From contig CBDCTJ010000003.1 of assembly GCA_965222115.1 (NCBI GenBank), positions 352,001 through 416,000 on the forward strand: a stretch of DNA of 64,000 nt, in the 5' to 3' direction. Under the pieces are notes generated by a model. That model ran no database searches. It was given only the letters and a program-made list of their open reading frames with translations, and had not been told where the DNA came from. Shown here piece after piece: positions 1 to 64,000 of this stretch. The position numbers and the translations under genes are program-made. How positions within the stretch are numbered: the first letter of the stretch is position 1; every line of letters begins with the position of its first letter. This DNA comes from Planctomycetota bacterium. Its GTDB lineage: Bacteria; Planctomycetota; PLA2; JAEUHO01.

Positions 1-2
1 AC

Positions 3-2291
3 GTTGCGCTGGATGGCTTGGCCGGCACATCGTACGAAATTCACGGGCAGCACTTTCCGGGAGACGTGAGCACCACATACGTCGTACGATTCAAGTCGCA
101 GAACGGACCGATGTTTGATGATTGCAGTGGCAACGAAATCACCGGAATGGTCGCGTGGATTTCTGAGGGCGTATTGCGAGGTACCGCACCCTCAACGCAT
201 GTGCTGGCAGACGTTGACGTGTATGTCGCCGTCGATTTTCCCGATGGCGCGGTGACATCGAGTTCTGCGATCGCCACCTTTCTTGGCACGCCCGACCCAG
301 CACAAGATCAAGACGAAAACGGAATTCGCGACGGATGCGACCCCAATACGTACGACTTTGAAGCCGACGCGCTCGGTTCAAGACCCGCCGACGTCACTCA
401 ACGTGGTTTCCCAACCGACTTCGAAGTCGCCGAAGTCGGAGGTGATCGCGTCGCGAAGTATGTGGGTGCCAGCTCAGGCAGTTCCGATCGATTGGATCGA
501 CTCGATGGAGACTATGCGCATCAAAACACCACGATTTACGTCGATTGGGACGACACAGACAGTGTCGGGTCGATTGAGTTGTGGTCTGAGGGTTCGTTTT
601 CGGATTTCGCTGGCAGCGGACTCATCATCCAGATTCGAAATGGGCTGATCTACTTCTTTGAGCGAATTTGGCGACAAGTGCCCTCGGTCATTGGACCCGC
701 GTTGCCCGCCGACGGCCGCATGCGTATTCGCCTCATTAAGGGTGCAGGGGACACGAGCGCCGTCCACATTGACGTACGTAATGGTGACAATTGGAACGAG
801 GACTACGCCGTGTTTCCCATCTCCGATGATCGCTGGTTCCGCGGCCGCGCGACTGTGCTCAGCGAGTACTCCGCTGGACTTCGGGGCATCAAACGCATCA
901 CGGTGGTACATGAGCGTCCCATCTTGCCGTTGTCCATCTTCGAGTCGCCCGAGGGCCTCATGCCGTGGAAGCTCTTTCAGCGAGCCCCGGATGATGTCGC
1001 AACGATTCCGATAGATGGACACGTTCGGCTACAAGGCCCAGGCACCGTGGAAGCTAGGATTGTTCGCTCCGACAATGGCCTAGTGCTACCTGGGCACGAT
1101 TTTACCGATCACCGCCAAGCCGTTCCGTCTTCACCCGATGGCATGCACGTTCACATGGATCTCACGGGTGTATCCGTCGGTGGCAACTACGACGTACAAG
1201 TCAGGCTCTTGGATCAGGCCGACGTCGTGCTGGCCCAAGTGGGTGTCAATGACGTCGCCGTGGGTGACGTGTACATCTGTGCTGGCCAAAGCAACATGTC
1301 GGGCTACTCCGGCAACCTCACCGACGCCACGACGCCGATTCCCCAAGTACATCGCTTTCACAACAACGGCCGATGGGATCAGGCCGTAGAACCGATCGAT
1401 GCGAGCACATATCAAACCGATCGAATTTCGTTGGAGAATCCACTCCATTCGCTTGCGTTACCGTTTGCGAAATCGCTCTATGAAGACACGGGTGTTCCCG
1501 TTGCACTGGTACCGACTTCACTGGGCGGCACGAATCTTCACACCCAATGGCAGCGAAATGCAACTGCTCCCGCTTGGCGTGTGCTGCTCTATGGTTCCAT
1601 GCTGCATCGGGCCCGCGCGGCTTGCGGTGCACAAACGCCTGCGGGGTTTCTCTGGTTTCAAGGAGAGTCCGATGCGATTGGAGCCCGAACAACAGCGCAA
1701 TACAAGACCGACTTAGAGCAGCTCATTGATCATGTGCGCACAGACCTTGGTGCACCCAACCTCCTTGCCATCGTCGCGCAACTAGGTACGTTTTCTTCGG
1801 CCAACTTGGACTTGTGGCTACCGATTCAAGAGGCACAGCGCCAAGTCGCCCGAGATGATCCGCGTGTCGCCCTCGTACCCACGGTCGATGCACCCCGCTC
1901 CGACGCGATTCACTTCAATGTGGCCGGCTATAAGTTGATTGGCCAACGCTTTGCGGAAGCCGCGCGCGTTCTGCGATTTGGCCACTCGATTGATCCTCTC
2001 GTAGAGCTCGTGTCCGCCGCGCCGGGCGCGACGGCGAACGCCATTGATCTCACGTATGACGCGAACGTATCAGGCGGAGACGCGTCCTTGTATTCGGTTA
2101 CCGATGACTCGGGCGCAGCAACCGTCACGTCGATCCAAACAAGCGGCTCGGTCATCACACTCACGCTCGATCGCGCCATGGATACCAATGCAACCTTGGA
2201 CTACGGTCGAGCAGTCACACCAACGGCGGCATGGGTTTTGGACGGCAATGGCACGCCCGTCCCGTGTTTCGATGCGGTCAGTGTCAACTGA
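3..2291 (+). CDS. Multidomain sialate O-acetylesterase (SASA/DUF303, SGNH hydrolase) protein, 5'-partial
   Basis: Motifs GDVYICAGQSNM, FLWFQGESDA and DAIHFNVAGY. Frame is open to the window edge. DQDENGIRDGCD resembles a Ca-binding TSP3-like motif; beta-rich N- and C-terminal accessory domains. Confidence 0.8.
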   Translation, partial: VALDGLAGTSYEIHGQHFPGDVSTTYVVRFKSQNGPMFDDCSGNEITGMVAWISEGVLRGTAPSTHVLADVDVYVAVDFPDGAVTSSSAIATFLGTPDPAQDQDENGIRDGCDPNTYDFEADALGSRPADVTQRGFPTDFEVAEVGGDRVAKYVGASSGSSDRLDRLDGDYAHQNTTIYVDWDDTDSVGSIELWSEGSFSDFAGSGLIIQIRNGLIYFFERIWRQVPSVIGPALPADGRMRIRLIKGAGDTSAVHIDVRNGDNWNEDYAVFPISDDRWFRGRATVLSEYSAGLRGIKRITVVHERPILPLSIFESPEGLMPWKLFQRAPDDVATIPIDGHVRLQGPGTVEARIVRSDNGLVLPGHDFTDHRQAVPSSPDGMHVHMDLTGVSVGGNYDVQVRLLDQADVVLAQVGVNDVAVGDVYICAGQSNMSGYSGNLTDATTPIPQVHRFHNNGRWDQAVEPIDASTYQTDRISLENPLHSLALPFAKSLYEDTGVPVALVPTSLGGTNLHTQWQRNATAPAWRVLLYGSMLHRARAACGAQTPAGFLWFQGESDAIGARTTAQYKTDLEQLIDHVRTDLGAPNLLAIVAQLGTFSSANLDLWLPIQEAQRQVARDDPRVALVPTVDAPRSDAIHFNVAGYKLIGQRFAEAARVLRFGHSIDPLVELVSAAPGATANAIDLTYDANVSGGDASLYSVTDDSGAATVTSIQTSGSVITLTLDRAMDTNATLDYGRAVTPTAAWVLDGNGTPVPCFDAVSVN

Positions 2292-2435
2292 AGTGCATCG
2301 GACGGTTCGACCTACTGAAAAACGAAACGGCATGGCGACCTCACACGTGCATGACATCGCTGATCAATGGTGATCCGTGCAAAATTACACCCGGCACATT
2401 TTCTAGTCACACAGCAATCATTTCGGTACCCACAC

Positions 2436-2516
2436 CGTCCACGTCCACGTCCACGTCCACGTCCACGTCCACGTCCACGTCCACGTCCACGTCCACGTCC
2501 ACGTCCACGTCCACGT
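2436..2516. repeat. Perfect hexanucleotide tandem repeat (CGTCCA)x13.5
   Basis: Read directly: 81 bp uninterrupted, intergenic. Confidence 0.97.
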
Positions 2517-2557
2517 AAAAGCGGCGCGAATCGTTCATCAGATGCCCGCCCTTGAGT

Positions 2558-2592
2558 ACGGGTTCCGGGTAACGGGTGACGGGTGACGGGAC
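2558..2592. repeat. Degenerate heptamer tandem repeat (ACGGGTG-like)x5
   Basis: acgggtt ccgggta acgggtg acgggtg acgggac. Confidence 0.75.
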
Positions 2593-2816
2593 CGCGGACA
2601 GCACCGCCGGTCGCACTAGCGCAATCGGAACACGCGACCACAGACATCTTCGCGCAACAAGATTCAATACGATGCCGACGATCGCCCCAACACCTGCTGC
2701 GCTCGCCGATCTTTGTGTCCTCAGTGAGAGCCTTCTTCTTCTTCAACTGCCTCTTCGAACTTCGTCCCACCACTGGCTACAACCGCACTTGCGGTTAGCG
2801 CCCCAATACGTTCGCC

Positions 2817-2850
2817 CTCTGCTCCTCCGCGTACTCCGCGCCTCTGCGTT
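2817..2850. repeat. Degenerate 8-9-mer repeat (CTCYGCG core)x4
   Basis: ctctgctc ctccgcgta ctccgcgc ctctgcgtt. Confidence 0.6.
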
Positions 2851-2895
2851 AAATGAGGCGCGCACGGCCGCCGTATGGCGCGTTAGGATGCCGCC

Positions 2896-4263
2896 ATGAA
2901 ACACTCCATTGCCCTTGCAGCCTCGATTGCAATCTGCCTGACCGTGCTTTCGAACGCGCGCGCTGAAGAAGCGCCTACGAAACCTGTCGCAGAACAACCC
3001 ACCATCAACGGTCGATTGACAATGAATGAGGGACAGCCCGTGCTGTCGTTGTGGGGCACGCCCAAAGAACGAGGCTTTGCGCACGGCTATCTCATGGCGC
3101 AGAAGATCATCGACGGTGTGCGGCACGACTTTGAACATGCGCTCAAGCCACTAGGCAAGAAATACGATGCCATTGTTACGAAGTTTATCGTTCCCAAATT
3201 TCATTTTGAACCGCATGAGGAAGAAGAGCTCACCGCACTCTTTGAGGGCATGAAGGCTGCCAAGCCAAAGGGTGGACTTCGTGTCGATGCATTGGGTCGC
3301 GATCTGGGTCTCATCGATCTCAAGGCACTCAACACTTTTGGCGACTGGTATGGCCTTGGTTGTTCGTCGATGGCGGTGTGGGGCAAGCGCACGGTCGATG
3401 AGCTGCCGCTGATTGGGCGCAACTTCGATTTCCCTACGTTTGATCTCGTGCTGGGCCACCAGTTCATCATTGTGCATGCGCCCCGCGAGAAGCGTGCGGG
3501 ATTTGTAGCCGTTACGTATCCGGGGTGCATAGGCGTGTTGACTGCCATGAACACGGACGGGACATTCGCCAGCATCCACGACGTGAAAAATCGCCCGCAA
3601 CTCAAAGACGCGGCGCGGCCCAATGTGCCCCGACTGCTCGCCATGCGGCGCATGATGGAATCACTGACCGGAAACGACATATGCCCGCGTGCATTGAAGA
3701 TGGCCCAATCGTGGCCGACGCTCTATGGCAATAACATTATGGTCGCCGCAGCGAAGGCGTACGGTGACCAAGCGGGCGCCGGGGTACTCGAGTACGACAG
3801 CAAGACGGAAAAGGACAAGGGCGCTACGCTCCGTTCGCTCACCGGGGAAAGCAAGAAATCTGGCGGTTGCCTTGCGTGCACCAATCACCACCGCAAACGG
3901 TCTGCGATCCCCAAGGCTGCTGGATTCTGGACGCCCTGGCGCTACGAACTACTGACCAATGCAGATAGGCTCGCGAAGAACGATGGCCAGTTCACCGTGG
4001 AGCGCATGTTCGCACATATGTGTGAAGCCAGTTTTCCGAAGGGCGGCGGACCCCTTCGTCCGATTACGTCGCCTCAAGGTGCGCGTCGTCGCGAAGGGTT
4101 CGGCACGCTCCATCAAGTGGTGGCGCGCTGTGGCCCCAAACACTTCCACGTACGACTCGCCAAACTCGGCACCAATATCGCCAAGGCCAAGGTCGTGAGC
4201 TACGACGTTCTAACCTTCGTCAAAAAGTCCCAGAACATCAACGTTGCCGCACCGACGCGTTAG
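2896..4263 (+). CDS. Secreted C45-family (AAT) autoproteolytic Ntn-hydrolase/peptidase
   Basis: Signal peptide; GTPKERGFAHG; nucleophile motif GCSS followed by LIGRNFDF; LTAMN; CTNH. Confidence 0.8.
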   Translation: MKHSIALAASIAICLTVLSNARAEEAPTKPVAEQPTINGRLTMNEGQPVLSLWGTPKERGFAHGYLMAQKIIDGVRHDFEHALKPLGKKYDAIVTKFIVPKFHFEPHEEEELTALFEGMKAAKPKGGLRVDALGRDLGLIDLKALNTFGDWYGLGCSSMAVWGKRTVDELPLIGRNFDFPTFDLVLGHQFIIVHAPREKRAGFVAVTYPGCIGVLTAMNTDGTFASIHDVKNRPQLKDAARPNVPRLLAMRRMMESLTGNDICPRALKMAQSWPTLYGNNIMVAAAKAYGDQAGAGVLEYDSKTEKDKGATLRSLTGESKKSGGCLACTNHHRKRSAIPKAAGFWTPWRYELLTNADRLAKNDGQFTVERMFAHMCEASFPKGGGPLRPITSPQGARRREGFGTLHQVVARCGPKHFHVRLAKLGTNIAKAKVVSYDVLTFVKKSQNINVAAPTR

Positions 4264-4736
4264 CCCCGTTTCGACATCGCAACCACGTGCTTGTACTCAG
4301 CCGCCGTCACGGGTTGAATTGACAAACGCGCCCCGCGTTTGCACACCATCATGTCTTTGAGCTTGGCTTCAGCCTTGAGTTGCGCAAGCGTGATCACTTC
4401 AGGGAACGAGGCTTGCCACTTGATGTCCACGCAGTACCAGCGTGGCTCTTCCTTGGTTGCCTTCTCGTCGTAATACTTGCTCTTTGCGTCGAACTGCTCG
4501 GGATCCGGGTAGCCTCCCTTGGTCACGACCGCGAGCCCGGCAACCCCCACCGGCTGCTTGCGACTGTGATAGTAGAGGACCAGATCGCCTTTCTTGATGT
4601 CGTCACGCAGGAGATTGCGCGCTTGATAGTTGCGGACCCCCTCCCAATACGTCGTGCGCTTGGGTGACGATTTCAAGTCGTCGATACTGAAGACGTCGCT
4701 TTCGCTCTTGAACAACCAGTGGGAGATTTTCGGCAT
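4260..4736 (-). CDS. EVE domain protein (Thy1/THYN1-like)
   Basis: WLFKSE-SDVFSIDDL, WEGVRNYQARN, LYYHS, RLSIQPV. Confidence 0.93.
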   Translation of the reverse strand: MPKISHWLFKSESDVFSIDDLKSSPKRTTYWEGVRNYQARNLLRDDIKKGDLVLYYHSRKQPVGVAGLAVVTKGGYPDPEQFDAKSKYYDEKATKEEPRWYCVDIKWQASFPEVITLAQLKAEAKLKDMMVCKRGARLSIQPVTAAEYKHVVAMSKRG

Positions 4737-4878
4737 ACGCGTATTTGTAGCCCGGACTATTCATGAATTGAAGTGAATCGCACGGGCTAGCGCAAGTCAC
4801 CGCATTCGCCGTCGTCTATACTGAGGGATCCGGCAAACCTTCTTCCGCGGAGCCTATATCCGTTTAGAGGCAACTCCC

Positions 4879-7113
4879 GTGAAACGTTCGTTCGGAAATT
4901 GGCCGTTCCTACTGCTACTTGTGCTGTTTGTGGGTACGGGGGCGTGGCTCACATGGGAAATCGTGAACGTTGTTGGAAACGAAGACGATGGCGAGCGAGC
5001 GCCACTGTTCGCGACCAATCAAGACAACGAGGACGGCGATGCGGCCCCCACGATGGACTCAGTTCCCGCGCTGCATCCGAAACCAACCAAGCCGCGGCCA
5101 GAAACAGTGGAAACCCCTGAGAACGTTCCACCGCTTCCCCCAAGTGCTATCGCCGTTCCTGGTTCAAGCGAGACCGACGAGCCGGTGGTTCCGCCAAAGC
5201 CCTATGACGCAGAGGCACTAGATGACACACCCGGGCCCCCGCACAAGACAGGAGCTGTTCCGTTTCAAGGGCGTCCGCGCCATGACACGACCGGTGGACG
5301 CGTTGCACTTCCTCGAGCGAGTGGCGTGCTCATTGGTACTCCGCGCGACATTGTCAAAGGGCTCGTAGAACGTCACCCTTTGCTTGAAGCCTTAGGATCA
5401 GAGACACCTGTGCATCGCCGGGACATCCCAGGATTTCTGATTGATCGCATGGAAGTCAGCAACGCTCAGTATCTGCTCTACCTCCAAGATGTAACGCGCG
5501 AGCAAAACAACGTTTCACTTCGAAGCGTGCGCGCCCCATCCATGGTCGCGTGGGCCGCATCACTTCTCGATCCCGCCTATGCGCCAGACAATGGAGACAT
5601 GGCGCGCTTCGCACAGCAAATCGGACGCACCACACCTGGGCTGTTTAGCGTTGCAGCGGCTCCCGCCAGGGACGACCCAGCGTCGGTCCATGAAAGCGAC
5701 TGGGCCAAGTGGCTTTCATCGCCGCCTCCGCGTCGATCCGTGAATGTTCCTATCGTTCGGCGCCTTCCGCCTAAGACGTGGACCTCACTTTTTCCATCAA
5801 AGGCTCAAATGAATCTCCCGGTTCGCGGCGTGAGCTTTCACGAAGCGCTCGCGTTCGCCGATTGGGCCGGCAAGCACATACCGACGGAATACGAGTGGGA
5901 GTACGCCGCGCGTGGCAAAAACGGCCGCGCGTTTCCATGGGGCGGAACCGCAATTGGTTGGCACTCCTACGTACACCAGGACGCGGAGAGTCGAGATGAG
6001 GCAGACATTGAAACGCTGCCCATCGATCAACTACCTGAAGGCGCCACCCCCGAAGACGTCCGGCATCTGCTTGGCAATGTGAGTGAATGGACGTCTTCGT
6101 TCTTAGACCCCTACCCCGGTGGCTTCACACATCCCTTGCGATACCGCGTACGTGTCGTGCGCGGTGGCTCTGTGGCCTCAATGCTTGATGTGTTTCTGCG
6201 AAGCACATGTCGCGCGTGGTCGCGTGAATCAGACGATCCAGACCCCATACCGGTGCGGGAAGGAACGCCCTACGCAAACAAGCGATTGCCATGGACGGGC
6301 TTTCGCTGTGGATCTTTTGATCGGCACCCGGGCGCAAGTTATGCGCGGAATATGATGGCGTGGGCAGCGTCCTCGCCATTTGCACCGTGGGTCATCCTTC
6401 CTGACCGAGTTCACGAACACTACTACGACGGATATTTTTGGCGCGACCATGCATTGAAGGGGCAACCCGTGGAGTCGGGCGTGTTCGTGCGCGAAGGGGC
6501 GCAGTGGATCGCGGCAATGCCACTTAAAACCATCTCACTACTTGAGACGGACGGCGCCGCAACGACGGCCGTGGACGAGACCACGCGGGAGGGATTCATC
6601 GCGCGCAGTCACGGTCATGGAATTCCCATGGCCCTCCTATCGACGAGTTTTGAAATCGATCACGTCTGGGTCGATACAGATCGCGACTCGAGCACGCTCA
6701 CGCCCAAATCACCCTTTGGAATTCCGAAGAAACTTCGCACAACAACGGCGCCACCAGGGTGCTACGTCGTCATGGTCCACGCGGGTTGGATTGCCCTTCG
6801 CTCAACGCGAACGACGGCAATCTACTACCTTGATCGACGCGCACGCTCTGTCTCAAAATTTCCATTCACCTGGAGCACAAGACGACGTGATTGGAATCAA
6901 CCGCCCCGACCCTCCATTGAAATGCGTGACGGCCCGGCGGCGCAGAACACGATGTACACGCTCAAATTTGAACTTCCGGTACGCCCAACAAACGAGAAAG
7001 CGGGACACGGACGGGTGGCCCTCACCTTGCGCCTCAAGGTCAAGCGTGCGCAACGGCACGACAAACGCCTCGAGCGGCTCAAACGAGACCGGAATCGAGG
7101 CCGGCGCCGCTAG
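4879..7113 (+). CDS. Membrane-anchored FGE-sulfatase (SUMF1/EgtB/PvdO)-fold protein
   Basis: N-terminal TM and Pro-rich linker; FLIDRMEVSNAQY, PTEYEWEYAARG, LLGNVSEW, VVRGGS, TGFRC. Confidence 0.8.
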   Translation: MKRSFGNWPFLLLLVLFVGTGAWLTWEIVNVVGNEDDGERAPLFATNQDNEDGDAAPTMDSVPALHPKPTKPRPETVETPENVPPLPPSAIAVPGSSETDEPVVPPKPYDAEALDDTPGPPHKTGAVPFQGRPRHDTTGGRVALPRASGVLIGTPRDIVKGLVERHPLLEALGSETPVHRRDIPGFLIDRMEVSNAQYLLYLQDVTREQNNVSLRSVRAPSMVAWAASLLDPAYAPDNGDMARFAQQIGRTTPGLFSVAAAPARDDPASVHESDWAKWLSSPPPRRSVNVPIVRRLPPKTWTSLFPSKAQMNLPVRGVSFHEALAFADWAGKHIPTEYEWEYAARGKNGRAFPWGGTAIGWHSYVHQDAESRDEADIETLPIDQLPEGATPEDVRHLLGNVSEWTSSFLDPYPGGFTHPLRYRVRVVRGGSVASMLDVFLRSTCRAWSRESDDPDPIPVREGTPYANKRLPWTGFRCGSFDRHPGASYARNMMAWAASSPFAPWVILPDRVHEHYYDGYFWRDHALKGQPVESGVFVREGAQWIAAMPLKTISLLETDGAATTAVDETTREGFIARSHGHGIPMALLSTSFEIDHVWVDTDRDSSTLTPKSPFGIPKKLRTTTAPPGCYVVMVHAGWIALRSTRTTAIYYLDRRARSVSKFPFTWSTRRRDWNQPPRPSIEMRDGPAAQNTMYTLKFELPVRPTNEKAGHGRVALTLRLKVKRAQRHDKRLERLKRDRNRGRRR

Positions 7114-7172
7114 CGGTTGGGGATTGCTATTGAAGTGTCGATAGATCCTATTGACTCGATAGGATACTCGGC

Positions 7173-8516
7173 ATGGCTCAACGAATTTTGCTCGCGCTTG
7201 TGCTCATCTCGCTAACCGGCTTTGTGCCCAGTGCCTATGCGAAGGACGCGCCCGAGAAGAAGTCGCCAGAAGGATCACGCGCCGACGCCGACGTGACGCC
7301 CAAAGAGCGCGATGCGGCACTAAAGAAGTGCTTCAAGTACCTCGACGAACGACTTTGGAAGATGACGGAGTATGGGTCGAGTCGTAAGTTCTACTCTGCC
7401 GCGATGGCAGGTTGGGCCTACTTGATCTGTAGCGCCAAACCAAAGGAGGGATCCAAACTTCCATCACGAGCCAAAGAGATCAAACGCATCGCGGAGCTAC
7501 TTGACGGGTATGCCGATCGTGTCAGGCGCGCTTATGACCAAGACGACAAAAAGCAAAAAAAGAAGAAAGGAGACAAGCCTGCAGGTCGAGCCAGCATGTT
7601 TGGTCGCACGGCGCAGTACGTTTGGAATCTGGGGGTGTCGGCACACTTCTTCGCCGCGAGGTTCGCCCGTCGCAAGTCTCGAGGTCCTTCAAAGCGCTCG
7701 CTAAAGACCATCGTCAAACTGCTTGAAGCGTGCCAACAAGAGAACGGCGGCTGGGGTCATGACGACGCACGTCGTGAAGGCATGGGACTACCGGCAATCA
7801 AGATCCCAAAGCCCGGTGGCGGGTCGTTCAAGTATCCGGGGACGCTTTTGGGCGCGGGCAACTGTGCGCTGTCGGGCATTGGCGCAGCGCGTGCGGTATT
7901 GGGCGGCGCACCAACACGCGCGATGGAACGTGGCCGCGAACATTTCCTAAGGTCGCAAAATGGCTCCGGAACCTTTCCTTATGATCCGTCGCAGCAACAT
8001 GGCGGCGGTGATGACGAGGCTGGCGCGGGTCACGCCGGCTACGCGGATCGCATCGGTGTTGCGCGCACGTCAGGTTCGGTACTCGCGTTGTTGCTATCCG
8101 GACTAAAACCGAACCACAAGGCCATCACACGAGCCATCAATCAGATCGACGCCCATCCCGAATGGCTCGGCGACGGCCACGGTTCAGCCGCTATGGCATT
8201 GGGATTTAGTGCGATTCTTGCATCCGCACGCGGCGAGAAGGCGTGGAACGTCTTTCGCAAAACATACTTCCGGAAGATCCTTGAGCATCAACAGGAGGAC
8301 GGTGGCTGCAACTGCGTGTGCAACAAGTCACCCGGCGTCACGAACGACACAGAGAGCATCAAAGGCATGAATATGCCCGGTTGGGTAGAAGGCGGGCGAA
8401 TCTACGTAACAGCGATTCATGCGTTCATCTTGGCGCTCGATCGCAACCCCGTAAAATCGATTCCCTCCATCAAGATCCCGCATGCGCCGGTGGTTACGGG
8501 CGAGTCCGACAAGTAA
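7173..8516 (+). CDS. Secreted prenyltransferase/squalene-oxidase-repeat (alpha/alpha barrel) protein
   Basis: Signal peptide; QW-like motifs CQQENGGWG, SQNGSGTF, HQQEDGG. Confidence 0.7.
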   Translation: MAQRILLALVLISLTGFVPSAYAKDAPEKKSPEGSRADADVTPKERDAALKKCFKYLDERLWKMTEYGSSRKFYSAAMAGWAYLICSAKPKEGSKLPSRAKEIKRIAELLDGYADRVRRAYDQDDKKQKKKKGDKPAGRASMFGRTAQYVWNLGVSAHFFAARFARRKSRGPSKRSLKTIVKLLEACQQENGGWGHDDARREGMGLPAIKIPKPGGGSFKYPGTLLGAGNCALSGIGAARAVLGGAPTRAMERGREHFLRSQNGSGTFPYDPSQQHGGGDDEAGAGHAGYADRIGVARTSGSVLALLLSGLKPNHKAITRAINQIDAHPEWLGDGHGSAAMALGFSAILASARGEKAWNVFRKTYFRKILEHQQEDGGCNCVCNKSPGVTNDTESIKGMNMPGWVEGGRIYVTAIHAFILALDRNPVKSIPSIKIPHAPVVTGESDK

Positions 8517-8533
8517 TCGATGCCAGTCGTTGT

Positions 8534-9535
8534 TCAGTCGGAGGATGTGACGCGCGCGCGGGCGCGCCACAGCGTCCCAGGCCAATCCGTAAAATCCGAA
8601 CCTTTCTCGCCATTTGATATGAGCCAGGACCGAACACCAGTTGACACGACACGTAGCGAGTCACTTGCGTAGTAGCTCGTGCCTTTTGCCGCGTCGGGTG
8701 GCGCCCACTGCGCCTTGTTCTTCTTCATACGCCGATCGCGAATGCCAAGCCAGCGCCCCATCGGAAACCACACACCGCGCTTTCGGGGAAACCACGTGGT
8801 GAAATCGTAGTTCTCGGGAATAGGGAGTGCGATAGGAAACGTAAGCTGTGAGAATCGACTCCCTTCAGGTACCTCACGCCGAATCACTTGGATCGACCCA
8901 AGCGTCGTCGTGCTGCTCGACACGATGGCCTCTTCAGGCCAAGTGTGCTTTGGAGCGGCAACACCCAAGATTGCCACGGCCACAACCGCGTTATACGCCT
9001 TGAGCCGAGCTACATCATCGGTAGCTGTATCGTTGTCGGAACGGGCCGGCCCGTGGGCCACGGCAACGAGGAATGGACGATTCGGATTCACGTCTACCTC
9101 GATGCCGAGGAGTTTCCCCTCCTCGTGCGATGGCCCATCACCGTCGAACCAATCGGCAAGTCGACCACTGGTAAGTTCCAACCGAAAGGTGGCACGGGTG
9201 GGCGACACGTACTCAATGGCGCGCACCTGCCACTTGTCGTTGGGAAGGTCGAGCGCTTTGATGATGGCCTCGTACTCAGCCCGACGATGCTTACCACCAA
9301 GTAGCCTCTCATCTTTGGCAAAGCCCATGCGCGAGTGGATCTCGTTCGAAGCGGGTTGCCGAAACGAGTGCTCGATGGGTCCTAAGTCCGGATGCCCAAA
9401 GGGACGCACCGACTGTCTTGTAGGGTCAGGCACAGGGGAGGTTTCACCACACCCGGTCCCCACGAAGATGAACAGGGCGACCAGGACCAAGAGCATCGGT
9501 CGAAAGAAGGCATGCATGCATAGCAATCTACACAT
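8534..9535 (-). CDS. Hypothetical lipoprotein
   Basis: Hydrophobic signal with lipobox-like VGTGC; starts just downstream of dnaK on the same strand. Confidence 0.55.
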   Translation of the reverse strand: MCRLLCMHAFFRPMLLVLVALFIFVGTGCGETSPVPDPTRQSVRPFGHPDLGPIEHSFRQPASNEIHSRMGFAKDERLLGGKHRRAEYEAIIKALDLPNDKWQVRAIEYVSPTRATFRLELTSGRLADWFDGDGPSHEEGKLLGIEVDVNPNRPFLVAVAHGPARSDNDTATDDVARLKAYNAVVAVAILGVAAPKHTWPEEAIVSSSTTTLGSIQVIRREVPEGSRFSQLTFPIALPIPENYDFTTWFPRKRGVWFPMGRWLGIRDRRMKKNKAQWAPPDAAKGTSYYASDSLRVVSTGVRSWLISNGEKGSDFTDWPGTLWRARARVTSSD

Positions 9536-9543
9536 GCGCGCGG

Positions 9544-11463
9544 CTACTTCACTTCAAACTCGGCGTCGATCACATTGTCGTCGCCCGACTCTCCGCCACC
9601 GGTTGGCGCTCCTGTCGGTACGCCACCTGAAGCCGCCGCAGGATCTGCCGCGGCGGCTTGTTCGGCATACACCTTTTGAGCCACGGCCTGGGCCGACTTC
9701 ATGAGTTCTTCAATAGCCTCATTGATCTTGGCGGGATCATCGCTGTCCTTGAGCGCTTCAACCGCCTTCTTGGCCTCTTCGATCTTTGATTTCTCCGCCG
9801 CGTCTACTTTGTCGCCGTGTTCTTTCAGCAACTTCTCAATCTCGTACACAGCGCCATCGGCCTTGTTGCGGGCCTCGACAACTTCGAGGCGGCGCTTGTC
9901 TTCCTCGGCGTGGGATTCGGCCTCGGAGCGCATGCGCTCGACTTCTTCTTTGGAGATGCCGGAGCTGGACTCGATACGCACCTTTTGTTCTTTGCCGGTG
10001 CCCTTGTCTTTGGCCGACACATTCAGAATGCCATTGGCATCAATGTCGAACATGACCTCGATCTGGGGCATGCCGCGCGGTGCCGGGGGGATCCCGTCGA
10101 GGCGGAACTTGCCAAGCGTGCGGTTGTCGCCCGCCATGGGTCGTTCACCTTGCAGCACATGCACTTCCACACTCGGCTGATTGTCGGCCGCCGTGCTAAA
10201 GACTTCGCTCTTTTGCGTGGGAATGGTGGTGTTGCGCTCGATCAACGTGTGCATGGTGCCGCCCTGCACTTCCACACCGAGCGAAAGCGGTGTGACGTCG
10301 AGCAACAACAGGTCCTGTAGCGTCTCGTCGCCAGAGAGAATGCCACCCTGAATGGCAGCACCCACCGCCACGCTCTCATCGGGATTGATGGTCTTATTGC
10401 CTTCGCGGCCAAAGACGTCCTTCACGGTGGCCTGAATCAGCGGCACACGTGTGGAACCACCCACGAGCAAAATCTCGCTCAGCTCCGAGGTGGAACACTT
10501 GGCATCCTTGAGCGCCTGCAAGCAGGGCTTACGCACGCGGTCAACGACATCGCCAATCAACTGCTCAAACTTGGAACGCGTAATGGACATGGTGAGGTGC
10601 TTGGGCCCGGCCGCATCCGCCGTAATGAACGGCAAGTTGAGGTCGGTCTGCGATGAACTCGAGAGATCGATTTTTGCGCGCTCACACGCTTCACGCAAAC
10701 GGTGAAGCGCCATCGTGTCTTGACGCAAGTCGATGCCGTGATCCTTCTTGAACTCGTCGGCGACGTGATCGACCAGGATCTGATCCAAGTCGTCACCACC
10801 CAAATGGGTATCGCCGTTGGTCGCGAGCACCTGGAACACACCGTCGGAAAGTTCCAGGATGGAGATATCGAATGTGCCGCCACCAAAGTCAAACACGGCG
10901 ATCTTGCCCGACTTGGTCTTGTCCAGACCGAAGCTCAACGCCGCTGCCGTGGGCTCATTGATAATGCGCAGCACATTGAGACCGGCAATCACGCCAGCGT
11001 CCTTTGTTGCTTGACGTTGACTGTCGTTGAAATACGCCGGCACCGTGATCACTGCGTCGTTCACGGTCTGACCCAGGTGGTCTTCTGCGGCCTTCTTCAA
11101 GTGCTGCAAAATGATGGCGCTGATCTCGGGCGGCGTAAACGTCTTGCCGCGCACTTCGACCTTCACGAACTCTTCTGGACCACCCACGATCTTGTAGGGC
11201 ACGAGCTTTTCTTCGGCACCCACTTCATTGTGGCGGCGGCCCATGAAGCGCTTCACGCTGTACACGGTGTTCTCGGGATTGGTCACGGCCTGGCGGCGCG
11301 CGGCCTGGCCCACCAGACGTTCGCCGCCTTCGGTAAACGCCACCACGCTGGGCGTGACGCGATGGCCGTCGGCGTTGACAATGACACGCGGCTCGCCACC
11401 TTCCATCACCGCAACGACGCTGTTCGTGGTACCGAGGTCAATTCCAATAATGCGTTGGCCCAT
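9544..11463 (-). CDS. dnaK: Molecular chaperone DnaK (Hsp70)
   Basis: [50 protein letters not shown]-terminal VIDAEFE. Confidence 0.99.
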
Positions 11464-11601
11464 AGTGAGGACACTCCAAACGGTTTGCCCTCGCGTCCAA
11501 CGGATCGCCCGGGCGACAAAATCTTGTTTTCCGCAAACCCGTGCCTCGATGCGCGCGAGCCGGAGCGTGCCAAATGGGCAGGGGCTATGCCCTACGCGTG
11601 C

Positions 11602-13026
11602 CTAATCGGCGCGGCTCGATCGCTTCGATCGCCTCGAAAGCCCAAATTCTTGGATCTTTCGGTATAGCGTTCGGGTGCTTATGCCAAGCATCTGCGAAGC
11701 GCGTTCCCGATTGCCACCGACGTCTCGCAAGGTGTTGGTGACCAGGGCCCGTTCGACGTCCTCAAGAGCGATACCGGACAGCGTCTTGAGGATGTCGGGC
11801 GTTTCGCCACCCGCCGGCCGGACGTAGGGCGGCACCGCATCGGGAGCGATTACCGAACCTCGTGACAGCAAAACCATCGACTCTACGGCGTTCTTGAGTT
11901 CGCGAACGTTGCCGGGCCAACGATAGCTCATGAGGATTTCCAACGCCTCGGGTGCAAATGACCGTGCCGGTCGTCCGTGGCGCTTCGCCGCTTCACGCAG
12001 AAAGTGATCGGCGAGGTGAGGAAGATCGGCCAACCGCTCTCGTAACGGGGGAAGCTGAATTTGAACAACACGAAGTCGGAAACAGAGGTCTTCGCGAAAC
12101 GTGCCTTCCGCCACCATCGTCTCGAGATCGCGATGGGTGGCCGCGATTACGCGAACGTCAACTTGCGTGGGCACGTTTGCACCCACGCGCGTGACCTCGC
12201 CGGATTCGAGTGCACGCAGGAGGTGGGCCTGCGTAGCCAACGGCATATCGCCAATCTCATCGAGAAAAAGCGTGCCCTTATGCGCTGCTTCGAAACGACC
12301 TTTGCGTTCTCCCGTTGCACCGGTAAACGCGCCTCGTTCGTGGCCGAACAACTCACTCTCGAGCACACCTTGCGCAAGCGACGCACAATTCAAGGGAACA
12401 AAGGGAGCCGTACGCCGCGGTCCCGCACGATGAAGCGCCTGCGCAACCAGTTCCTTGCCGGTTCCGCTCTCACCTTGAATCAAGACGGTCGCATCGGTGT
12501 CCATGATCTGATTCATGACATCGAACACCTGTTGCATAGATCGCGTCTGACCAAGAATCCCTGGGAACGAGAATGCCTTGTTGATGGTGGCCTGCAGCGC
12601 GCGGTTCTCAACAACCAGTGCGATGCGCTTTGCAGCCTGTCGAACCGTCTCTCGCAAGATGCCTACATCAAGCGGCTTTTGTAGATAGTGAAGTGCCCCT
12701 TCACGCATGGCGGCAACTGCACCGTCTACTGTGCCATAGCCCGTGACAACCAACGCTTGCGGCGTTCCGTGGTCACCGCGCAACTCCGTACATCGGGAGA
12801 CGATGTCGAGGCCGTCCATGTCTTGAAGACGCAAGTCGGTAACAACGAGGTCGGGTCGAAGCGACTCGAGCTTCTCTAGGCCTGCGCTACCCGATGAGGC
12901 GATCGTGAGCTGATGCCCTTCGGCCTCCAGCACGTCCCGTATAACTTCAGCGTGATGCGTGTCGTCCTCAACAATCAGGATCGACAGGCCACTCCTGGGC
13001 TCAGAGATCGGCGACTCAGTAGGCAT
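11602..13026 (-). CDS. Sigma-54-dependent response regulator (NtrC/AtoC/ZraR family)
   Basis: REC domain (LIVEDD, VTDLRL); Walker A GESGTGKE; GAFTGA; LFLDEIG; WPGNVREL; Fis-type HTH. Confidence 0.96.
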
Positions 13027-13038
13027 AGAACTGCCATT

Positions 13039-13081
13039 ATGTCACTTCTTGTGACATTTCTTGTCGCAATTTCTGTGGCAA
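13039..13081. promoter_or_regulatory. Two tandem palindromes, candidate bEBP binding sites
   Basis: ATGTCAC-ttctt-GTGACAT (perfect, 13039-13057) and TTGTCGCA-atttc-TGTGGCAA (13061-13081), immediately upstream of the regulator start. Confidence 0.5.
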
Positions 13082-13128
13082 ACGCCGTCGTTTCGGAGCT
13101 TCCGAATATCCGATACGGCGATCGGAGT

Positions 13129-15315
13129 CTACTTAGGTGCCTTCACGGCCGGCGCGCCCGCCGCCGCCTTTGCCCTGGCCTGATCTTCGTTGGCGGGTTC
13201 GACTGGCGTGAGAATTACCTGACAAATCTTGCAAAGCATGGCCGTGCTGTACACGCGCCCCCCATCGGCGCCCCACGGATCTACGGGATCCCACGATCCC
13301 TTGCTTCCGCAGTACTCGCCATCCGTAATCACCGATTTGAGAATCGCATCCGACATGGCTCTGCGCCAGTCGTGCCAGTCTTCTCCGCCTGCTTCATGCG
13401 CCGCTGCGGTTCCGTAGAACCAATAGTACATGTCGACATTGCCATTCTTTGTGTCCCACTGCGGACGAAGATAGTGCAGGAGCTTGAGGCCCTTTGCAAT
13501 GGGCTTATCGGTGCTCTTTCGTCCCATGCGAAGCTGCACATAGACGGCAGCCGCCGTCATGGCCTCTGACTTTTCGCCGGGGAACTTGTCGAGCATCTCA
13601 GCGGGTCGGGCCGGAGGCGTGCCGCGTGAGATATAGCCAACGCGCCCGGTGTCGGCGTCGGTCACTTTCTGGAGCCACGCGCGCACGCCGTCGGCTGCCG
13701 ATCCATCGATCGTGAGCGGAGCCTTCTTCTTACGTGCAACCGCGCGACGATTGATGCGCTGCGCGGCATCGAGCACCACGTAATTCGCACAGGTCATGCT
13801 TGTGTCGTTCTCACCGGTCTTGATGCCATAGCGCCAGCCAAAGTATGGGTTGCGCGCTAGAGCAATGAAGTCCAAAGCGCGCTGCGCACTCGACTTAAAA
13901 AGGGGCGATCCCGTGAGGCCGTACGCCTCGACCATGGCCAGCGCAGACATGGCATGGTTATAGACATATTGCTGCGTGGTGCGCTTGCCGAAACACCCTT
14001 CTTTGTCCTGCACACGCTTAAGGAATCGAAGTCCCTTTGTAACCGTCTTGACGAACGGATGCTTTCCACGGTTCGTATAACCGGCACCAAGAAATGCCTG
14101 GAGGGCAAGGCCGGTGACCCCCACGTCGTAGAGGGATTTGCCTATGCCCGGCTTCTGCAATTGCCTGGCTTTGGGCAGCACGTTACCGTCACAGACCGTG
14201 TGAAACGTGGCGGCTGACCAGTGACCCTCGGGCGATTGATGGGCCGCCAACCAGCGCAACGCGTCATTGTAGACAGCGCTAATGCGCGTATCGATCTTCG
14301 CATTCAGCCGGTGATTCTGAGGTCGCACATCGTCATCGGGCCCCTCCTCCCGTTCTTCCTTCAGCGGACGCTCCCGTAGCGGGGCCTTGGCCTTCGGGGG
14401 AATGTTCACGAGCCCCTTGCGCAGAACAATCGCGCCGGGCAGACGTCGCGTTGCGCCGCGCCATGAATCGCTTTCGCCTGTGTACGTCCACGTTCCGTTA
14501 CGAAGCACAAGGCCAATACCCGTTTCTGGAAACGTGAGGCGGTGAAGCGTCCATGCGCCGTTTGCAAATCGTCCATGAAACGCCACGCGTCCATCACACA
14601 CACCTGCATGTTCGAAACTTGCGCGACCCTCGACTTGAGTCCCTTGTTGCTGAATCACAATAAGTCGCAGTGCGCCCGCTGTGAGCAGTGATACGGCATT
14701 ACTGCCATCAGATGCGTCGGGCGTCTTTTCGAGGAGATGCTTAATCAACTCGGTGCGCGGTTGCTTCACATGGAATCGCAAATCGGCTTCGCGCTCAATG
14801 CCTTTGGGGGCAATATCGTGCCACATGGCAGCCAACAACGTGAGGCTGGCATTTTGGGCAGGCGGGCGCTTGTATCCCAACGTGAGTGCTGCTTGCGCCG
14901 CCCGACCGTCTACTTCCGCGGCCCGGGCCAAGAGATTGCGCGCCATGGCATCCGTAAACGCGGACACCTCTGTGGCCTCGGCGCCCGCCTTTGCCTCCAC
15001 CCTGGCGTCTTGTGGATTGGCACCGTCGCTTCGTTCGTCCGCGGAGACCGTGGTCGTCGAACATAGCGCTGCCCATGCAAGGAACGCGAGTATCGAAAGG
15101 ATGCGACGATGCCCATGCCCATCAGTGACGGTAGCTGAGACGGTAGCTGAGACTGCAGCCCCCCACTCGCTCCCTTCATGAGGCATTGAAAGACTTCTCG
15201 GAAGACTCCTCGAAAGACTCTTCCTACTCGACACGGAGTGGCTTCCTTCTTGACGTTGCATCCCTGGGCGCATGTCCGGCTCCTTCTTGATGATGTTGCC
15301 TGAAGATGTGGACAC
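13129..15315 (-). CDS. Prenyltransferase/squalene-oxidase-repeat protein with N-terminal extension (start uncertain, possibly 15186)
   Basis: ALRWLAAHQSPEGHW, GVTGLALQAFLGAG, VQDKEGCF, YNHAMSALAMVEAY, DMYYWFYGT, GSWDPVDPWGADGGRVYSTA. Confidence 0.8.
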   Translation of the reverse strand: MSTSSGNIIKKEPDMRPGMQRQEGSHSVSSRKSLSRSLPRSLSMPHEGSEWGAAVSATVSATVTDGHGHRRILSILAFLAWAALCSTTTVSADERSDGANPQDARVEAKAGAEATEVSAFTDAMARNLLARAAEVDGRAAQAALTLGYKRPPAQNASLTLLAAMWHDIAPKGIEREADLRFHVKQPRTELIKHLLEKTPDASDGSNAVSLLTAGALRLIVIQQQGTQVEGRASFEHAGVCDGRVAFHGRFANGAWTLHRLTFPETGIGLVLRNGTWTYTGESDSWRGATRRLPGAIVLRKGLVNIPPKAKAPLRERPLKEEREEGPDDDVRPQNHRLNAKIDTRISAVYNDALRWLAAHQSPEGHWSAATFHTVCDGNVLPKARQLQKPGIGKSLYDVGVTGLALQAFLGAGYTNRGKHPFVKTVTKGLRFLKRVQDKEGCFGKRTTQQYVYNHAMSALAMVEAYGLTGSPLFKSSAQRALDFIALARNPYFGWRYGIKTGENDTSMTCANYVVLDAAQRINRRAVARKKKAPLTIDGSAADGVRAWLQKVTDADTGRVGYISRGTPPARPAEMLDKFPGEKSEAMTAAAVYVQLRMGRKSTDKPIAKGLKLLHYLRPQWDTKNGNVDMYYWFYGTAAAHEAGGEDWHDWRRAMSDAILKSVITDGEYCGSKGSWDPVDPWGADGGRVYSTAMLCKICQVILTPVEPANEDQARAKAAAGAPAVKAPK

Positions 15316-15463
15316 GTGGACGTATCTTGACGTGTCTCAAGCTGGCGTCATTCCCGCGATCCCTGCGTTAGACGCAAACAGTCCGCCCCCCTTCCCCTAC
15401 AACGTAGCAAATCGACGACGGTTCATTTGCATGCGGGCGATTTTTGCTGGCTACGTCTCGGCG

Positions 15464-16492
15464 TTATGTGCGAACCGCGCGAAAGCCCAGCAACTCGACA
15501 TCAGGGAAGAGGTAATCGTCGCGCTTCGGTTCGCGCTGACACAAGTCGGTGCTCAGATATTTCTTATTGCTGTCGGGAAAGAGCGTCACCACGGTGGCCT
15601 TCGATCCCATTTCGAGCGCCAACTGAAATGCGCCCAGTAGATTCGCCCCCGACGAAATGCCCACCGCAAGGCCAAGTTCTTTGCTGAGTGCCTGCGCCAT
15701 GAGAATGGCGTCTCCGTCCCACACATCGACGATGGCATCGAGTGCATCGAGTTCAACGATCTGAGGAATGAACTCATCGGAAATGCCTTGGATGCGATGA
15801 GAACCTACACAGGTGCCCGTGCGAAGCGTAGGCGAGTTGGATGGCTCCAACGGATGCACGCGACACGACATATGCTTGTCGCGAAGGTAGCGTCCTACAC
15901 CCATCACCGTGCCACCCGTGCCTACGCCGGCAACGAATGCATCGGGTGTAACGCCAAAGAGCGCCAACTGTGTGTCGATCTCGGGTCCGGTAGATCGCTC
16001 GTGCGCATCCACATTGAGTGGATTCTGAAACTGTCGAGGAAGAAAGACGTGTTCATGTTTCGCCGCATACTGCTCGGCCGACTTGATGCTTCCGACAAAG
16101 CCACCCTCAACCCGCGACACGGGAACAACGTCCGCGCCCAAACTTGCAATGAGCTGCACGCGCTCTTGGCTCATCCAATCCGGCATGTAAATGCGCACCG
16201 AGTGTCCGAGCGCGCGCCCGATGGCCGCAAACGAGATCCCCGTGTTTCCACTGGACGCTTCCACAATGCGATCGCCTGGCTTGAGATCTCCCGCTTCCCG
16301 CGCCGCCTCAAGAATGCGTAGTGCCATGCGATCCTTGACACTGCCCGTCATATTCTCTTGTTCGTATTTGGCATACACATAAACGTCGCGACCTCGAACT
16401 CGCGCAGCGATTTGAAGTAGAGGCGTATTACCAATCAACGCAGATACGTCTTGAACACGTCGCGCGCGAAACGATGAGTCGGTGGATGTCAC
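15464..16492 (-). CDS. PLP-dependent cysteine synthase family protein (CysK/CysM-like)
   Basis: IGNTPL, ENMTGSVKDRMA (PLP Lys), EASSGNTG, GVGTGGT, HRIQGI, GISSGAN. Confidence 0.92.
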   Translation of the reverse strand: MTSTDSSFRARRVQDVSALIGNTPLLQIAARVRGRDVYVYAKYEQENMTGSVKDRMALRILEAAREAGDLKPGDRIVEASSGNTGISFAAIGRALGHSVRIYMPDWMSQERVQLIASLGADVVPVSRVEGGFVGSIKSAEQYAAKHEHVFLPRQFQNPLNVDAHERSTGPEIDTQLALFGVTPDAFVAGVGTGGTVMGVGRYLRDKHMSCRVHPLEPSNSPTLRTGTCVGSHRIQGISDEFIPQIVELDALDAIVDVWDGDAILMAQALSKELGLAVGISSGANLLGAFQLALEMGSKATVVTLFPDSNKKYLSTDLCQREPKRDDYLFPDVELLGFRAVRT

Positions 16493-16594
16493 AGACGCGA
16501 GTCTAGGCGGGAGTGGAACAATCCGCGGCGACGGCCTGAGACGTACCGAGCGAAGAGTAATTTAGAACAAGTGTTCAGTCGCAGACCAAACCAC

Positions 16595-16963
16595 TTATGG
16601 AAGATCTAGTTGGATCCGTCGAGACTCTTCTCGTTCAGCAAGCGCACCACACACGAGTTGGCATAGGTCGTAGAGCGTGGGGTCGGTAATGGCCAGATGC
16701 ACAGTGCGCCCCTCGCGGCGACGGCTGATGCACCCCGCGCGCACAAGCTCCGTCACGTGACGCGACAGGTTCGACTGCGTTAGACCGGTGGCAGCGGCAA
16801 CTTCAGCCATCGATCGGGGACCGCTCATGAGGTGATTCACGATTCGAATCCGGCTTACGCTCCCCAGTACACGGAATCGCTCGGCAATCTCGGCCATCAG
16901 GCCCTCGCTCAACTGCTTGGCGTTGGTCTCGGACGAATCGGCTGCTTGTTTGGGTTGGCTCAT
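16595..16963 (-). CDS. ArsR/SmtB family transcriptional repressor
   Basis: AERFRVLG-SRIRI, TQSNLSRH, RRREGRTV; Cys residues in GCISR and LCQLVC. Confidence 0.9.
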   Translation of the reverse strand: MSQPKQAADSSETNAKQLSEGLMAEIAERFRVLGSVSRIRIVNHLMSGPRSMAEVAAATGLTQSNLSRHVTELVRAGCISRRREGRTVHLAITDPTLYDLCQLVCGALAEREESRRIQLDLP

Positions 16964-16965
16964 TT

Positions 16966-16999
16966 CTTGAATATATGATCAATTGCTCATATTTTCAAG
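16966..16999. promoter_or_regulatory. Inverted repeat operator (13-8-13), likely ArsR site
   Basis: CTTGAATATATGA-tcaattgc-TCATATTTTCAAG, one mismatch, inside the 55-bp divergent intergenic region. Confidence 0.75.
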
Positions 17000-17018
17000 T
17001 CGAAACCAAGGAGACCCC

Positions 17019-18353
17019 ATGAACACCAGCGCCACGATGCCCCCTAAGACGCTCAAAGAGCTTGAGATTGTCCCCCTGCTGCACCCCCAAGGCTGTCGCA
17101 CCTACTTGATGGCCGACCCCACGACCAAAGAGGCGCTTGCACTCGACGTACACCTCGACCTGGTTCAACAAGTGGCCGAGACGTTGCAAGCGCGGAACTG
17201 GTCGCTCAAGTACATCGTGGACTCCCATACGCATGCGGATCACCCCTCAGGTGCAGCGCCACTGGCAAAGCAAACCTCCGCAACCCGCGTCGCCCATGAG
17301 CGCGCCGGCCATGAGGGTGTCACCCTTCATCCGGCAGATGGCGAAACGCTGTTGCTCGGCGACCGTTCCGTGCGGGTTCGCCACGCGCCGGGCCATACAC
17401 CGGATCACATTGTGTTACTGAGCGACAGGGCGCTCTTCTCTGGCGACACGCTTCTAATTGGCGGCGTTGCACGCACCGATTTCCTTGGCGGCAACGCAGG
17501 GCAGCTCTTTGATTCCATCCATCGCGTCATCGACACGCTTGCCGACGACGTCGTGCTCTACCCCGGTCATGACTACAAAGGACAGGTCAGTTCCACGTTG
17601 GGTGACGAACGGGCGCACAACGCATGGCTTGCGATCAAAGACCGAAGCGCGTTTGTGCAAGCGCTCACTGCCAACCCACCCCCACGACCCGCCAATATGG
17701 ATGCGCTGCTACGCCTCAACAAGCGCGGCATTCACATCGCGAGTTTATTGTCTGCTGATGACGCCGTGAAACGTGTCGCCAAGGGAGGCGCACACTCGGT
17801 CATCGACGTACGGACCGGCGCGGAAGTCACAAGCGAACGCGTGCCGGGCGCCGTTCACATTCCCTTGGATCAAATTCGTGCGCGCGCCGATGAAGTGCGC
17901 GCCATTCCTGCGCCGAGACTTCTGCTCTGCAGATCGGGTCAGCGCGCCGTGACGGCTAAGCGCACGCTGGAATCACTTGGCGTTGGTGGACTCATGGTGA
18001 TGGACGGTGGCATCGAGTCCTACCGCAACGCGGGTGGCGAGACAGTCACCGGCAAGCGTTCCATGTCGCTGGAACGTCAGGTGCGCATTGTGGCGGGCGC
18101 GCTGGTGTTGATCGGACTCGCACTAGGCACATTTGTAAGTCCATGGGGCTATGCCCTCGCAGCGTTTGTTGGCGCGGGACAGGTATTCGCGGGTATCACC
18201 GATACCTGCGGCATGGGAATGCTCTTGGCACGCATGCCCTGGAATCGTGGCGATGACCCTTCGGGCGAATCCTGCGCCGTTAGCGGTGGCGGTTGTGCAG
18301 CCGAGCCCCCACCCTCTACGGCAGGTTGTGCCGCGTCCGAACCTCCTATGTAA
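17019..18353 (+). CDS. Persulfide dioxygenase-like MBL hydrolase + rhodanese + DUF2892 (YgaP) fusion
   Basis: RBS AAGGAG; SHTHADH, PGHT, FSGDTL, YPGHDY; rhodanese IDVRT and CRSGQRA; DUF2892 SLERQVRIVAG...TDTCGMGMLLARMPWN. Confidence 0.9.
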   Translation: MNTSATMPPKTLKELEIVPLLHPQGCRTYLMADPTTKEALALDVHLDLVQQVAETLQARNWSLKYIVDSHTHADHPSGAAPLAKQTSATRVAHERAGHEGVTLHPADGETLLLGDRSVRVRHAPGHTPDHIVLLSDRALFSGDTLLIGGVARTDFLGGNAGQLFDSIHRVIDTLADDVVLYPGHDYKGQVSSTLGDERAHNAWLAIKDRSAFVQALTANPPPRPANMDALLRLNKRGIHIASLLSADDAVKRVAKGGAHSVIDVRTGAEVTSERVPGAVHIPLDQIRARADEVRAIPAPRLLLCRSGQRAVTAKRTLESLGVGGLMVMDGGIESYRNAGGETVTGKRSMSLERQVRIVAGALVLIGLALGTFVSPWGYALAAFVGAGQVFAGITDTCGMGMLLARMPWNRGDDPSGESCAVSGGGCAAEPPPSTAGCAASEPPM

Positions 18354-18421
18354 GTGCGTCCACCTTGCGTGTTGAGCAACAACGTGATCTAGTAGGGATC
18401 TTCTCATCGAGAGATCACGGC

Positions 18422-19666
18422 ATGAGGCCCCTCCATTTCCGCTACGTACTCATCGCATGCTTACTGGTCTTTCTGTTTGCAGCGAACGGGCTGGCCAAGG
18501 AGCCACCGACCGAGCCCAAAGCAAAGGGACCTGATGCAAAGGCAAACGATGATGCGGATGAACGCGCGAACGAACACGAGAAGGCGCATGCCCGCTTCAT
18601 TAAGCGCGTCAATGAAGCGATTGATCGTGGCGCGGCGTTCCTCAAAAAGACGCAGGGCAAAGACGGAACGTGGTCGGGCATACAATTTGGTGCCAACAAG
18701 AAGACGTGGACGCAAGGGGAACATGCGCTGGCACTGCTAACCATGCTGAAGTGCGGGGTTTCGCGTAACGATCCCGCAGTACGAAAGGGCATGAAGGTAC
18801 TTTCGAATACACCGACCACGTCACACCACACCTATGAACACGCCGTGCGAGCGATGCTCTACGACGCACTGGGTACAAAGCGACATACCCGTGAAGCGCG
18901 CGCCTGGTTTGAGACAACGCAGCGAGAACAAGCGTGGCGATATGGTCGCGCCACGCCTCACAAGACCCCCGAGGACATGTCCTGTACGCAGTACGCACTG
19001 CTGGCGATCTGGACATTGGCTCAAAACGGAAAGCGCATGAAGCCCGAGCGACTTCGCCGCGCATTGACCTACCTCTTGAACACGCAAGAGACGGATGGCC
19101 CGGAAGTGCCGGTGTACGTAGAGAATCCCACATGGAAACCGGGCGGGCGCTATGAGCGGTTCTTCAAGTCGGGAAAGATCAAAGCGCGAGGGTGGGGCTA
19201 CACAGCGCCCAAGTCTACGACCGGTGCCATGACCGTTGCGGGCATCGCCTCGCTTGCAATCGTCAAGGACTTGCTGGCCGCAGAGAAAGGCAAGCACACA
19301 CTGACTGCGACGGAGCGTCGCCAAATCGACAAGGCCCTACGCTCCGGAATCGCATGGTTGAGTCACAATTTCTCGGTATCCACAAATCCCCGAGCCGGCG
19401 CTTCGTGGCACTACTACTACCTCTATGGCCTGGAACGCGTGGGCACCTTGCTCGGACTCAAAACCATCGGTAAGTACGACTGGTACCGACGCGGTGCCGA
19501 ATACCTACTTGGCAAACAGGGCAAGTCCGGTTCGTGGCCTGCCAACGGCCAAAATCACGGCTACCAATCGCGACTCGTGAACACCTGCTTTGCGCTGCTC
19601 TTCCTCAAGCGCGCAACGGTGCCACCACGCAAGCCATTGGCGCCACCGGCAACTACGGGTGGCTAA
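18422..19666 (+). CDS. Secreted prenyltransferase/squalene-oxidase-repeat protein
   Basis: Signal peptide from ATG 18422; TQGKDGTW, DMSCTQYALL, HYYYLYGLERVG, DWYRRGAEYLL, KQGKSGSW, TCFALLFL. Confidence 0.8.
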   Translation: MRPLHFRYVLIACLLVFLFAANGLAKEPPTEPKAKGPDAKANDDADERANEHEKAHARFIKRVNEAIDRGAAFLKKTQGKDGTWSGIQFGANKKTWTQGEHALALLTMLKCGVSRNDPAVRKGMKVLSNTPTTSHHTYEHAVRAMLYDALGTKRHTREARAWFETTQREQAWRYGRATPHKTPEDMSCTQYALLAIWTLAQNGKRMKPERLRRALTYLLNTQETDGPEVPVYVENPTWKPGGRYERFFKSGKIKARGWGYTAPKSTTGAMTVAGIASLAIVKDLLAAEKGKHTLTATERRQIDKALRSGIAWLSHNFSVSTNPRAGASWHYYYLYGLERVGTLLGLKTIGKYDWYRRGAEYLLGKQGKSGSWPANGQNHGYQSRLVNTCFALLFLKRATVPPRKPLAPPATTGG

Positions 19667-20514
19667 GACGACACCTTCACAACCGCACCAGCCGTAACTT
19701 CAATCGTCTGGCTTGTTTTTCGGTCAGTGTCTTCGTTAGTGATGTCCACGCGGTAGGAGCCGGGTCGCAGATGGACCGTCCACGCCTCGCGGCCCTCCTT
19801 GGTGTAGCTGTAGGCCACGCGCACGTTCTTTCCTTTGACGCGTTGAAAGAACTCAAACTTTGCCTTACGTATCCCAAGGGCCGTGCAAACGACATGGCCA
19901 AATTCCACGGGAATTCTGAGCGGAGCTTTCGTGCTTAGTGTTACCGATCGTTCAATCGTGTTATCGAACTCGTCGCTGCCAGAAAAGACAACGCGCAGGT
20001 CGCCAGGAAACAGGACTACGACTACATTCTTTCGCTTGCCTTTGGTGTATCCGTAAAACACGCGCTCCTTACCTCGGAACACCTCGACCTTGCAGTGAAG
20101 CGGCGCGCCCCCCACCGTGCGAGGCGCTGCAATGATCTTGCCCAATGAAAGGTCAACCGGAGCCAGTTCACTTTGCTTGACGGTGAGGTCTACATTCCGT
20201 TTGTCACTCGTGTCATCGGGACCGATGACGAGACGCCACTCGCCCGGCTCAAGGGCAAAGGACTTGTTTCGCTGGCCCTTCTTGAGATAGCCGTACGTCT
20301 GCCGTTTCCCGAGCTTCACGGTCATCTCGTCGGTTTCTTCATCGACGATGCGTTTGAGAATGGGATAGGCCTCCACTTTGATGCGCGCACCGCTCTCGCC
20401 GGGCCATGCCACGGCCACAGTCACGCCAGTCGTAATCTCGTCGTCCCCCTTCGCATGGACGAACGCGGTCGCGCTCAGTGCAAAGACGACCGCAGCCAGC
20501 ATCGCAATTCGCAT
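19663..20514 (-). CDS. Secreted hypothetical protein with three beta-sandwich-like repeats
   Basis: Signal peptide; three units with Y(G/S)Y(L/T)K and L(E/F/R)PG.(W/L/Y)R motifs. Confidence 0.6.
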   Translation of the reverse strand: MRIAMLAAVVFALSATAFVHAKGDDEITTGVTVAVAWPGESGARIKVEAYPILKRIVDEETDEMTVKLGKRQTYGYLKKGQRNKSFALEPGEWRLVIGPDDTSDKRNVDLTVKQSELAPVDLSLGKIIAAPRTVGGAPLHCKVEVFRGKERVFYGYTKGKRKNVVVVLFPGDLRVVFSGSDEFDNTIERSVTLSTKAPLRIPVEFGHVVCTALGIRKAKFEFFQRVKGKNVRVAYSYTKEGREAWTVHLRPGSYRVDITNEDTDRKTSQTIEVTAGAVVKVSS

Positions 20515-20583
20515 GATGTTCTCCCTTTCGGTGCCTAATGACGCACATTACCACGTTTGAGGCGGAATCCGTACCGGGTCGCC

Positions 20584-20613
20584 TTGACAGCCCCCACGGG
20601 TAGGCCGCATAGT
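20584..20613 (+). promoter_or_regulatory. Candidate sigma-70 promoter of the nusA operon
   Basis: TTGACA-N18-CATAGT just upstream of the leader hairpin. Confidence 0.4.
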
Positions 20614-20635
20614 AGGGGGTTCACGTGGATGCCTC

Positions 20636-20664
20636 AAAGGCGGGCCATTTTGCCCGTCTTTTTT
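20636..20664 (+). terminator. rimP-leader-like attenuator hairpin upstream of nusA
   Basis: AAAGGCGGGC-catttt-GCCCGTCTTT followed by T run; GGGC...GCCC core as in rimP-nusA-infB leaders. Confidence 0.6.
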
Positions 20665-20847
20665 CGTGTCCACGTTGTACAGCCCCTCTCCAAGGAGACC
20701 CGAAACAACATCGAAAACGCTGGAGTCATGGCGCATTTGACGGTGCCGCCACCAGCAAACGCCCGATCACCACTACCCGATTTCGTGCAAGCTTCCGTTT
20801 GACCGATGGCCTCGATCCATCCGCGCGCAAGTTTGCGAAGGACACCC

Positions 20848-21957
20848 ATGGACCCCGCCGACATCCTACGCTTCGCCGACGTTGTGCACCGCGACCGCGG
20901 TATCCCCAAAGAGATTGTCTTTGGCGCGATTGAACAGGGATTGCTCACTGCCGCCCGCCGCCGTTTCGGCGAAGACGCGGTGATCGAAGTTCGACTGGAT
21001 CGACGCACCGGTGAAATCTCATGCGTCGTCAACGGCAAGCAACACACCATGGAGTTTGGTCGCATCGCGGCACAAACGGCCCGGCAGGTCATGAATCAGA
21101 AGTTTCGCGAGGCGGAACGCGACAAGCATCTTGAAGAGTTTGATCGCCGCTTGAACTCGATCGTGACGGGAACGATTCAGCGCATCGAAGGTGGCAACCT
21201 CATCGTCAACATGGGCCGCGTGGATGGCATCGTGCCTCGCTCGGAGCAAATCCGAAACGAGATCTTCAAGGTGGGTGATCGTATTCGTGCCTTCCTCTTT
21301 GAAGTGCGACCCATGGGTCAGCGTGTGCGCATTGTGTTGTCGCGCAGTCGCCCCGAGTTTGTTGCCAAGCTCTTCGAACTCGAAGTGCCCGAGATTGGCG
21401 ATGGCGTGATTCAGATTCGCCGGATTGAGCGCGAAGCGGGCTACAAGACCAAGCTCGCCGTCGAATCGACCGACTCCCGGGTGGATCCCATTGGTGCGTG
21501 TGTGGGCGTACGCGGATCACGTATCAAGAACGTGATTGAAGAACTGAGCCACCAAGAGAAGATCGACATCCTGCCCTTTGAGGAGCAGCCTGAGTTGATG
21601 ATTGCCGCGGCGCTCAAGCCCGCCCACATCAATACAATTACGCTCAACTACGACACCAACTCAGCGGACGTCATCGTGGATCGCGACCAGCTTTCGCTCG
21701 CCATCGGCCGACGCGGAGCCAACGTGCGTCTGGCCTCCCGACTATCCGGATGGGAGATCAACATTTCCGGTGAAGAGGCAGAAGCCGACGCAACCACGGC
21801 GGAGGCCTCAGACGCCAAGCCAGTGAATGATGAATCCGAAGCGGCGCCCGCGGCGGAGGCGCCCCCATCCAGTCCTGAGATTGACGCACCGATTGACCCG
21901 TCCAGTGCGCCGCCCGAGCCACCCATGGAAGAGGCCGCCACGCCGCCCGGTTCATAG
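20848..21957 (+). CDS. nusA: Transcription termination factor NusA
   Basis: FGRIAAQTARQV, S1 domain, LFELEVPEI, DPIGACVGVRGSRI, LSLAIGRRGANVRLASRLSGW; RBS AAGGA before ATG 20848. Confidence 0.98.
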   Translation: MDPADILRFADVVHRDRGIPKEIVFGAIEQGLLTAARRRFGEDAVIEVRLDRRTGEISCVVNGKQHTMEFGRIAAQTARQVMNQKFREAERDKHLEEFDRRLNSIVTGTIQRIEGGNLIVNMGRVDGIVPRSEQIRNEIFKVGDRIRAFLFEVRPMGQRVRIVLSRSRPEFVAKLFELEVPEIGDGVIQIRRIEREAGYKTKLAVESTDSRVDPIGACVGVRGSRIKNVIEELSHQEKIDILPFEEQPELMIAAALKPAHINTITLNYDTNSADVIVDRDQLSLAIGRRGANVRLASRLSGWEINISGEEAEADATTAEASDAKPVNDESEAAPAAEAPPSSPEIDAPIDPSSAPPEPPMEEAATPPGS

Positions 21958-22178
21958 CCGCCTCCGGCGTACGCTTGAGAAGGGGTTGCGCGCCGCATGG
22001 GTCGAGCGACTACGCGAAATGGGGATGCGATTCATCGCGATGGCCGCCACCCTCGGTTTCGTGGGCGGTGTGCACGCGTGTCCGGTACTATTTCGGGCTT
22101 GCGGTCGGCGCAACGCGACCGAAGAAAAACGATAGGTCTGGCACCCTTTGCGGGGTCGCCTCGGAGTTCCCCTTCCCT

Positions 22179-24704
22179 TTGGCCAAACGCTTCTATCAAA
22201 TCGCATTCGAGCTCGGTGTCCGTCCTCGGAAGTTCATTCGTGAACTGTCGGGTCTCGGTCTGTCCGTGGGCAATCAGATGGTTGTCATCACCGATGAACT
22301 CGAAGAACGCATCCACGACATTTTCAAGATCTCTCGTGGCGATGGCGGCGGAGAAGAAACGGGCGGAAATGGGCAAGCAACCGTCGCCGACGAACGAGAC
22401 GCCGCGTCGGTAGCCGAATCGGTCCCTCCGATTGCCACCGAAACGCCCGTCGTCGTGCAAGGGCCAGAGGCCATCCCCCAACCGCAAGAAGAGGACGTGT
22501 CTCAACCGGTGGAGGACGAAGCGGTCCGACCCGCGGCCGCTGCACAGGCAACCGACACCGACACGCCGTCCACGACCGATGAAAAGCGTGGACGACGCAT
22601 TGAAGACCGCCGTCCTCAGGGTGAGCTGATTCCAACCATTGATCCGCGCATTGGCGGGCTCGTGCAAGATGCGCGCCCTGGCATGCCCATTCCAGGTGTT
22701 ACGGCACCGCGCACGCCGCGGGGTCGTGGAGCACCGGGCACGCCCACCACAACACCCGGATACGAACGCGCGCCAGGCGTCACGCGCGACGGACGCACGC
22801 GCCGCGCACCCACGGGCAACCGTTGGGGTGGACGCAAGGGCAGCCGCACGTTCGATCTGCGCCACCGTCGCGGCGGTCGTCGCCGTGGTTCCAAGCGACC
22901 GGCAGCGCCAAAGATCCATCCCGAAAGCGTCGATGTATCGCTGCCCATCACGGTGAAGAAGTTCGGTGAGGTGACGCTGTACAAGGCGGCCGAAATCATC
23001 AAGGTGCTGTTCAAAGAGCACAAGATGATGCTCACGCCCAACAGTTCGCTCGACAAAGAGACGCTGGAAATCCTCGGCATTGAGCTTGGCATCGACGTCA
23101 ACTTCGTAACGAAGGAAACGGCCGAAGAAGGCTTGATCAAAGCCATGGCCGCCACGCGCGAAGGCGTCGAGATTCGCTCTCGCCCGCCCGTAGTAGCGAT
23201 CCTGGGTCACGTCGATCACGGTAAGACCACGTTGCTCGACAACATTCGGCAATCCGATGTCGCGGGGCGCGAGTCGGGTGGCATCACGCAGCATATTGGC
23301 GCAAGCCAAGTCACGTTGGAAGACGGTCGCAAGGTCACCTTCCTCGACACGCCGGGTCACGAAGCATTTACGGAGATGCGCGCACGTGGCGCCACCGTCA
23401 CCGATGTAGTGGTGTTGATCGTGGCGGGCGACGATGGCGTTATGCCCCAAACGGTCGAAGCCATTAGCCACGCCAAGGCCGCGGGTGTAGAGATCGTTGT
23501 CGCGGTTACGAAAATCGATAAAGACGGCGCCAACATTGAGCGCGTCAAGCAACAGCTCACCGAGCACGAGATTTACGTCGAGGGCTACGGCGGCGACATT
23601 TCTCTCTTCGGCGTCTCCGGCATTACGGGAGAGGGCGTCAAGGACTTGCTTGAGCACATCGCGCTTATGGCCGAGGTGGACGCCGACAAGTTCAGCGCCG
23701 CCTTCGAAGGTCCCGCGGAAGGCGTGGTCATCGAAAGCCAAAACAGTCCGCGTCGCGGTGTACTGGCAACTGTGCTCGTGCAGCAGGGAACGCTCAAGAA
23801 GGGCGACCCCGTACTCGTAGGCGATGCGTTTGGAACCGTCCGTGCCATGTTCAACGATCGTGGATCGGCGGTCCGCAAGGCCGAGCCGGGTGATCCCGTA
23901 GAGGTCGTTGGTCTGGACCGCGCACCCGTAGCCGGTTCGCGACTCTATGTGGCCAAGAGTACCACCAAGGCCAAGGACATCGCCGACACGCGCCGTCAGC
24001 GTCAGCGCGAACTCGACGCCGCGGCTAAGTCAAAGCCCGCATCGGTGGAGAGTCTGTTCGAGTCGATCGCAAGCTCAAAGGTGACCGAAGTCAACCTCGT
24101 TGTGAAAGCCGACGTAAGCGGCTCACTCGAACCCCTCAAACGCGTACTCAATCGCTTGAGCTTCGAGGACGAAGTGCGCGTCAACATCGTCCATTCGGCG
24201 GTCGGTGCCATCAACGACTCCGACGTCGTGCTTGCCGCAGCTTCGGGTGCCACAGTCATTGGTTTCCATGTAGACGTCGACTCCAAAGCCCGTGAACGCG
24301 CCAAGCGCTCGCAGGTAGACATTCGTTCCTACAAGATCATTTACGACATCGAAAATGACGTGCGCGACATGGTCGAGGGCAAGCTCGCTCCCGAACTCGA
24401 AGAAGTCATCTTGGGCCACGCCGAGGTACTCGCCATCTTCCGGTTCTCCAAGATCGGTAACATCGCGGGTTGCCGCGTGAAGGACGGCATTCTCAAGCGC
24501 GAATGCAAGGTGCGCGTGTTCCGTGGCGAAGAGCAAATCCACGAAGGCGAGCTTGCCACGCTGCGGCGCGAAAAGGACGAGGTCAAGGAAGTGCGCGAAG
24601 GGTTTGAGTGCGGCTTGACAGTCAAGAACTGGGACGAGTTCGAAGAAGCCGACCGCATTGAAGCCTTTGAGATCATCGCCAAGAAGCGCACCATCAAGCG
24701 CTAG
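22179..24704 (+). CDS. infB: Translation initiation factor IF-2
   Basis: [53 protein letters not shown]; start assigned to TTG 22179 ([13 protein letters not shown]) after GGAG. Confidence 0.97.
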
Positions 24705-24727
24705 GCGCTAAGCAAAGTCGATCCAAA

Positions 24728-25168
24728 ATGGCCAAGCCCCGACGCATCCTCCGTCTGCAACAACTTATTCTTGAAGTCGCCGCGCAGACCTTGCAACGCG
24801 AGATTCAGGATCCGCGCCTCGGTGCGGGCCTCGTGAGCATCACCCGCATCAAGCTATCGCCCGACTTAAGCCGTGCGCAGATCTACTGGTCGTGCCTAGG
24901 CTCCGAAGGCCAGCAGCGCACCACCGAGCGCGGCCTGGAAGACGCCCTGCCCGTCATTCAACGCGCCGTAGCTCGCGCCCTCACTACCCGCGTCACCCCC
25001 AAGCTCTCCCTCCACCGCGACGACACCATGGAAAAGGCCGCGCGCCTGGAAGAGATCTTCCACAAGCTGAAAGTGGAACGGGGGGATGTGCCCGACACGG
25101 CTGCCGAAGAATCAAGCGCGGATGCGTCAACTGAGAACGCCCCTACCGACGGAGCAAGTTCCGACTAG
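24728..25168 (+). CDS. rbfA: Ribosome-binding factor A
   Basis: IQDPRLG-LVSITRIKLSPDLSRAQIY, RVTPKL; follows infB. Confidence 0.93.
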   Translation: MAKPRRILRLQQLILEVAAQTLQREIQDPRLGAGLVSITRIKLSPDLSRAQIYWSCLGSEGQQRTTERGLEDALPVIQRAVARALTTRVTPKLSLHRDDTMEKAARLEEIFHKLKVERGDVPDTAAEESSADASTENAPTDGASSD

Positions 25169-25370
25169 ATTTTCTGCTGGCGATGAATCCTCGATCTTGC
25201 CATGAGTCGATCACACTTCGAACGACGGGTAGGTTGTGGCGTTCTTCGCGCTATGTAAACGCCATTTGCAACGTAGACGACTCCCGCCCTTTAGCGTGGG
25301 GGGCCTTGGGGATTCCATCTCCCAGATAAACACGTGATCAAACTCACGCCACACGTCGCAACGAAATACA

Positions 25371-25448
25371 TGGGGTGAGTAACGGGATTCGAACCCGCGA
25401 CCTCCGGAACCACAATCCGGCGCTCTAACCAACTGAGCTATACTCACC
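25371..25448 (-). tRNA. tRNA-His (GTG)
   Basis: Reverse complement GGTGAGTATAGCTCAGTTGGTTAGAGCGCCGGATTGTGGTTCCGGAGGTCGCGGGTTCGAATCCCGTTACTCACCCCA: cloverleaf, anticodon GTG, G-1:C73, encoded CCA. Confidence 0.97.
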
Positions 25449-25541
25449 GAGGTGCGATTGGAGAATATGCCTTAGTACGGGGGCGGGAAGTAATTTTGGG
25501 ATCGCAATCTTGCTCATGAGGGCAGACGCGACGCCAAATGC

Positions 25542-26102
25542 CTAGTTCGAGCCTCGATTTCGCATGGGCTGAGGAACCATCACCTGTTTTCCCCACGCCA
25601 ACCACGCCGCAACAAGTGACAGACCGAGCGCGACGGCGGCCCCCACCATCGTGAGCCAAATACCGATATGGTGTTCGCTGAGATAGGTGGTAATGACAAG
25701 GCCCTCCTTGACCGTACGGGCGCCTAGCTTGTCCATGGAATGAGCGGTGACCGTCATCCATAGTGCAAGTGCAAAGAAGCACGCGGCATAGAGCACGGGG
25801 CGCACACCAATCGGTCGCGACGAATGGCGCGGTCCATAGAGCGCGAATAGACAGAGGAGCGCGCCGGCAGCCGCGCACAGCCCAACAAACGTACCTCTTA
25901 GACTTGACCCCCATCCCCGAAGCATTGCCGTCCACGTGTGCGTCGGTAGCTGAGAAGCGATCTCTTCTGGAAGCTCGCTGGCGCGCAGTTCATATGTGGC
26001 CCAGGGCAGAAACGTAGCGCCCAGAATGGCCAAACCGAATACGAATGCGGCCACAGACAAGGTGCGAACGATCATCGAGGCACTCGCAGGCTTGTAAGGC
26101 AT
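25542..26102 (-). CDS. Hypothetical membrane protein (about 4 TM)
   Basis: Four hydrophobic segments; FLPW after TM1 and GIWL before the last TM. Confidence 0.6.
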   Translation of the reverse strand: MPYKPASASMIVRTLSVAAFVFGLAILGATFLPWATYELRASELPEEIASQLPTHTWTAMLRGWGSSLRGTFVGLCAAAGALLCLFALYGPRHSSRPIGVRPVLYAACFFALALWMTVTAHSMDKLGARTVKEGLVITTYLSEHHIGIWLTMVGAAVALGLSLVAAWLAWGKQVMVPQPMRNRGSN

Positions 26103-26281
26103 TGAAGATTGACTGCGGCCATTGATTGGGCTCCAAGGGCTGCTAACCCTACTTACAAAGAGTCCAAAAAATAAAACACGAATCGCGTGCCAGCTTGAAA
26201 TTCGAAGGCTAGACTTCCTAGAAGTCGAGTTGCAGCTCGGCTCGGGTAGACAGACCTTAGGGATGTGGTGTGTCGCTCAGC

Positions 26282-26320
26282 GGGAGGCGTTGGACTCAGT
26301 CCAGCGCCTCCCATTTTTTT
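26282..26320 (+). terminator. Intrinsic terminator
   Basis: 14-bp stem GGGAGGCGTTGGAC-tca-GTCCAGCGCCTCCC followed by A and T7. Confidence 0.85.
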
Positions 26321-26437
26321 GGGCCACCTTATCTGCCTTCTCCGTTCCGGAAACTGAATCTCAATCCTTCGCCTCACCTTTCTCCTTCTCTACTCCACCT
26401 CCCCACCGATCATGCCCACATCGTCAGGAGGCACACC

Positions 26438-26794
26438 ATGTCGTCTTTTCTATGGGTCGCGCTAGGAGGCGCTGCGGGTTCGGCCATGCGTCACGCCATG
26501 AACGCTCTCATTGGAAAGGGCTACACCATTCCTGTCGCCACATTACTCGTAAACGTGATCGGTTGCATGGTCATCGGCTATTTGGCGACGCGCCTTGGCC
26601 GTCTCCCAAGCGCCGACACATGGCGTCCTTTGCTTATCACAGGGCTACTGGGCGGCTTCACCACCTATAGCGCATTCGGCTTGGAGTCGGTGGAGCTTCT
26701 GCAGCAAGGCAAGACCGCGATGGCCTTGATGCACATCGGCCTTCATCTCATGCTCGGGCTAGGCGCCGTCGTCGTTGGCATGAAACTCGCCTAA
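26438..26794 (+). CDS. crcB: Fluoride efflux channel CrcB/FluC
   Basis: VALGGAAGSAMR, TLLVNVIGC, GLLGGFTTYSAF; RBS AGGAGG. Confidence 0.95.
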   Translation: MSSFLWVALGGAAGSAMRHAMNALIGKGYTIPVATLLVNVIGCMVIGYLATRLGRLPSADTWRPLLITGLLGGFTTYSAFGLESVELLQQGKTAMALMHIGLHLMLGLGAVVVGMKLA

Positions 26795-26800
26795 AATTCA

Positions 26801-26867
26801 CAATTAGTGCCGGGAGCAAATTGGGGAAGTTACGCAAGTCCACCAATTGGTGCCGGGAGCAAAATGG
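26801..26867. repeat. 24-bp direct repeat x2 (period 43)
   Basis: caattagtgccgggagcaaattgg and caattggtgccgggagcaaaatgg, two mismatches, between convergent genes. Confidence 0.8.
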
Positions 26868-26877
26868 CGAGTTCGGG

Positions 26878-27363
26878 TTATTCAGCCGTCACCATCCGCA
26901 ACGGTACTTCCGTGGCGTGGACACCGGTTCCGACGTTTGCGCAATAGCGCACCACAGCATCGAGCGTGCGATCCGTGGGAAACTGGACAACCCACGTGCG
27001 TTCGATCAACGCATCCGCGGAGACATCCTCAACCTGTTTGCCTTCGTGGATGTCACAGCCAAGTGGCAACACCAGTTCAAGTCGGCATCCCGTGTTGGGC
27101 TGCGGGTGCACACGCACGCTGATTCGCACGCGATCCTCAGCAATTCGTTCGGTAACTGCAGCTTCGACGAGTCCGAGGCCAGGCGCTGGCTTTCCTTGAC
27201 GCCATTTGACCTGTTCCTTGCTCATCGGTGAATGCCTAGTATTCGAATGTGTAGTCTTCGCTGGCTTGTCGAACAGCAGCATTGCAAGCGCAGCTGCGAG
27301 TGGAACGAGTGCATAGATCGCAATACGTTTCCAGGCGCGACGTGACTCTCCTTTGTCCGCCAT
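26878..27363 (-). CDS. Hypothetical membrane-anchored protein
   Basis: N-terminal TM then beta-rich domain; starts 2 bp after the upstream protease stop. Confidence 0.6.
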   Translation of the reverse strand: MADKGESRRAWKRIAIYALVPLAAALAMLLFDKPAKTTHSNTRHSPMSKEQVKWRQGKPAPGLGLVEAAVTERIAEDRVRISVRVHPQPNTGCRLELVLPLGCDIHEGKQVEDVSADALIERTWVVQFPTDRTLDAVVRYCANVGTGVHATEVPLRMVTAE

Positions 27364-27365
27364 CG

Positions 27366-29006
27366 TTAGTTGACCTCCAACGTGTAGTCGGCGCGGTTAC
27401 CAGTGACGGCTTCCACTACGATGATGTACTCACCCGCCGTGAGCGAAGTGGGGCCAATCGACTCACTCGCGGCGCCCGGGTTGCGAGACGATGCGACAGC
27501 ATTTACGACATCTGTGTTTCGAAATAGGTATAGGTCCAGATTGTCGCCGCTACCCGCGATGGATGAAATCGTCAGATCTATCGTAACGGTCGATCCAACG
27601 GGAACGCTCAAGCGGTACCACGCTGAAGCGGCAAGCGTATTCGTTCCGGGAACGTTCATCGTTGAGAGCCGCGCGTCGCATGTACCGCTATCGGAGCCAC
27701 CCACGGCGATGGGCGTGGGCCATACGTCGCCGCCGACCAACGGGTATGTGATGCCCTGTGGCTCAGGTGCAATCATGAGTGCGCCAATCTGGCCGGCGGT
27801 GAGACTCGTCCCACTCTCGATTCGTTGCAAGAACGCGCCCACATAGGCGCCATCGGTAAAGGGATCGATCGCCATCATTGCTGCGTAGAGATCGGAGAGC
27901 GGCAAAGCGATCGCATCTCCATCGGTATCCGCAATCCCCCCCGCACCATCACCCAAGTCCCATACGATCTCCGCGCACGTAAGCTCACCGCCAATTCCCG
28001 TTGGATCTTGTGTTACCGCGTTCTCAACATCGAATGCGAAACTGATACCGCCGTTGGTCGACATGGAGTCGACGTAGAGCGAATCGGCAAGCAGCAGACA
28101 GCCGAAGCCCGTGGCCTGCCCCTCACTCCAAGCGAAGGCGGGCTCCAAACGTTCTCCCGCATGCGGCCCACCGCGACTTTGGCTGTGAGACGTGGAACGC
28201 TCGACGAAATGGCCAAACTCATGCGCCAACACCGCGTCGTCAAAGTAGTCGGTGTCGGTTGTATCCTCAGAGCCCGCAGCGCCTCCAAGAATGGAAATCG
28301 AACGACGAGCGTGACTGTAGGCGCTACTGCCACCGATGGCGGCGTTGTTGCCAAGCATGCAATAGACATGCAACTCGGGAAGCGTGATACTCGCAGCAGC
28401 ATTGACTTGTGCGGCACACGTGAGCATCACGTCGAGAATGCCAAACCCAATCGACGGGCGCACGGCACCTGTGCCATAGGGAATATCAACGTCCACGGTT
28501 TGATTGCCTGTGGCGGAAAACCCATCAACTTCATGCGTGTGTACCGCGTTGTTGTCGTGAATCGTGCCGGACGGCGGATTGCGATTGTGAACGGTAATCT
28601 CAAAGTCGGTGTGTTCGCTGGTTCGGCTCAACAAGACGACTTTGAGCGGCTCGCCCGTGGGCGGCAACACGACCAGTGAGTAGTGCCCGTTGGCATCCGT
28701 GTGGTCACGTCCGTAACAGACGTCACTCACCGCGTGCCGAATCTCGACATCGGCAAAACGTGCATCGCGCATCTCGGTGGTCGGCCCAATTCCCGTGGGC
28801 GAAAGTACGAGTCGCTCGTAACGCACATCGCCTTCGATGGTGATCGGCGGTCCACCCGCGTTGGCACACGACGGAAGCGGCGGAGGTGGCTGCCCCGATA
28901 CGCCATCACCATCGCCCCCACCTGCGCCGCAGCCGGCAGGGAGTACGGCCAAGAAACCCAACAATACAAAAACAACCGGGCGAGCTGGGAAACAGTGCAG
29001 ACGCAT
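27366..29006 (-). CDS. Lipoprotein zinc metallopeptidase (HExxH) with C-terminal PPC-like domain
   Basis: Lipobox-like LPAGC; DDAVLAHEFGHF followed by AWSEG; C-terminal NLDLYL...ASESI...AGEYIIVV...DYTLEV. Confidence 0.8.
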   Translation of the reverse strand: MRLHCFPARPVVFVLLGFLAVLPAGCGAGGGDGDGVSGQPPPPLPSCANAGGPPITIEGDVRYERLVLSPTGIGPTTEMRDARFADVEIRHAVSDVCYGRDHTDANGHYSLVVLPPTGEPLKVVLLSRTSEHTDFEITVHNRNPPSGTIHDNNAVHTHEVDGFSATGNQTVDVDIPYGTGAVRPSIGFGILDVMLTCAAQVNAAASITLPELHVYCMLGNNAAIGGSSAYSHARRSISILGGAAGSEDTTDTDYFDDAVLAHEFGHFVERSTSHSQSRGGPHAGERLEPAFAWSEGQATGFGCLLLADSLYVDSMSTNGGISFAFDVENAVTQDPTGIGGELTCAEIVWDLGDGAGGIADTDGDAIALPLSDLYAAMMAIDPFTDGAYVGAFLQRIESGTSLTAGQIGALMIAPEPQGITYPLVGGDVWPTPIAVGGSDSGTCDARLSTMNVPGTNTLAASAWYRLSVPVGSTVTIDLTISSIAGSGDNLDLYLFRNTDVVNAVASSRNPGAASESIGPTSLTAGEYIIVVEAVTGNRADYTLEVN

Positions 29007-29112
29007 AGGTTCCTCATCGACCGTTCGTGAGCCCGGAAACACCGACTACTACTGTAGCCGGCTTTACGGGCAGCGGGACGCAGTCGAAATCGGGCCTGCC
29101 TTAGCCGGCCGA

Positions 29113-30297
29113 TTAGGAGGTGCTCTGACTGACGGTATTGATGAGTTTGAGGAGCGGCAGGAAGAGACCCAACACGATCAAGAAGACCGCGCCACCCATA
29201 AACACAATCAAAATGGGCTCAATCACACTGACGAGTGAACCCACTGCAATGTCGACTTCTTCGTCGTAGTTGTCGGCGACGCGAATGAGCATTTTGTCGA
29301 GCTCGCCGGTCTCCTCGCCCACGTCAATCATATTGACCACGATGTCGTCAAAGATTCCGCTCTCACCCAAGGGCTCGGCAATGGTGCCGCCTTCGCTGAT
29401 GGACTCGCGCACTTTGTCCAGCGCTTCTTCCATGACGACATTGCCCGCGGTGTTACGACAGATGTCCAACGCCTCAAGAATGGGCACGCCACTGGAGATC
29501 AAGGTACCGAAGGTACGAGAGAAACGCGCCACGACGATTTTGCGGGCCAAGGGTCCTACGATGGGGAGTCGGAGCTTCAATCGATCGAGGAATCGACGTC
29601 CAAAGCGGGTGGCGCGAAACAGTCGCCAGCCCACCACCAGCAAGACGATCGCACCCAGAATGACGTACCACTTCTCAATCAAGAACTTTGAAAAGGCCTG
29701 CAGGTTCTGCGTGAGCGCGGGAAGCTCGCCCAACTGAGGCATCTTCGCAAACACTTCCTCAAACTTGGGAACGACGAAGATCATGATCAGTAGCAAAATG
29801 GCCGTGACCACAAAGAGCACCACCGCCGGGTAGATCATGGCACTTTTGATGCGCTTCTTCAGTCGCGCGGCCTTTTCCATGAAGCCGGCCAGACGCGCGA
29901 GAATGACATCGAGCACACCACCCGCTTCGCCCGCCTTCACCATGTTGGTGTAGAGGCCGTCAAAGACACCCGGGTGCTTGGCAAGCGCATCGGAGAGCGG
30001 AGAACCCGCTTCCACTTCCTCGGTCACGTCGCCGAGCACAGCCTTGAAAGGCCCACGCTCCATCTGGCCCTCTAAAATCTTCAAGCTGCGAACGATGGGA
30101 AGACCGGCGTCCTGAAGGGTGGAGAGTTGGCTCGTAAACTGCGTGAGCGCCTTTACGGAAACCTTGGCTCGACTCACGTTGCGTGGGCGCGCTGCTTTGG
30201 GAGCCTTCTTGCGCCCGCCGCCCCCACCACGGGCACCGCGACCGGTACCGCCCCGAGGACTCTTTGGTTTTGCGCTGCCTGCCGAAATCTTGGGCAT
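29113..30297 (-). CDS. pilC: Type IV pilus platform protein PilC (T2SS F family)
   Basis: FTSQLSTLQDAGLPI, MVKAGEAGGVLD, SAMIYP, MIDVGEETGELDKML; RBS AAGGAG before ATG 30297. Confidence 0.93.
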   Translation of the reverse strand: MPKISAGSAKPKSPRGGTGRGARGGGGGRKKAPKAARPRNVSRAKVSVKALTQFTSQLSTLQDAGLPIVRSLKILEGQMERGPFKAVLGDVTEEVEAGSPLSDALAKHPGVFDGLYTNMVKAGEAGGVLDVILARLAGFMEKAARLKKRIKSAMIYPAVVLFVVTAILLLIMIFVVPKFEEVFAKMPQLGELPALTQNLQAFSKFLIEKWYVILGAIVLLVVGWRLFRATRFGRRFLDRLKLRLPIVGPLARKIVVARFSRTFGTLISSGVPILEALDICRNTAGNVVMEEALDKVRESISEGGTIAEPLGESGIFDDIVVNMIDVGEETGELDKMLIRVADNYDEEVDIAVGSLVSVIEPILIVFMGGAVFLIVLGLFLPLLKLINTVSQSTS

Positions 30298-30427
30298 GGA
30301 CGTGCTCCTTCGCGGTCGTGAATCCTCGCCGGACCCCATCGACCTGTCCACTGAATCGCCTGCGCCGAAGCGCAATCTGCATGCCGAAGGCGCCAAGCGC
30401 GCCTGTGCCCCTCGGGCACAGCGTGCA

Positions 30428-32152
30428 TTACGTGGTGGTGGTCTCGCGGATCACTTCTTCTACGGTCGTCAGGCCATCGAAAATCGCACGCAGCCCGGAG
30501 CTGCGCAGGGTGTGCATGCCCTCGCGCCGCGCCTGATCCCGCAGCTCATCGGACGACACGCCTTTGATGACCATTTCGCGCAGGGCATCGGACATCATCA
30601 TCATCTCGTAGATTGCCGTTCGCCCTTTGTAGCCCGTGCCATTGCAGGCGCGGCAACCCTTCCCGTAGGAGAACCGCTTGCCCTGCAAGTCGGCGGAGGC
30701 GAGTCCCAACTCTTCCAGCACATCGGGACCCGGTTCGTAATTCACCTTGCAGCCATTGCAAATCGTACGCACGAGGCGCTGCGCGATAATGGCCTCAACC
30801 GTGGCCGATACGAGAAACGGCTCAATGCCGAGGTCGTGCATACGCGTGACGGCCTGCGGGGCGTCGTTGGTGTGCAGCGTTGAAAACACAACGTGTCCAG
30901 TGAGCGAAGCCTCTACCGCGATCTGCGCCGTCTCCAAATCGCGAATCTCACCCACGAGAATCATGTCGGGGTCTTGACGAAGGATCGAACGCAGGCAGTT
31001 GGCGTACGTTACGCCAATCTCTTCGTTCACTTGAATCTGAATTACGCCTTCAAGCTCGTATTCGACCGGGTCTTCCGTGGTGATGATCTTGATACCGACG
31101 TCGTTAGCGAAGTTGAGCGCGGAGTAGAGCGTGGTCGTCTTTCCCGAACCGGTAGGCCCCGTGACCAACACAATGCCGTGCGGCAACTTGATCAAGTGCT
31201 TCATGGTGTCGAGCTCTTGCTTGCGAAGACCCAACTGCTCAATGTCGAGCGAGACCACCGAACGGTCGAGCACACGAATCACACACGACTCGCCGTACAG
31301 CGTGGGCAGTGTGCTCACGCGCAAGTCCACCGGACGACCGCCAATCGAGATTTCGATGCGGCCATCTTGCGGAAGCCGAGTCTCAGCAATATCGAGTCCC
31401 GACATGACTTTCACGCGGCTGATCAAAGGAAGGGCGAGGTGCAGCGGCGGTGATTCGAGCTCGTAGAGCGCGCCGTCTACGCGATACCGAATCTTGAAGT
31501 CATCTTCGAACGGTTCCAGGTGAATATCCGATGCGCGGTCGCGAATGGCCTGGAAGAGAATGTACTGAAGCAGCTTGATGACCGGCGGCGAGTTGGCCAT
31601 CGCCTCTTGGTCTTCCAAGTCAACCGACCCGCCGCGCCCTGAGGGGCCCTTTGCCCCGATGTTACTAATGGCGGTATCCACCAAATCGCGCATGGTGCCG
31701 GAGGCGTCGGCGTAATGCTTCTCAACCAATTTGTTGATCTGTTCTTCCGGTGCCAGCACGCCCTCAACGTCACCGCCGGTCATAAACCGCAAGTCGTCGA
31801 GCACCGCGCGGTTGGAGGGGCTGCTAAACGCCACGATGAGCTTGCCCGGTTCCTCACGAACAGGCACCACGTTGAACATGCGGGCTGTATTGGCATCAAT
31901 GCGCTGGATGAGCTCGGGCGTAAAGTTGATCGAACTCAGATCGGTCATTTCCAAACCGGCCTGACGCGCGAGTCCCTGCTGAAGCTGTGCTTCGTTGATG
32001 TGCCCCAGACGAATCAGAATCTGACCAATCTGTCCGCCCTTTTCCCGCTGCTCGCCCAACGCCTCCTGAATCATGCCCTCATGCACGAGCTTGAGCTCTT
32101 TTAGGACTTGCCCCAGAAGTTTCTTGGTGCGCTCGTATCGATAGTCCGCCAC
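30428..32152 (-). CDS. pilB: Type IV pilus extension ATPase PilB (GspE/PulE family)
   Basis: MshEN-like N-terminus, RASDIHLEP, RLPQDGRI, GPTGSGKTTTLY, LRQDPD, STLHTND, CxxC...CxxC. Confidence 0.93.
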   Translation of the reverse strand: MADYRYERTKKLLGQVLKELKLVHEGMIQEALGEQREKGGQIGQILIRLGHINEAQLQQGLARQAGLEMTDLSSINFTPELIQRIDANTARMFNVVPVREEPGKLIVAFSSPSNRAVLDDLRFMTGGDVEGVLAPEEQINKLVEKHYADASGTMRDLVDTAISNIGAKGPSGRGGSVDLEDQEAMANSPPVIKLLQYILFQAIRDRASDIHLEPFEDDFKIRYRVDGALYELESPPLHLALPLISRVKVMSGLDIAETRLPQDGRIEISIGGRPVDLRVSTLPTLYGESCVIRVLDRSVVSLDIEQLGLRKQELDTMKHLIKLPHGIVLVTGPTGSGKTTTLYSALNFANDVGIKIITTEDPVEYELEGVIQIQVNEEIGVTYANCLRSILRQDPDMILVGEIRDLETAQIAVEASLTGHVVFSTLHTNDAPQAVTRMHDLGIEPFLVSATVEAIIAQRLVRTICNGCKVNYEPGPDVLEELGLASADLQGKRFSYGKGCRACNGTGYKGRTAIYEMMMMSDALREMVIKGVSSDELRDQARREGMHTLRSSGLRAIFDGLTTVEEVIRETTTT

Positions 32153-32196
32153 GGTGCTGCTCCCGCATTCATTCGTTCACGCGTATAGACGCCAGC

Positions 32197-33261
32197 CTAG
32201 ATACCCAGCTTTTCACGAATCGATCGTGGATTCTGGCACTTGCTTAGAAGCTGCGCCTGATCAATCACGTCGCGCTGATAGAGATCCCACAAATGATCGT
32301 CGAGCAAAAACATACCCGATTGGCGACCGGTTTGAATGGCGCTGGGAATCTTGAACGTCTCGTTCTTTCGGATGTGGTTCTCAATACCGGGCGTCATGGT
32401 CATGACTTCAAAGCCCGCCACAACACCGGAGCCGTCCTTCTTGGGCATCAGCACCTGACTAATGACGCCAATCAACGACACGGAAAGTTGTACGCGAACC
32501 TGTTCCTGCTGTTCGGGCGGGAACTGATCAATGATGCGGTCAACCGTGCGCGCCGAACCGGTGGTGTGCAACGTACCAAACACCAAGTGACCCGTTTCCG
32601 CAGCGGTGATGGCAGTGGAAATCGTCTCCAAGTCGCGCATTTCACCCAGCAGAATGACGTCGGGGTCTTCACGGAGCGCGCGGCGAATCGCCTCGGCAAA
32701 TGACGTGACATCGGTGCCCACTTCGCGCTGATTGACGATGCACTTCTTGTGCTCGTGGAAATACTCAATCGGATCCTCAATCGTAATGATGTGATGTTCA
32801 TTGTTCTGATTGATGTGATCCACCATCGTGGCGAGCGTGGTGGTCTTACCCGACCCCGTGGGTCCGGTCACAAGCAACAGGCCACGCGGACGATTCAATA
32901 GCTTGATGACGTCGTCGGTGAGGCCAATTTGTTCAAAGGTGAGCAGCCGGCTGGGAATCAGGCGGCAAACCATGGCGTGCTTGCCTTTCTGACGAAATAC
33001 AGCAACGCGAAAGCGTGCGGCGGTTCCGTGGGCCCACCCAAAGTCCGCGCTCCCACAGTCATCGAGTTCCTTCTTCTTGCCAGGCGAGATGATTTCACTG
33101 ATCAACGCTTTCGCGTCTTCATCGGTCACGTTGGGGATATCGAGGTTGCGCAGCCGCCCCTTAAGGCGCAACACCGGCGGCCGTCCCACCGTAATGTGCA
33201 AATCGCTGGCGTTGAGTTCAACCATGGTGTCGAACAGCTTGTGAATGTCACCGGGAAGCAT
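32197..33261 (-). CDS. pilT: Type IV pilus retraction ATPase PilT
   Basis: ASDLHI, GPTGSGKTTTLA, HIITIEDPIE, QREVG, ALREDPD, AAETGHLVFGTLHT. Confidence 0.95.
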   Translation of the reverse strand: MLPGDIHKLFDTMVELNASDLHITVGRPPVLRLKGRLRNLDIPNVTDEDAKALISEIISPGKKKELDDCGSADFGWAHGTAARFRVAVFRQKGKHAMVCRLIPSRLLTFEQIGLTDDVIKLLNRPRGLLLVTGPTGSGKTTTLATMVDHINQNNEHHIITIEDPIEYFHEHKKCIVNQREVGTDVTSFAEAIRRALREDPDVILLGEMRDLETISTAITAAETGHLVFGTLHTTGSARTVDRIIDQFPPEQQEQVRVQLSVSLIGVISQVLMPKKDGSGVVAGFEVMTMTPGIENHIRKNETFKIPSAIQTGRQSGMFLLDDHLWDLYQRDVIDQAQLLSKCQNPRSIREKLGI

Positions 33262-33378
33262 GCAACCTCCTATGGATCTCTACGAGCACCGGCCTGCGAT
33301 TCTCGCGTGACTGAAAACTTGATTACCGCCCTACCGGCGCGTGATTTACAGCGCAGTGCGCCGTCGTGTTGCGATCGA

Positions 33379-35061
33379 CTAGACCACCTCTTGCGTGGTG
33401 CCCATGATCGCGCCGGCCACACGAAGCACCTCGTCGATCGTCGATGTGCCGTCGAGCACTTTGCGCAGTCCGTCTTCGCGAAGGCTGCGCAACCCACCGG
33501 TGAGTCGCGCTTGCTCACGAATCTGCTGTGTGCTGCTACGTCGGTACGTCGCCTCACGCACTTGCGGATCCATGGCGAAGAGTTCGTAGATACCTACGCG
33601 TCCCTTGTAGCCCTCGAAGCGACACTCACGACACCCCACGGCGCGGTAAAGCGTGCGACCGCGAATCTCTTCGGGGCGCATACCCACTGCGGCAAGCAAC
33701 GCGGCACTGGGTTCATAGGGCTGACGACACGAGAGACACAATCGACGAAGAAGTCGCTGGGCCATCACCGAAGCCACGGCGGTTGACACGAGGAAAGGCT
33801 TCACGCCCATGTCGATCAAACGTGTGAGCGCAGACGGTGCATCGTTGGTGTGGAGGGTGGAGAATACCAAGTGACCCGTAAGGCTTGCTTGAATCGCAAT
33901 CTCTGCGGTTTCCCGGTCGCGAATCTCACCCACGAGAATGATATTGGGGGCCTGCCGCAACATGGCGCGCAAGATGCGTGAAAAGTCGAGACCAATGTCG
34001 TGACGCACCTCGGCTTGGTTGATTCCCGCCAAGTGGTACTCAACCGGGTTTTCAGCCGTAATGATCTTTACGTTGGGCTTGTTGAGCTGCTTTAGCGCTG
34101 CATACAACGTCGTTGTCTTTCCAGAACCCGTGGGTCCGGTCACCAAGAAGATGCCATTGGGTCGTCGGATGATGCGCTCAAAGCGATCGCGGTCGTCGCC
34201 AATAAAGCCAAGATCGTCGAGCGACAGCAAACCGATTTCGCGGTCCAAAATACGCATGACGATGGACTCACCGGTGGTTCCGGGCACCAGCGAAACACGC
34301 AGGTCAATCGGCCGGCCGAGGAGTTTGAGGTTGATGCGACCATCCTGCGGTTTGCGGTGCTCGGAAATGTCCATGCGCGCCATCACCTTGAGGCGCGTAA
34401 TGACGGGACCCGCCAAATCGGCGTCGAGCGAGTTGGCTTCGTGACAAACACCATCCACGCGATAACGCACGCGTACCCGGTCGGTGAGCGGCTCCACGTG
34501 AATGTCAGACGCGCGCTGGGCCAACGCCTGTTCGAGAATTTCATGCACCAACCGAATGATGGGTGCGTCGTCGGCCTCTTCCTCTTCGGGGTCGCCGGGA
34601 CGTCGCTTAGGTACATCTTTCTTCTCGCCCAAGCCATACGACTCGGCGCGAATATTGTTGAGCGCCGTCGGCGGCGTCAGGGCGAATGTGATTTCACGAC
34701 CCAGCACGAACCGAAGGTCGTCGGCCGTGAACGTGATCATGGGATCGTCGGTGGCGAGGATGAGCTTGTTGCCGTGCATCTTGACCGGCACGACACCGAA
34801 GTCATTCACGACGTTGGAGGGCACCAAATCCACGACGTCAGGAGACAGTCGGGCACGGGTCAGATCCACGAAGGGGAGTTTGAACTGGCGGCAGAGCGCC
34901 TTGGTCAACTGGACCTCGTCGATGAAACCGAGATCCACCATCGCCTTGCCGATCTTCGTCCCCGGAATGCGGGCCTGGTGGTCGAGCGCCTCCTTGAGCT
35001 TGCGCTCGTCGATGACCCCCATCTCGATCAAGATCTGTCCGAGCATCTTGTGTGCTGTCAT
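33379..35061 (-). CDS. pilB: Second PilB/GspE-family ATPase
   Basis: MshEN-like N-terminus, RASDIHVEP, GPTGSGKTTTLY, LRQAPN, STLHTND, CxxC...CxxC; RBS GGAGG before ATG 35061. Confidence 0.9.
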   Translation of the reverse strand: MTAHKMLGQILIEMGVIDERKLKEALDHQARIPGTKIGKAMVDLGFIDEVQLTKALCRQFKLPFVDLTRARLSPDVVDLVPSNVVNDFGVVPVKMHGNKLILATDDPMITFTADDLRFVLGREITFALTPPTALNNIRAESYGLGEKKDVPKRRPGDPEEEEADDAPIIRLVHEILEQALAQRASDIHVEPLTDRVRVRYRVDGVCHEANSLDADLAGPVITRLKVMARMDISEHRKPQDGRINLKLLGRPIDLRVSLVPGTTGESIVMRILDREIGLLSLDDLGFIGDDRDRFERIIRRPNGIFLVTGPTGSGKTTTLYAALKQLNKPNVKIITAENPVEYHLAGINQAEVRHDIGLDFSRILRAMLRQAPNIILVGEIRDRETAEIAIQASLTGHLVFSTLHTNDAPSALTRLIDMGVKPFLVSTAVASVMAQRLLRRLCLSCRQPYEPSAALLAAVGMRPEEIRGRTLYRAVGCRECRFEGYKGRVGIYELFAMDPQVREATYRRSSTQQIREQARLTGGLRSLREDGLRKVLDGTSTIDEVLRVAGAIMGTTQEVV

Positions 35062-35287
35062 GAGGCGTACATCCTCCAAACCCGGTGGCTGCAACGGCGA
35101 GCGAGCCCCGGATATAGCACATCGAAGGCCGAAATGACCCGGCTCACACCGCCGATGGCGAACAGAGCGCGCTGCTTGCGCGGAATCGGTCTCTAATCCG
35201 GAAAAATCAGGCGTGCGCCCGTGCGGCGCAGTCCACACCATGGCCGATAATGAACGTCGAGCCCACGCGCTTGGACGGGATACGCCT

Positions 35288-37981
35288 ATGTCTACGCCTA
35301 CGAGTTCTACATCGCGCCCTCACGCTAAACGTGCGCCCATTGTTTGGCATTTCAGCAAAGCGGGCGTCGATGGAAGTGCGGCGGATCGCGACCTACTCGG
35401 TGGAAAGGGCGCCAACCTCGCGGAGATGTGCCGCCTCGGATTGCCTGTGCCACCGGGATTCACGATCGGCACATCGGTGTGCGGTCAGTACTACGAGAGT
35501 GGTAAGGCGCTTTCCGACGAGGTGCGCGAGGAAATCCGCGCAGCCGTCAAACGATTGGAGCAGGTGACGGGTAAGAAACTTGGTGGCGCTGACAATCCTC
35601 TGCTCGTGTCGGTTCGCAGCGGTGCCGCGGTGTCGATGCCCGGCATGATGGACACGATTCTCAATCTGGGCCTTACCGACGAAACCACGCAAGGGCTGGC
35701 CAAACGATCCGGCAACCGACGTTTCGCATTGGATGCACGCCGCCGGTTCATTCAAATGTTTGCCAATGTCGTCGAAGGACTCGACATTCACCCATTTGAG
35801 AACATGCTCGATCGCGAACAGATCGAGCAGGGCGTAGAGTCCGATAGCGAACTGGACGAAGCCGCACTTGAGCGCGTTACCGACGCGTTCCTATCGCTCT
35901 ATGAGAAGCTTGCTGGTCACGCGTTTCCTCAGGATCCCTACGATCAGTTGGAGCGTGCCGTGTCGGCGGTCTTTGGGTCGTGGATGACGCCGCGTGCGAT
36001 TGAGTACCGCAAGATCAATCGTATAGAGAACCTCATTGGCACGGCAGTAAATGTACAGAGCATGGTCTTTGGCAATCTCGGGCCCTCATCCGGGACCGGC
36101 GTGTGCTTCACGCGGGACCCGTCCACCGGTGAAAACGTGTTCTATGGGGAGTACCTTATGAATGCGCAAGGGGAAGATGTCGTGGCGGGCATCCGTACGC
36201 CCCAAGACCTTGCGGGCCTTGAAAGTGAAAAGCCGGCGGTCTACGAGCAACTCTGTTCGTTGCGCGACACGCTGGAACGTCACTACCGCGACATGCAGGA
36301 CATCGAATTCACGATCGAAGACGAGCAACTCTATCTGTTGCAAACGCGCACGGGACAACGGACGGCACGCGCCGCGCTCAAAATCGCGGTGGACATGGCA
36401 AACGACGGGTTGGTTTCCAAGGCCGATGCGGTTTCCCGCGTGCGACCGGAGCAACTCGATTCCCTTCTCCATCCGCAATTCGATCCCAAGGCCGACAAAT
36501 CCGTCCTCACGCGCGGCCTACCCGCGAGTCCCGGAGCCGTGTCGGGGAGCGTTGTCTTTACCGCCGAGGATGCCAAAGCGCGCGCGGCAGAAGGAGACAA
36601 GGTCATTTTGGTTCGAAACGAAACGAGCCCAGAAGATGTCGGCGGGATGCATGCGGCACAAGGCATACTCACCGCAACAGGCGGCATGACGTCCCATGCG
36701 GCGGTGGTGGCGCGCGGCATGGGGCGCTGTTGTGTCGCGGGCGCTGGAGACGTGCGTATTGACTACGGCGGATGCGCATTTCGTGTGGACTCGCATCTGG
36801 TTCATGAGGGTGATGTCATCTCGCTAGATGGCAGCACGGGCGAAGTCATGTTGGGCGCCGTGGCCACTATGCCCGCCGATCCCGGTCCCTCATTTGAAAC
36901 GTTGCTTGGTTGGGCCGACGACGTACGCACGCTACGGGTGCGTGCCAACGCCGACACACCGGACGATGCCGCGGTGGCGCGTGCGTTCGGCGCCGAGGGC
37001 ATTGGACTTTGTCGCACCGAACATATGTTCTTCGGCGACGATCGCATTACGGTGATGCGCGAGATGATTCTCGCGGCGTCCGATGCCGACCGCCAGGGGG
37101 CCCTTGCGAAGTTGCTTCCCATTCAACGCAGCGACTTTGAAGGCATTCTAAAGTCGATGGACAGCCTGCCCGTCACGATTCGATTGCTCGATCCACCGCT
37201 GCATGAGTTCCTCCCCCACGACGCAGCAGCTCGCAAACAACTAGCCGACGCCACCGGGTTCGACGAGTCGGTCATTCTCGAACGTGCCGCACGACTGCAT
37301 GAGATGAATCCCATGTTGGGACACCGCGGTTGTCGGCTCGGCATCACCTACCCCGAGATTTACGAAATGCAGGTGCGCGCCATCTTTGAAGCCGCGGTGG
37401 CCAACAAGAAGGCGGGCTTGGATCCCCACCCCGAAGTCATGATTCCGTTGGTTGGCACCGTGAAGGAGTACACGGTTTTGCGGGATCGTCTCGTTCGCAT
37501 TGCACAGGACGTCGTACAGGCATCCGGACAAGGAGTTGCCATCATCTTTGGCACGATGATCGAAATTCCCCGCGCGGCGCTTGAAGCGGAGGCGATTGGC
37601 GCCGAGGCCGAGTTCTTTTCGTTCGGCACCAACGACTTGACGCAGTTGACCTTTGGGTACAGCCGCGACGATATCGGTTCTTTTTTGCCGCGCTACGTTG
37701 ACGACGGTGTACTGACCGACGATCCCTTTCAGTCCATCGACATCCAAGGCGTGGGACAACTTGTGGCGATGGGTACCCAACGCGGTCGCGCCGGTCGCCC
37801 CGGACTCAAAGTCGGTGTATGCGGAGAACACGGCGGGGATCCGCGCAGCATCCACTTTTTCCAAAAAGTGGGCTTGGACTATGTGTCGTGTTCGCCGTTT
37901 CGCGTGCCGATTGCACGCCTGGCAGCCGCGCAGGCCGCGACATCGTCTCGTTTCGCTACGTCGATTGATAGACCAAACTGA
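35288..37981 (+). CDS. ppdK: Pyruvate, phosphate dikinase
   Basis: LGGKGANLAEM, SVRSGA-SMPGMMDT, GGMTSHAAVVARG, GLCRTEHMF, FSFGTNDLTQ, CGEHGG. Confidence 0.98.
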   Translation: MSTPTSSTSRPHAKRAPIVWHFSKAGVDGSAADRDLLGGKGANLAEMCRLGLPVPPGFTIGTSVCGQYYESGKALSDEVREEIRAAVKRLEQVTGKKLGGADNPLLVSVRSGAAVSMPGMMDTILNLGLTDETTQGLAKRSGNRRFALDARRRFIQMFANVVEGLDIHPFENMLDREQIEQGVESDSELDEAALERVTDAFLSLYEKLAGHAFPQDPYDQLERAVSAVFGSWMTPRAIEYRKINRIENLIGTAVNVQSMVFGNLGPSSGTGVCFTRDPSTGENVFYGEYLMNAQGEDVVAGIRTPQDLAGLESEKPAVYEQLCSLRDTLERHYRDMQDIEFTIEDEQLYLLQTRTGQRTARAALKIAVDMANDGLVSKADAVSRVRPEQLDSLLHPQFDPKADKSVLTRGLPASPGAVSGSVVFTAEDAKARAAEGDKVILVRNETSPEDVGGMHAAQGILTATGGMTSHAAVVARGMGRCCVAGAGDVRIDYGGCAFRVDSHLVHEGDVISLDGSTGEVMLGAVATMPADPGPSFETLLGWADDVRTLRVRANADTPDDAAVARAFGAEGIGLCRTEHMFFGDDRITVMREMILAASDADRQGALAKLLPIQRSDFEGILKSMDSLPVTIRLLDPPLHEFLPHDAAARKQLADATGFDESVILERAARLHEMNPMLGHRGCRLGITYPEIYEMQVRAIFEAAVANKKAGLDPHPEVMIPLVGTVKEYTVLRDRLVRIAQDVVQASGQGVAIIFGTMIEIPRAALEAEAIGAEAEFFSFGTNDLTQLTFGYSRDDIGSFLPRYVDDGVLTDDPFQSIDIQGVGQLVAMGTQRGRAGRPGLKVGVCGEHGGDPRSIHFFQKVGLDYVSCSPFRVPIARLAAAQAATSSRFATSIDRPN

Positions 37982-38660
37982 ACTCGTACGTGCGCGGGGA
38001 GATATAGAACACGCGATACCCGACCTGCTGTAGTGCATGGATCGCATCGCGCGTGGCGGTATAGGAAATGGTGGGATAGCCGTGGTGAAACTCGATCAAT
38101 AGTTGCTGGGGCCGAACGGTCGTGCCGACCATGTCCTTGAGGACGTCGTATTCGCCCCCCTCAATGTCCATCTTGAGCACGTCGAGATGCTCGTGACCGA
38201 GTTCGCTCATGATCGTTTGCAGGCGCTTAACAGGTGCCTCGACGGCGTCGCTATCGTTGGTGTTGGTGTAACGCTTGACGGGTGTGAAATGGGCCGAGGT
38301 CTCGCGACGCGGAGGAAAAAACGAAATCGTGCCGTCGGTGGCGGCTAGGCCGTAGTCGTGAAACGTCAGCCGATCCGGAAGCGACTGCGTTCTTACCCAT
38401 GCAATCGATCGCGGCGTGGGATCAAACGCGTGTACGTGGGCACCAAAGCGACTCACAAGATCCACATCAAAGGAAAGATCGCGTCCCACGCCCACACTGT
38501 AAACAACGCTATCGCTTGAAAGACGCTCGGGCAAGACCGTCCACACGCCGCCTTCGGTGCCCAACATCGCGGTGTGGCCGACATCACGCGCACGGATGCC
38601 GTCACGATGCAGCCGCGCTAAACGACGTCTCTGCTTGAACCGCCGAATCTGGGCCTTCAT
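37956..38660 (-). CDS. FkbM family methyltransferase
   Basis: VYSVGVGRDLSFD, VHAFDPTP, DVLKMDIEGGEY, QLLIEFHH. Confidence 0.85.
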   Translation of the reverse strand: MKAQIRRFKQRRRLARLHRDGIRARDVGHTAMLGTEGGVWTVLPERLSSDSVVYSVGVGRDLSFDVDLVSRFGAHVHAFDPTPRSIAWVRTQSLPDRLTFHDYGLAATDGTISFFPPRRETSAHFTPVKRYTNTNDSDAVEAPVKRLQTIMSELGHEHLDVLKMDIEGGEYDVLKDMVGTTVRPQQLLIEFHHGYPTISYTATRDAIHALQQVGYRVFYISPRTYEFSLVYQST

Positions 38661-38682
38661 GAGTGGTTCCCTCGATTGACGT

Positions 38683-39450
38683 CTACTCGGCCGCGAGCTT
38701 GGCGGCGACGTCGGCGCTGACTTCAAGATTGGTTGTCACGGACTGAACGTCGTCGTTGTCGTCAAGCAACCCTTGAATCTTCATGATCTTGCGTGCGGTA
38801 GCCTCGTCGGCATCAACCGATGTACTGGCCACCATCGTAAACTCGGCACGCGTGGGCTTGAGGCCTGCACCGTCCAGCGCCGTCTTCACCTCTTGAAATG
38901 AGCCTGCGGGGCACGTAACGAGGAAGCGCGCGTCGTCGGTGCCTGCGTCAAGCAGCACGATATCTTCTGCGCCCGCTTCAATCGCGATCTCAAACAGTTG
39001 CTCCTCCGACGTCGATACCGCCGGAATATCAAACTCGCCCTGCCGCGTGAACAGATAGCTGACCGCGCCGGTCGCAGCGAGCGAACCACCGTTCTTGTCT
39101 AGGATCGTGCGCACGTCCGTGCTGCTGCGGTTGCGGTTGTCGGTCAAGACTTCAATCAACATGGCCACGCCCGACGGGCCATAGGCCTCGTAGGTGAGTT
39201 CCACGTAATCGGCGCCGTCCACATTCCCACTCGCACGATCGATCGCGCGCTTGATGGTGTCCTTGGGCATATTGGCGGCACGCGCCTTATCAAGTGCGAG
39301 TTGCAGTCGGGGATTGTCTTCGGGTTTGGGCCCCCCCAGTTTCACCGCCGCCATGATAAGTCGCGACACCTTGGAGAACGCCTTGCCGCGCTTGGCGTCG
39401 GCGCGGGCCTTCTTGTGCATGATGTTCGCAAAGTGGGAGTGACCAGCCAT
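38683..39450 (-). CDS. yebC: YebC/PmpR family protein
   Basis: MAGHS, NPRL, NMPKDTI, YEAYGPSG, TDNRNR, DDVQSV. Confidence 0.96.
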   Translation of the reverse strand: MAGHSHFANIMHKKARADAKRGKAFSKVSRLIMAAVKLGGPKPEDNPRLQLALDKARAANMPKDTIKRAIDRASGNVDGADYVELTYEAYGPSGVAMLIEVLTDNRNRSSTDVRTILDKNGGSLAATGAVSYLFTRQGEFDIPAVSTSEEQLFEIAIEAGAEDIVLLDAGTDDARFLVTCPAGSFQEVKTALDGAGLKPTRAEFTMVASTSVDADEATARKIMKIQGLLDDNDDVQSVTTNLEVSADVAAKLAAE

Positions 39451-39572
39451 GATGCTCCATGTAGGCCCAACGCGTCCGCGATTCGAACGGCGGGCCCGTG
39501 AACAGCGTCGATCATAGCCGCGTCGGCGGGGAACCCGCAGGTCGAGTCGTCGGCCGAGGGCCGAGTTACCGC

Positions 39573-42500
39573 CTATCGCCGCGTCGACGGTGCCGTGAGC
39601 AACTCGGAAAAGACCTCTTGCGCCGCCGGCGACGTGGATGCAATCTTTCTTGCCGCGTCGATGGCCGCGTCTCGGTGTTCCGGTCGCCGGTACAACTCGA
39701 GGATGCGGCGCCTCACCGCAAGTCGATCATCGCCAATAGTGCCGAGCGCGCGCAACGAGGCGTCCGTTTCTCGACCGGCGTCAAGCAGCGAGAGAATCTC
39801 GGGAACCGCGGACACTGCCTTACTGCCCAAGGACGCTAGAACGTCCAACACCTTGCGACGCAGACGCGGCCGCGCAAGTGCCTGGATCAACGCTTCCACG
39901 TCGGACTGCGTAAGGTCGCGGTAGCGCCGCAGGGCCTGCGCTGCGTTTTCAGCAACCATGGCGTCCTCATGCTTGAGGAGGTTCAAGAATACGGGCCGCG
40001 CCTCGGAAAGCGCTGCGGCCGCCGCAATGGCGATCGCTGCGCTGCGACGACCCCACTGCGCGTTCTCCAATAACGGCACTACACGCCGGGCGTCTTCGGT
40101 GTCCCATGACTCAACACGAGCGAGATCTCCGTCCAACGCGAGCCCTACCTTGAATGGCTTCCCCTCAACCACGACGGTGGAAATCAACGGCTGCAGGCAT
40201 GGGTACGCAGCGAGTACATCGGGAAGATAGGACGCCGCCGCATCACCGACGCGAATACCCTCGTGATTCAAAAGGTCCAATAGCGATTCGACATCGTTTG
40301 CGGTAAAGGAACCTGCCTTCTTAGCAACGGCAAGTTGTTCGATCTGATCCCGGACCGACACGGCCTGCTTGGGTTGCTTTCCTTTGGGTTTGCGATCGCT
40401 CGCCTGGACGGACGTGTCTTTGAGTGCCACAATGCGCTTGGCAATGCTCCCCGGCAGACCACGTTCTTTCGTCAAAGTCCTCACGCGGGGCATCACACCG
40501 TCAATCGCACCATTGAAGGGCAGCAGCGCGAGCATCGAGATCGCCTTGACTTGTCCGTTCGCGTCCCCGACCAACGACGACAGGCGTTCAATCGTTGTGG
40601 CATCACGGGGAAAAAACGCGAGCGCCAGAGCCGCCATGCCCCGCTTTGGAGCTTCGGTCGCCTTGGTCCGGCGGAGCAACATCGCACGCGCATCGTTTCG
40701 AAGCGGGTCCCTCGAAACTTCGTTTCGATACGCGACGAGTTCATCCGACGTCCAAGCTCTGTCTATATTGATGTCCCTCAAGTCGGGTGCGGCGCGAGCA
40801 AAGAAGAAGATTCCGCCATCTTGGAGCGCTTCTTCCTGCGACGCAATGGCAGCAAGCACGCATGGCACAGCGCGAGGTCCCAGCGCATCAAGTACGTACA
40901 GGCCCTGGCGCACGGACTTGCGCTTACCCGACTTGAATAGGGAATGCACCAGTGTGCTCAAGGACGCGGGCGCAGGCTGTTTCGACGCGCGGGCCCACCG
41001 GACAGCAAGCGCTACCCGGGCGTGGGTCGGTCCGTTGCCACCGATGAACAGCAGCAGTTCGTCTGCACTCATGCTCTCAGCAAGCGCATCCACCGCGGCA
41101 CCGGACACTTGAGGTTCACGGTCCGCCATTTTCTCCGTAATGAGGCGTCGCGTTGCATCGTCAAATGGACCCATCTTGGACAATGCGCGAATCGACGCCG
41201 CCGCGGTAGACGCATCGCCGCGCTCAATGGCGCGTCGAAGTGCGGACGCTACCTCCGCGCTGACGGGCCCAATTCGGGCAAGGGTACGAGCGGCACGAGC
41301 CCCTTCCTTTCCAGAGAGATCACGTATCAACTGCCGGACAAGCGCCTGACTGGGATTGCCAATCGAAATCAACGCCGTTCGCGCCGATTGGCCGATCTTT
41401 GTAGATCCGCGTCCCATTCGATCCTCAAGGGCCGCGACGAGTTCCGGCGTGGATACCCGCAGTCGCGCGGCGGCATCTACACAAATGCGTACGACATTAC
41501 CGTCCCGCATGCGAATCCCTTCAACAAGTTGAGGTATCGCGTCGCGAACATGGCGCCCCATGCTGACCAAGGCGGCGGCGGACAATGCACGTACGTATTC
41601 ATCCTTGGAATTCAGCATGCGCCGCAACGTGGGTGCGGCCTCAATCGCGTCCTCCCCGAGCTCGACGAGCTTCTTTGCGGCGGCGGCACGCACCATCCAA
41701 CTCCCGCGCTCAAGCGCAAGGGCGAATCCCTTCACCGTCTTCTTGCCCATGAAGTTCAAGAGTCGCATGGCCTGTCGAACGGTTCCGATGCGGCTGGTTG
41801 GCGAGATGACGGAGAGAATCTCCGCAACGGAGCGCGGCCCCAGTTCATTGAGGGTGTTTACAACCGTCATGATGAACGACGGATCTCGATGATCGAGCAA
41901 TCGTATGACATCCGGAATCGCATGGTGCCCCTTGCGCCCCATGGTCCTCAACGCTCGAAGAACGCCTTCAAGCGTCTTCTGATTGCGATTTCGCAGCAAG
42001 GTTCGAAGCCCGGGCACAGCATCCTCGCCAAAGGAACCGATGAGCTCGTGGAGGGTGTAGTTGCTCTCGCGTTCATTTCGAAGCGCGCGCAGCATCGCGG
42101 GCAGAGACGGTTTGGCAGCGTCGCCAAGTGCCTTGTAGGCCGTCGCTGCTGCATAGGAAGTCTCGCGTTGCTGAATCAATGCGTCGAGCTTGGGGAGCAC
42201 GCGTGCTGTGGCTTGTTTCATAGCACCGAAGGCAATCACGGCGTCGCTGCGAACATCAGACGACGCCGTACGCTCGACAATCTTCGTCACAGCGTCGAAG
42301 GCGCTACTCGCGTCTGTCTGCGAGTCGTGCATAGCGCGGAGGGCAACGCGCACGGCAGATTCGTTATCAGACGTGAGCACGCCCGACAGAATGGGCATGG
42401 CCTGCGACCCCATCCGCCGCAGGGCGGTTGCGAGCCCATCGCGATTCTTGTCGGTCGCTGTGTCCATCGCGGCGCGAAGCCCTGATAACGATTGTTCTGG

Positions 42501-42965
42501 TGTCGAAGCCAATGCGTTGGCGGCTCGACGTGCCACGTACCAATGATCGTCACTCAGGAGCTCAATGAGACGCTCCACGGAGTCCGGCGTGTTCGAACGC
42601 AGGTGAGCAAGCGCGCCCGCTGCCTCGGCGCGCACCCAGGCAGAGTCGTCGTCGAGCGCCACTGCAAGACGATCGCGTACTTCGCGGCTTCGGAATGCGT
42701 CTTGGCCGAGGGCGGCGGCAGCGCAGGCGCGCGTTTCGGCGACGTCGCTTGCGAGATCGCCAAGGAGCTTGGCGGCATCCGCCGCGGAAACGTCCCGATT
42801 GGGCGTGGCGTTGGCGCCCATCAGGATTCCATCGCCGCCACGCGTGAGAAGGGCGATTCCAACGACGACGGCTAGCGCAAGCGCCGTCAGACCAAGAACG
42901 CGTGGTGGACTCATAGAACGGCTGCTGGCGTTTGCTCGCACGTCGGATTGTTGTGAGTGATGCAT
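39573..42965 (-). CDS. Large membrane-anchored HEAT-repeat protein
   Basis: N-terminal TM followed by many PBS-lyase/HEAT-like units (VRAEAAGAL, VARRAANAL, VRAAAAKKL, VRALSAAAL); start uncertain. Confidence 0.85.
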   Translation of the reverse strand: MHHSQQSDVRANASSRSMSPPRVLGLTALALAVVVGIALLTRGGDGILMGANATPNRDVSAADAAKLLGDLASDVAETRACAAAALGQDAFRSREVRDRLAVALDDDSAWVRAEAAGALAHLRSNTPDSVERLIELLSDDHWYVARRAANALASTPEQSLSGLRAAMDTATDKNRDGLATALRRMGSQAMPILSGVLTSDNESAVRVALRAMHDSQTDASSAFDAVTKIVERTASSDVRSDAVIAFGAMKQATARVLPKLDALIQQRETSYAAATAYKALGDAAKPSLPAMLRALRNERESNYTLHELIGSFGEDAVPGLRTLLRNRNQKTLEGVLRALRTMGRKGHHAIPDVIRLLDHRDPSFIMTVVNTLNELGPRSVAEILSVISPTSRIGTVRQAMRLLNFMGKKTVKGFALALERGSWMVRAAAAKKLVELGEDAIEAAPTLRRMLNSKDEYVRALSAAALVSMGRHVRDAIPQLVEGIRMRDGNVVRICVDAAARLRVSTPELVAALEDRMGRGSTKIGQSARTALISIGNPSQALVRQLIRDLSGKEGARAARTLARIGPVSAEVASALRRAIERGDASTAAASIRALSKMGPFDDATRRLITEKMADREPQVSGAAVDALAESMSADELLLFIGGNGPTHARVALAVRWARASKQPAPASLSTLVHSLFKSGKRKSVRQGLYVLDALGPRAVPCVLAAIASQEEALQDGGIFFFARAAPDLRDINIDRAWTSDELVAYRNEVSRDPLRNDARAMLLRRTKATEAPKRGMAALALAFFPRDATTIERLSSLVGDANGQVKAISMLALLPFNGAIDGVMPRVRTLTKERGLPGSIAKRIVALKDTSVQASDRKPKGKQPKQAVSVRDQIEQLAVAKKAGSFTANDVESLLDLLNHEGIRVGDAAASYLPDVLAAYPCLQPLISTVVVEGKPFKVGLALDGDLARVESWDTEDARRVVPLLENAQWGRRSAAIAIAAAAALSEARPVFLNLLKHEDAMVAENAAQALRRYRDLTQSDVEALIQALARPRLRRKVLDVLASLGSKAVSAVPEILSLLDAGRETDASLRALGTIGDDRLAVRRRILELYRRPEHRDAAIDAARKIASTSPAAQEVFSELLTAPSTRR

Positions 42966-43058
42966 GGTCTCTCCTGGGGGGCTACCCAAGAGAGCGGATT
43001 CGCGAAACGGTTGCTACGTAGCGGGGTGATTTTTGTGATCTGCGCTACGCTGCGGTCC

Positions 43059-43697
43059 ATGAATGGCGAAGGCACGGATCCTCACACGCGCTCAAGCAAC
43101 CAAGATTTGACACAAACACTGGCCTTGGTGAGAAGGGCGCAGGACGCCGACGCAATTGCTCGCGAGCAACTCTTCGTTCACATTCGACCCCGTCTGGAGG
43201 CGTGGATCGCGAGCCGCGTGGGGCCCCGCCTGCGAACGCGCCTCGATGTCGAGGATTTGTTCCAAGAGATCTGCATGAGCGCCCACACGGCCCTCGACAG
43301 CTTTTCGCCGGATGGCAATGAGGCCGCATTTTGGCGTTGGATAACGACCATTGCCCATAACCGCATCCGCGACGCGCACCGCTACCATGTGGGCGCCCAG
43401 AAACGCAGCGCAGAGGCCGAACAGCGGCTCGAACACCAGTTAACGAGTTCGTGGACGTCGCCGAGCTTGCGCGCCGTTCGTCGAGACCAACATGAACGTC
43501 TGTTGTTGGCCATTGCACGTCTCGATGAACCGCATCGCGACGTCTTGCGCGTCGTCGAGTTCGAACACCATAGCTACAAAGAGGCAGCGTCGATCTTGGG
43601 CATCTCGGCCTCCAATGTGAGTGCTCGTTTGACGCGCGCCCGCACAAAACTCGGCGAGTTGATACGCAAGTCGCCCGACGACTGGACGCGTGCATAG
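43059..43697 (+). CDS. ECF (sigma-70 family) RNA polymerase sigma factor
   Basis: Region 2 DVEDLFQE...FWRWITTIAHNRIRD; region 4 SYKEAASILGIS...VSARLTRAR; linker WTSPS. Confidence 0.93.
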   Translation: MNGEGTDPHTRSSNQDLTQTLALVRRAQDADAIAREQLFVHIRPRLEAWIASRVGPRLRTRLDVEDLFQEICMSAHTALDSFSPDGNEAAFWRWITTIAHNRIRDAHRYHVGAQKRSAEAEQRLEHQLTSSWTSPSLRAVRRDQHERLLLAIARLDEPHRDVLRVVEFEHHSYKEAASILGISASNVSARLTRARTKLGELIRKSPDDWTRA

Positions 43698-46240
43698 TGA
43701 CACTTGGCGATAGCGATCATGATGCCCCCGAGCGGATCCTTCATGAGTTCTTAGAGACTCACGGGCTCCGCGATGACGACGCGTGGCACGCGCTCTTGAC
43801 GTCGCATCCGCAACACGCCGATGCACTTAAGCAACTTGGCGATGCGCTGCGTGCCGCGGACGACGCGCTGGAGGGTTTGCGTGCTCCATTGAACACAGTG
43901 CGCGAGGATCCCGACGCGGCACTGCTCGATGCGTTCGCAGGCGATGTGCCGGACCACGCGGCCACATTCGAAGAGGTCGCGAGCATGACAAGGGAAGCGC
44001 ATCATGGGGTCGCATCCGGGCCCCATGCTTCGCACACATTGGAACGCTGCCCTCGATCCATGGAGGAGCGCGCGTTTCTCGAACAAACACGAACCATTGC
44101 ACGCCTGCAGCATCCGTCCATTGCGCCCGTCCACGATCTTGTGCGCGACGAGGACGGACGCCTTGCCCGTCTGAGATCCTTTCCGCCATCAACGTCTCTT
44201 CACGAGTTGCTGAAGGATTCGAAGAGGGAATTGCGCTTTGATCGACGGCGCCTCATCGAAATCCTGTCGAAATGCGCGCGTGTTCTCGCGTTTGCTCATG
44301 AACACGGAGTTGCACACGGTCATCTTGATACGGACAACATCGCCGCGGGCGCCGGTGGGGAACCCTACGTGTTGGGGTGGCAGAATGCCATCGCCCAAGG
44401 TGAACCCGATTATCCCGCTGCGGCGCGCGCAGATATGTCCGCAATTGGTACATTGATCCAAGCCGTAACTTCACGTTTCGGGACAAACGACGCACTGGAC
44501 GCCATTGCGGACGCGTGTGGCGACGGTACGACGTACGCGCGAGCCACGGGCATCGCGGATGACTTAGACGCGTATCGTGAACACCGTCCCCTCAAGGCCT
44601 CGCCCCCTACGGCATGGCGACGACTGGTTCTTACGGCACGACGACACCCGGCCATTGCTACAGCCGTAGGCGCCACGTTGCTTGCAGGTGCGGGTCTGCT
44701 GATGACTCATCTCATTGAGATGAGTCAGGAGATCAAGGCTGCGCAAATAGCTCAGCTGGCAGCACGGAATGAAACCGTGATCGCTGAAGAGAAATCTGAC
44801 TTGGCGCTTGCCCTTGCGCTTGAGCAAGAGGCGCCAACCCTATGGCCGCCGGATCCCGGTACGCTGCCAAAGTACAATGCATGGCTTGAAGACTGCGCAA
44901 GACTTGAGTCGCGTGTGCCCCTGCTACGTTCACGATTGAATCAAGCGCCCAAGGTGGCGACGCGGTCATTCGATACGAGCCAACCTCTACCCCGCACCCG
45001 TTCCATCCACCGCGCCGTACGCAGAATCTCAGTCTGCGAGAATGACATTCGCACGTTAACACTGACACTCAACGCGACGAAGGCGTCTACCGAAGACAAG
45101 CCGATTCGCAAGGCGATCGCGCACGAACTTGAGGAACGAAAGCAGAGGCGTGCAGAGTTGAAAAATGAGCTACGCGCCGCACAGATTCGCGCGCGCGTCG
45201 ATCGAGACGATCGATGGGCGCGTATTGCCTCCATCATCTACCGCATTGAACGTCTAACGCGTGGCGAGCGCTCCGCCAAACGGGTCATTGACGCCCGCCG
45301 CGACCTTGCTGAGAACGTTGCACGTCGCTATGAAAAACCAAGCGACGCATGGCGTCTTGCACAAGACCAGATTCGAGCCGACGCGCGATTCGGCATGTTG
45401 ATCGACGTCCAGCCCGACCTCGTTCCATTGGGCATGGATCGCGCGTCACGCCTCCAAGAATTCGCGTTCTTGCCATCGGGGTCGATTCCGCGGCGCGATG
45501 CAAATGGAGACCTACACTACAAAGACGATGCAGCAATCGTTTTCGTGCTGATTCCGGGCGGTACAACGTGGATTGGCGCACAGTCAGAGAACCCGAAGGG
45601 TAGGAATTACGATCCACAGGCAGTTCCTAACGAAGGGCCGCCTCATGAAGCGCCCATCGATCCCATCTTTATCGCCAAGCATGAGTGTACGGCCGCGCAA
45701 TGGAATCGGCTTCGCTCGCGCTGCCTCCCCATCGACGAAGAGCGCGAGATAGAGAAGACGATCGGTGAGGCTGCGCCGCGAGAGCCCCGTCGAAATCGCG
45801 AGCACACCGCAGTCAAAGAGATGTTGTCGCGCTACGCACTCCGAATGCCCTACGAGTGGGAGTGGGAGCATGCGGCCCGCGCGGGTGGAACGGGTCTCTG
45901 GCCCTGGCCCGGCGACGCCACGCACGCGCCGAGATACACGCAAGTCGGTAGCGGCGCCGTCTTGGCCGAAGTGGGACTGTATGCGCCAAATGGTTTCGGA
46001 CTCCACGATTTGGGAGGCAACGCTGCGGAGCTGATGGAAGGCTATGGGGGAGCATACGAATCGATCTTCTTCGTACGCCGATGGATATCGAACACACGCA
46101 CAGTTCGTGGTCGGTACCTCGGTCGGCCCATTGAGCACGCCCGCGTCACGCATCGCTGGGATGTGCCAATCACATTCTCTTCACCGTGGCTGGGGTTTCG
46201 ACCCGCGCGACCCGTGTATCGGCTGAAGAAGTACCCGTGA
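43697..46240 (+). CDS. Pseudokinase + TM + coiled coil + FGE-sulfatase-fold receptor
   Basis: Kinase remnants (FLEQTRTIARLQHPSIAPVHD, LAFAHEHGVAHGHLDTDNI, YVLGW) without catalytic motifs; TM; FGE-fold RMPYEWEWEHAARAG, PNGFGLHDLGGN, LGFRPAR; GTG overlaps the sigma TAG. Confidence 0.8.
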   Translation: MTLGDSDHDAPERILHEFLETHGLRDDDAWHALLTSHPQHADALKQLGDALRAADDALEGLRAPLNTVREDPDAALLDAFAGDVPDHAATFEEVASMTREAHHGVASGPHASHTLERCPRSMEERAFLEQTRTIARLQHPSIAPVHDLVRDEDGRLARLRSFPPSTSLHELLKDSKRELRFDRRRLIEILSKCARVLAFAHEHGVAHGHLDTDNIAAGAGGEPYVLGWQNAIAQGEPDYPAAARADMSAIGTLIQAVTSRFGTNDALDAIADACGDGTTYARATGIADDLDAYREHRPLKASPPTAWRRLVLTARRHPAIATAVGATLLAGAGLLMTHLIEMSQEIKAAQIAQLAARNETVIAEEKSDLALALALEQEAPTLWPPDPGTLPKYNAWLEDCARLESRVPLLRSRLNQAPKVATRSFDTSQPLPRTRSIHRAVRRISVCENDIRTLTLTLNATKASTEDKPIRKAIAHELEERKQRRAELKNELRAAQIRARVDRDDRWARIASIIYRIERLTRGERSAKRVIDARRDLAENVARRYEKPSDAWRLAQDQIRADARFGMLIDVQPDLVPLGMDRASRLQEFAFLPSGSIPRRDANGDLHYKDDAAIVFVLIPGGTTWIGAQSENPKGRNYDPQAVPNEGPPHEAPIDPIFIAKHECTAAQWNRLRSRCLPIDEEREIEKTIGEAAPREPRRNREHTAVKEMLSRYALRMPYEWEWEHAARAGGTGLWPWPGDATHAPRYTQVGSGAVLAEVGLYAPNGFGLHDLGGNAAELMEGYGGAYESIFFVRRWISNTRTVRGRYLGRPIEHARVTHRWDVPITFSSPWLGFRPARPVYRLKKYP

Positions 46241-48867
46241 GGCGTCCGTCGATGTCGCAGGAATCAGTACTCAGATATCGCTTCGTCGAACCACTCGGCC
46301 GTGGCGGCATGGGCGTTGTAGTGAAGTCGTGGGATCGCTACTTGGATCGAGCGGTTGCCGTGAAACTGCTGCGCGCTCGACCGGGAGCCACTCCCGTCGA
46401 TGACGAGTGCATTGCTCGATTTTCGCGTGAATCTAGTATCGGAGCGTCGTTGTCGCATGGCGGCATTGTGCCCATCTACGAGGTCGGAACCACAGAGAGC
46501 GGCACGCGGTTCTTTACGATGCCCGTGATCCAGGGTGACGAACTCAAAGCCCTCATTCGCCGCGCCCATGAGCCGCCTCGTACGCCACGTCAACGCAGAC
46601 GAGTGATTCAGCACATTGTGGAGGCGTGTGACATCGTTCACTACGCACACACGCAAGGAGTCATTCACCGCGATCTCAAGCCTTCCAACATCATGGTGGA
46701 TGAGGTCGGTCGCGTCTATGTCGTAGATTGGGGAGTAGCGAGGGGATTGGGAGAGCCGGAGGAGCAGGCAAGCCCCGTTGAACGCGCTTCGCACGAGCGA
46801 TCGACCGAAACGCTTGTTACCGAAGATGGATGCGCCCTTGGAACACCCTCCTACATGCCTCCCGAGCAAGCACTCGGCGAATCCGTGACGCCCCAAGCCG
46901 ACGTCTACGCGCTGGGCGCCGTGCTGTATCACGCCCTGACCAACCGAATGCCCTATCGAGATCCAACGCGACCAACGACGCAAGGCGAGATTCTGGGCAA
47001 ACTGATCAAAGGGCCGCCAACCGACATATGGGAACTTGCGCCGGACACGCCAAAGGCATTGGTTCAAATCGTCGAATTGGCTATGGCGCGTGAGCCGACC
47101 GGTCGCTACGGCAGTGCCGCGGCCATGGCCGGAGACTTGCGAGCGTACTTGGAAGGGCTTCCCGTTGCTGCGGCACGACCCTCGATTTGGCGCCGAACGA
47201 AGCTCATGGCTCGTCGGCATCGTACGGTCGCAGGCGCAGTCATGGGCGGGGCGATAGTACTCGGGCTTCTCTGGCTGGTGCTTGGCACTGTGCTTGACAA
47301 CGCGCAACGTCGGTCAGCCACTGCACAGGTTCGGCTGGCACGGGCAATCGACAGAGAGAAAGAATCGGCGATTCTGTCAAGCGCCAACGCACTCCGCGCG
47401 AGTTTAGACGAGTGTATCCCACTCTCGAAGGTGCACCTCACGGCATTGCGTGAACTCAAGGACAGGGCCAAAGCGGTCAACGAACGTAGAAGACCCTATG
47501 CGGAAGAACTCGAAACCCTCAAGGCAACGTCGCTCCCGCTCGATGCCGCGCAACGGAATTGGCACAATCGCGCGGACGTTGAAGACGCTCGCTTGGAGTC
47601 AATGTACGTGTCCTGGGTTCGGACGGAATATGACAAGATGCACGAAGAGGGAGTGATCGACCCCCGCATTGAGGAACTATTCTCAAAGACTCCTATTGAG
47701 CGATACGAGGAGGGCGTTGTCGCTCGGGCAGCCGACCTGAAAGCGAAACGCAGCGTATGGCGCTATGCTTTACCGCGTGACGGAGTGAGGCATCGCCAGC
47801 TTGAAGGGGCCCTCCGTCCCGACATAAGCAAAATCATGGCGGATATCCAACTGAGCATTGCTCGAATTAATGAACGAAAACGCGCAATGCCGGAGACCTC
47901 AACAAGCCGTTGGCGAACATGCCGGGCGAGCATTCGTAGCAACACTCGATATCGTGGTATCGAAATCCCCATACAAGAGAGTCTTTTCCCTTTAGGCGCC
48001 GATCCAAGCTCAGGATTGCATGAATTCGTGGATGTTTCGACAGGCAGTGTTCCGAAGCGGAACGAAGAGGGATCGCTGGTTCTTGAAGACGATACGGGGA
48101 TTGTGTTCGTCTTGGTCCCCGGCGCCGCGCGTACTGACGTTGGCGTATCGCGCCAAATCTGGGAAAGCAAGCTGGGCTCAGTCTCCCACGTAGGCCCGTT
48201 GCGTCCTGTCGCCATCGAGCCCTTCTTTCTTGCCAAGGGTGAGTGCACGATAGCTCAGTGGGAACGAATGGGTGGAGAGCTTGGCATGCGTTGGGAAGAG
48301 ATGCAGGAACCTCGCTGTGGGACCAATATCACAAAGCGATTCCCCATGTGCCATGTCTCATTCAATGGCATACAGCGCGCCTTGGAAACGTTTGGCATGC
48401 GTTTGCCCACGGCACACGAGTGGGAATATGCCGCGCGAGCGGGCATGCAGTCCCTCTACCCGGGTGGAGAATCGCATCATGCATTGAAGGGCGCCGCCAA
48501 TGTCGCGGACCAGTCCTTTGCAGAATGCCACAAGGAGGAGTCCAATCGAATCAGCGAGTCGCTCGCTAACTGGAATGACGGGTACGGCGCCGAGTCGCCC
48601 GGTGGGTCGTTTCTTCCAAATGCGTTCGGCCTACACGACATGATTGGGAACGTCGAGGAGTGGGCGTCTGCTGAATGCACATTGTTTACATGGCCAAGTG
48701 GGTCCACGGATTGGTCTACGCTTCCGAAATCGTGGGGCGTTGTCCGAGGCTCAAGTTGGTACTATCCGCCTAATCATGGGTATTTCGCAGCCCAGCGCAT
48801 CGAGCCCCCAAACACCTACCTCATGCAACTCGGCTTCCGCGCTGCGCGCAGCATTGACTGGAAGTAG
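46237..48867 (+). CDS. Ser/Thr protein kinase + TM + FGE-sulfatase-fold receptor
   Basis: LGRGGMGVV, VAVK, HRDLKPSN, DWG, GTPSYMPPEQ, DVYALG; TM; RLPTAHEWEYAARAG, PNAFGLHDMIGNVEEW, LGFRAAR; GTGA overlap at 46237 (alternative ATG 46252). Confidence 0.92.
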   Translation: MRRPSMSQESVLRYRFVEPLGRGGMGVVVKSWDRYLDRAVAVKLLRARPGATPVDDECIARFSRESSIGASLSHGGIVPIYEVGTTESGTRFFTMPVIQGDELKALIRRAHEPPRTPRQRRRVIQHIVEACDIVHYAHTQGVIHRDLKPSNIMVDEVGRVYVVDWGVARGLGEPEEQASPVERASHERSTETLVTEDGCALGTPSYMPPEQALGESVTPQADVYALGAVLYHALTNRMPYRDPTRPTTQGEILGKLIKGPPTDIWELAPDTPKALVQIVELAMAREPTGRYGSAAAMAGDLRAYLEGLPVAAARPSIWRRTKLMARRHRTVAGAVMGGAIVLGLLWLVLGTVLDNAQRRSATAQVRLARAIDREKESAILSSANALRASLDECIPLSKVHLTALRELKDRAKAVNERRRPYAEELETLKATSLPLDAAQRNWHNRADVEDARLESMYVSWVRTEYDKMHEEGVIDPRIEELFSKTPIERYEEGVVARAADLKAKRSVWRYALPRDGVRHRQLEGALRPDISKIMADIQLSIARINERKRAMPETSTSRWRTCRASIRSNTRYRGIEIPIQESLFPLGADPSSGLHEFVDVSTGSVPKRNEEGSLVLEDDTGIVFVLVPGAARTDVGVSRQIWESKLGSVSHVGPLRPVAIEPFFLAKGECTIAQWERMGGELGMRWEEMQEPRCGTNITKRFPMCHVSFNGIQRALETFGMRLPTAHEWEYAARAGMQSLYPGGESHHALKGAANVADQSFAECHKEESNRISESLANWNDGYGAESPGGSFLPNAFGLHDMIGNVEEWASAECTLFTWPSGSTDWSTLPKSWGVVRGSSWYYPPNHGYFAAQRIEPPNTYLMQLGFRAARSIDWK

Positions 48868-48873
48868 CGATGG

Positions 48874-49416
48874 CTATGTGCCTTTCGTTTTCGCATCATC
48901 GGACTTTAGGATGTCCAACACGTCAGAGAGTGAGCGCTTGGAGTCAAAGAACTCGGGAATGAAGCGGCGCACTGCCGATGCCTGTCCCTCACTCATTGAT
49001 TCGCGAGCAATCTTCAGAACCAACTCGTTCGCCTTGTGGAGTGCCTTGTAGCGCCGCGATCGAATCTGCGCCAATCGAAGTTCGCCGTACATGCGCGTTT
49101 GGCCCATCACCATGCGATCCGTATTGCGCCGCATGAAGCCAAAGCCGCCAAGTCCCGGAATGATGTTCTCAATGCGATAGGGACTATGGACCGCCGCCAT
49201 GGCGCTCCTTGTTTCGTCGATAACGGCCCGCATGGCCCGTTCGGCACTGTCGGCTTCTGCGAAATGGGCTTTCACCCGTTCGTCTTCGGCCGCCTCGTCG
49301 ATCGCGGTCTGAGCAAGTGCGACAGCTTCGGCACGCGTAGAAGGCGCATCGCCGCAGCCCTGTGCCACGAACGTGACACCGGTGAGCAACACCAGGGAAA
49401 TGAATCGTTGAACCAT
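48874..49416 (-). CDS. Hypothetical helical lipoprotein
   Basis: Signal with lipobox-like VAQGC; RBS GGAGGA. Confidence 0.65.
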   Translation of the reverse strand: MVQRFISLVLLTGVTFVAQGCGDAPSTRAEAVALAQTAIDEAAEDERVKAHFAEADSAERAMRAVIDETRSAMAAVHSPYRIENIIPGLGGFGFMRRNTDRMVMGQTRMYGELRLAQIRSRRYKALHKANELVLKIARESMSEGQASAVRRFIPEFFDSKRSLSDVLDILKSDDAKTKGT

Positions 49417-49472
49417 GATCTGTCCTCCGCTTCCTTGAGCGGATTCGGCCGTCCGTTGCTACAAGAATTCTC

Positions 49473-49514
49473 GGGCATCTTCGTCCCGGGTTTGGGCATC
49501 TTCGCCCCGGGTTA
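49473..49514. repeat. 21-bp tandem duplication
   Basis: gggcatcttcgtcccgggttt / gggcatcttcgccccgggtta, between the two lipoprotein genes. Confidence 0.75.
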
Positions 49515-49952
49515 GTTGGGGCGCAGCCCTCCAGGGGAGGCCAACCGAGCCAGAATTGCGTTGATCTCTCGTCGGCGCGCTGCGTTATTCGTAATCGCCG
49601 GTCGAAATGCATCCACCATCGCGGTCACGCCCGTGCGTTCATTGAGTTTCATCAGTTCTGCGGCGGGCGGGTCGAGTTGATCGAGCAAATGCAGCAGATC
49701 ATTCAAGACGGGCCTGAGCGTGGCAGGATCGACGACGCCGCGTCGCGCCAGCTCGTAGTAGTCGTCCTGCCTCTTGTAAAACGACTTCCCCAGCTTGGCG
49801 TAGACCTCGGACACACGCTCAATCTCGGCTTTCAATGCAAGTGCTTCTGCTTCCGTCTTGGGCGGACCGACTGGCACGTCGGACGACTTGGAGCAGGACG
49901 CAATCACCAAGAGTGCAAGTAGAGTCGCGATTGGCAAGCCGTTGCGTATCAC
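49512..49952 (-). CDS. Hypothetical helical lipoprotein
   Basis: GTG start overlapping the CHAT gene TGA; lipobox-like VIASC. Confidence 0.65.
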   Translation of the reverse strand: MIRNGLPIATLLALLVIASCSKSSDVPVGPPKTEAEALALKAEIERVSEVYAKLGKSFYKRQDDYYELARRGVVDPATLRPVLNDLLHLLDQLDPPAAELMKLNERTGVTAMVDAFRPAITNNAARRREINAILARLASPGGLRPN

Positions 49953-52738
49953 TTTGTTTCCCCCGTATTCGTTTCGCCGGGGTGCGGAACACCCCAAACC
50001 TGCCAACCGGCCCAATGATCCGGATCGCGAAATGCGGCACTTGATGCAAGCTCCTGCTTCGCACGTCGCAGCGCCTGCATAAGCGGTTCACCCGCCCCTT
50101 GCTTCGGATTCCATCGGCGATAAAACGCCGTCATGAACGCTTGCGTCGCTTGGTCGTCTACCGGCCAAAGGCTCGCAATGACAGCGCGTGCACCGGCCGA
50201 CAAGAAGCCGCGAGCGAGGGACAGGCTTCCTTCGGAGCGTGACAGTTGCCCGATTCCACTCTGACACGCCGAGAGCACGACGAGGTCGGTCCGAATGGGA
50301 ATCCGTTCAATCTCCTCCATCGTCAATCGCCCGTCGTCATGCCCGCTCGGCGAGAGTCGCAGCGCCGAACGCTGCGGTACGTAGTCATCGAGGTCGCCAT
50401 GGGCGGCGATGTGAATCGCACGCCATCCTGGTTTCTCACTCGCCGCACGTCGGTAGGCCTCCTCCGTTGCACTCGCTCGCACATGGACCTTGGTTCCGAT
50501 GGCGCGGGCTTCGTCGCCCGACGCACGCAGTCTCGCCAAAGACGTGTCGGCGCTGTAGTCCGGGTCGGCGAGGGCAACAACGCGCCTGCCGCCGACGCGC
50601 TTTCGCGCGAGCAGTTCTTGGAGTATGGCGAACGACGGAACGATCGAGACCGTTCGACGACCCAAGTACTCCGCAATCGGCATATGCGCGGTCACCCCTG
50701 TCGTAGATACATAGATATGGGTCGTGACGGGGTCAAGGGCAAGAGCGGCATCGAAACGCGTGCGGTAGGTGTCTCTCAATACGTTCCATGCATTCGGATG
50801 CTCTTGCTCGGCAAACGCCCTCTGCGCCGCATTGAGTTTCTCCACGGCGCCCAGGGTCACCAGACGCGCGTGTTTCCCGCTTACAACGAGTGCCAGCACG
50901 GTGTCGTCAAATACGTGGATGGACATCCACGCGCGATGGGCGGGGAGCAATCGACGGGCCTCGCGGAGGCGTTTCACACGGGGCTTGAATGTCCGCCCGC
51001 CGCGCAACGCGCTGCGCCTCACCGCCACGGCCTCGTGTAACGCCTGTCTCGCGGCTTCGACCTCCGGCATCGCATTCGACTCAAACGCTTGAAGCAGACG
51101 CCGACGCGCACGTCGAATCGCCGCGTCATGCTTGTAACGAGCATGTGCATCCCCGTGTGATTCATGTGCAGGGACGCGGTGATGGCGTGCCAGGGAATTG
51201 AGCAGCACACGTGCACGGCCTTCTTCGGCAAAACGAAAGAACGCGTCGGCATTCTTTGATGCGAACGCAGCGCGCATGCCTAAGTCCAATACGCTCTGAT
51301 CGCTGTCCCGTACGCGAATGACGTCCAGCGGCGCGAGATCGTTTGAACGATCATCGAGATACGGCACGGCTTCGTGCACAGATGCGATGGCGCCGGCATG
51401 GTCGCCTTGACTCAACTGCGCCGTTGCACGGCCACGTAGCGCAGCCACAATCATGCGCGGATTGTGCAGCTCGGTTGCAAGGGCGTGCGCACGCGTTAGA
51501 GACTGAATCGATGCGCGATGATCGTCCTTCGCGTGCTGTGCACCCGCCAGGGTGAGCAGGGCGACGAGTTCGTCCATCCGCAGCCGGAGCTTCCGTGATC
51601 GTGCCAAGTTCTCCGTTGCCAGTTGAGCCGCCAAATCAAACCGGTCCGATTTGAGCATGAGATCGGCCACATTCCCACGGACGACCATCTCCTGTTCGAC
51701 GTCGTTGATGGCCTGGGCGCGCGCTGCAATGGACGTTAGGCGTGAAACGAGCTCGTCACTCTTGTTGCCGTCCGCAATGTCAATATTCGCGAGATCCAGA
51801 TCGATCGCGAGAAGCTCCGAGGGCGCGCTTGCCCCGACGAGCTCCCGTTTCGCCACCATAACGTAGCTTCGCGCCTGCGACAGGTCTCGTAGTCGCCACG
51901 CAAGAACGCCAAGTTCCCGCACCGATTGTGCCGCGTGGAGCACGAATCCATGCTGGCGTTGAATCTCACGGGCACGCAGGAGACGCCGTTTTGCCCGACC
52001 ATAGTCACCCGACGTGATGTCGAGACGACCAAGTGCCGCCAGCGTATTGGCATACCCACGGGGGTCGCCGTGCTCACTGCGCATGGACAGGGATTCACCA
52101 AAGTGTTTGCGCGCCCTGGCAATATCTCCTTGCTGTGCATGCAACATGCCGAGATTTTGGTGCGCCTTCATGACGCCGGGGCGCATAAACGCTTCTCCAT
52201 AACTCTTGGCAGCGGCAGGCGCCCTTTCGAGTACGCGCTTCATCGAAGCAATCGCCTTTCGATCTTCGCCTAAGAGGTCGTAGGCCAGGCCTCGATTGAG
52301 TTCGAGCATGAGCAGCGCACGCCCGTGATCTACATTTTGAAACAAGCGCTCCGCCTCGGCATAAAGCGAAAATGTTTGCTCACGCAGCCGTAGGCGAGAC
52401 GCGACGTTTGCCGCGGACATGAGCGCGATCGCACGCGCCTGATCGTCCTTACGCTCCGCATGAATCTCAGCTTCACGTTGAAAATGGTTGAGCGAACACT
52501 CAAATCGCCCCAGATTTACACACGATCGTGCCTTCGCAGCGTGCATCGCCGCCGACTCATCTAACTCGCCGCGTTTGTAAAGCGCTTCGGCAATATCTAC
52601 ATCCTCGACCACCTGCTTTGCAGGATTCCGTGCCTCGTCTTCGGAAGCGCCACCTTGTGCGCGACTCTGCCACCATCCGAACACCAGAAGCGAAACGATT
52701 CCTGCAGTAAGTGCTAGTGCGCTGCGCTTGTTCATCAT
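49949..52738 (-). CDS. TPR + CHAT (caspase/HetF-like) protease with N-terminal signal/TM
   Basis: Start MMNKRSALALTAGIVSLLVFGWW after GGAG; TPR-like helices (AHQNLGMLH, ANTLAALG); CHAT dyad IHIAAHG and LVVLSACQSG; SLARGFLSAGA, ASLWPVDD, FMTAFY, HWAGW. Confidence 0.92.
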   Translation of the reverse strand: MMNKRSALALTAGIVSLLVFGWWQSRAQGGASEDEARNPAKQVVEDVDIAEALYKRGELDESAAMHAAKARSCVNLGRFECSLNHFQREAEIHAERKDDQARAIALMSAANVASRLRLREQTFSLYAEAERLFQNVDHGRALLMLELNRGLAYDLLGEDRKAIASMKRVLERAPAAAKSYGEAFMRPGVMKAHQNLGMLHAQQGDIARARKHFGESLSMRSEHGDPRGYANTLAALGRLDITSGDYGRAKRRLLRAREIQRQHGFVLHAAQSVRELGVLAWRLRDLSQARSYVMVAKRELVGASAPSELLAIDLDLANIDIADGNKSDELVSRLTSIAARAQAINDVEQEMVVRGNVADLMLKSDRFDLAAQLATENLARSRKLRLRMDELVALLTLAGAQHAKDDHRASIQSLTRAHALATELHNPRMIVAALRGRATAQLSQGDHAGAIASVHEAVPYLDDRSNDLAPLDVIRVRDSDQSVLDLGMRAAFASKNADAFFRFAEEGRARVLLNSLARHHRVPAHESHGDAHARYKHDAAIRRARRRLLQAFESNAMPEVEAARQALHEAVAVRRSALRGGRTFKPRVKRLREARRLLPAHRAWMSIHVFDDTVLALVVSGKHARLVTLGAVEKLNAAQRAFAEQEHPNAWNVLRDTYRTRFDAALALDPVTTHIYVSTTGVTAHMPIAEYLGRRTVSIVPSFAILQELLARKRVGGRRVVALADPDYSADTSLARLRASGDEARAIGTKVHVRASATEEAYRRAASEKPGWRAIHIAAHGDLDDYVPQRSALRLSPSGHDDGRLTMEEIERIPIRTDLVVLSACQSGIGQLSRSEGSLSLARGFLSAGARAVIASLWPVDDQATQAFMTAFYRRWNPKQGAGEPLMQALRRAKQELASSAAFRDPDHWAGWQVWGVPHPGETNTGETK

Positions 52739-52760
52739 GGACTCCGTTCGTGTTGGATTT

Positions 52761-54818
52761 TCAATTGGCGTGTTTCGTGGTCGTCGGCAGCGGCAAACCA
52801 AGCGCGCGCCGTGCCGCTTCGAGAACGGCCCGGCCCAACCGTCCGACCCTCGGCACGTGCCGCAGCGTTTCGAGCGCCGCGGTGTAGCGCCCTTGCGTGT
52901 ACAGAACGAATGCACGCCTTTCCTCGGGAAGTGCTTGTGTGGCGCGATCGACGATGGCGAGCGAAGCCGACGTCTGCTTCGGGTCGGCATCGGTCATGAC
53001 CGTAAAGGTGGCTCGACCCGCTTCTTCGCCCTCCATGTCCAACACATTCCACGTATAAGTTTGGCCTGGACGAAGCCGACCACGAATGTCTTCGGGAATC
53101 ACGATCCGCTGTGTGGCCGCGTCCGTCGCCTTGATGATCCGCTGAAAACTACTCCCATATACATCCATTGCAACGGTCCCATAGGTACCGGGTGGCATGG
53201 CAACCGTTAGCGCCACCACATCGTTCTTTGTCACGTTGCCGCGGGGAAGCCATGCGACGGGAGATGCGCGACTGCGTACGACGCGATGATGCGCTCTTGC
53301 CGACGCACGTACAAGTGCAACCATTTCGCGAACGAGCTCCGGTGCGTCCTCGCGCAACTGCTCCGCCGGCGCCAATTGGACTTCATCGCCACTGCGAATG
53401 CGGCACCGTTGGCTCCACGAATGAAAGTACGGTGATTCCCAACGAACTTCGTGTGAGCCGGGCGAGAGCTTGTGTCCGCGTAGCGGCGCCCCGCCACACG
53501 CCACACCATCGACATAGACTTCGCCCCCACCCAACGTCTCGGGAACCACGTGCAGCGTTCCACGGCGAAACGTGGTCCACCAAACGGTTCCTAGGCCCAA
53601 CATCGCGACCACGACGGCGGACGCAACCCAATGACGTTTCGCGAAACGCGCGGCTTTGGCGAAACGTCTGGACGGCATTCGGATTTCACGTCCCTGTGCC
53701 ACTTTCCGCAGGTCGTCAGCCAGCGCGCGCGCGTCGGCATAGCGATCCCGGGGATCTACTTCCAAAGCGCGGTGAATGACCTGAGCAATTGCGGGGGCAA
53801 TCGTCGGCGTAACGGACGCTAGTGGAGCGATCGATCCCCGCGTGACACACGTTCGCACGTCTGCTAAAGATTCGGCGGCGCCATGAATACGCTGGCCGCT
53901 CAGCGTCTCGTACATCACCGCGCCAAGGCCGTAGATGTCGGAGCGCCCATCCAGCCGTTTCGGATCACCACGCCATTGCTCGGGACTCATGTAGGAGGGA
54001 CTTCCGAGCATGTCGCCGTGCTGCGTGAGTGACGTGCCGAGTTCGGTCTTCGCAAGATCAAAGTCGGTGAGGACCAATCGACCCTTGGCGTCCAAGATCA
54101 AGTTGGAGGGCTTGACATCGCGGTGCACGATTCCCACGTGGTGATAGGCCGCGAGGGCTTCCGCCACGCCGACAAACGCCATGGCGATGCGCCGCGAAAA
54201 TCGATGGGCGCCGCGTCCCACGCCGGGAATACCGAGTCGATCCAGTACATGGTCGCGTTCGACACCGGAGGAGATTTCCTCTGCGTGAAGCTGACCAATG
54301 GCGTCGCTCCAGGTGGGGCCGCGCAAGAGCCCCATCACGATGTAGGGTCGGTCTGACGTGTTGGCAATGCCGTGATCAAAAATACGCGCCGCATGATCAT
54401 GTTCGACTTGAGCTGCGGCGGCCGCCCCCGCTTCAAACCGCTGCCGCGCCTCTGTGTTGCTCAGCCGTTGATGCAAGACCTTGAGCGCCACTTCACGAGA
54501 CAGGCCCACTTGCCACGCTCGAAACACATCGCCATACGATCCAGAACCCAAGTAGGCGAGGGTGCGATAGCCCTCCACGACAACGCCCACACCACCCTCG
54601 TCGAGTGACTTGTCTTGCACAACCGGGCGCTCGCTGAGGGTCTCATCCAACACGCGCGTAAACTGGGCGAATGCTCCTCCCGCTTGATCGCGATAGTCAT
54701 TCACGTCGGGCTCCTCCCCATGCAATGCGCGCAGAAAATAATCGGCAACAAGCATGGAAACGGTCGGGTCCATCTCGTCTTCTTGTGTATGGATGTGATG
54801 TCGCTCGTGGGGCATCAT
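52761..54818 (-). CDS. Receptor Ser/Thr kinase with TM, PEGA domain and DUF928-like C-terminus (start may be 54773)
   Basis: LGSGSYGDV, VALK, HRDVKPSN, TDFDLA, GSPSYMSPEQ, DIYGLG; TM; PEGA-like GGEVYVDG...LSPGSHEV; LRPGQTYTWNV...RAFVLYTQGRYTAALETL. Confidence 0.88.
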   Translation of the reverse strand: MMPHERHHIHTQEDEMDPTVSMLVADYFLRALHGEEPDVNDYRDQAGGAFAQFTRVLDETLSERPVVQDKSLDEGGVGVVVEGYRTLAYLGSGSYGDVFRAWQVGLSREVALKVLHQRLSNTEARQRFEAGAAAAAQVEHDHAARIFDHGIANTSDRPYIVMGLLRGPTWSDAIGQLHAEEISSGVERDHVLDRLGIPGVGRGAHRFSRRIAMAFVGVAEALAAYHHVGIVHRDVKPSNLILDAKGRLVLTDFDLAKTELGTSLTQHGDMLGSPSYMSPEQWRGDPKRLDGRSDIYGLGAVMYETLSGQRIHGAAESLADVRTCVTRGSIAPLASVTPTIAPAIAQVIHRALEVDPRDRYADARALADDLRKVAQGREIRMPSRRFAKAARFAKRHWVASAVVVAMLGLGTVWWTTFRRGTLHVVPETLGGGEVYVDGVACGGAPLRGHKLSPGSHEVRWESPYFHSWSQRCRIRSGDEVQLAPAEQLREDAPELVREMVALVRASARAHHRVVRSRASPVAWLPRGNVTKNDVVALTVAMPPGTYGTVAMDVYGSSFQRIIKATDAATQRIVIPEDIRGRLRPGQTYTWNVLDMEGEEAGRATFTVMTDADPKQTSASLAIVDRATQALPEERRAFVLYTQGRYTAALETLRHVPRVGRLGRAVLEAARRALGLPLPTTTKHAN

Positions 54819-54835
54819 GGGGACCGAACCCGAGC

Positions 54836-55849
54836 CTACAGATCGTCCATGAACCGCCTCGCGGCGTGGAGTTGGTTGAGTGGGTTCGCTGACGCAGGCG
54901 CTTTGTCGTGCACACGGAACTCATGCGTGAACCGTCGCGAGGCAAGCGCCATGAACCCATAGAGCCACATGGCCATGAAAATGAAGTGGACGATGTGATT
55001 CGGCCCTGGCAGCGTCAGCCAGAGCATCCAGTCAAACGCCAATGCGCCGCAGAGCGCCGCCATGGCCGCCCGTGCCCACGGAACGCCCATACGCAGCGAT
55101 GCACCCCCTATGATGAGTAATACATCTTCCACAGCTTCCATCGTCCAACCGGGAAGGGCGGGGATCACATTCAAGTGTTCGGGAACACCAACGAGCGATA
55201 CGAAGAACGAAGGTATATAGGCCGAGGACGCAGCAACGGCGGCAACAAGCATGAGATGAAGTACGCCCGTCACGATGAGACACTTCCCAAGCGTTGCAAT
55301 GGGATCGGAGATCGTTCCTTGAATGGGCATGGCCGGACGAGGAACAACGACCGCGTGGCCAAGTAGCTTGCGCGCCCCGATCACGATTGCCCACACCACG
55401 AGTGGCAACGGTGCAAACAGCATGAGTGCGTCGAGATTGCTTTGATGAGTAAACAGTCGTTCGGTGATCAGCGCGATGACGCCACCCAGCGCGACAGTTA
55501 GATAGCCCGCAGTTGACTGTGGATTGCGTAACACCATGACCGCGCCAGCCAAGAGCGCAGAACCTGCGAACAGGTAATCCGTCGGTCCCCAAACGATGAA
55601 CCAGTCAAGGAGTACGTAGCCGAATGCCGCCGCCCACCAACTCATCAGAAGTCGACCCTGACGGAGGCCGCGTCCCAGATCGAGCCATGAACCGGGTACG
55701 GCGTACTGCTTGGCCTCCACGTCGATCACAACCGGCTCGTCTTCATGCGTGGCGGCCGCATTAGGCCCCTCGATTGGCAACTCGGGGATCGGCGCGTCAG
55801 TAACAGGTGCGTCAGCGGATCGAATCGCTACAGGCGTCGAATCGTGCAC
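54836..55849 (-). CDS. Hypothetical multi-pass membrane protein
   Basis: About 8 hydrophobic segments; RBS GGAGG; ends 17 bp before the kinase ORF. Confidence 0.65.
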   Translation of the reverse strand: MHDSTPVAIRSADAPVTDAPIPELPIEGPNAAATHEDEPVVIDVEAKQYAVPGSWLDLGRGLRQGRLLMSWWAAAFGYVLLDWFIVWGPTDYLFAGSALLAGAVMVLRNPQSTAGYLTVALGGVIALITERLFTHQSNLDALMLFAPLPLVVWAIVIGARKLLGHAVVVPRPAMPIQGTISDPIATLGKCLIVTGVLHLMLVAAVAASSAYIPSFFVSLVGVPEHLNVIPALPGWTMEAVEDVLLIIGGASLRMGVPWARAAMAALCGALAFDWMLWLTLPGPNHIVHFIFMAMWLYGFMALASRRFTHEFRVHDKAPASANPLNQLHAARRFMDDL

Positions 55850-56001
55850 GGCAAAACCTCCATAACCCGAAGGGCGGGCTATGGGGTTGAGCGCAAACGC
55901 GAGTCGAGTACTACATGACTACACCGAAATTTCCGGTGCTGCGTGGTCGATATCGATTCGGAGCCGAGCCAATAGCAGGTGGGCATGCTCTAGGCGTTTG
56001 A

Positions 56002-56400
56002 CTAGCGCTTCGAGAACTGGAAGCGGGCTCGGGCGCCGCGCTGACCGTACTTCTTTCGCTCGGAGACACGGGCATCGCGTGTGAGGTAGCCGCTGCCACG
56101 CATTTGGGCTTCGAGACCTGCGTCGGCCTTGACCAATGCGCGCGCAATGCCGAGACGAACGGCATCGGCCTGTCCCTGAGGTCCACCACCTTTGACATTG
56201 ACGTGTACGTCGTAGGTAGATTCCGTGCTGGTGAGCGTGAGGGGTTGACGCACGGCAAGTTTTTGAGCGCGCGTTGTAAAGTACTCGGCCCAGTCTTTGT
56301 TATTCACCCGCATGATGCCTTCACCTGGCGTTAGACGAACACGCGCAATGGCGGTCTTTCGTCGTCCCGTACCCCAGGTAAATGTCTTCTGTCCAGCCAT
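56002..56400 (-). CDS. rpsI: 30S ribosomal protein S9
   Basis: GTGRRKTAIARV, GGGPQGQA, LTRDAR-ERKKYG, QFSKR. Confidence 0.99.
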   Translation of the reverse strand: MAGQKTFTWGTGRRKTAIARVRLTPGEGIMRVNNKDWAEYFTTRAQKLAVRQPLTLTSTESTYDVHVNVKGGGPQGQADAVRLGIARALVKADAGLEAQMRGSGYLTRDARVSERKKYGQRGARARFQFSKR

Positions 56401-56403
56401 GGA

Positions 56404-56850
56404 TTACCTCCCCGTCCCGAACTGGAGTTCGGTGGGCTGCTGCGCGTGATGCGGGTGTTTGTCGTCGGCGTAGACCTTAAGTTTTTTCAACATGGCACGA
56501 CCCAAGTTGGTCTTGGGGAGCATACGCCGCACAGCCAGACGAACGATGTCTTCAGGATGACGTTCCTGCATACGAGTGTAGGGAACTTCTTTCAATCCGC
56601 CGGGCCAACCGGTGTGATGGCGATAGACCTTCTTGTTTTCCTTGCCGCCCGTGAGCTGCACCTTGGGTGCGTTGATGACGACGATGTAGTCGCCACAGTC
56701 CACATGGGGTGTGTAGGTGGCCTTGTGTTTGCCCATCAGACGCCGGGCAATTTCCGCCGCCATGCGTCCCAAGATTTCTTGAGAGGCATCCACAACGAAC
56801 CACTCGGCACCCACGTGCGGCTTGGTCTGGACAGTCGTTTTCGTTCGCAT
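56404..56850 (-). CDS. rplM: 50S ribosomal protein L13
   Basis: WFVVDA, LGRMA, GKHKATYTPHVDCGD, HHTGWPGG, MLPK, LKVY, HAQQP. Confidence 0.98.
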   Translation of the reverse strand: MRTKTTVQTKPHVGAEWFVVDASQEILGRMAAEIARRLMGKHKATYTPHVDCGDYIVVINAPKVQLTGGKENKKVYRHHTGWPGGLKEVPYTRMQERHPEDIVRLAVRRMLPKTNLGRAMLKKLKVYADDKHPHHAQQPTELQFGTGR

Positions 56851-56944
56851 ACGAGTCACCCACGGGGCGCCACATATGGGCGCTCCCAACACCCGAGTCA
56901 GCACGAATGAGATTCCGGCTGGACTTCGGGCAGACAAGCGGGAA

Positions 56945-56972
56945 AGCGTATCGGGCGGGCTCCCTCGGTCAA
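56945..56972 (-). promoter_or_regulatory. Candidate sigma-70 promoter of rplM-rpsI
   Basis: TTGACC-N16-TACGCT on the minus strand. Confidence 0.35.
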
Positions 56973-57019
56973 GGCCGGGCAGGCGGCCAAATCCGCGCAA
57001 TTTTCCCGCGTCGTGAGGG

Positions 57020-58645
57020 CTACGGATGGTGAAACGCTCGAACAACCAGTTCCCGAATCGGCTCCAGCCCCACAATCCTAATGCCTCTATTTCCCGGCCT
57101 AGCAGACGCATAGCCCCGGAGATCCAACCGAGGCGTCGTCCTTGAGAACAGCGTCTCGACGCGCGCCCGCTCGTCCAGTTCCAACTCACGTGGCGCTGAC
57201 AGGGGCGCTTCCTGATACAGGCGTTCGAGGAGCAGCCAGGCAACTTGCCTCGGTGGAACGACCAATTGGCCTTCGATGCCTACGTATCCACCCCACGATC
57301 GGAAGAATCCGGGCCCCACAACCCGAACCCGGTCGTTGAGCCCATCGGGCCCGGCGTGAACGCGAACTATATGCAGTTCCCTGCTTGGTGCATCAGCGCC
57401 AAGACGCAGCACAACGGCATCCACGCGTGCAGCGGGCACGGAGGGCGCCAAGAACCAAAGAGCAATCACCGTCGCCAGCGACGCCACACAGGTCATGACG
57501 AATCGAGATCGTACGGTTCGCGCCGCGCGTTGAAGCCCGAACAATGCCAAGACGTACAGCGCCACCAATGCTAGCGATCGTCCATGCCGACCGCGTGTAA
57601 GAGACCACGCGCCCCAAGCATCCGTTGCGGGCGAGATACGAGGTGCACGATGGAACACGGTGGACAGGCGGGGAAGCCACGCGCGTTGATCGGCAAGTTT
57701 CGCCCCCGCGTCTGCTGCGCTTGTGGCTGTGAGTACATGGCCGAGTGTGCCGTCAGGCAATTCGCGAACGCGTTCACCGAGCAACGGTGGGTGCCGCTCC
57801 TCATCCAACATCATGACCGCGCCCCCCACGCGAACGAATTCCACCACGACACGAGACCAACGCTTGCCTCGCACGTCATCGAGCCATGCATCGGGACCGC
57901 AGAACACGACATCCACGGGCGCGATGTCCCATACGCGCTCAAGTTTTCCTCCGGTCGCGCGCAACACATCGTCTGCGCGCACGATTGTCAACTCGGTTGA
58001 GGCTTCCGGTGGTGCGATCGATGTCGATAGCCACAAAACAACCGGTCGCGGACCTGGGTGTGTTCCCCGTTCTGCAGCAAGCCATATCGGGCCTTCGGTG
58101 AACCCACGGTTTGACTGAAAACCCAATTGGGAAACGCGCGTGGCACCGCCCTCGCGCAGTCCCTCGTGCTGCGCACCGGGAGGCAACTCGCTCAACGTGC
58201 GTTCGTAGCGTTCGGTCGGTGACCGCTTCGCGAATGCGCGCCACCACTCGCTCGCGCCTCGCGACGTCACCGCCGCAACCGTTGCAAGGGAGAGCGCCAC
58301 GACAAGCGAACTGGCGGCGAGACGTCGGCGTGGTTTCGACACAATGGACAGCAGGCATGCGCCGGACAAGCACAACCACCATGCCCAGCCCGGCAGGGGG
58401 AGGAACCGAATGCGACCCTCACCGGTAAACACCAGCGCCGCGACGATCGGCAGCGCCGCCAGGAGCATCAACACGATGTCCGACGTCTTATGGATCCCGA
58501 AAAAGACGGCCCACACGATGAGCCCAACCAACAAAACGCGCCATGGCACCCACACGTCGGCCATGGACCACGACGAGCAAGCCGCGGGAATCAACAGCGC
58601 AACGACAAACAGCGAAGCAACAGCAACAGCGGTGCGCGTGTGCAT
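57020..58645 (-). CDS. Hypothetical membrane protein
   Basis: About 5 N-terminal TMs, soluble domain (EFVRVGGAVMM), two more TMs and a C-terminal domain; start uncertain. Confidence 0.55.
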   Translation of the reverse strand: MHTRTAVAVASLFVVALLIPAACSSWSMADVWVPWRVLLVGLIVWAVFFGIHKTSDIVLMLLAALPIVAALVFTGEGRIRFLPLPGWAWWLCLSGACLLSIVSKPRRRLAASSLVVALSLATVAAVTSRGASEWWRAFAKRSPTERYERTLSELPPGAQHEGLREGGATRVSQLGFQSNRGFTEGPIWLAAERGTHPGPRPVVLWLSTSIAPPEASTELTIVRADDVLRATGGKLERVWDIAPVDVVFCGPDAWLDDVRGKRWSRVVVEFVRVGGAVMMLDEERHPPLLGERVRELPDGTLGHVLTATSAADAGAKLADQRAWLPRLSTVFHRAPRISPATDAWGAWSLTRGRHGRSLALVALYVLALFGLQRAARTVRSRFVMTCVASLATVIALWFLAPSVPAARVDAVVLRLGADAPSRELHIVRVHAGPDGLNDRVRVVGPGFFRSWGGYVGIEGQLVVPPRQVAWLLLERLYQEAPLSAPRELELDERARVETLFSRTTPRLDLRGYASARPGNRGIRIVGLEPIRELVVRAFHHP

Positions 58646-58791
58646 GAAAACGATGGCCCCATTCGTCCTATTGAAAGACCGTCGTCGGATTGAAAGACGG
58701 TCTTCCGATTGAAGGACAGTAGCCCGCGCGAGCCTACAACACGACCGCATGGACCTGAGGTTTCAACGCAAGACCGTGGCCTTCGTTCGAT

Positions 58792-59769
58792 TTATCTCCA
58801 GGATGGCGTGGAGCGGTACGCATCCATGAGCGGTTCGTCGCGCACATCCAAGTAACCGCCGGGAAGGGGTTGCGTGAGAAGGCGACGCAGGCGATGGAGC
58901 TTTGTTCGCGTATCGTCTTCACCTTGGACGCGAGACCGCGCGCGATCGGTGCGGCCCCACTCCACCGTTCGCACTACGCGCTTTCCGCCGCGGCGCTCGG
59001 GAGGACAGATAATGCGCAAGCGCACCTCGCCATCATGGCGCTGCGAAACGCTCGCGGGAAAGCGTGATACGTCGATGGCGTGCACCGTTACACGACCGGC
59101 AAAGAGCTCATATACCATCTTCGCAATGCGCGTGGCGGCCACGGCTTCGGCAACCTGCTCGTGGCGGTCCTCCCACACCTTCCCGACGGCGGGCAACGGG
59201 CGCGCCCGAATCCCCGTCACGTAGGGAATTGGATACCCCACGTGCTCGACAAAGCGTTGATACGGTTCGGCGGGTAGCAGGCAACCGTCATCACTTAGGT
59301 AACGCTCGAGTACAGCGGGCTTCCCGTCCCGAGTCGTTGTGGGAAAGCGAACGCGAGCTACGGGAACTCGAAAGGAAACGCGCGCATCGGCAAAGCGCGG
59401 ATAACGAATGCGCACTTCATCAACTTGTCGAACCAGCGGATGCTGCAACAAGTGAGACTTCACAATGGCTTCCGCGTCGTTGTCATACACCGACACCTTG
59501 AAACGCGAGAACTGATCCGGGTGCTCGGAGTGAAACGCATCCGACGAAAGCCACGCTGGAATATTGACGACCTTTACGCGACTCGGTGCCACTTGATAGC
59601 CCTGCAGCCCATAGCTGTAGGCGCGCGCCTCTTTCATGACGAGGCTAACCCCCAGCAAGACCCCGGAAGCCAGCAGCGCACGTATCAATACATGGCCACG
59701 AGGCGAACGTACAAGGTCGAGGAATCGTGCACCCAGTCCGTCATCGTTAGTGGTGGTACCGCGCGCCAT
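58792..59769 (-). CDS. FtsQ/DivIB-like protein (TM + POTRA-like domain)
   Basis: Single TM then LLQHPLVRQVDEVRIRYP...SFRVPVARV, LSDDGCLLP, IPYVTGI, VEWG, YLDVR. Confidence 0.65.
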   Translation of the reverse strand: MARGTTTNDDGLGARFLDLVRSPRGHVLIRALLASGVLLGVSLVMKEARAYSYGLQGYQVAPSRVKVVNIPAWLSSDAFHSEHPDQFSRFKVSVYDNDAEAIVKSHLLQHPLVRQVDEVRIRYPRFADARVSFRVPVARVRFPTTTRDGKPAVLERYLSDDGCLLPAEPYQRFVEHVGYPIPYVTGIRARPLPAVGKVWEDRHEQVAEAVAATRIAKMVYELFAGRVTVHAIDVSRFPASVSQRHDGEVRLRIICPPERRGGKRVVRTVEWGRTDRARSRVQGEDDTRTKLHRLRRLLTQPLPGGYLDVRDEPLMDAYRSTPSWR

Positions 59770-59926
59770 AAGAAGGGAAACTCCTGCGGGGGGGGCGCCG
59801 AAACTCGGCACACCACCGCAGGTCACGGGATCGGCTGTTCATGACCCGTGCTTCAATCGCGGAGAGCCCGTTCGGTCTTCGTTCGCACATCGAACACGCG
59901 TAGGGTCAACACCGATGCGGACCGCT

Positions 59927-60964
59927 TCAAAATCGATACGTGACGCTCAACACGACTTGGTGAAGCCAGGAGAATGTGTAGGTGTTGTCGTTGTCGGCAC
60001 CACCCTCGATCGTTCGGTAGCCAATGCCCACGCTCCAATGGGGTGTGAAATCGCGGTGCAATTTGAGCGCAAAATCAATGGCGCGACCTTGCGGAGCACC
60101 AAGGGCGTCCAGGTCGGCGGTAACGCGCCAGCCCGGGCGAGGTCGCCATTCCACGTCGGCGTGAAGCAACGGAACGAATCCGAGATCGGTTTTTCGCGCG
60201 AATTTGCCATCCTGCTCCAACTGAATCTTTGCATCGCGGATTTTGGCAGTGGCACCGAAGAAGAACGACCACTTGTCGTTTTCAGCAACGAGATAGCGAT
60301 ACCCCAATCGGTAGGAGTTGAACTTGAAGGTGGCCGTGGTGCGCCCACCCGCCACAAACGTCTCATCGCGAAACGTAACGTCACTTGGAAGGCTGCCCGA
60401 AGCCTCGATCGTGAGAGGCGCAATCAGGGCGCGCATGCGATGGCGACGCGAAAGCGCCCAATCCATGGTGACCCGCCCACCGAGAAAGGGCCCAGCACCC
60501 GTGACATCATCCACGTTGAACCGCGTACCCGTATCGCCAGGAATGGCGGCCTCATTGCGCGACTGCCACAACGGCCCACCTTCTACCTCTAGTGAGAATC
60601 GATAGAAGGGTCGCGACCAACGCCGAGCGTGCGCACGGCGCATCGACGGATTTGATGACGCGGTAAGAGGAACACCATGGACCGCAAACGACGTCGCGGC
60701 GGTTTGCTTGAACGAGGTCTGTCGGAACGGACCGTGTGTCATCGGCGCGCTAGACCGGTACGCAGTGGACAACGTGGATTGTGGTGTCCGCAATACGTTG
60801 CGCGTGAGCACGGGGTATTGGGCTGAGACCTGCCGACGCGGGAGTTTAGAGAACGTGGCGTTATGGGCCTCTGCCGTGCCTCGCAAGAAGATCCCAAACA
60901 CCAACGTCGCCAGAGGCACGAGGATTGGGGAGCCACGACGATGTGCCACGAAACAATCAATCAT
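59927..60964 (-). CDS. Putative outer-membrane beta-barrel protein
   Basis: Signal-like N-terminus, alternating beta strands (NSYRLGYRY, VGIGYRTIEGG), terminal YRF; ATGA overlap with the SOUL gene. Confidence 0.7.
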   Translation of the reverse strand: MIDCFVAHRRGSPILVPLATLVFGIFLRGTAEAHNATFSKLPRRQVSAQYPVLTRNVLRTPQSTLSTAYRSSAPMTHGPFRQTSFKQTAATSFAVHGVPLTASSNPSMRRAHARRWSRPFYRFSLEVEGGPLWQSRNEAAIPGDTGTRFNVDDVTGAGPFLGGRVTMDWALSRRHRMRALIAPLTIEASGSLPSDVTFRDETFVAGGRTTATFKFNSYRLGYRYLVAENDKWSFFFGATAKIRDAKIQLEQDGKFARKTDLGFVPLLHADVEWRPRPGWRVTADLDALGAPQGRAIDFALKLHRDFTPHWSVGIGYRTIEGGADNDNTYTFSWLHQVVLSVTYRF

Positions 60965-61827
60965 CGAGCGGCACCATCCGAAATGCTCGTGTTTCGCTTC
61001 ACAGGCACCTGCACTTCATAAAACTGGCGCGAACTAGAAACCATAGGGCTGTTGTAGGCAAGTACTCGCCAAGGGCCTGCAACCGTGAGTCCGTGTGCGT
61101 TCATCGCTTTGTCAATCAATGCCTTTGCGAGTGCAATTGACTTTGCGTTTCGACGACCGCGCATACCGATACTTAGAACACGAGTCTGTTTCAAATCACG
61201 AACGGATACGCGGCCTTGTTCGCCGGTCTCCCCCTGTTGCAGTGACTCGTAGAGGAACGCCATCGACGCATTGCGCATCTTGCGGTCCAGGGTCATTTCT
61301 ACGGGGGCGGTCATAGCCACATTGTTTTTCTTGATGTGTCGAAACAGTGTCCAAAACGACATTCCCCGGTTGGTCGTGATCGCAGCGCGATACGCCGGAT
61401 ATCGCTTTGTGACGACATGCCCCACGGGCCCTGGCGCGGGGAATCCCTGCGGCAGTGACGCCTCGCGCTTAGGAATAAAGGCGAGGTCGCTCAGCAACAG
61501 ATCAAATGTGCGCCGCAATGCCCAGGCGCGCTCCGATGCATCGGCCAGCTCCTGCGAAAGGACTGTTTGTAGTCGGTGGCGCGCCAAGTCATGTTGGCCC
61601 ACACCCGTTTGCTGGATCACTCTGCGCGCGACGGCTTCGTAGGCGCGAGCGCAGCCCTCCGCATCACCGCTATTGAATAGCGATACACCCTTCTCTATGG
61701 CGCTAGTAAGCACTGCCTTTAGGTCCATTGGCTTTCGAGCCGCCGTCGCGGAGGCGTGCGCAGCGTTGGTCATGTTGAAAATGAGCCCAGAGAACAGGGC
61801 TACAGCGAGCATCGTGACTAGTTTCAT
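60961..61827 (-). CDS. Secreted SOUL heme-binding family protein with extra N-terminal helical domain
   Basis: KRYPAYRAA, FWTLFRHI, AMTAPVEM, MAFLY, AYNSPMV, EVQVP; signal peptide; N-domain AIEKGVSLFNSGDAEGCARAY. Confidence 0.8.
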   Translation of the reverse strand: MKLVTMLAVALFSGLIFNMTNAAHASATAARKPMDLKAVLTSAIEKGVSLFNSGDAEGCARAYEAVARRVIQQTGVGQHDLARHRLQTVLSQELADASERAWALRRTFDLLLSDLAFIPKREASLPQGFPAPGPVGHVVTKRYPAYRAAITTNRGMSFWTLFRHIKKNNVAMTAPVEMTLDRKMRNASMAFLYESLQQGETGEQGRVSVRDLKQTRVLSIGMRGRRNAKSIALAKALIDKAMNAHGLTVAGPWRVLAYNSPMVSSSRQFYEVQVPVKRNTSISDGAAR

Positions 61828-61852
61828 GCGCGGAGACTACCGCACCGCTCAA

Positions 61853-61880
61853 ATTTGTTTAGTTTTTTTTCTAAACATAT
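61853..61880. promoter_or_regulatory. Inverted repeat, candidate CarH/LitR operator
   Basis: ATTTGTTTAG-T8-CTAAACATAT, an AT-rich palindrome in the divergent intergenic region. Confidence 0.65.
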
Positions 61881-61891
61881 AGGATTTGGGA

Positions 61892-62857
61892 ATGAACTCG
61901 GAGTCGCCCCCTCCTTTGACGAGCTGCAGTCCCGAACGAGCCGAGGGACCCGAGACCCTCTTCTCAATCCGGGCGGCCGCCAATGCGGCAGGCATTTCTC
62001 CTCAGGCGATTCGAATGTGGGAAGAGCGCTACGGACGACCCAAGGCCGTTCGCCTACCCAGCGGTCATCGGCGCTACACCGAAGCGCAACTCACGTGGCT
62101 GCGACGAGTGGCGAGCGCCCTGACCCTCGGCCATCGACCGAGCGAAGTGATTCGTTTATCCCCCACCGAACTCGACGCCCTACTCGACGAAGAATTGCAG
62201 GCGACGCCGCTCACCGACGCAGGGAAACAAGCGCTCGAGTGGATCGCTGCGTTCCGGGCCTCCGACTTGCGTCAGTGGCTTCGAGCCGAGGCACATGCGA
62301 ATGACGTTGTGACGTTCTTGTCTCAACGAGTCGCGCCACTGCTCCAGGCCGTGGGCCGGTCTTGGGCTGAAGGCAATATTCAAGTCCGGCATGAGCACGC
62401 CTTTACGGAGGTGCTACAAGACGAGCTGCGCCGACTCCGATTGAACCATGTCCCCACGTCGCGCGCCGCGCCCATCGTTTTGGCCACGCTACCCGGCGAG
62501 CTGCACGCGTTGGGTGTTTACATGATCGACCTCATCACGGCATCCGAAGGCTTGCACACCCATACCCTTGGCGCGGACACACCCCTGGACGACATCGTCG
62601 ACACCGTGCGCGATGTAGGAGCACATGCGGTTGCCATTAGTGTGTCGTCCAACATGAGTGGCACAGTCGTGGATCGTCAACTGAAGCAATTGCGAGCACA
62701 GTTGCCAAAAGAGATAGCACTCCTTGTAGGCGGTGCAGGCGTTGAACGCGCGCGCCGACGCCCGCGCGGCGTTGAGATGCCATCCGGCCTCCGAGGGTGG
62801 CAAGCATGGGTCCGCGCGTACCGAACGCCCAGGTCCAACTCATCACCCAGCAACTAG
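61892..62857 (+). CDS. MerR-family B12-binding photoreceptor regulator (CarH/LitR-like)
   Basis: MerR HTH (IRMWEERYG...SGHRRY); W-x9-EH motif (WAEGNIQVRHEH); cobalamin ligand GELHALG; LGADTP; LLVGG. Confidence 0.92.
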   Translation: MNSESPPPLTSCSPERAEGPETLFSIRAAANAAGISPQAIRMWEERYGRPKAVRLPSGHRRYTEAQLTWLRRVASALTLGHRPSEVIRLSPTELDALLDEELQATPLTDAGKQALEWIAAFRASDLRQWLRAEAHANDVVTFLSQRVAPLLQAVGRSWAEGNIQVRHEHAFTEVLQDELRRLRLNHVPTSRAAPIVLATLPGELHALGVYMIDLITASEGLHTHTLGADTPLDDIVDTVRDVGAHAVAISVSSNMSGTVVDRQLKQLRAQLPKEIALLVGGAGVERARRRPRGVEMPSGLRGWQAWVRAYRTPRSNSSPSN

Positions 62858-63000
62858 CGCAACAGCGGAACGTCACCCGGCCGCGCGAACACCATTTGAA
62901 CATCGCTCAGGTAACGCTCGCGCAGCGATGCGTCTTCACGCTCAAAGACGCCTGACGAGTACGTCATGGTGTCGTCGAGGAACAACGCAAAGCACGCGTA
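62854..63000 (-). pseudogene. cfa: Internally deleted cyclopropane-fatty-acyl-phospholipid synthase remnant
   Basis: FALFLDDTMTYSSGVF...DASL (Cfa post-HYD motif) fused in frame to RERYLSDVQMVFARP (Cfa C-terminus); SAM-binding core absent. Confidence 0.7.
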
Positions 63001-63004
63001 CGCG

Positions 63005-63622
63005 CTAGTCGTCCCCCGACCCCCACACCGTCTTGGCGGTGGGATCGTCAAGGAGGCGCTTTAGCGTGAGGAGGGCGCGGGTAAGTCGCGCGCCTGCAGC
63101 CTTCTCGGTGATGCTTAGAACCTTGGCCGCATCAGCGTAGGTCATGCCGTCGAATCGAATGAGGCGAATGATCTCGCGATGCGACGGCGACAGCGTTGCA
63201 ATCATCGCCAGTAGCCGTTCCCGTTCTTCGTTGCGCTGCACCTCACCACTCGCTGAACACCACGACACGCGCAACGTCTCCTTGAGTTCTTGCTCGCGCC
63301 GCGCATCGCGCCTTTCACGTGTGAAGTGTTTGCCTGCATCGCGAATTCGGTTCTCCGCAATCTGCATGAGCCACGCGGCAAACGCGCCGGGCGTCTCGTA
63401 CGTGAAGCGTTCGAGGCCCGCGGACGCCCCCGAGAGGGCTTCCTGGACGATGTCTTCAACGTCGAGTCGCGTTCGAAGAAACTCACCAAATCGAAAGGCT
63501 ATCCAACGCTCAAGGCCAGGCCGCACCGCCGAAAACGCCTCATCGAGGGCGGCGCGGTCGCCGTTGCGCGCCCGGGCGAGCACCTCGGCAAGATTGGGGG
63601 GTTCGGAAATTAGACGAGACAC
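63005..63622 (-). CDS. ECF sigma factor, paralog of the 43059 sigma
   Basis: LRTRLDVEDIVQE, FAAWLMQIAENRIRD, MTYADAAKVLSIT...ARLTRA; GTG start at 63622 after GGGGAG. Confidence 0.92.
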   Translation of the reverse strand: MSRLISEPPNLAEVLARARNGDRAALDEAFSAVRPGLERWIAFRFGEFLRTRLDVEDIVQEALSGASAGLERFTYETPGAFAAWLMQIAENRIRDAGKHFTRERRDARREQELKETLRVSWCSASGEVQRNEERERLLAMIATLSPSHREIIRLIRFDGMTYADAAKVLSITEKAAGARLTRALLTLKRLLDDPTAKTVWGSGDD

Positions 63623-63773
63623 CGGATGCGCAACTCTCCCCTGAAGATCGGGTCTGAATGGCGCTGAGAGTCTACCGCTGACCCCAATCCAGATCGAATC
63701 CGGGAAAAATCGGACTTGACCGTAGGGATGGCGCCGGCACGTCGCTCTTTCATCTAGGACCAAGGAATGCGCC

Positions 63774-64000
63774 ATGAATGACCCCACCTCTTCTGAAGGC
63801 TCGGAAGCTCCAAACGGCAATGACGCGAATCCCGCGCCCAATGCAGGCTTGGGTACCGGACAGAGTGAAGAGGCCGATGCGCTCATCGCATTCTGCCTCG
63901 GCGAGTACCACGGTCGTGAAGCAGCCGGCGAGTCGGTCAATCCCGAGTCGTTTCGAACGCGACTCGGAAAGGACTTCTCACGTTTTCTCGACTTGCTCGC
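63774..64000 (+). CDS. 3'-partial ORF, probable N-terminus of a Ser/Thr kinase
   Basis: RBS AAGGA then ATG 63774, open to the window end; LGEYHGREAAGESVNPESFRTRLGKDFSRFLDLL resembles the pre-kinase segment of the 52761-54818 kinase. Confidence 0.55.
   Translation, partial: MNDPTSSEGSEAPNGNDANPAPNAGLGTGQSEEADALIAFCLGEYHGREAAGESVNPESFRTRLGKDFSRFLDLL

Follow-up and report, generated by a model that had tools for sequence, protein, structure and literature searches.

Known kinase-linked sigma factors and bacterial pseudokinases

ECF sigma factors that are linked to kinases are abundant in Planctomycetes. To our knowledge, the mechanism has been worked out for ECF43 only, and we know of no mode of control for the groups that carry an acidic motif in sigma2.2.

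In the Casas-Pastor 2021 classification the planctomycete kinase-linked groups are the original ECF59-ECF62 and ECF217 (PMC7826278). As described there, the ECF sigma factor adjoins a membrane Hanks-type Ser/Thr kinase and there is no recognisable anti-sigma. In the ECF43 pair EcfP/PknT of Vibrio parahaemolyticus the activity of the sigma factor is governed by a transmembrane Ser/Thr kinase next to it: EcfP has STTA instead of DAED and is inactive until it is phosphorylated in sigma2.2 (PMC8999054). According to that review, phospho-activation in ECF43 accompanies the loss of DAED, and other kinase-linked groups may differ in mechanism.

Among planctomycete kinases the FGE-sulfatase domain (sulfatase-modifying enzyme 1) is the third most common partner domain (PMC11032199); the main text of that study does not contain the word 'pseudokinase' and leaves coupling to sigma factors unmentioned. 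For bacterial pseudokinases a review lists the families ActPs1-3, GLW, CP1, DYD and DLHK, with a Hanks-type fold in which all three catalytic motifs are degraded (PMC12599244). In the mainly proteobacterial GLW family, GLW replaces HRD, a poly-Leu strand (LLLL/W) replaces the beta3 lysine, and the membrane anchor is a TM helix on the C-terminal side of the kinase-like domain. The MviN/MurJ pseudokinase of Mycobacterium tuberculosis (ActPs3), which is fused to a flippase, becomes a scaffold once phosphorylated by PknB, and its output is FhaA recruitment and peptidoglycan synthesis (PMC12599244). The words sigma, Planctomycetes, FGE and Myxococcota do not occur in the main text of the review.

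In the window, that is the whole stretch of 64,000 nucleotides that was analysed, positions 43059-48867 (+) hold a planctomycete operon of a stress-type ECF sigma factor, a pseudokinase receptor (P0002) and an active kinase receptor (P0003). The locus is a variation of the known planctomycete ECF-kinase module. As in ECF59-ECF62 and ECF217 a kinase-like receptor adjoins the sigma factor, but here this sigma-proximal receptor is catalytically dead, as predicted from its residues, and a second, live receptor has been added behind it. P0003 has exactly the architecture of the planctomycete kinases with a periplasmic FGE-sulfatase domain (PMC11032199). P0002 resembles the described bacterial pseudokinases in its fold and its degraded motifs, the GLW family in its anchor, and the MviN/MurJ pseudokinase in being linked to the membrane, although it belongs to another family than the latter. 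Compared by description, P0002 is not a GLW family member either, as it has A-H-G-H-L at HRD and no poly-Leu strand.

The operon and its sigma factor

All three genes lie on the + strand. The sigma gene runs from its ATG at 43059 to 43697 (212 aa; at its longest the ORF begins at GTG 42957), P0002 from 43697 to 46240 (847 aa) and P0003 from its ATG at 46252 to 48867 (871 aa; 893 aa with GTG 46186 as start, and GTG 46237 is a further possible start). The initial annotation had proposed that the genes are coupled by overlaps, and both junctions can be read in the sequence. In TAGTG (43695..43699, +) the sigma stop TAG (43695-43697) and the GTG start of P0002 have one base in common, and in the GTGA junction (46237..46254, +) the P0002 stop TGA (46238-46240) is overlapped by GTG 46237. 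The ATG at 46252, 11 nt on and 8 nt after a GAGG, is as good a start for P0003 as the GTG, or better. The three genes form a single co-directional overlapping unit. Adjacency alone is weak evidence, because kinase genes stand in tandem arrays in many genomes of the class (gene coordinates in 40 genomes).

The sigma factor matches Sigma70_r2 (PF04542, 42.9 bits), Sigma70_r4_2 (PF08281, 47.3 bits) and PF07638 in Pfam, as well as TIGR02937 (97.1 bits, cut-off 42.9). Like ECF (group 4) sigma-70 factors it consists of sigma2 and sigma4 domains alone, in about 200 aa. Its score for TIGR02984 (Planctomycetaceae subfamily 1), 95.7 bits, is under the cut-off of 183.75. In sigma2.2 the acidic DVED is retained (L-D-V-E-D-L-F-Q-E), and in an alignment of 29 family members acidic residues at this position (D/E-x-E/D-D) are kept in all 28 homologues. 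An ECF43-type phospho-activated sigma factor requires that DAED is lost to Ser/Thr, so this assignment was rejected; because the sigma factor and its entire family retain the motif, a mechanism of the EcfP type is unlikely. Since DVED is kept, the sigma factor should bind RNA polymerase without phosphorylation, and therefore release from a holder fits better than activation as in EcfP. The linker between sigma2 and sigma4 has a Ser/Thr-rich W-T-S-P-S motif, in which S134 is Ser/Thr in 26 of the 29 rows of the family alignment and S136 in 25 of them.

The homologues, 33-43% identical to the sigma factor, define 29 loci. An active kinase lies directly downstream on the same strand in 20/29; in the others the kinase is divergent (2/29), upstream (1/29) or absent from the 1.5-kb flanks (6/29). 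These sigma-adjacent active kinases have a helical pre-kinase extension of 65-90 aa. The earlier statement that planctomycete ECF sigma factors are often linked to Ser/Thr kinases instead of anti-sigmas agrees with the adjacent kinase of these 20 loci, and in P0002 and P0003 there is no anti-sigma Pfam domain at E up to 0.1. It follows that P0002 occupies the slot that a cognate kinase usually has. The sigma-adjacent receptors L028, L030 and L032, from other genomes, are built like P0002 but with a kinase domain that is intact; the 12-18 kb examined around them showed no second receptor.

P0002 is predicted to be a pseudokinase receptor

P0002 consists of a helical N-terminal module, a degenerate kinase domain, a TM helix, a helical region and an FGE-sulfatase-like domain. 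Its AF2 model, made with an alignment, has a mean pLDDT of 86.2 and a pTM of 0.67. The N-module (residues 11-81; 43727..43939, +) is modelled as helices 11-22, 27-36, 38-70 and 72-81, with pLDDT 94-97 at residues 11-50 and above 90 for 11-60. It is followed by a remnant of the N-lobe (residues 82-111; 43940..44029, +), which in the alignment stands where beta1-beta3 of a kinase would be; the Gly loop and the beta3 lysine are absent, and pLDDT is below 50 for residues 82-108. Of the helical pre-kinase segment of about 100 aa that the initial annotation had described, the part from about 11 to 81 is thus helical, while residues 82-108 are a low-confidence stretch that replaces beta1-beta3.

The pseudokinase core, from alphaC to alphaI (residues 112-300; 44030..44596, +), is defined by alignments and has pLDDT above 90. 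In the PDB, Foldseek matches it best to 1mru_A, the kinase domain of PknB (E 1.4e-8, TM 0.47/0.59), and the 50 matches listed are kinase domains throughout, with PknB/PknA on top. The match to the Pkinase profile is partial and stays below threshold, with 18.9 bits where 31.7 are required; it covers residues 122-215 of the protein and positions 40-129 of the profile. An alignment of 36 sequences agrees with the losses first reported for the Gly loop, VAxK lysine, HRD, DWG and activation segment. E100/H103 stand at the Gly-loop glycines, there is a gap at the VAxK lysine and Q130 is in the column of the alphaC Glu; G208-H209 replace R-D of HRD (HGH) and G227/Q229 replace D and G of DFG (GWQ). 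About 35-45 residues are deleted, which takes away the P+1 loop together with the activation segment; the alphaG region is also deleted in part, while N214 and the alphaF Asp (D246) are retained. P0002 thus combines a predicted kinase fold with the loss of all three of beta3 Lys, HRD Asp and DFG Asp, where the loss of one would be enough to define a pseudokinase.

C-terminal to the core a single TM helix is predicted (residues 318-339; 44648..44713, +): the hydrophobic segment AIATAVGATLLAGAGLLMTHLI is helical in the model and aligns with the TM segments of homologues. The FGE-sulfatase-like domain (residues 616-837; 45542..46207, +; PF03781, 53.1 bits) is predicted to be periplasmic, is 33-40% identical to homologues in relatives, and is preceded by the conserved motif DLVPLG.D..S.L.EF...PSGS.P.

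P0003 is an active-type paralogue

P0003 is a Hanks-type Ser/Thr kinase receptor on the + strand, with a kinase domain at 46276-47127 (PF00069, 122.3 bits, cut-off 31.7), a TM helix at about 47221-47292 and an FGE-sulfatase-like domain at 48193-48849 (PF03781, 94.4 bits). Both receptors surpass the PF03781 gathering score of 23.3. Against NF033483 (PknB-type) it scores 217 bits, under the equivalog cut-off. As annotated at first, the catalytic motifs are complete in the sequence and the alignment: GRGGMGVV, VAVK, RE, HRDLKPSN, DWG and GTPSYMPPE supply the Gly loop, beta3 Lys, alphaC Glu, HRD, DFG and APE-like elements of a Hanks-type kinase. The protein does begin almost at the kinase domain, with 8-30 residues ahead of the Gly loop.

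The two receptors share one layout, in which a kinase-like head in the cytoplasm is followed by one TM helix, a helical region and, in the periplasm, an FGE-sulfatase-like domain. The paralogy claimed from this layout and a common motif holds, as the two proteins are collinear in BLASTP (E 1e-35, 23% identity overall), LVPLGMD.../LFPLGAD... included. When the C-terminal part of P0002 is searched within its own genome, P0003 is the sole strong match, with one weak hit besides. Between the two ectodomains identity is 30%, less than the 39-40% and 35-37% that they have with outside homologues. By identity they are not each other's closest relatives, so that the pair is not a recent tandem duplication. 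Both have very long branches in the trees, about 2.5 changes per column.

The catalytic cysteine pair of FGE is expected in the C-terminal R-G-G-S...L-G-F-R segment. By this criterion neither ectodomain is a catalytic formylglycine-generating enzyme, as cysteine is absent from VRGRYLG...LGFRPARP in P0002 and from VRGSSWYY...LGFRAARS in P0003.

The pseudokinase is conserved in distant homologues

Three proteins of 812-885 aa (P0096, P0045 and P0055) are distant homologues of P0002, with 28-32% identity and a like architecture. They carry its N-terminal motif, with HRD replaced by HG[ANS] and DFG by GW[E]; the activation segment is short or divergent, and each has a TM helix and the Pfam FGE-sulfatase domain. 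In an alignment of five members H139, P140, H201, G204, H207, G208, L210, G227, D246 and R297 are invariant in the kinase-like core. These three are the only homologues with the entire layout of P0002, and by sequence none is catalytically intact.

The initial annotation had named intact close orthologues as the sign of simple decay. What was found are homologues that are degenerate at the same positions, and because of this the pseudokinase state of P0002 is, as judged from the sequences, old and maintained rather than a product of simple decay. A dead state that is common to distant homologues points to selection for a non-catalytic role.

The N-module motif, LHEFLE..G..DD....LL.SHP.HA.AL.QL, occurs in P0002 and these three homologues, in the active kinase P0091 and, in other genomes, in active FGE receptors that adjoin a sigma factor. 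This homology is based on pairwise alignments and inspection, as small HMMs did not detect it; with these HMMs no significant profile match was found between the N-module and the extension of the sigma-adjacent kinases.

Neither 40 relatives, nor 400 genomes from the phylum, nor the 40 from the class yielded a close orthologue of P0002, and a word search of 5.8 billion proteins and a GTDB pattern scan gave none either. Among 1.84 billion representatives P0002 itself alone scored below 1e-30, and none of the five stretches that matched in a JGI signature scan is a P0002 orthologue. The conserved triad of sigma factor, pseudokinase and kinase that had been envisaged did not materialise: none was found besides this locus in the 40 relatives and 400 phylum genomes, nor in the GTDB genome pattern scan, the JGI metagenome signature scan or the 40 genomes of the class. 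A second pseudokinase-kinase tandem stands on contig C491 of genome G289, where an active kinase gene begins 11 nt inside the gene of a related, TPR-type pseudokinase (HGT, GFE), so that the two overlap; a sigma factor was not found within about 3 kb upstream.

How the sigma factor may be controlled

The best explanation, which we hold tentatively and put a little short of an even chance, is that in this ECF-sigma/receptor-kinase operon the usual partner of the sigma factor became a conserved pseudokinase, P0002, and that its co-translated paralogue P0003 supplies the catalysis. P0002 keeps a predicted kinase-like fold without its ATP-binding and catalytic residues, and P0003 is intact. Its cytoplasmic part may bind the sigma factor as a docking or holding, anti-sigma-like subunit. 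The two receptors would associate by their TM, helical and ectodomain parts or by the kinase-like heads, and a periplasmic ligand on the non-enzymatic FGE-like domains would turn P0003 on. P0003 would then phosphorylate the sigma factor or the cytoplasmic part of P0002, so that the sigma factor is released or activated; a candidate phosphosite is the conserved T-S-P-S linker motif.

The receptor pair recalls HER3/HER2 (ErbB3/ErbB2) and plant receptor pairs, in which, by analogy only, a paralogous single-pass pair has a dead member that would act through the live one. Homology is confined to the kinase fold, and the putative pair here would have a sigma factor as its output instead of a phosphotyrosine docking site. 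The HER3/HER2-like reading is, as an analogy, plausible but unproven.

The docking or sequestration of the sigma factor by the dead receptor, as first proposed, receives weak support from complex prediction. For sigma with P0002 residues 1-320 the score is 0.60 (runs 0.59, 0.61 and 0.60) against 0.00 for the best of three controls; contacts coincide between runs to at least 56%, with a partner pLDDT of at least 67. Of 80 solved complexes 58 reached the mark, as did 2 of 110 mismatched pairs; for a prediction on alignments made here these counts hold only roughly. Only 7 of those 80 solved complexes, but both of the passing mismatches, reached it with a score of 0.60 or under. A pass in this range is wrong more often than right, except where the pairing was already likely. 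The models thus weakly support binding of the sigma factor by the cytoplasmic part of P0002.

This prediction would also suit a P0002 that works by itself as a membrane anti-sigma, built on the scaffold of a dead kinase, and that releases the sigma factor by conformational change or proteolysis once its own ectodomain has bound a ligand, with P0003 independent and acting on other substrates. We regard this as rather unlikely. P0002 overlaps the sigma stop and has the classic layout of N-terminal cytoplasmic helices, one TM and a periplasmic domain; further, the acidic sigma2.2 is retained, so that the sigma factor needs a holder and not an activator (cf. PMC8999054). In an atlas feature search with residues 1-110 the look-alikes are small planctomycete proteins, and the nearest named cluster has zf-HC2 in 38% of its members (score 0.83), which is a sub-threshold lead only. 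Against it, neither P0002 nor P0003 has an anti-sigma Pfam domain at E up to 0.1, and kinase-linked ECF groups are described as typically without anti-sigma factors (PMC7826278). P0003 also overlaps or is tightly coupled to P0002 and has the same rare type of ectodomain, and the G289 pseudokinase is likewise coupled to an active kinase.

Less probable again is that P0002 has no contact with the sigma factor and serves P0003 alone as an allosteric partner, be it activator, inhibitor or co-receptor, and that P0003 by itself acts on the sigma factor in the manner of ordinary ECF-kinase pairs. Kinase regulation is the commonest role of pseudokinases (PMC8141879, PMC12599244), the G289 tandem is without a sigma factor, and the homology of the N-module to the extension of sigma-adjacent kinases is not significant. 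However, it is P0002 and not P0003 that has the sigma-proximal overlapping position and the N-module of L028, L030 and L032, and the complex prediction weakly favours a sigma contact.

That P0002 is a duplicated receptor kinase in decay or without function, with the sigma factor controlled by P0003 or otherwise, is disfavoured and seems very improbable. It would agree with the lack of a close orthologue in any collection searched, the very long branches of P0002 in both trees (2.26 and 2.51) and an FGE score weaker than that of P0003 (53 against 94 bits). It does not agree with a frame of 847 codons that, as annotated, is intact (ORF 43697..46240) in DNA of 60% G+C, the same substitutions in homologues at 28-32% identity, the invariant core positions or the confidently predicted fold. 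An unconventional activity on the kinase fold, by atypical ATP binding or other chemistry as in some former pseudokinases (e.g. glutamylation by SidJ; 10.1101/2021.04.13.439722, PMC12599244), is the least probable and quite remote, as the Gly loop, beta3 Lys, alphaC Glu (Q130), HRD Asp and DFG Asp are all missing and in the model a low-confidence stretch takes the place of beta1-beta3, so that no nucleotide pocket is apparent.

Implications

The preferred reading, a pseudokinase at the sigma factor with catalysis supplied by its paralogue, can be taken further: a kinase-dead receptor would have taken the role of an anti-sigma, run in trans by a live paralogue, with two periplasmic FGE-like sensors for one transcriptional output, and the small HG/GW family would be an undescribed class of sigma regulators. 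We consider this extended form unlikely, if somewhat less so than a stand-alone anti-sigma. If true, the HG/GW pseudokinase-FGE family (P0002, P0096, P0045 and P0055) would be that class, and the locus a bacterial counterpart of receptor pseudokinase/kinase pairs.

We know of no described bacterial pseudokinase family that is tied to transcription. P0002 adds to these few families a conserved membrane-bound type with a sensor ectodomain. The operon also offers a natural separation of function, in which the sigma-proximal receptor is without catalysis but keeps N-module and sensor, and the live kinase is separate. The locus thus lets one ask which part of a receptor docks the sigma factor and which part signals.

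Organisation of the operon

Three co-directional open reading frames lie on the forward strand: the gene of the ECF sigma factor (start at 42957 or 43059, end at 43697), the gene of an 847-aa receptor, P0002 (43697..46240), and that of its paralogue P0003 (start at 46186, 46237 or 46252, end at 48867). Because both flanking genes, one for a 1138-aa HEAT-repeat protein (39573..42989) and one for a 180-aa ORF without family match (48874..49416), are on the opposite strand, the three form a self-contained unit. The translational coupling described in the initial annotation is borne out: at the sigma/P0002 junction, TAGTG (43695-43699), the TAG stop and the GTG start have one base in common, and at the P0002/P0003 junction, GTGA (46237-46240), the TGA of P0002 overlaps a GTG. 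An alternative P0003 start read from the sequence, the ATG at 46252, 8 nt 3' of a GAGG, is at least equally likely. Scanned for promoters and terminators, 42700-49500 showed no signal exceeding shuffles. The stretch occurs in 4 runs of a single study, and a search turned up no RNA dataset containing it. The source genome consists of 7 contigs (4.55 Mb, estimated completeness 90%), and among the genomes compared it is the only one of its genus.

A dead and a live receptor

In P0003 a complete Hanks-type kinase domain (Pkinase 122 bits) is followed by a single TM helix, a long helical stretch and, at the C-terminus, an FGE-sulfatase domain (94 bits); this architecture is reported to rank third in frequency among the kinases of planctomycetes (PMC11032199). 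P0002 aligns collinearly with P0003 (BLASTP E 1e-35, 23% identity), so the two are indeed paralogues with a common layout, and P0003 has the full catalytic apparatus that had been ascribed to it.

In P0002 the Pfam Pkinase match is partial and sub-threshold (18.9 bits, residues 122-215). An alignment of 36 kinase sequences, active relatives included, agrees with the loss of catalytic motifs that had been noticed at first. P0002 has neither the Gly-loop glycines nor the beta3 lysine, the alphaC Glu column is occupied by Q130, the Arg-Asp of HRD is replaced by G208-H209, the Asp and Gly of DFG by G227 and Q229, and the activation segment and P+1 loop are shorter by about 35-45 residues. What is retained is N214, the alphaF Asp (D246), the helices alphaE, alphaF, alphaH and alphaI, and a juxtamembrane R-R-H motif.

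When AlphaFold2 was run with this alignment, P0002 was modelled confidently (mean pLDDT 86.2, pTM 0.67): residues 11-81 are helical, 82-108 form a low-confidence stretch where beta1-beta3 would lie, a kinase-like core begins at 112 and the TM helix spans 318-339; a single-sequence run on residues 1-340 was uninformative (pLDDT 41.8). The best PDB matches of the model are the kinase domains of M. tuberculosis PknB and PknA (1mru_A, E 1.4e-8, TM 0.47/0.59). Given the missing catalytic residues, the kinase-like model and these matches, P0002 is a true pseudokinase, without a visible nucleotide pocket. An overview of bacterial pseudokinases describes seven families, and its main text mentions neither sigma factors, Planctomycetes and Myxococcota nor FGE domains; the GLW family is defined there by a motif of its own, which P0002 does not have (PMC12599244).

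The C-terminal segments of the P0002 and P0003 FGE-like domains contain no cysteines. Since this is the segment in which the catalytic cysteines of FGE fall, both domains are more likely to be binding modules than enzymes. In an ectodomain tree of 26 rows, one of them poor (P0014, branch 8.5), P0002 and P0003 stay unresolved at the base with branches of about 2.5. The TM-helical-FGE ectodomain, with its DLVPLG...VFVLIPGG motif, is also joined to other cytoplasmic heads (L014, L017 and L026 in G012, G015 and G014; L021 in G022; L020, L023 and L031 in G029, G026 and G027). The head is an nSTAND1 NTPase in L017 (Pfam 290 bits), a TIR domain in L021, and in L020 an N-terminal extension plus kinase, the extension being cyclase-like by eye only, without confirmation by Pfam. 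Such an ectodomain is in effect a portable sensor, attached to defence-type domains too.

The dead state is conserved

No orthologue of P0002 was found among 40 relatives, in two word-based protein searches, in 400 genomes of the phylum, or in its class, which holds only 40 genomes, all of them already examined. Among 1.84 billion representatives P0002 itself was the sole match below 1e-30, with no close orthologue, and a GTDB pattern scan returned 80 ordinary kinases and zero orthologues. A JGI scan with the back-translated signature FAHE[HRQ]GVAHG gave 5 stretches and no orthologue; the sole kinase-like one is on a 1.9-kb contig (L153) and offers no useful context.

Three distant homologues, P0096 (885 aa), P0045 (882 aa) and P0055 (812 aa), have the whole layout of P0002 and the same lesions at 28-32% identity to it. 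In each of them the N-terminal helical motif is present, HRD is replaced by A-H-G-[A/N/S]-L and DFG by G-W-E, and there is a TM helix, a helical region and an FGE-sulfatase domain recognised by Pfam. The activation segment is shortened in P0002, P0096 and P0055, while P0045 carries a longer divergent insert. Pfam finds no kinase in either P0096 or P0055 (E limit 0.001 or 0.01), and a sub-threshold one in P0045. In a five-member alignment the invariant core positions include H139, P140, H201, G204, H207, G208, L210, G227 and D246.

A kinase-domain tree of 88 rows, built by a quick method, groups P0002 (branch 2.26) with these three at moderate support (SH-aLRT 84-90), which may be long-branch attraction because all four branches are long. 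The four proteins likely share a common origin, and because the same lesions are shared at only 28-32% identity, they most plausibly represent a pseudokinase lineage that is old and has been maintained. Simple decay had been the concern, with intact orthologues as its sign; the homologues that share the layout are degenerate in the same way.

A profile search further brought up about 25 clusters of kinase-like proteins from Myxococcota, a family of about 815 aa (P0178, P0183-P0206; about 810-856 aa) with a pattern similar to that of P0002: HRR, HRA, HRG or HGE stands where HRD would be, so that the Asp is lost, DFG reads LGWG, and the activation segment is likewise short; many members keep a GRGTFG Gly loop. 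In the kinase-domain tree this family is a clade separate from the P0002 group, and it probably represents a conserved pseudokinase family not described before. Another degenerate kinase was seen in a genome of the same family as the source (G001, contig C70, L159:7853-9253, forward strand), a 467-aa ORF in which HRD reads HGG and DFG reads AFG, and whose N-lobe is still recognised by Pfam (51 bits).

The sigma factor and its usual partner

The sigma factor belongs to the ECF group (Sigma70_r2, Sigma70_r4_2, PF07638; TIGR02937 97 bits) and scores 95.7 bits, under the cut-off of 183.75, with the planctomycete subfamily model TIGR02984. EcfP is the sole kinase-controlled ECF with a known mechanism. 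EcfP has lost the acidic sigma2.2 motif and requires phosphorylation for RNA polymerase binding (PMC8999054), whereas the motif is retained in our sigma factor (DVED) and in 28 of 28 aligned homologues. Other kinase-linked ECF groups are described as retaining it and may operate differently (PMC8999054, PMC7826278). With the acidic motif kept, the sigma factor should be able to bind polymerase alone, and would then need a holder.

A linker motif precedes sigma4, S-Q-T-S-P-S in the family consensus and W-T-S-P-S here; position S134 is Ser/Thr in 26 of 29 rows of the family alignment and S136 in 25 of 29. Also strongly conserved in that alignment (window 43059-43694 plus 28 loci) is an H-x-G-A-x-K-R motif after sigma2. 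Neither motif is known to have a role.

A search against 60 relatives gave 29 homologous sigma loci (33-43% identity) for examination. In 20 of them an active kinase gene follows directly downstream on the same strand, in agreement with the linkage stated in the initial annotation; it is divergent in two, upstream in one, and absent within the 1.5-kb flanks in six. P0002 therefore sits in the slot of the cognate kinase. The sigma-adjacent kinases have a helical extension of 65-90 residues preceding the Gly loop.

The closest paralogue of the sigma factor in the genome (about 40-42% identity) is divergent from an adjoining active kinase gene, the locus spanning 63005-63940 (reverse strand) and, past the window end, G000:C3:416068-416922 (forward strand). 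That kinase has the typical 65-90-aa extension, making this a canonical single-kinase module 15 kb from the operon. Beside this second sigma gene a MerR-family regulator with B12-binding domains, of CarH-like layout, is encoded at 61886-62857 (forward strand).

Among 20 loci bearing the TM-helical-FGE ectodomain, four have a sigma factor of this family nearby. Of the four, L028, L030 and L032 encode active kinase-FGE receptors of full length (877-928 aa), and no second receptor was seen in the 12-18 kb around them. Their N-termini resemble the P0002 motif by inspection (VCREHPSHADEIRS in L032 versus LLTSHPQHADALKQ in P0002), and by inspection only, since profile methods gave no confirmation: an HMM built from the extension that precedes the kinase domain in sigma-adjacent kinases failed to match P0002 (E up to 10), comparison of the two N-module alignments with hhalign yielded a probability of 0.3%, and a 7-seed HMM of the P0002-type motif had zero matches among the ORFs of 80 kinase loci. 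The picture, on small numbers, is of a sigma-linked FGE receptor that stands alone where intact; here it is dead, with a live paralogue lacking the N-module coupled behind it.

A second pseudokinase receptor gene that is overlapped, by 11 nt, by an active kinase gene lies on contig C491 of G289, a genome from a different family of the phylum; this receptor has a TPR sensor and HGT and GFE motifs, and there is no sigma gene within about 3 kb upstream. Kinase genes often form tandem arrays in these genomes, so adjacency alone proves little; gene overlaps are more telling. Elsewhere in the window, on the reverse strand, a CHAT-domain and TPR protein (1013 aa, 49949-52990) adjoins another, PEGA-domain Ser/Thr kinase (685 aa, 52761-54818), and their longest ORFs overlap.

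A proposed mechanism

In position and topology P0002 is like an anti-sigma factor. The complex prediction of the sigma factor with P0002 residues 1-320 scored 0.60 (runs 0.59, 0.61 and 0.60), against 0.00 for the best of three controls, with contact agreement of at least 56%, partner pLDDT of at least 67 and no reported interface. Of 80 solved complexes 58 reach the prediction mark, as do 2 of 110 mismatched pairs, counts that are only rough here because our own alignments were used; with a score of 0.60 or under only 7 of the 80 reach it, plus both passing mismatches. Binding of the sigma factor by this region, and with it the docking on the dead receptor suggested at first, is weakly supported by the prediction. 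It is on this prediction, the anti-sigma-like position and topology, and a sigma factor needing a holder that we propose that P0002 would dock or hold it.

P0003 could be brought near P0002 by the TM, helical and ectodomain parts that both receptors share, or by their kinase-like heads. On ligand binding it would phosphorylate the sigma factor or P0002, and the sigma factor would be freed. As a guess, the conserved Ser/Thr-rich linker motif is a candidate phosphosite. What the analysis establishes is the anatomy of the operon, the contrast between a dead and a live receptor, the conservation of the dead state and the common adjacency of sigma and kinase genes; heteromerisation, phosphorylation target and signal are inferred.

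That P0002 is a self-sufficient anti-sigma factor, to which P0003 is unrelated, is a rather unlikely alternative. That it modulates P0003 only, without touching the sigma factor, we regard as unlikely. A relic is improbable, as the 847-codon frame is intact, the lesions are shared with homologues and the fold is confidently predicted. An unconventional activity is very unlikely, every nucleotide-binding element being lost.

The initial observation is confirmed and its interpretation, a dead receptor holding the sigma factor and a live one acting on it, is partly supported. The operon is worth an experiment. If the proposed model is true, P0002 alone would repress the sigma factor, P0003 would relieve this repression in a kinase-dependent manner, and P0003 alone would barely affect the free sigma factor. 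The system is a variation of the known planctomycete ECF-kinase module, with a conserved receptor pseudokinase in the position of the cognate kinase, coupled to an active paralogue.

Follow-up and report, generated by a model that had tools for sequence, protein, structure and literature searches.

In a 64,000-nucleotide stretch of planctomycete DNA (the window), an apparently exported TPR–CHAT protease is encoded beside a membrane-bound Ser/Thr kinase whose ectodomain resembles MtxA. Judged by sequence comparison with 74 related CHAT loci, the protease and this ectodomain form the conserved unit, which is smaller than the putative operon of five genes in which they lie. A conserved, exposed Arg loop between the PEGA domain of the receptor and the MtxA-like module suggests cleavage by the protease as the switch that controls the receptor. 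The reading we favour, at a probability of about one half, is a split relay of the DdvA type, in which CHAT would act as a site-1 protease on the receptor loop.

Layout of the locus

Five co-oriented genes had been predicted, which the ORF coordinates bear out (minus strand, 48874..55849; Table 1), and the proposed spacing of 17 bp, 22 bp, a GTGA overlap and 95 bp follows from the same coordinates. The 17-bp gap requires the first ATG of the kinase gene; with the database protein start at 54773 the gap is 62 bp. All five reading frames were intact and tightly spaced. No promoter-like site was found at the locus, and terminator-like sites numbered 11, against 7.6 ± 3.1 in shuffled sequences.

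Table 1. Genes of the locus and segments of the receptor kinase, in window coordinates
Feature	Position	Strand	Remarks
Multi-pass membrane protein, 337 aa	54836..55849	-	4 or more hydrophobic segments; rpsI lies 152 bp upstream
Ser/Thr kinase receptor, single-pass, 670 aa	52761..54773	-	alternative start 54818 gives 685 aa
Kinase domain, residues 69-350	53724..54569	-	Pfam
Transmembrane helix, about residues 383-401	53571..53627	-	preceded by basic stretch
PEGA domain, residues 416-467	53373..53528	-	Pfam E 6e-8
Low-confidence loop, residues 494-503	53265..53294	-	Arg497, Arg500-Ser, Arg502-Ala; candidate CHAT cleavage site
MtxA-like Ig + TPR-like ectodomain, residues 504-662	52788..53264	-	structure match; related to DUF928-like proteins
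TPR–CHAT protease (putatively exported), 929 aa	49949..52738	-	
Putative lipoprotein 1, 146 aa	49512..49952	-	Cys20; GTGA overlap with CHAT gene
Putative lipoprotein 2, 180 aa	48874..49416	-	Cys23

The idea that all five genes act as one system did not hold, and a conserved five-gene operon was likewise rejected, since the lipoproteins and the membrane protein lack relatives in all 74 related CHAT loci; these three are probably local additions. The membrane protein matched no Pfam, NCBIfam or PADLOC family, and is probably a neighbour outside the conserved unit. The lipoproteins, also without a family match, are putative, their lipobox-like Cys residues (C20 and C23) having been recognized by eye from the generally known lipobox pattern. 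Both genes resemble their neighbours in GC content by codon position, and that of lipoprotein 1 is coupled translationally to the CHAT gene through the overlap. A 10-residue N-terminal motif is common to the two proteins and absent elsewhere in the window or in 90 loci. The best ESM Atlas score for lipoprotein 2 (0.82) was within chance.

A link to the convergent sigma–kinase–FGE genes at 42957-48867 was rejected, as these lie on the opposite strand and their sigma factor was unmatched by the partner-sigma profile; no sigma gene adjoins the kinase in the window. No CBASS, CRISPR or Cas genes were recognized among the window ORFs scanned (chosen ORFs of at least 150 aa), and PADLOC matches in the window were to generic kinase and CHAT models only.

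The TPR–CHAT protease

TPRs are accompanied in this protein by a CHAT domain at residues 681-915 (Pfam E 7e-46; PF12770, 157 bits against a cut-off of 24), and a PDB sequence search returned TPR matches only. The dyad is intact, as predicted (His780/Cys825), which agrees with the TPR–CHAT proteases of clan CD and makes the protein a candidate protease. Among 65 complete CHATs, at least 57 retain the catalytic Cys by a strict pattern, and this residue lay outside the scan pattern; the His was included in the scan, which makes its conservation across loci circular. The position of Glu743 is acidic in 83/83 aligned CHATs, and could possibly bind Arg. In a FastTree phylogeny the window CHAT has a long branch. 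Its loop from Pro726 to Glu743 is short, with 18 residues where the median is 29.

Residues 1-27 resemble a signal peptide, with a basic tip, a short hydrophobic core and an A-x-A-like end. Hydropathy reaches 2.51 over 13 residues and no 19-residue window attains 1.6; the short core and A-x-A-like end make a cleavable signal peptide likelier than a membrane anchor. Of 65 complete, distinct ORFs of related CHATs, 59 begin in this way, the control rate being 34%. The predicted signal or membrane-spanning N-terminus is thus upheld as a signal-peptide-like start shared with relatives, and by hydropathy heuristics and this family-wide pattern the TPR–CHAT protein looks exported and extracytoplasmic.

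The receptor kinase and its ectodomain

The receptor consists of a short N-terminal helical part, the kinase domain, a transmembrane helix, PEGA, the Arg loop and the MtxA-like Ig + TPR domain, and the basic stretch before the helix predicts, by the positive-inside rule, that the kinase is inside and the ectodomain outside. The kinase domain retains the Gly loop, the β3 Lys (K98), HRD (217-219), N224 and the Mg-binding D237. The αC Glu is replaced by Gly116 (Glu in 7/7 aligned relatives) and DFG reads DFD (Asp239; DFG in 8/8 aligned relatives). On these residues, the window copy may be weak or dead; certain DFD kinases, such as Mnk, are active.

The best structural match of the ectodomain was MtxA (4z29; Foldseek E 2e-6), which ranked first in both structure searches (VIA Z 11.2, rmsd 3.7, 155 residues aligned), at an identity of only 16-20%. 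As modelled, an Ig domain is followed by TPR-like helices, as in the C-terminal fold of MtxA. ESM Atlas scores were 0.94 to an MtxA cluster, of which just 14-15% of members carry MtxA families, and 0.85 to DUF928. By hhalign, the ectodomain aligned (probability 94, E 1e-7) with a cyanobacterial alignment containing one DUF928 member, so that the DUF928 link is indirect, via cyanobacterial proteins. Neither the window ectodomain nor 11 relatives reached the Pfam gathering score for MtxA or DUF928 (PF06051), and PDB sequence searches with the ectodomain and cyanobacterial profiles gave nothing significant. A direct homologue search returned the ectodomain itself only, a plasmid tblastn with one relative's ectodomain gave no match, and a cluster-representative search was dominated by PEGA repeats, with the whole ectodomain covered by 1 of the 150 matches listed (P0164). 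The single-sequence fold (pLDDT 41) was unusable. A Sphingobium neighbour resembled MtxA in appearance only, a PDB sequence search with it giving nothing significant; this protein and a 2OG-Fe dioxygenase were removed from alignment A5.

Linkage of CHAT and the ectodomain

Of the 74 related CHAT loci, 12, drawn from 10 assemblies, contain the ectodomain. In 11 of these 12 it lay <1 kb from a CHAT ORF, compared with 160 of the 603 other genes; P is about 4e-6 if relatedness is disregarded. Conservation of the neighbourhood, proposed as a check, was found for CHAT and the ectodomain, and not for the lipoproteins or membrane protein (0/74). Carriers were four kinases, five lipoprotein-type proteins, two zf-HC2 anti-sigma proteins and one fragment. 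The kinase is directly upstream of CHAT, as in the window, in loci L008, L026 and L035, and downstream in L065; a sigma gene is directly upstream in L008, L026, L024 and L039. Behind such ECF sigma genes, zf-HC2 anti-sigma domains are joined to the ectodomain, in some cases together with a kinase. Plasmid CHAT loci from beyond Planctomycetota were also examined with the ectodomain profile: of 16 such loci, 4 held CHASE2/CHAT clusters with a matching secreted protein (E 3e-11, 5e-9, 2e-7 and 3e-3).

In the CHAT tree (FastTree) the 12 rows with a partner are dispersed, with 10 changes, at least 4 of them forced, and partnered CHATs were no more clustered than in shuffles (62/500 as low). No ectodomain gene was found in 62 of the 74 loci, some on short contigs. 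Most members of the CHAT family stand alone, with up to about ten per assembly and tandem arrays of up to four genes (L004/L010).

Multimer modelling of the protease with the kinase ectodomain, proposed as a check, was weakly positive. CHAT residues 110-920 and the ectodomain co-folded with a score of 0.43, against 0.01 for the best of three controls; runs shared at least 52% of contacts and partner pLDDT was at least 75. Among solved complexes, 116 of 157 passed the mark applied, as did 2 of 215 mismatches; at scores of 0.60 or below, those passing it were just 18 of the 157 complexes and both mismatches, so the model lends weak support to docking.

A candidate cleavage loop

The loop is predicted to be disordered (pLDDT <50 at model residues 94-100). 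Of 17 sequences, 16 have an Arg at -14..-12 from the conserved Pro of the domain (background 28%), placed exactly at -13 in 13 of them; Arg-Gly/Ser/Ala occurs inside -14..-8 in 14 of the 17 (background 17%), which are non-independent, L026/P0233/P0234, L035/P0235 and L041/L061 being close. The -13 Arg of the window precedes Val; in three relatives, P1' is Thr or Met. Five cyanobacterial partners have a linker with Arg, but no consistent small P1' residue or fixed position.

Comparison with known systems

An extracytoplasmic TPR–CHAT is already known from DdvA of the DdvA–DdvS system of Myxococcus xanthus. In the available text of PMC11506125, its periplasmic TPR–CHAT likewise has a His–Cys dyad and is proposed as the site-1 protease on the juxtamembrane linker, freeing an ECF sigma factor; periplasmic cap removal licenses cleavage by RseP, and autoproteolysis itself is unproven. 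The window CHAT appears to share the extracytoplasmic location, and the zinc-finger anti-sigma domain and adjacent ECF sigma gene are paralleled in L024, L039, L008 and L026. DdvA joins zinc anti-sigma, transmembrane helix and TPR–CHAT in one chain, whereas in the window the protease is a separate protein with a signal-peptide-like start and no zf-HC2, the receptor is a kinase with a PEGA and MtxA-like ectodomain, and no ECF sigma gene is adjacent.

HetF from Anabaena PCC 7120 is also a CHAT protease with one cognate substrate, PatU3, cleaved at an Arg|Ser bond (R117|S118; PMC9457339, available text). A transmembrane helix parts CHAT from periplasmic TPRs in HetF, whereas both would lie on the outer side in the window; PatU3 is not a receptor, unlike the candidate substrate here. 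Specificity varies among CHAT proteases, craspases being described as cleaving after Met or Leu. Ligand-activated CHAT proteases are encoded with a sigma factor in Craspase (Csx29–Csx30–CASP-sigma) and SAVED-CHAT/PCaspase/PCk/PC-sigma systems, and in Haliangium also with a Ser/Thr kinase as proposed substrate (10.1101/2023.06.23.546230, available text); these are cytoplasmic and CRISPR-triggered, unlike the apparently exported window CHAT. Identity as the Craspase protease (Csx29, type III-E) was rejected at 29.4 bits against a cut-off of 300, with no Cas family among the scanned window ORFs.

MtxA from Magnetospirillum (4z29) shares export and the Ig + TPR-like fold with the window ectodomain, which is fused to a kinase, unlike MtxA; in the available text of PMC4439547, trypsin clips MtxA just before the Ig domain. 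Neither an MtxA–CHAT link nor a description of the CHAT–ectodomain pairing was found in literature searches limited to open-access papers. Pairs of ECF sigma and Ser/Thr kinase genes are known in Planctomycetota (PMC7826278), with no such sigma gene beside the window kinase, and ECF54 places CHAT genes near ECF sigma genes in Actinobacteria, with subtilases (supplement). The available parts of that paper and supplement give no ectodomain, export or cleavage model for either.

Proposed mechanism and alternatives

In the split relay, the exported TPR–CHAT would stay inactive in the absence of a signal bound by its TPR array, as for other TPR–CHAT proteases, and would dock, as the co-folding weakly suggests, on the MtxA-like domain of the adjacent kinase. 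CHAT would then cut after Arg in the exposed loop, with Arg500|Ser and Arg497 as the best candidates. Removal of the cap would alter the state of the receptor, either activating or de-repressing the kinase or licensing a site-2 cut. Phosphorylation, the output originally predicted, is not necessary, as anti-sigma proteins and lipoproteins carry the same ectodomain and the window kinase deviates at two positions; from the zf-HC2 fusions behind ECF sigma genes, the usual output in relatives is probably ECF-sigma-driven transcription. What survives of the original extracytoplasmic proteolytic relay is export and the ectodomain link, joined by the candidate Arg loop and weak co-folding, in place of a five-gene system.

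Linkage and weak co-folding are as compatible with binding as with cleavage. TPR–CHAT could be a soluble co-receptor, with the Arg loop as a docking or pseudo-substrate segment keeping the protease inactive in a securin-like manner, and kinase clustering or release transmitting the signal. The P1' residues that are not small would fit this, as would the lipoprotein versions of the ectodomain without a cytoplasmic signalling part, which suit an anchor or inhibitor, and the DdvA dyad mutants without a phenotype at rest (PMC11506125, available text). Retention of the catalytic Cys, and an Arg placed in a disordered inter-domain loop, as is typical of scissile sites, make binding alone unlikely.

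A stand-alone exported protease with its own targets (in defence, predation or envelope remodelling), the product of a lineage-wide expansion, would leave the kinase as a co-regulated neighbour, and the CHAT–kinase pair of the window may then be decaying. The many loci lacking the partner, the CHAT arrays, the deviant αC and DFG positions, and the long branch and short loop of the window CHAT accord with this. It seems unlikely in view of an adjacency far over background with three carrier types and two phyla, intact and tightly spaced reading frames, and a conserved Arg within an otherwise variable loop, which demands a reason.

That the lipoproteins are the real partners of CHAT, as substrates, activating ligands or PCi-like or immunity-like inhibitors, is in part allowed by the original relay too. 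It is very unlikely given no relatives in the 74 CHAT loci, no family match and, for lipoprotein 2, an Atlas score within chance, despite the overlap with the CHAT stop codon, the shared motif and the precedent of PCi, which is encoded beside PCaspase and inhibits it (10.1101/2023.06.23.546230, available text), although fast-evolving partners could evade these searches.

For the very large class of exported TPR–CHAT proteins, the locus offers a candidate substrate and a candidate scissile Arg. Cleavage, if true, would establish a modular caspase relay outside the cytoplasm, one that includes a protease-switched receptor kinase in bacteria. A broader and rather unlikely generalization is a phylum-spanning class of protease-activated receptors, analogous to those of animals, in which each of many paralogous exported TPR–CHAT sensors would cleave a single Arg loop within a portable module of the MtxA/DUF928 type. 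The cut would cause shedding or expose a new N-terminus as a tethered or released ligand, read out by an attached or co-encoded Ser/Thr kinase, zinc anti-sigma or CHASE2 receptor. Such a class would extend caspase-type signalling outside the cytoplasm and give a function to MtxA-fold and DUF928-like proteins. This domain recurs beside CHAT on kinases, anti-sigma proteins and lipoproteins, and MtxA and DUF928 (PF06051) proteins are encoded beside CHASE2 receptors.

The five-gene locus

Directly downstream of rplM-rpsI, five co-oriented genes encode, in order, a membrane protein, a receptor kinase, a TPR-CHAT protein and two lipoproteins. The original prediction had described this set with gaps of 17 and 22 bp, a GTGA overlap and a gap of 95 bp; the coordinates agree, with the 17-bp gap valid solely for the first of two possible kinase starts. 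Pfam assigned kinase and PEGA domains to the second gene and TPR and CHAT domains to the third; no Pfam family was found for the other three. The CHAT dyad is intact, as had been claimed (His780/Cys825), and the N-terminus, said to be a signal or TM segment, resembles a cleavable signal peptide. GC content stays level along the region. The observation is thus real; its interpretation, a protease cleaving or binding the kinase ectodomain or the lipoproteins, is partly supported. The lipoproteins are possibly diverged paralogues, sharing a motif that was not found in the rest of the window or in 90 loci.

Coordinates of features in the window and in other CHAT loci (L handles)
Feature	Position	Strand	Remarks
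Five-gene locus	48874-55849	-	
Lipoprotein 1	49512-49952	-	10-residue motif shortly after lipid Cys, common to both lipoproteins (pairwise E 0.008)
Lipoprotein 2	48874-49416	-	same motif
Direct repeats	49473-49513		two of 20 nt, 95% identical, spacing 21; within 95-bp inter-lipoprotein gap
CHAT variable loop	50510-50563	-	residues 726-743, before conserved Glu743; shortened in window copy
ECF sigma, two kinase-TM-FGE-sulfatase proteins	42957-48867	+	convergent on five-gene locus
First kinase of that pair	43697-46240	+	degenerate; Pkinase 19 bits, below cut-off
Third FGE protein	4879-7113		
HEAT-repeat protein	39573-42989	-	1138 aa; adjoins yebC
Two membrane proteins	57020-59826	-	upstream of rplM; no family above cut-off
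Anti-sigma-like zinc finger + kinase in one receptor	L008:4206-6335		directly behind sigma gene
Anti-sigma-like zinc finger + kinase in one receptor	L026:3480-5684		directly behind sigma gene
CHAT, sigma-like, anti-sigma-like genes (plasmids; Acidobacteriota and Bacteroidota)	L075:3232-8083; L079:3393-7660; L086:5304-11250		
TPR-CHAT, CHASE2-adenylate cyclase, secreted 238-aa protein	L088:6526-12363		Sphingobium plasmid; Arg-Gly precedes beta-rich region of 238-aa protein

A TPR-CHAT family predicted to be exported

GTDB genomes were scanned once with a 13-sequence query alignment. This yielded 208 pattern matches, of which 161 were confirmed; the best 80 of these were kept, representing 74 loci (two overlapping) from about 28 assemblies by accession prefix. 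Among these best 80, the closest CHAT relatives were planctomycetotal in 72 of 74 loci. The loci kept show an expansion of the family: assemblies contain numerous paralogues (about 10 in single assemblies), and tandem arrays occur. Two to four exported TPR-CHAT genes adjoin in L004 and L010 (one contig), L008, L023 and L025.

By a hydropathy rule, 59 of the 65 complete distinct CHAT ORFs have a signal-peptide-like start, against 34% of internal starts sampled in the same way, which argues for predicted export as a family trait. The strict Cys pattern was matched by 57/65, with Leu replacing Cys in one; His conservation among loci was uninformative because the scan pattern itself contained His. 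In an 83-row alignment, which omits several loci including that with Leu, Cys825 is invariant and the Glu743 position always acidic. Arg-Gly/Ser/Ala occurs in the loop before Glu743 in 56 of these 83 sequences, possibly as a self-cleavage or pseudo-substrate loop.

The kinase ectodomain is linked to CHAT

The outer part of the kinase (the ectodomain) was found by profile search in 12 of the 74 CHAT loci (best 80 of 161 matches kept), from 10 assemblies; no ectodomain gene was seen in the remaining 62. The window kinase was also recovered (E 1e-7) by a profile from which its own sequence had been left out. Carriers are kinases in four loci (L008, L026, L035, L065), lipoprotein-type PEGA proteins in five (L023, L036, L041, L046, L061), zf-HC2 anti-sigma proteins in two (L024, L039) and a fragment in one; four further kinases of the same build came from profile search without gene context. 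With every locus chosen by its CHAT, a CHAT ORF lay within 1 kb of 11/12 ectodomain genes versus 160/603 other predicted genes.

A sigma gene lies directly upstream of the carrier in L008, L026, L024 and L039, and the L008 and L026 kinases start with an anti-sigma-like zinc finger. The kinases of the window and L065 and a related protein, P0232, start instead with a short helical segment of another kind; an adjoining sigma gene was found for neither the window kinase nor that of L065. The lipoproteins and membrane protein have no relative among the 4765 ORFs of the 74 loci; neighbourhood conservation therefore extends to the ectodomain near CHAT and not to the five-gene system originally envisaged.

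The ectodomain resembles MtxA and DUF928

The ectodomain model (pLDDT 83, 18-row alignment) runs from PEGA through a helix and a disordered loop to an Ig sandwich and TPR-like helices. The C-terminal domain of MtxA (4z29) was the top match in Foldseek (E 2e-6) and in VIA-align (Z 11.2, rmsd 3.7, 155 residues), where the runner-up (Z 9.9) covered the PEGA part only. Independently, ESM Atlas gave 0.94 for MtxA-bearing clusters, in which 14-15% of members have MtxA families, and 0.85 for DUF928 clusters. MtxA is exported and encoded before a CHASE2 cyclase, its deletion was reported to be without phenotype, and trypsin cleaves the protein immediately ahead of its Ig domain (PMC4439547). DUF928 is noted beside CHASE2, without CHAT, in passages of PMC5587647; the open-access literature searched yielded nothing further on DUF928, nor MtxA together with CHAT.

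In 16 plasmid CHAT loci picked by us from 72 records, the ectodomain profile matched four secreted proteins from cyanobacteria, encoded in CHASE2/CHAT clusters, two of them scoring sub-threshold for DUF928; a fifth locus has the order CHASE2-DUF928-CHAT. Profile-profile probability between the planctomycete and cyanobacterial sets was 94. In three further plasmid loci, with CHAT beside sigma-like and membrane anti-sigma-like genes, the TM helix of the anti-sigma-like proteins is followed by Arg-Gly or Arg-Ser, and the profile does not match these proteins. L088 is laid out like the mtxA cluster plus CHAT, a resemblance of arrangement that makes no claim of MtxA homology for its 238-aa protein.

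A loop arginine and the proposed mechanism

Counting from the conserved Pro that starts the Ig domain (covered by 17 of 18 rows, several of them close kin), Arg stands at -13 in 13/17 rows and within -14 to -12 in 16/17, versus 28% of background windows; Arg-Gly/Ser/Ala falls inside -14 to -8 in 14/17 versus 17%. In the window loop, Arg497 occupies -13 with Val after it, and Arg500-Ser and Arg502-Ala lie further on. HetF cuts PatU3 at R117|S118 (PMC9457339); separases also cleave after Arg, and craspases after Met or Leu (PMC11506125). Because the linker Arg of five cyanobacterial partners has neither position nor P1' fixed, the aligned motif is firm in the planctomycete set only.

We propose, at a probability of about 0.5, that CHAT, activated by ligand through its TPRs, would dock on the ectodomain and cleave after the loop Arg, whereupon the receptor would change state. 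Such a system would work like a split DdvA or HetF-PatU3; it falls outside the DdvA, Craspase and SAVED-CHAT systems as described in the sources compared (bioRxiv 2023.06.23.546230 among them). In anti-sigma carriers the cut would be the site-1 step proposed for DdvA, where that step is itself a proposal and capless DdvA is cut by RseP (PMC11506125).

Multimer modelling, suggested with the original prediction, scored CHAT 110-920 plus ectodomain at 0.43 (best of three controls, 0.01), in runs with contact agreement of at least 52% and partner pLDDT of at least 75; the output gave no interface. The mark was reached by 116/157 solved complexes and 2/215 mismatches; with a score of 0.60 or below it was reached by just 18 solved complexes out of the 157, and by both mismatches, and co-folding therefore lends the pairing weak support. 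Binding without cleavage would account for this equally, and is unlikely given that the Arg lies in a disordered loop. Slightly less likely still, CHAT would act alone beside an incidental or decaying kinase: the window kinase has Gly116 for the alphaC Glu (Glu in 7/7 aligned relatives) and DFD for DFG (DFG in 8/8), set against the recurrent linkage. These substitutions, with the long branch and short loop of the window CHAT, count against the window copy in particular; relatives such as L026, L008 and L024 lend themselves better to tests. That the lipoproteins are the CHAT partners is improbable, as they lack relatives at the 74 CHAT loci.

Literature and other genes in the window

Among the TPR-CHAT matches listed, titles and abstract openings concerned CRISPR systems, DdvA, cell death reviews and corals. 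A term search found neither CHAT nor PEGA in the main text of a planctomycete kinase study (PMC11032199), and the supplement portion covered of an ECF classification (PMC7826278) has CHAT only with actinobacterial ECF54; other searches of the open-access literature gave nothing closer.

For two sigma factors of the window, the best-scoring model is a Planctomycetaceae one, with scores below its cut-off; together with the mostly planctomycetotal CHAT relatives, this makes a planctomycete host probable. The 344-aa member of the membrane protein pair upstream of rplM resembles FtsQ, judged by eye.
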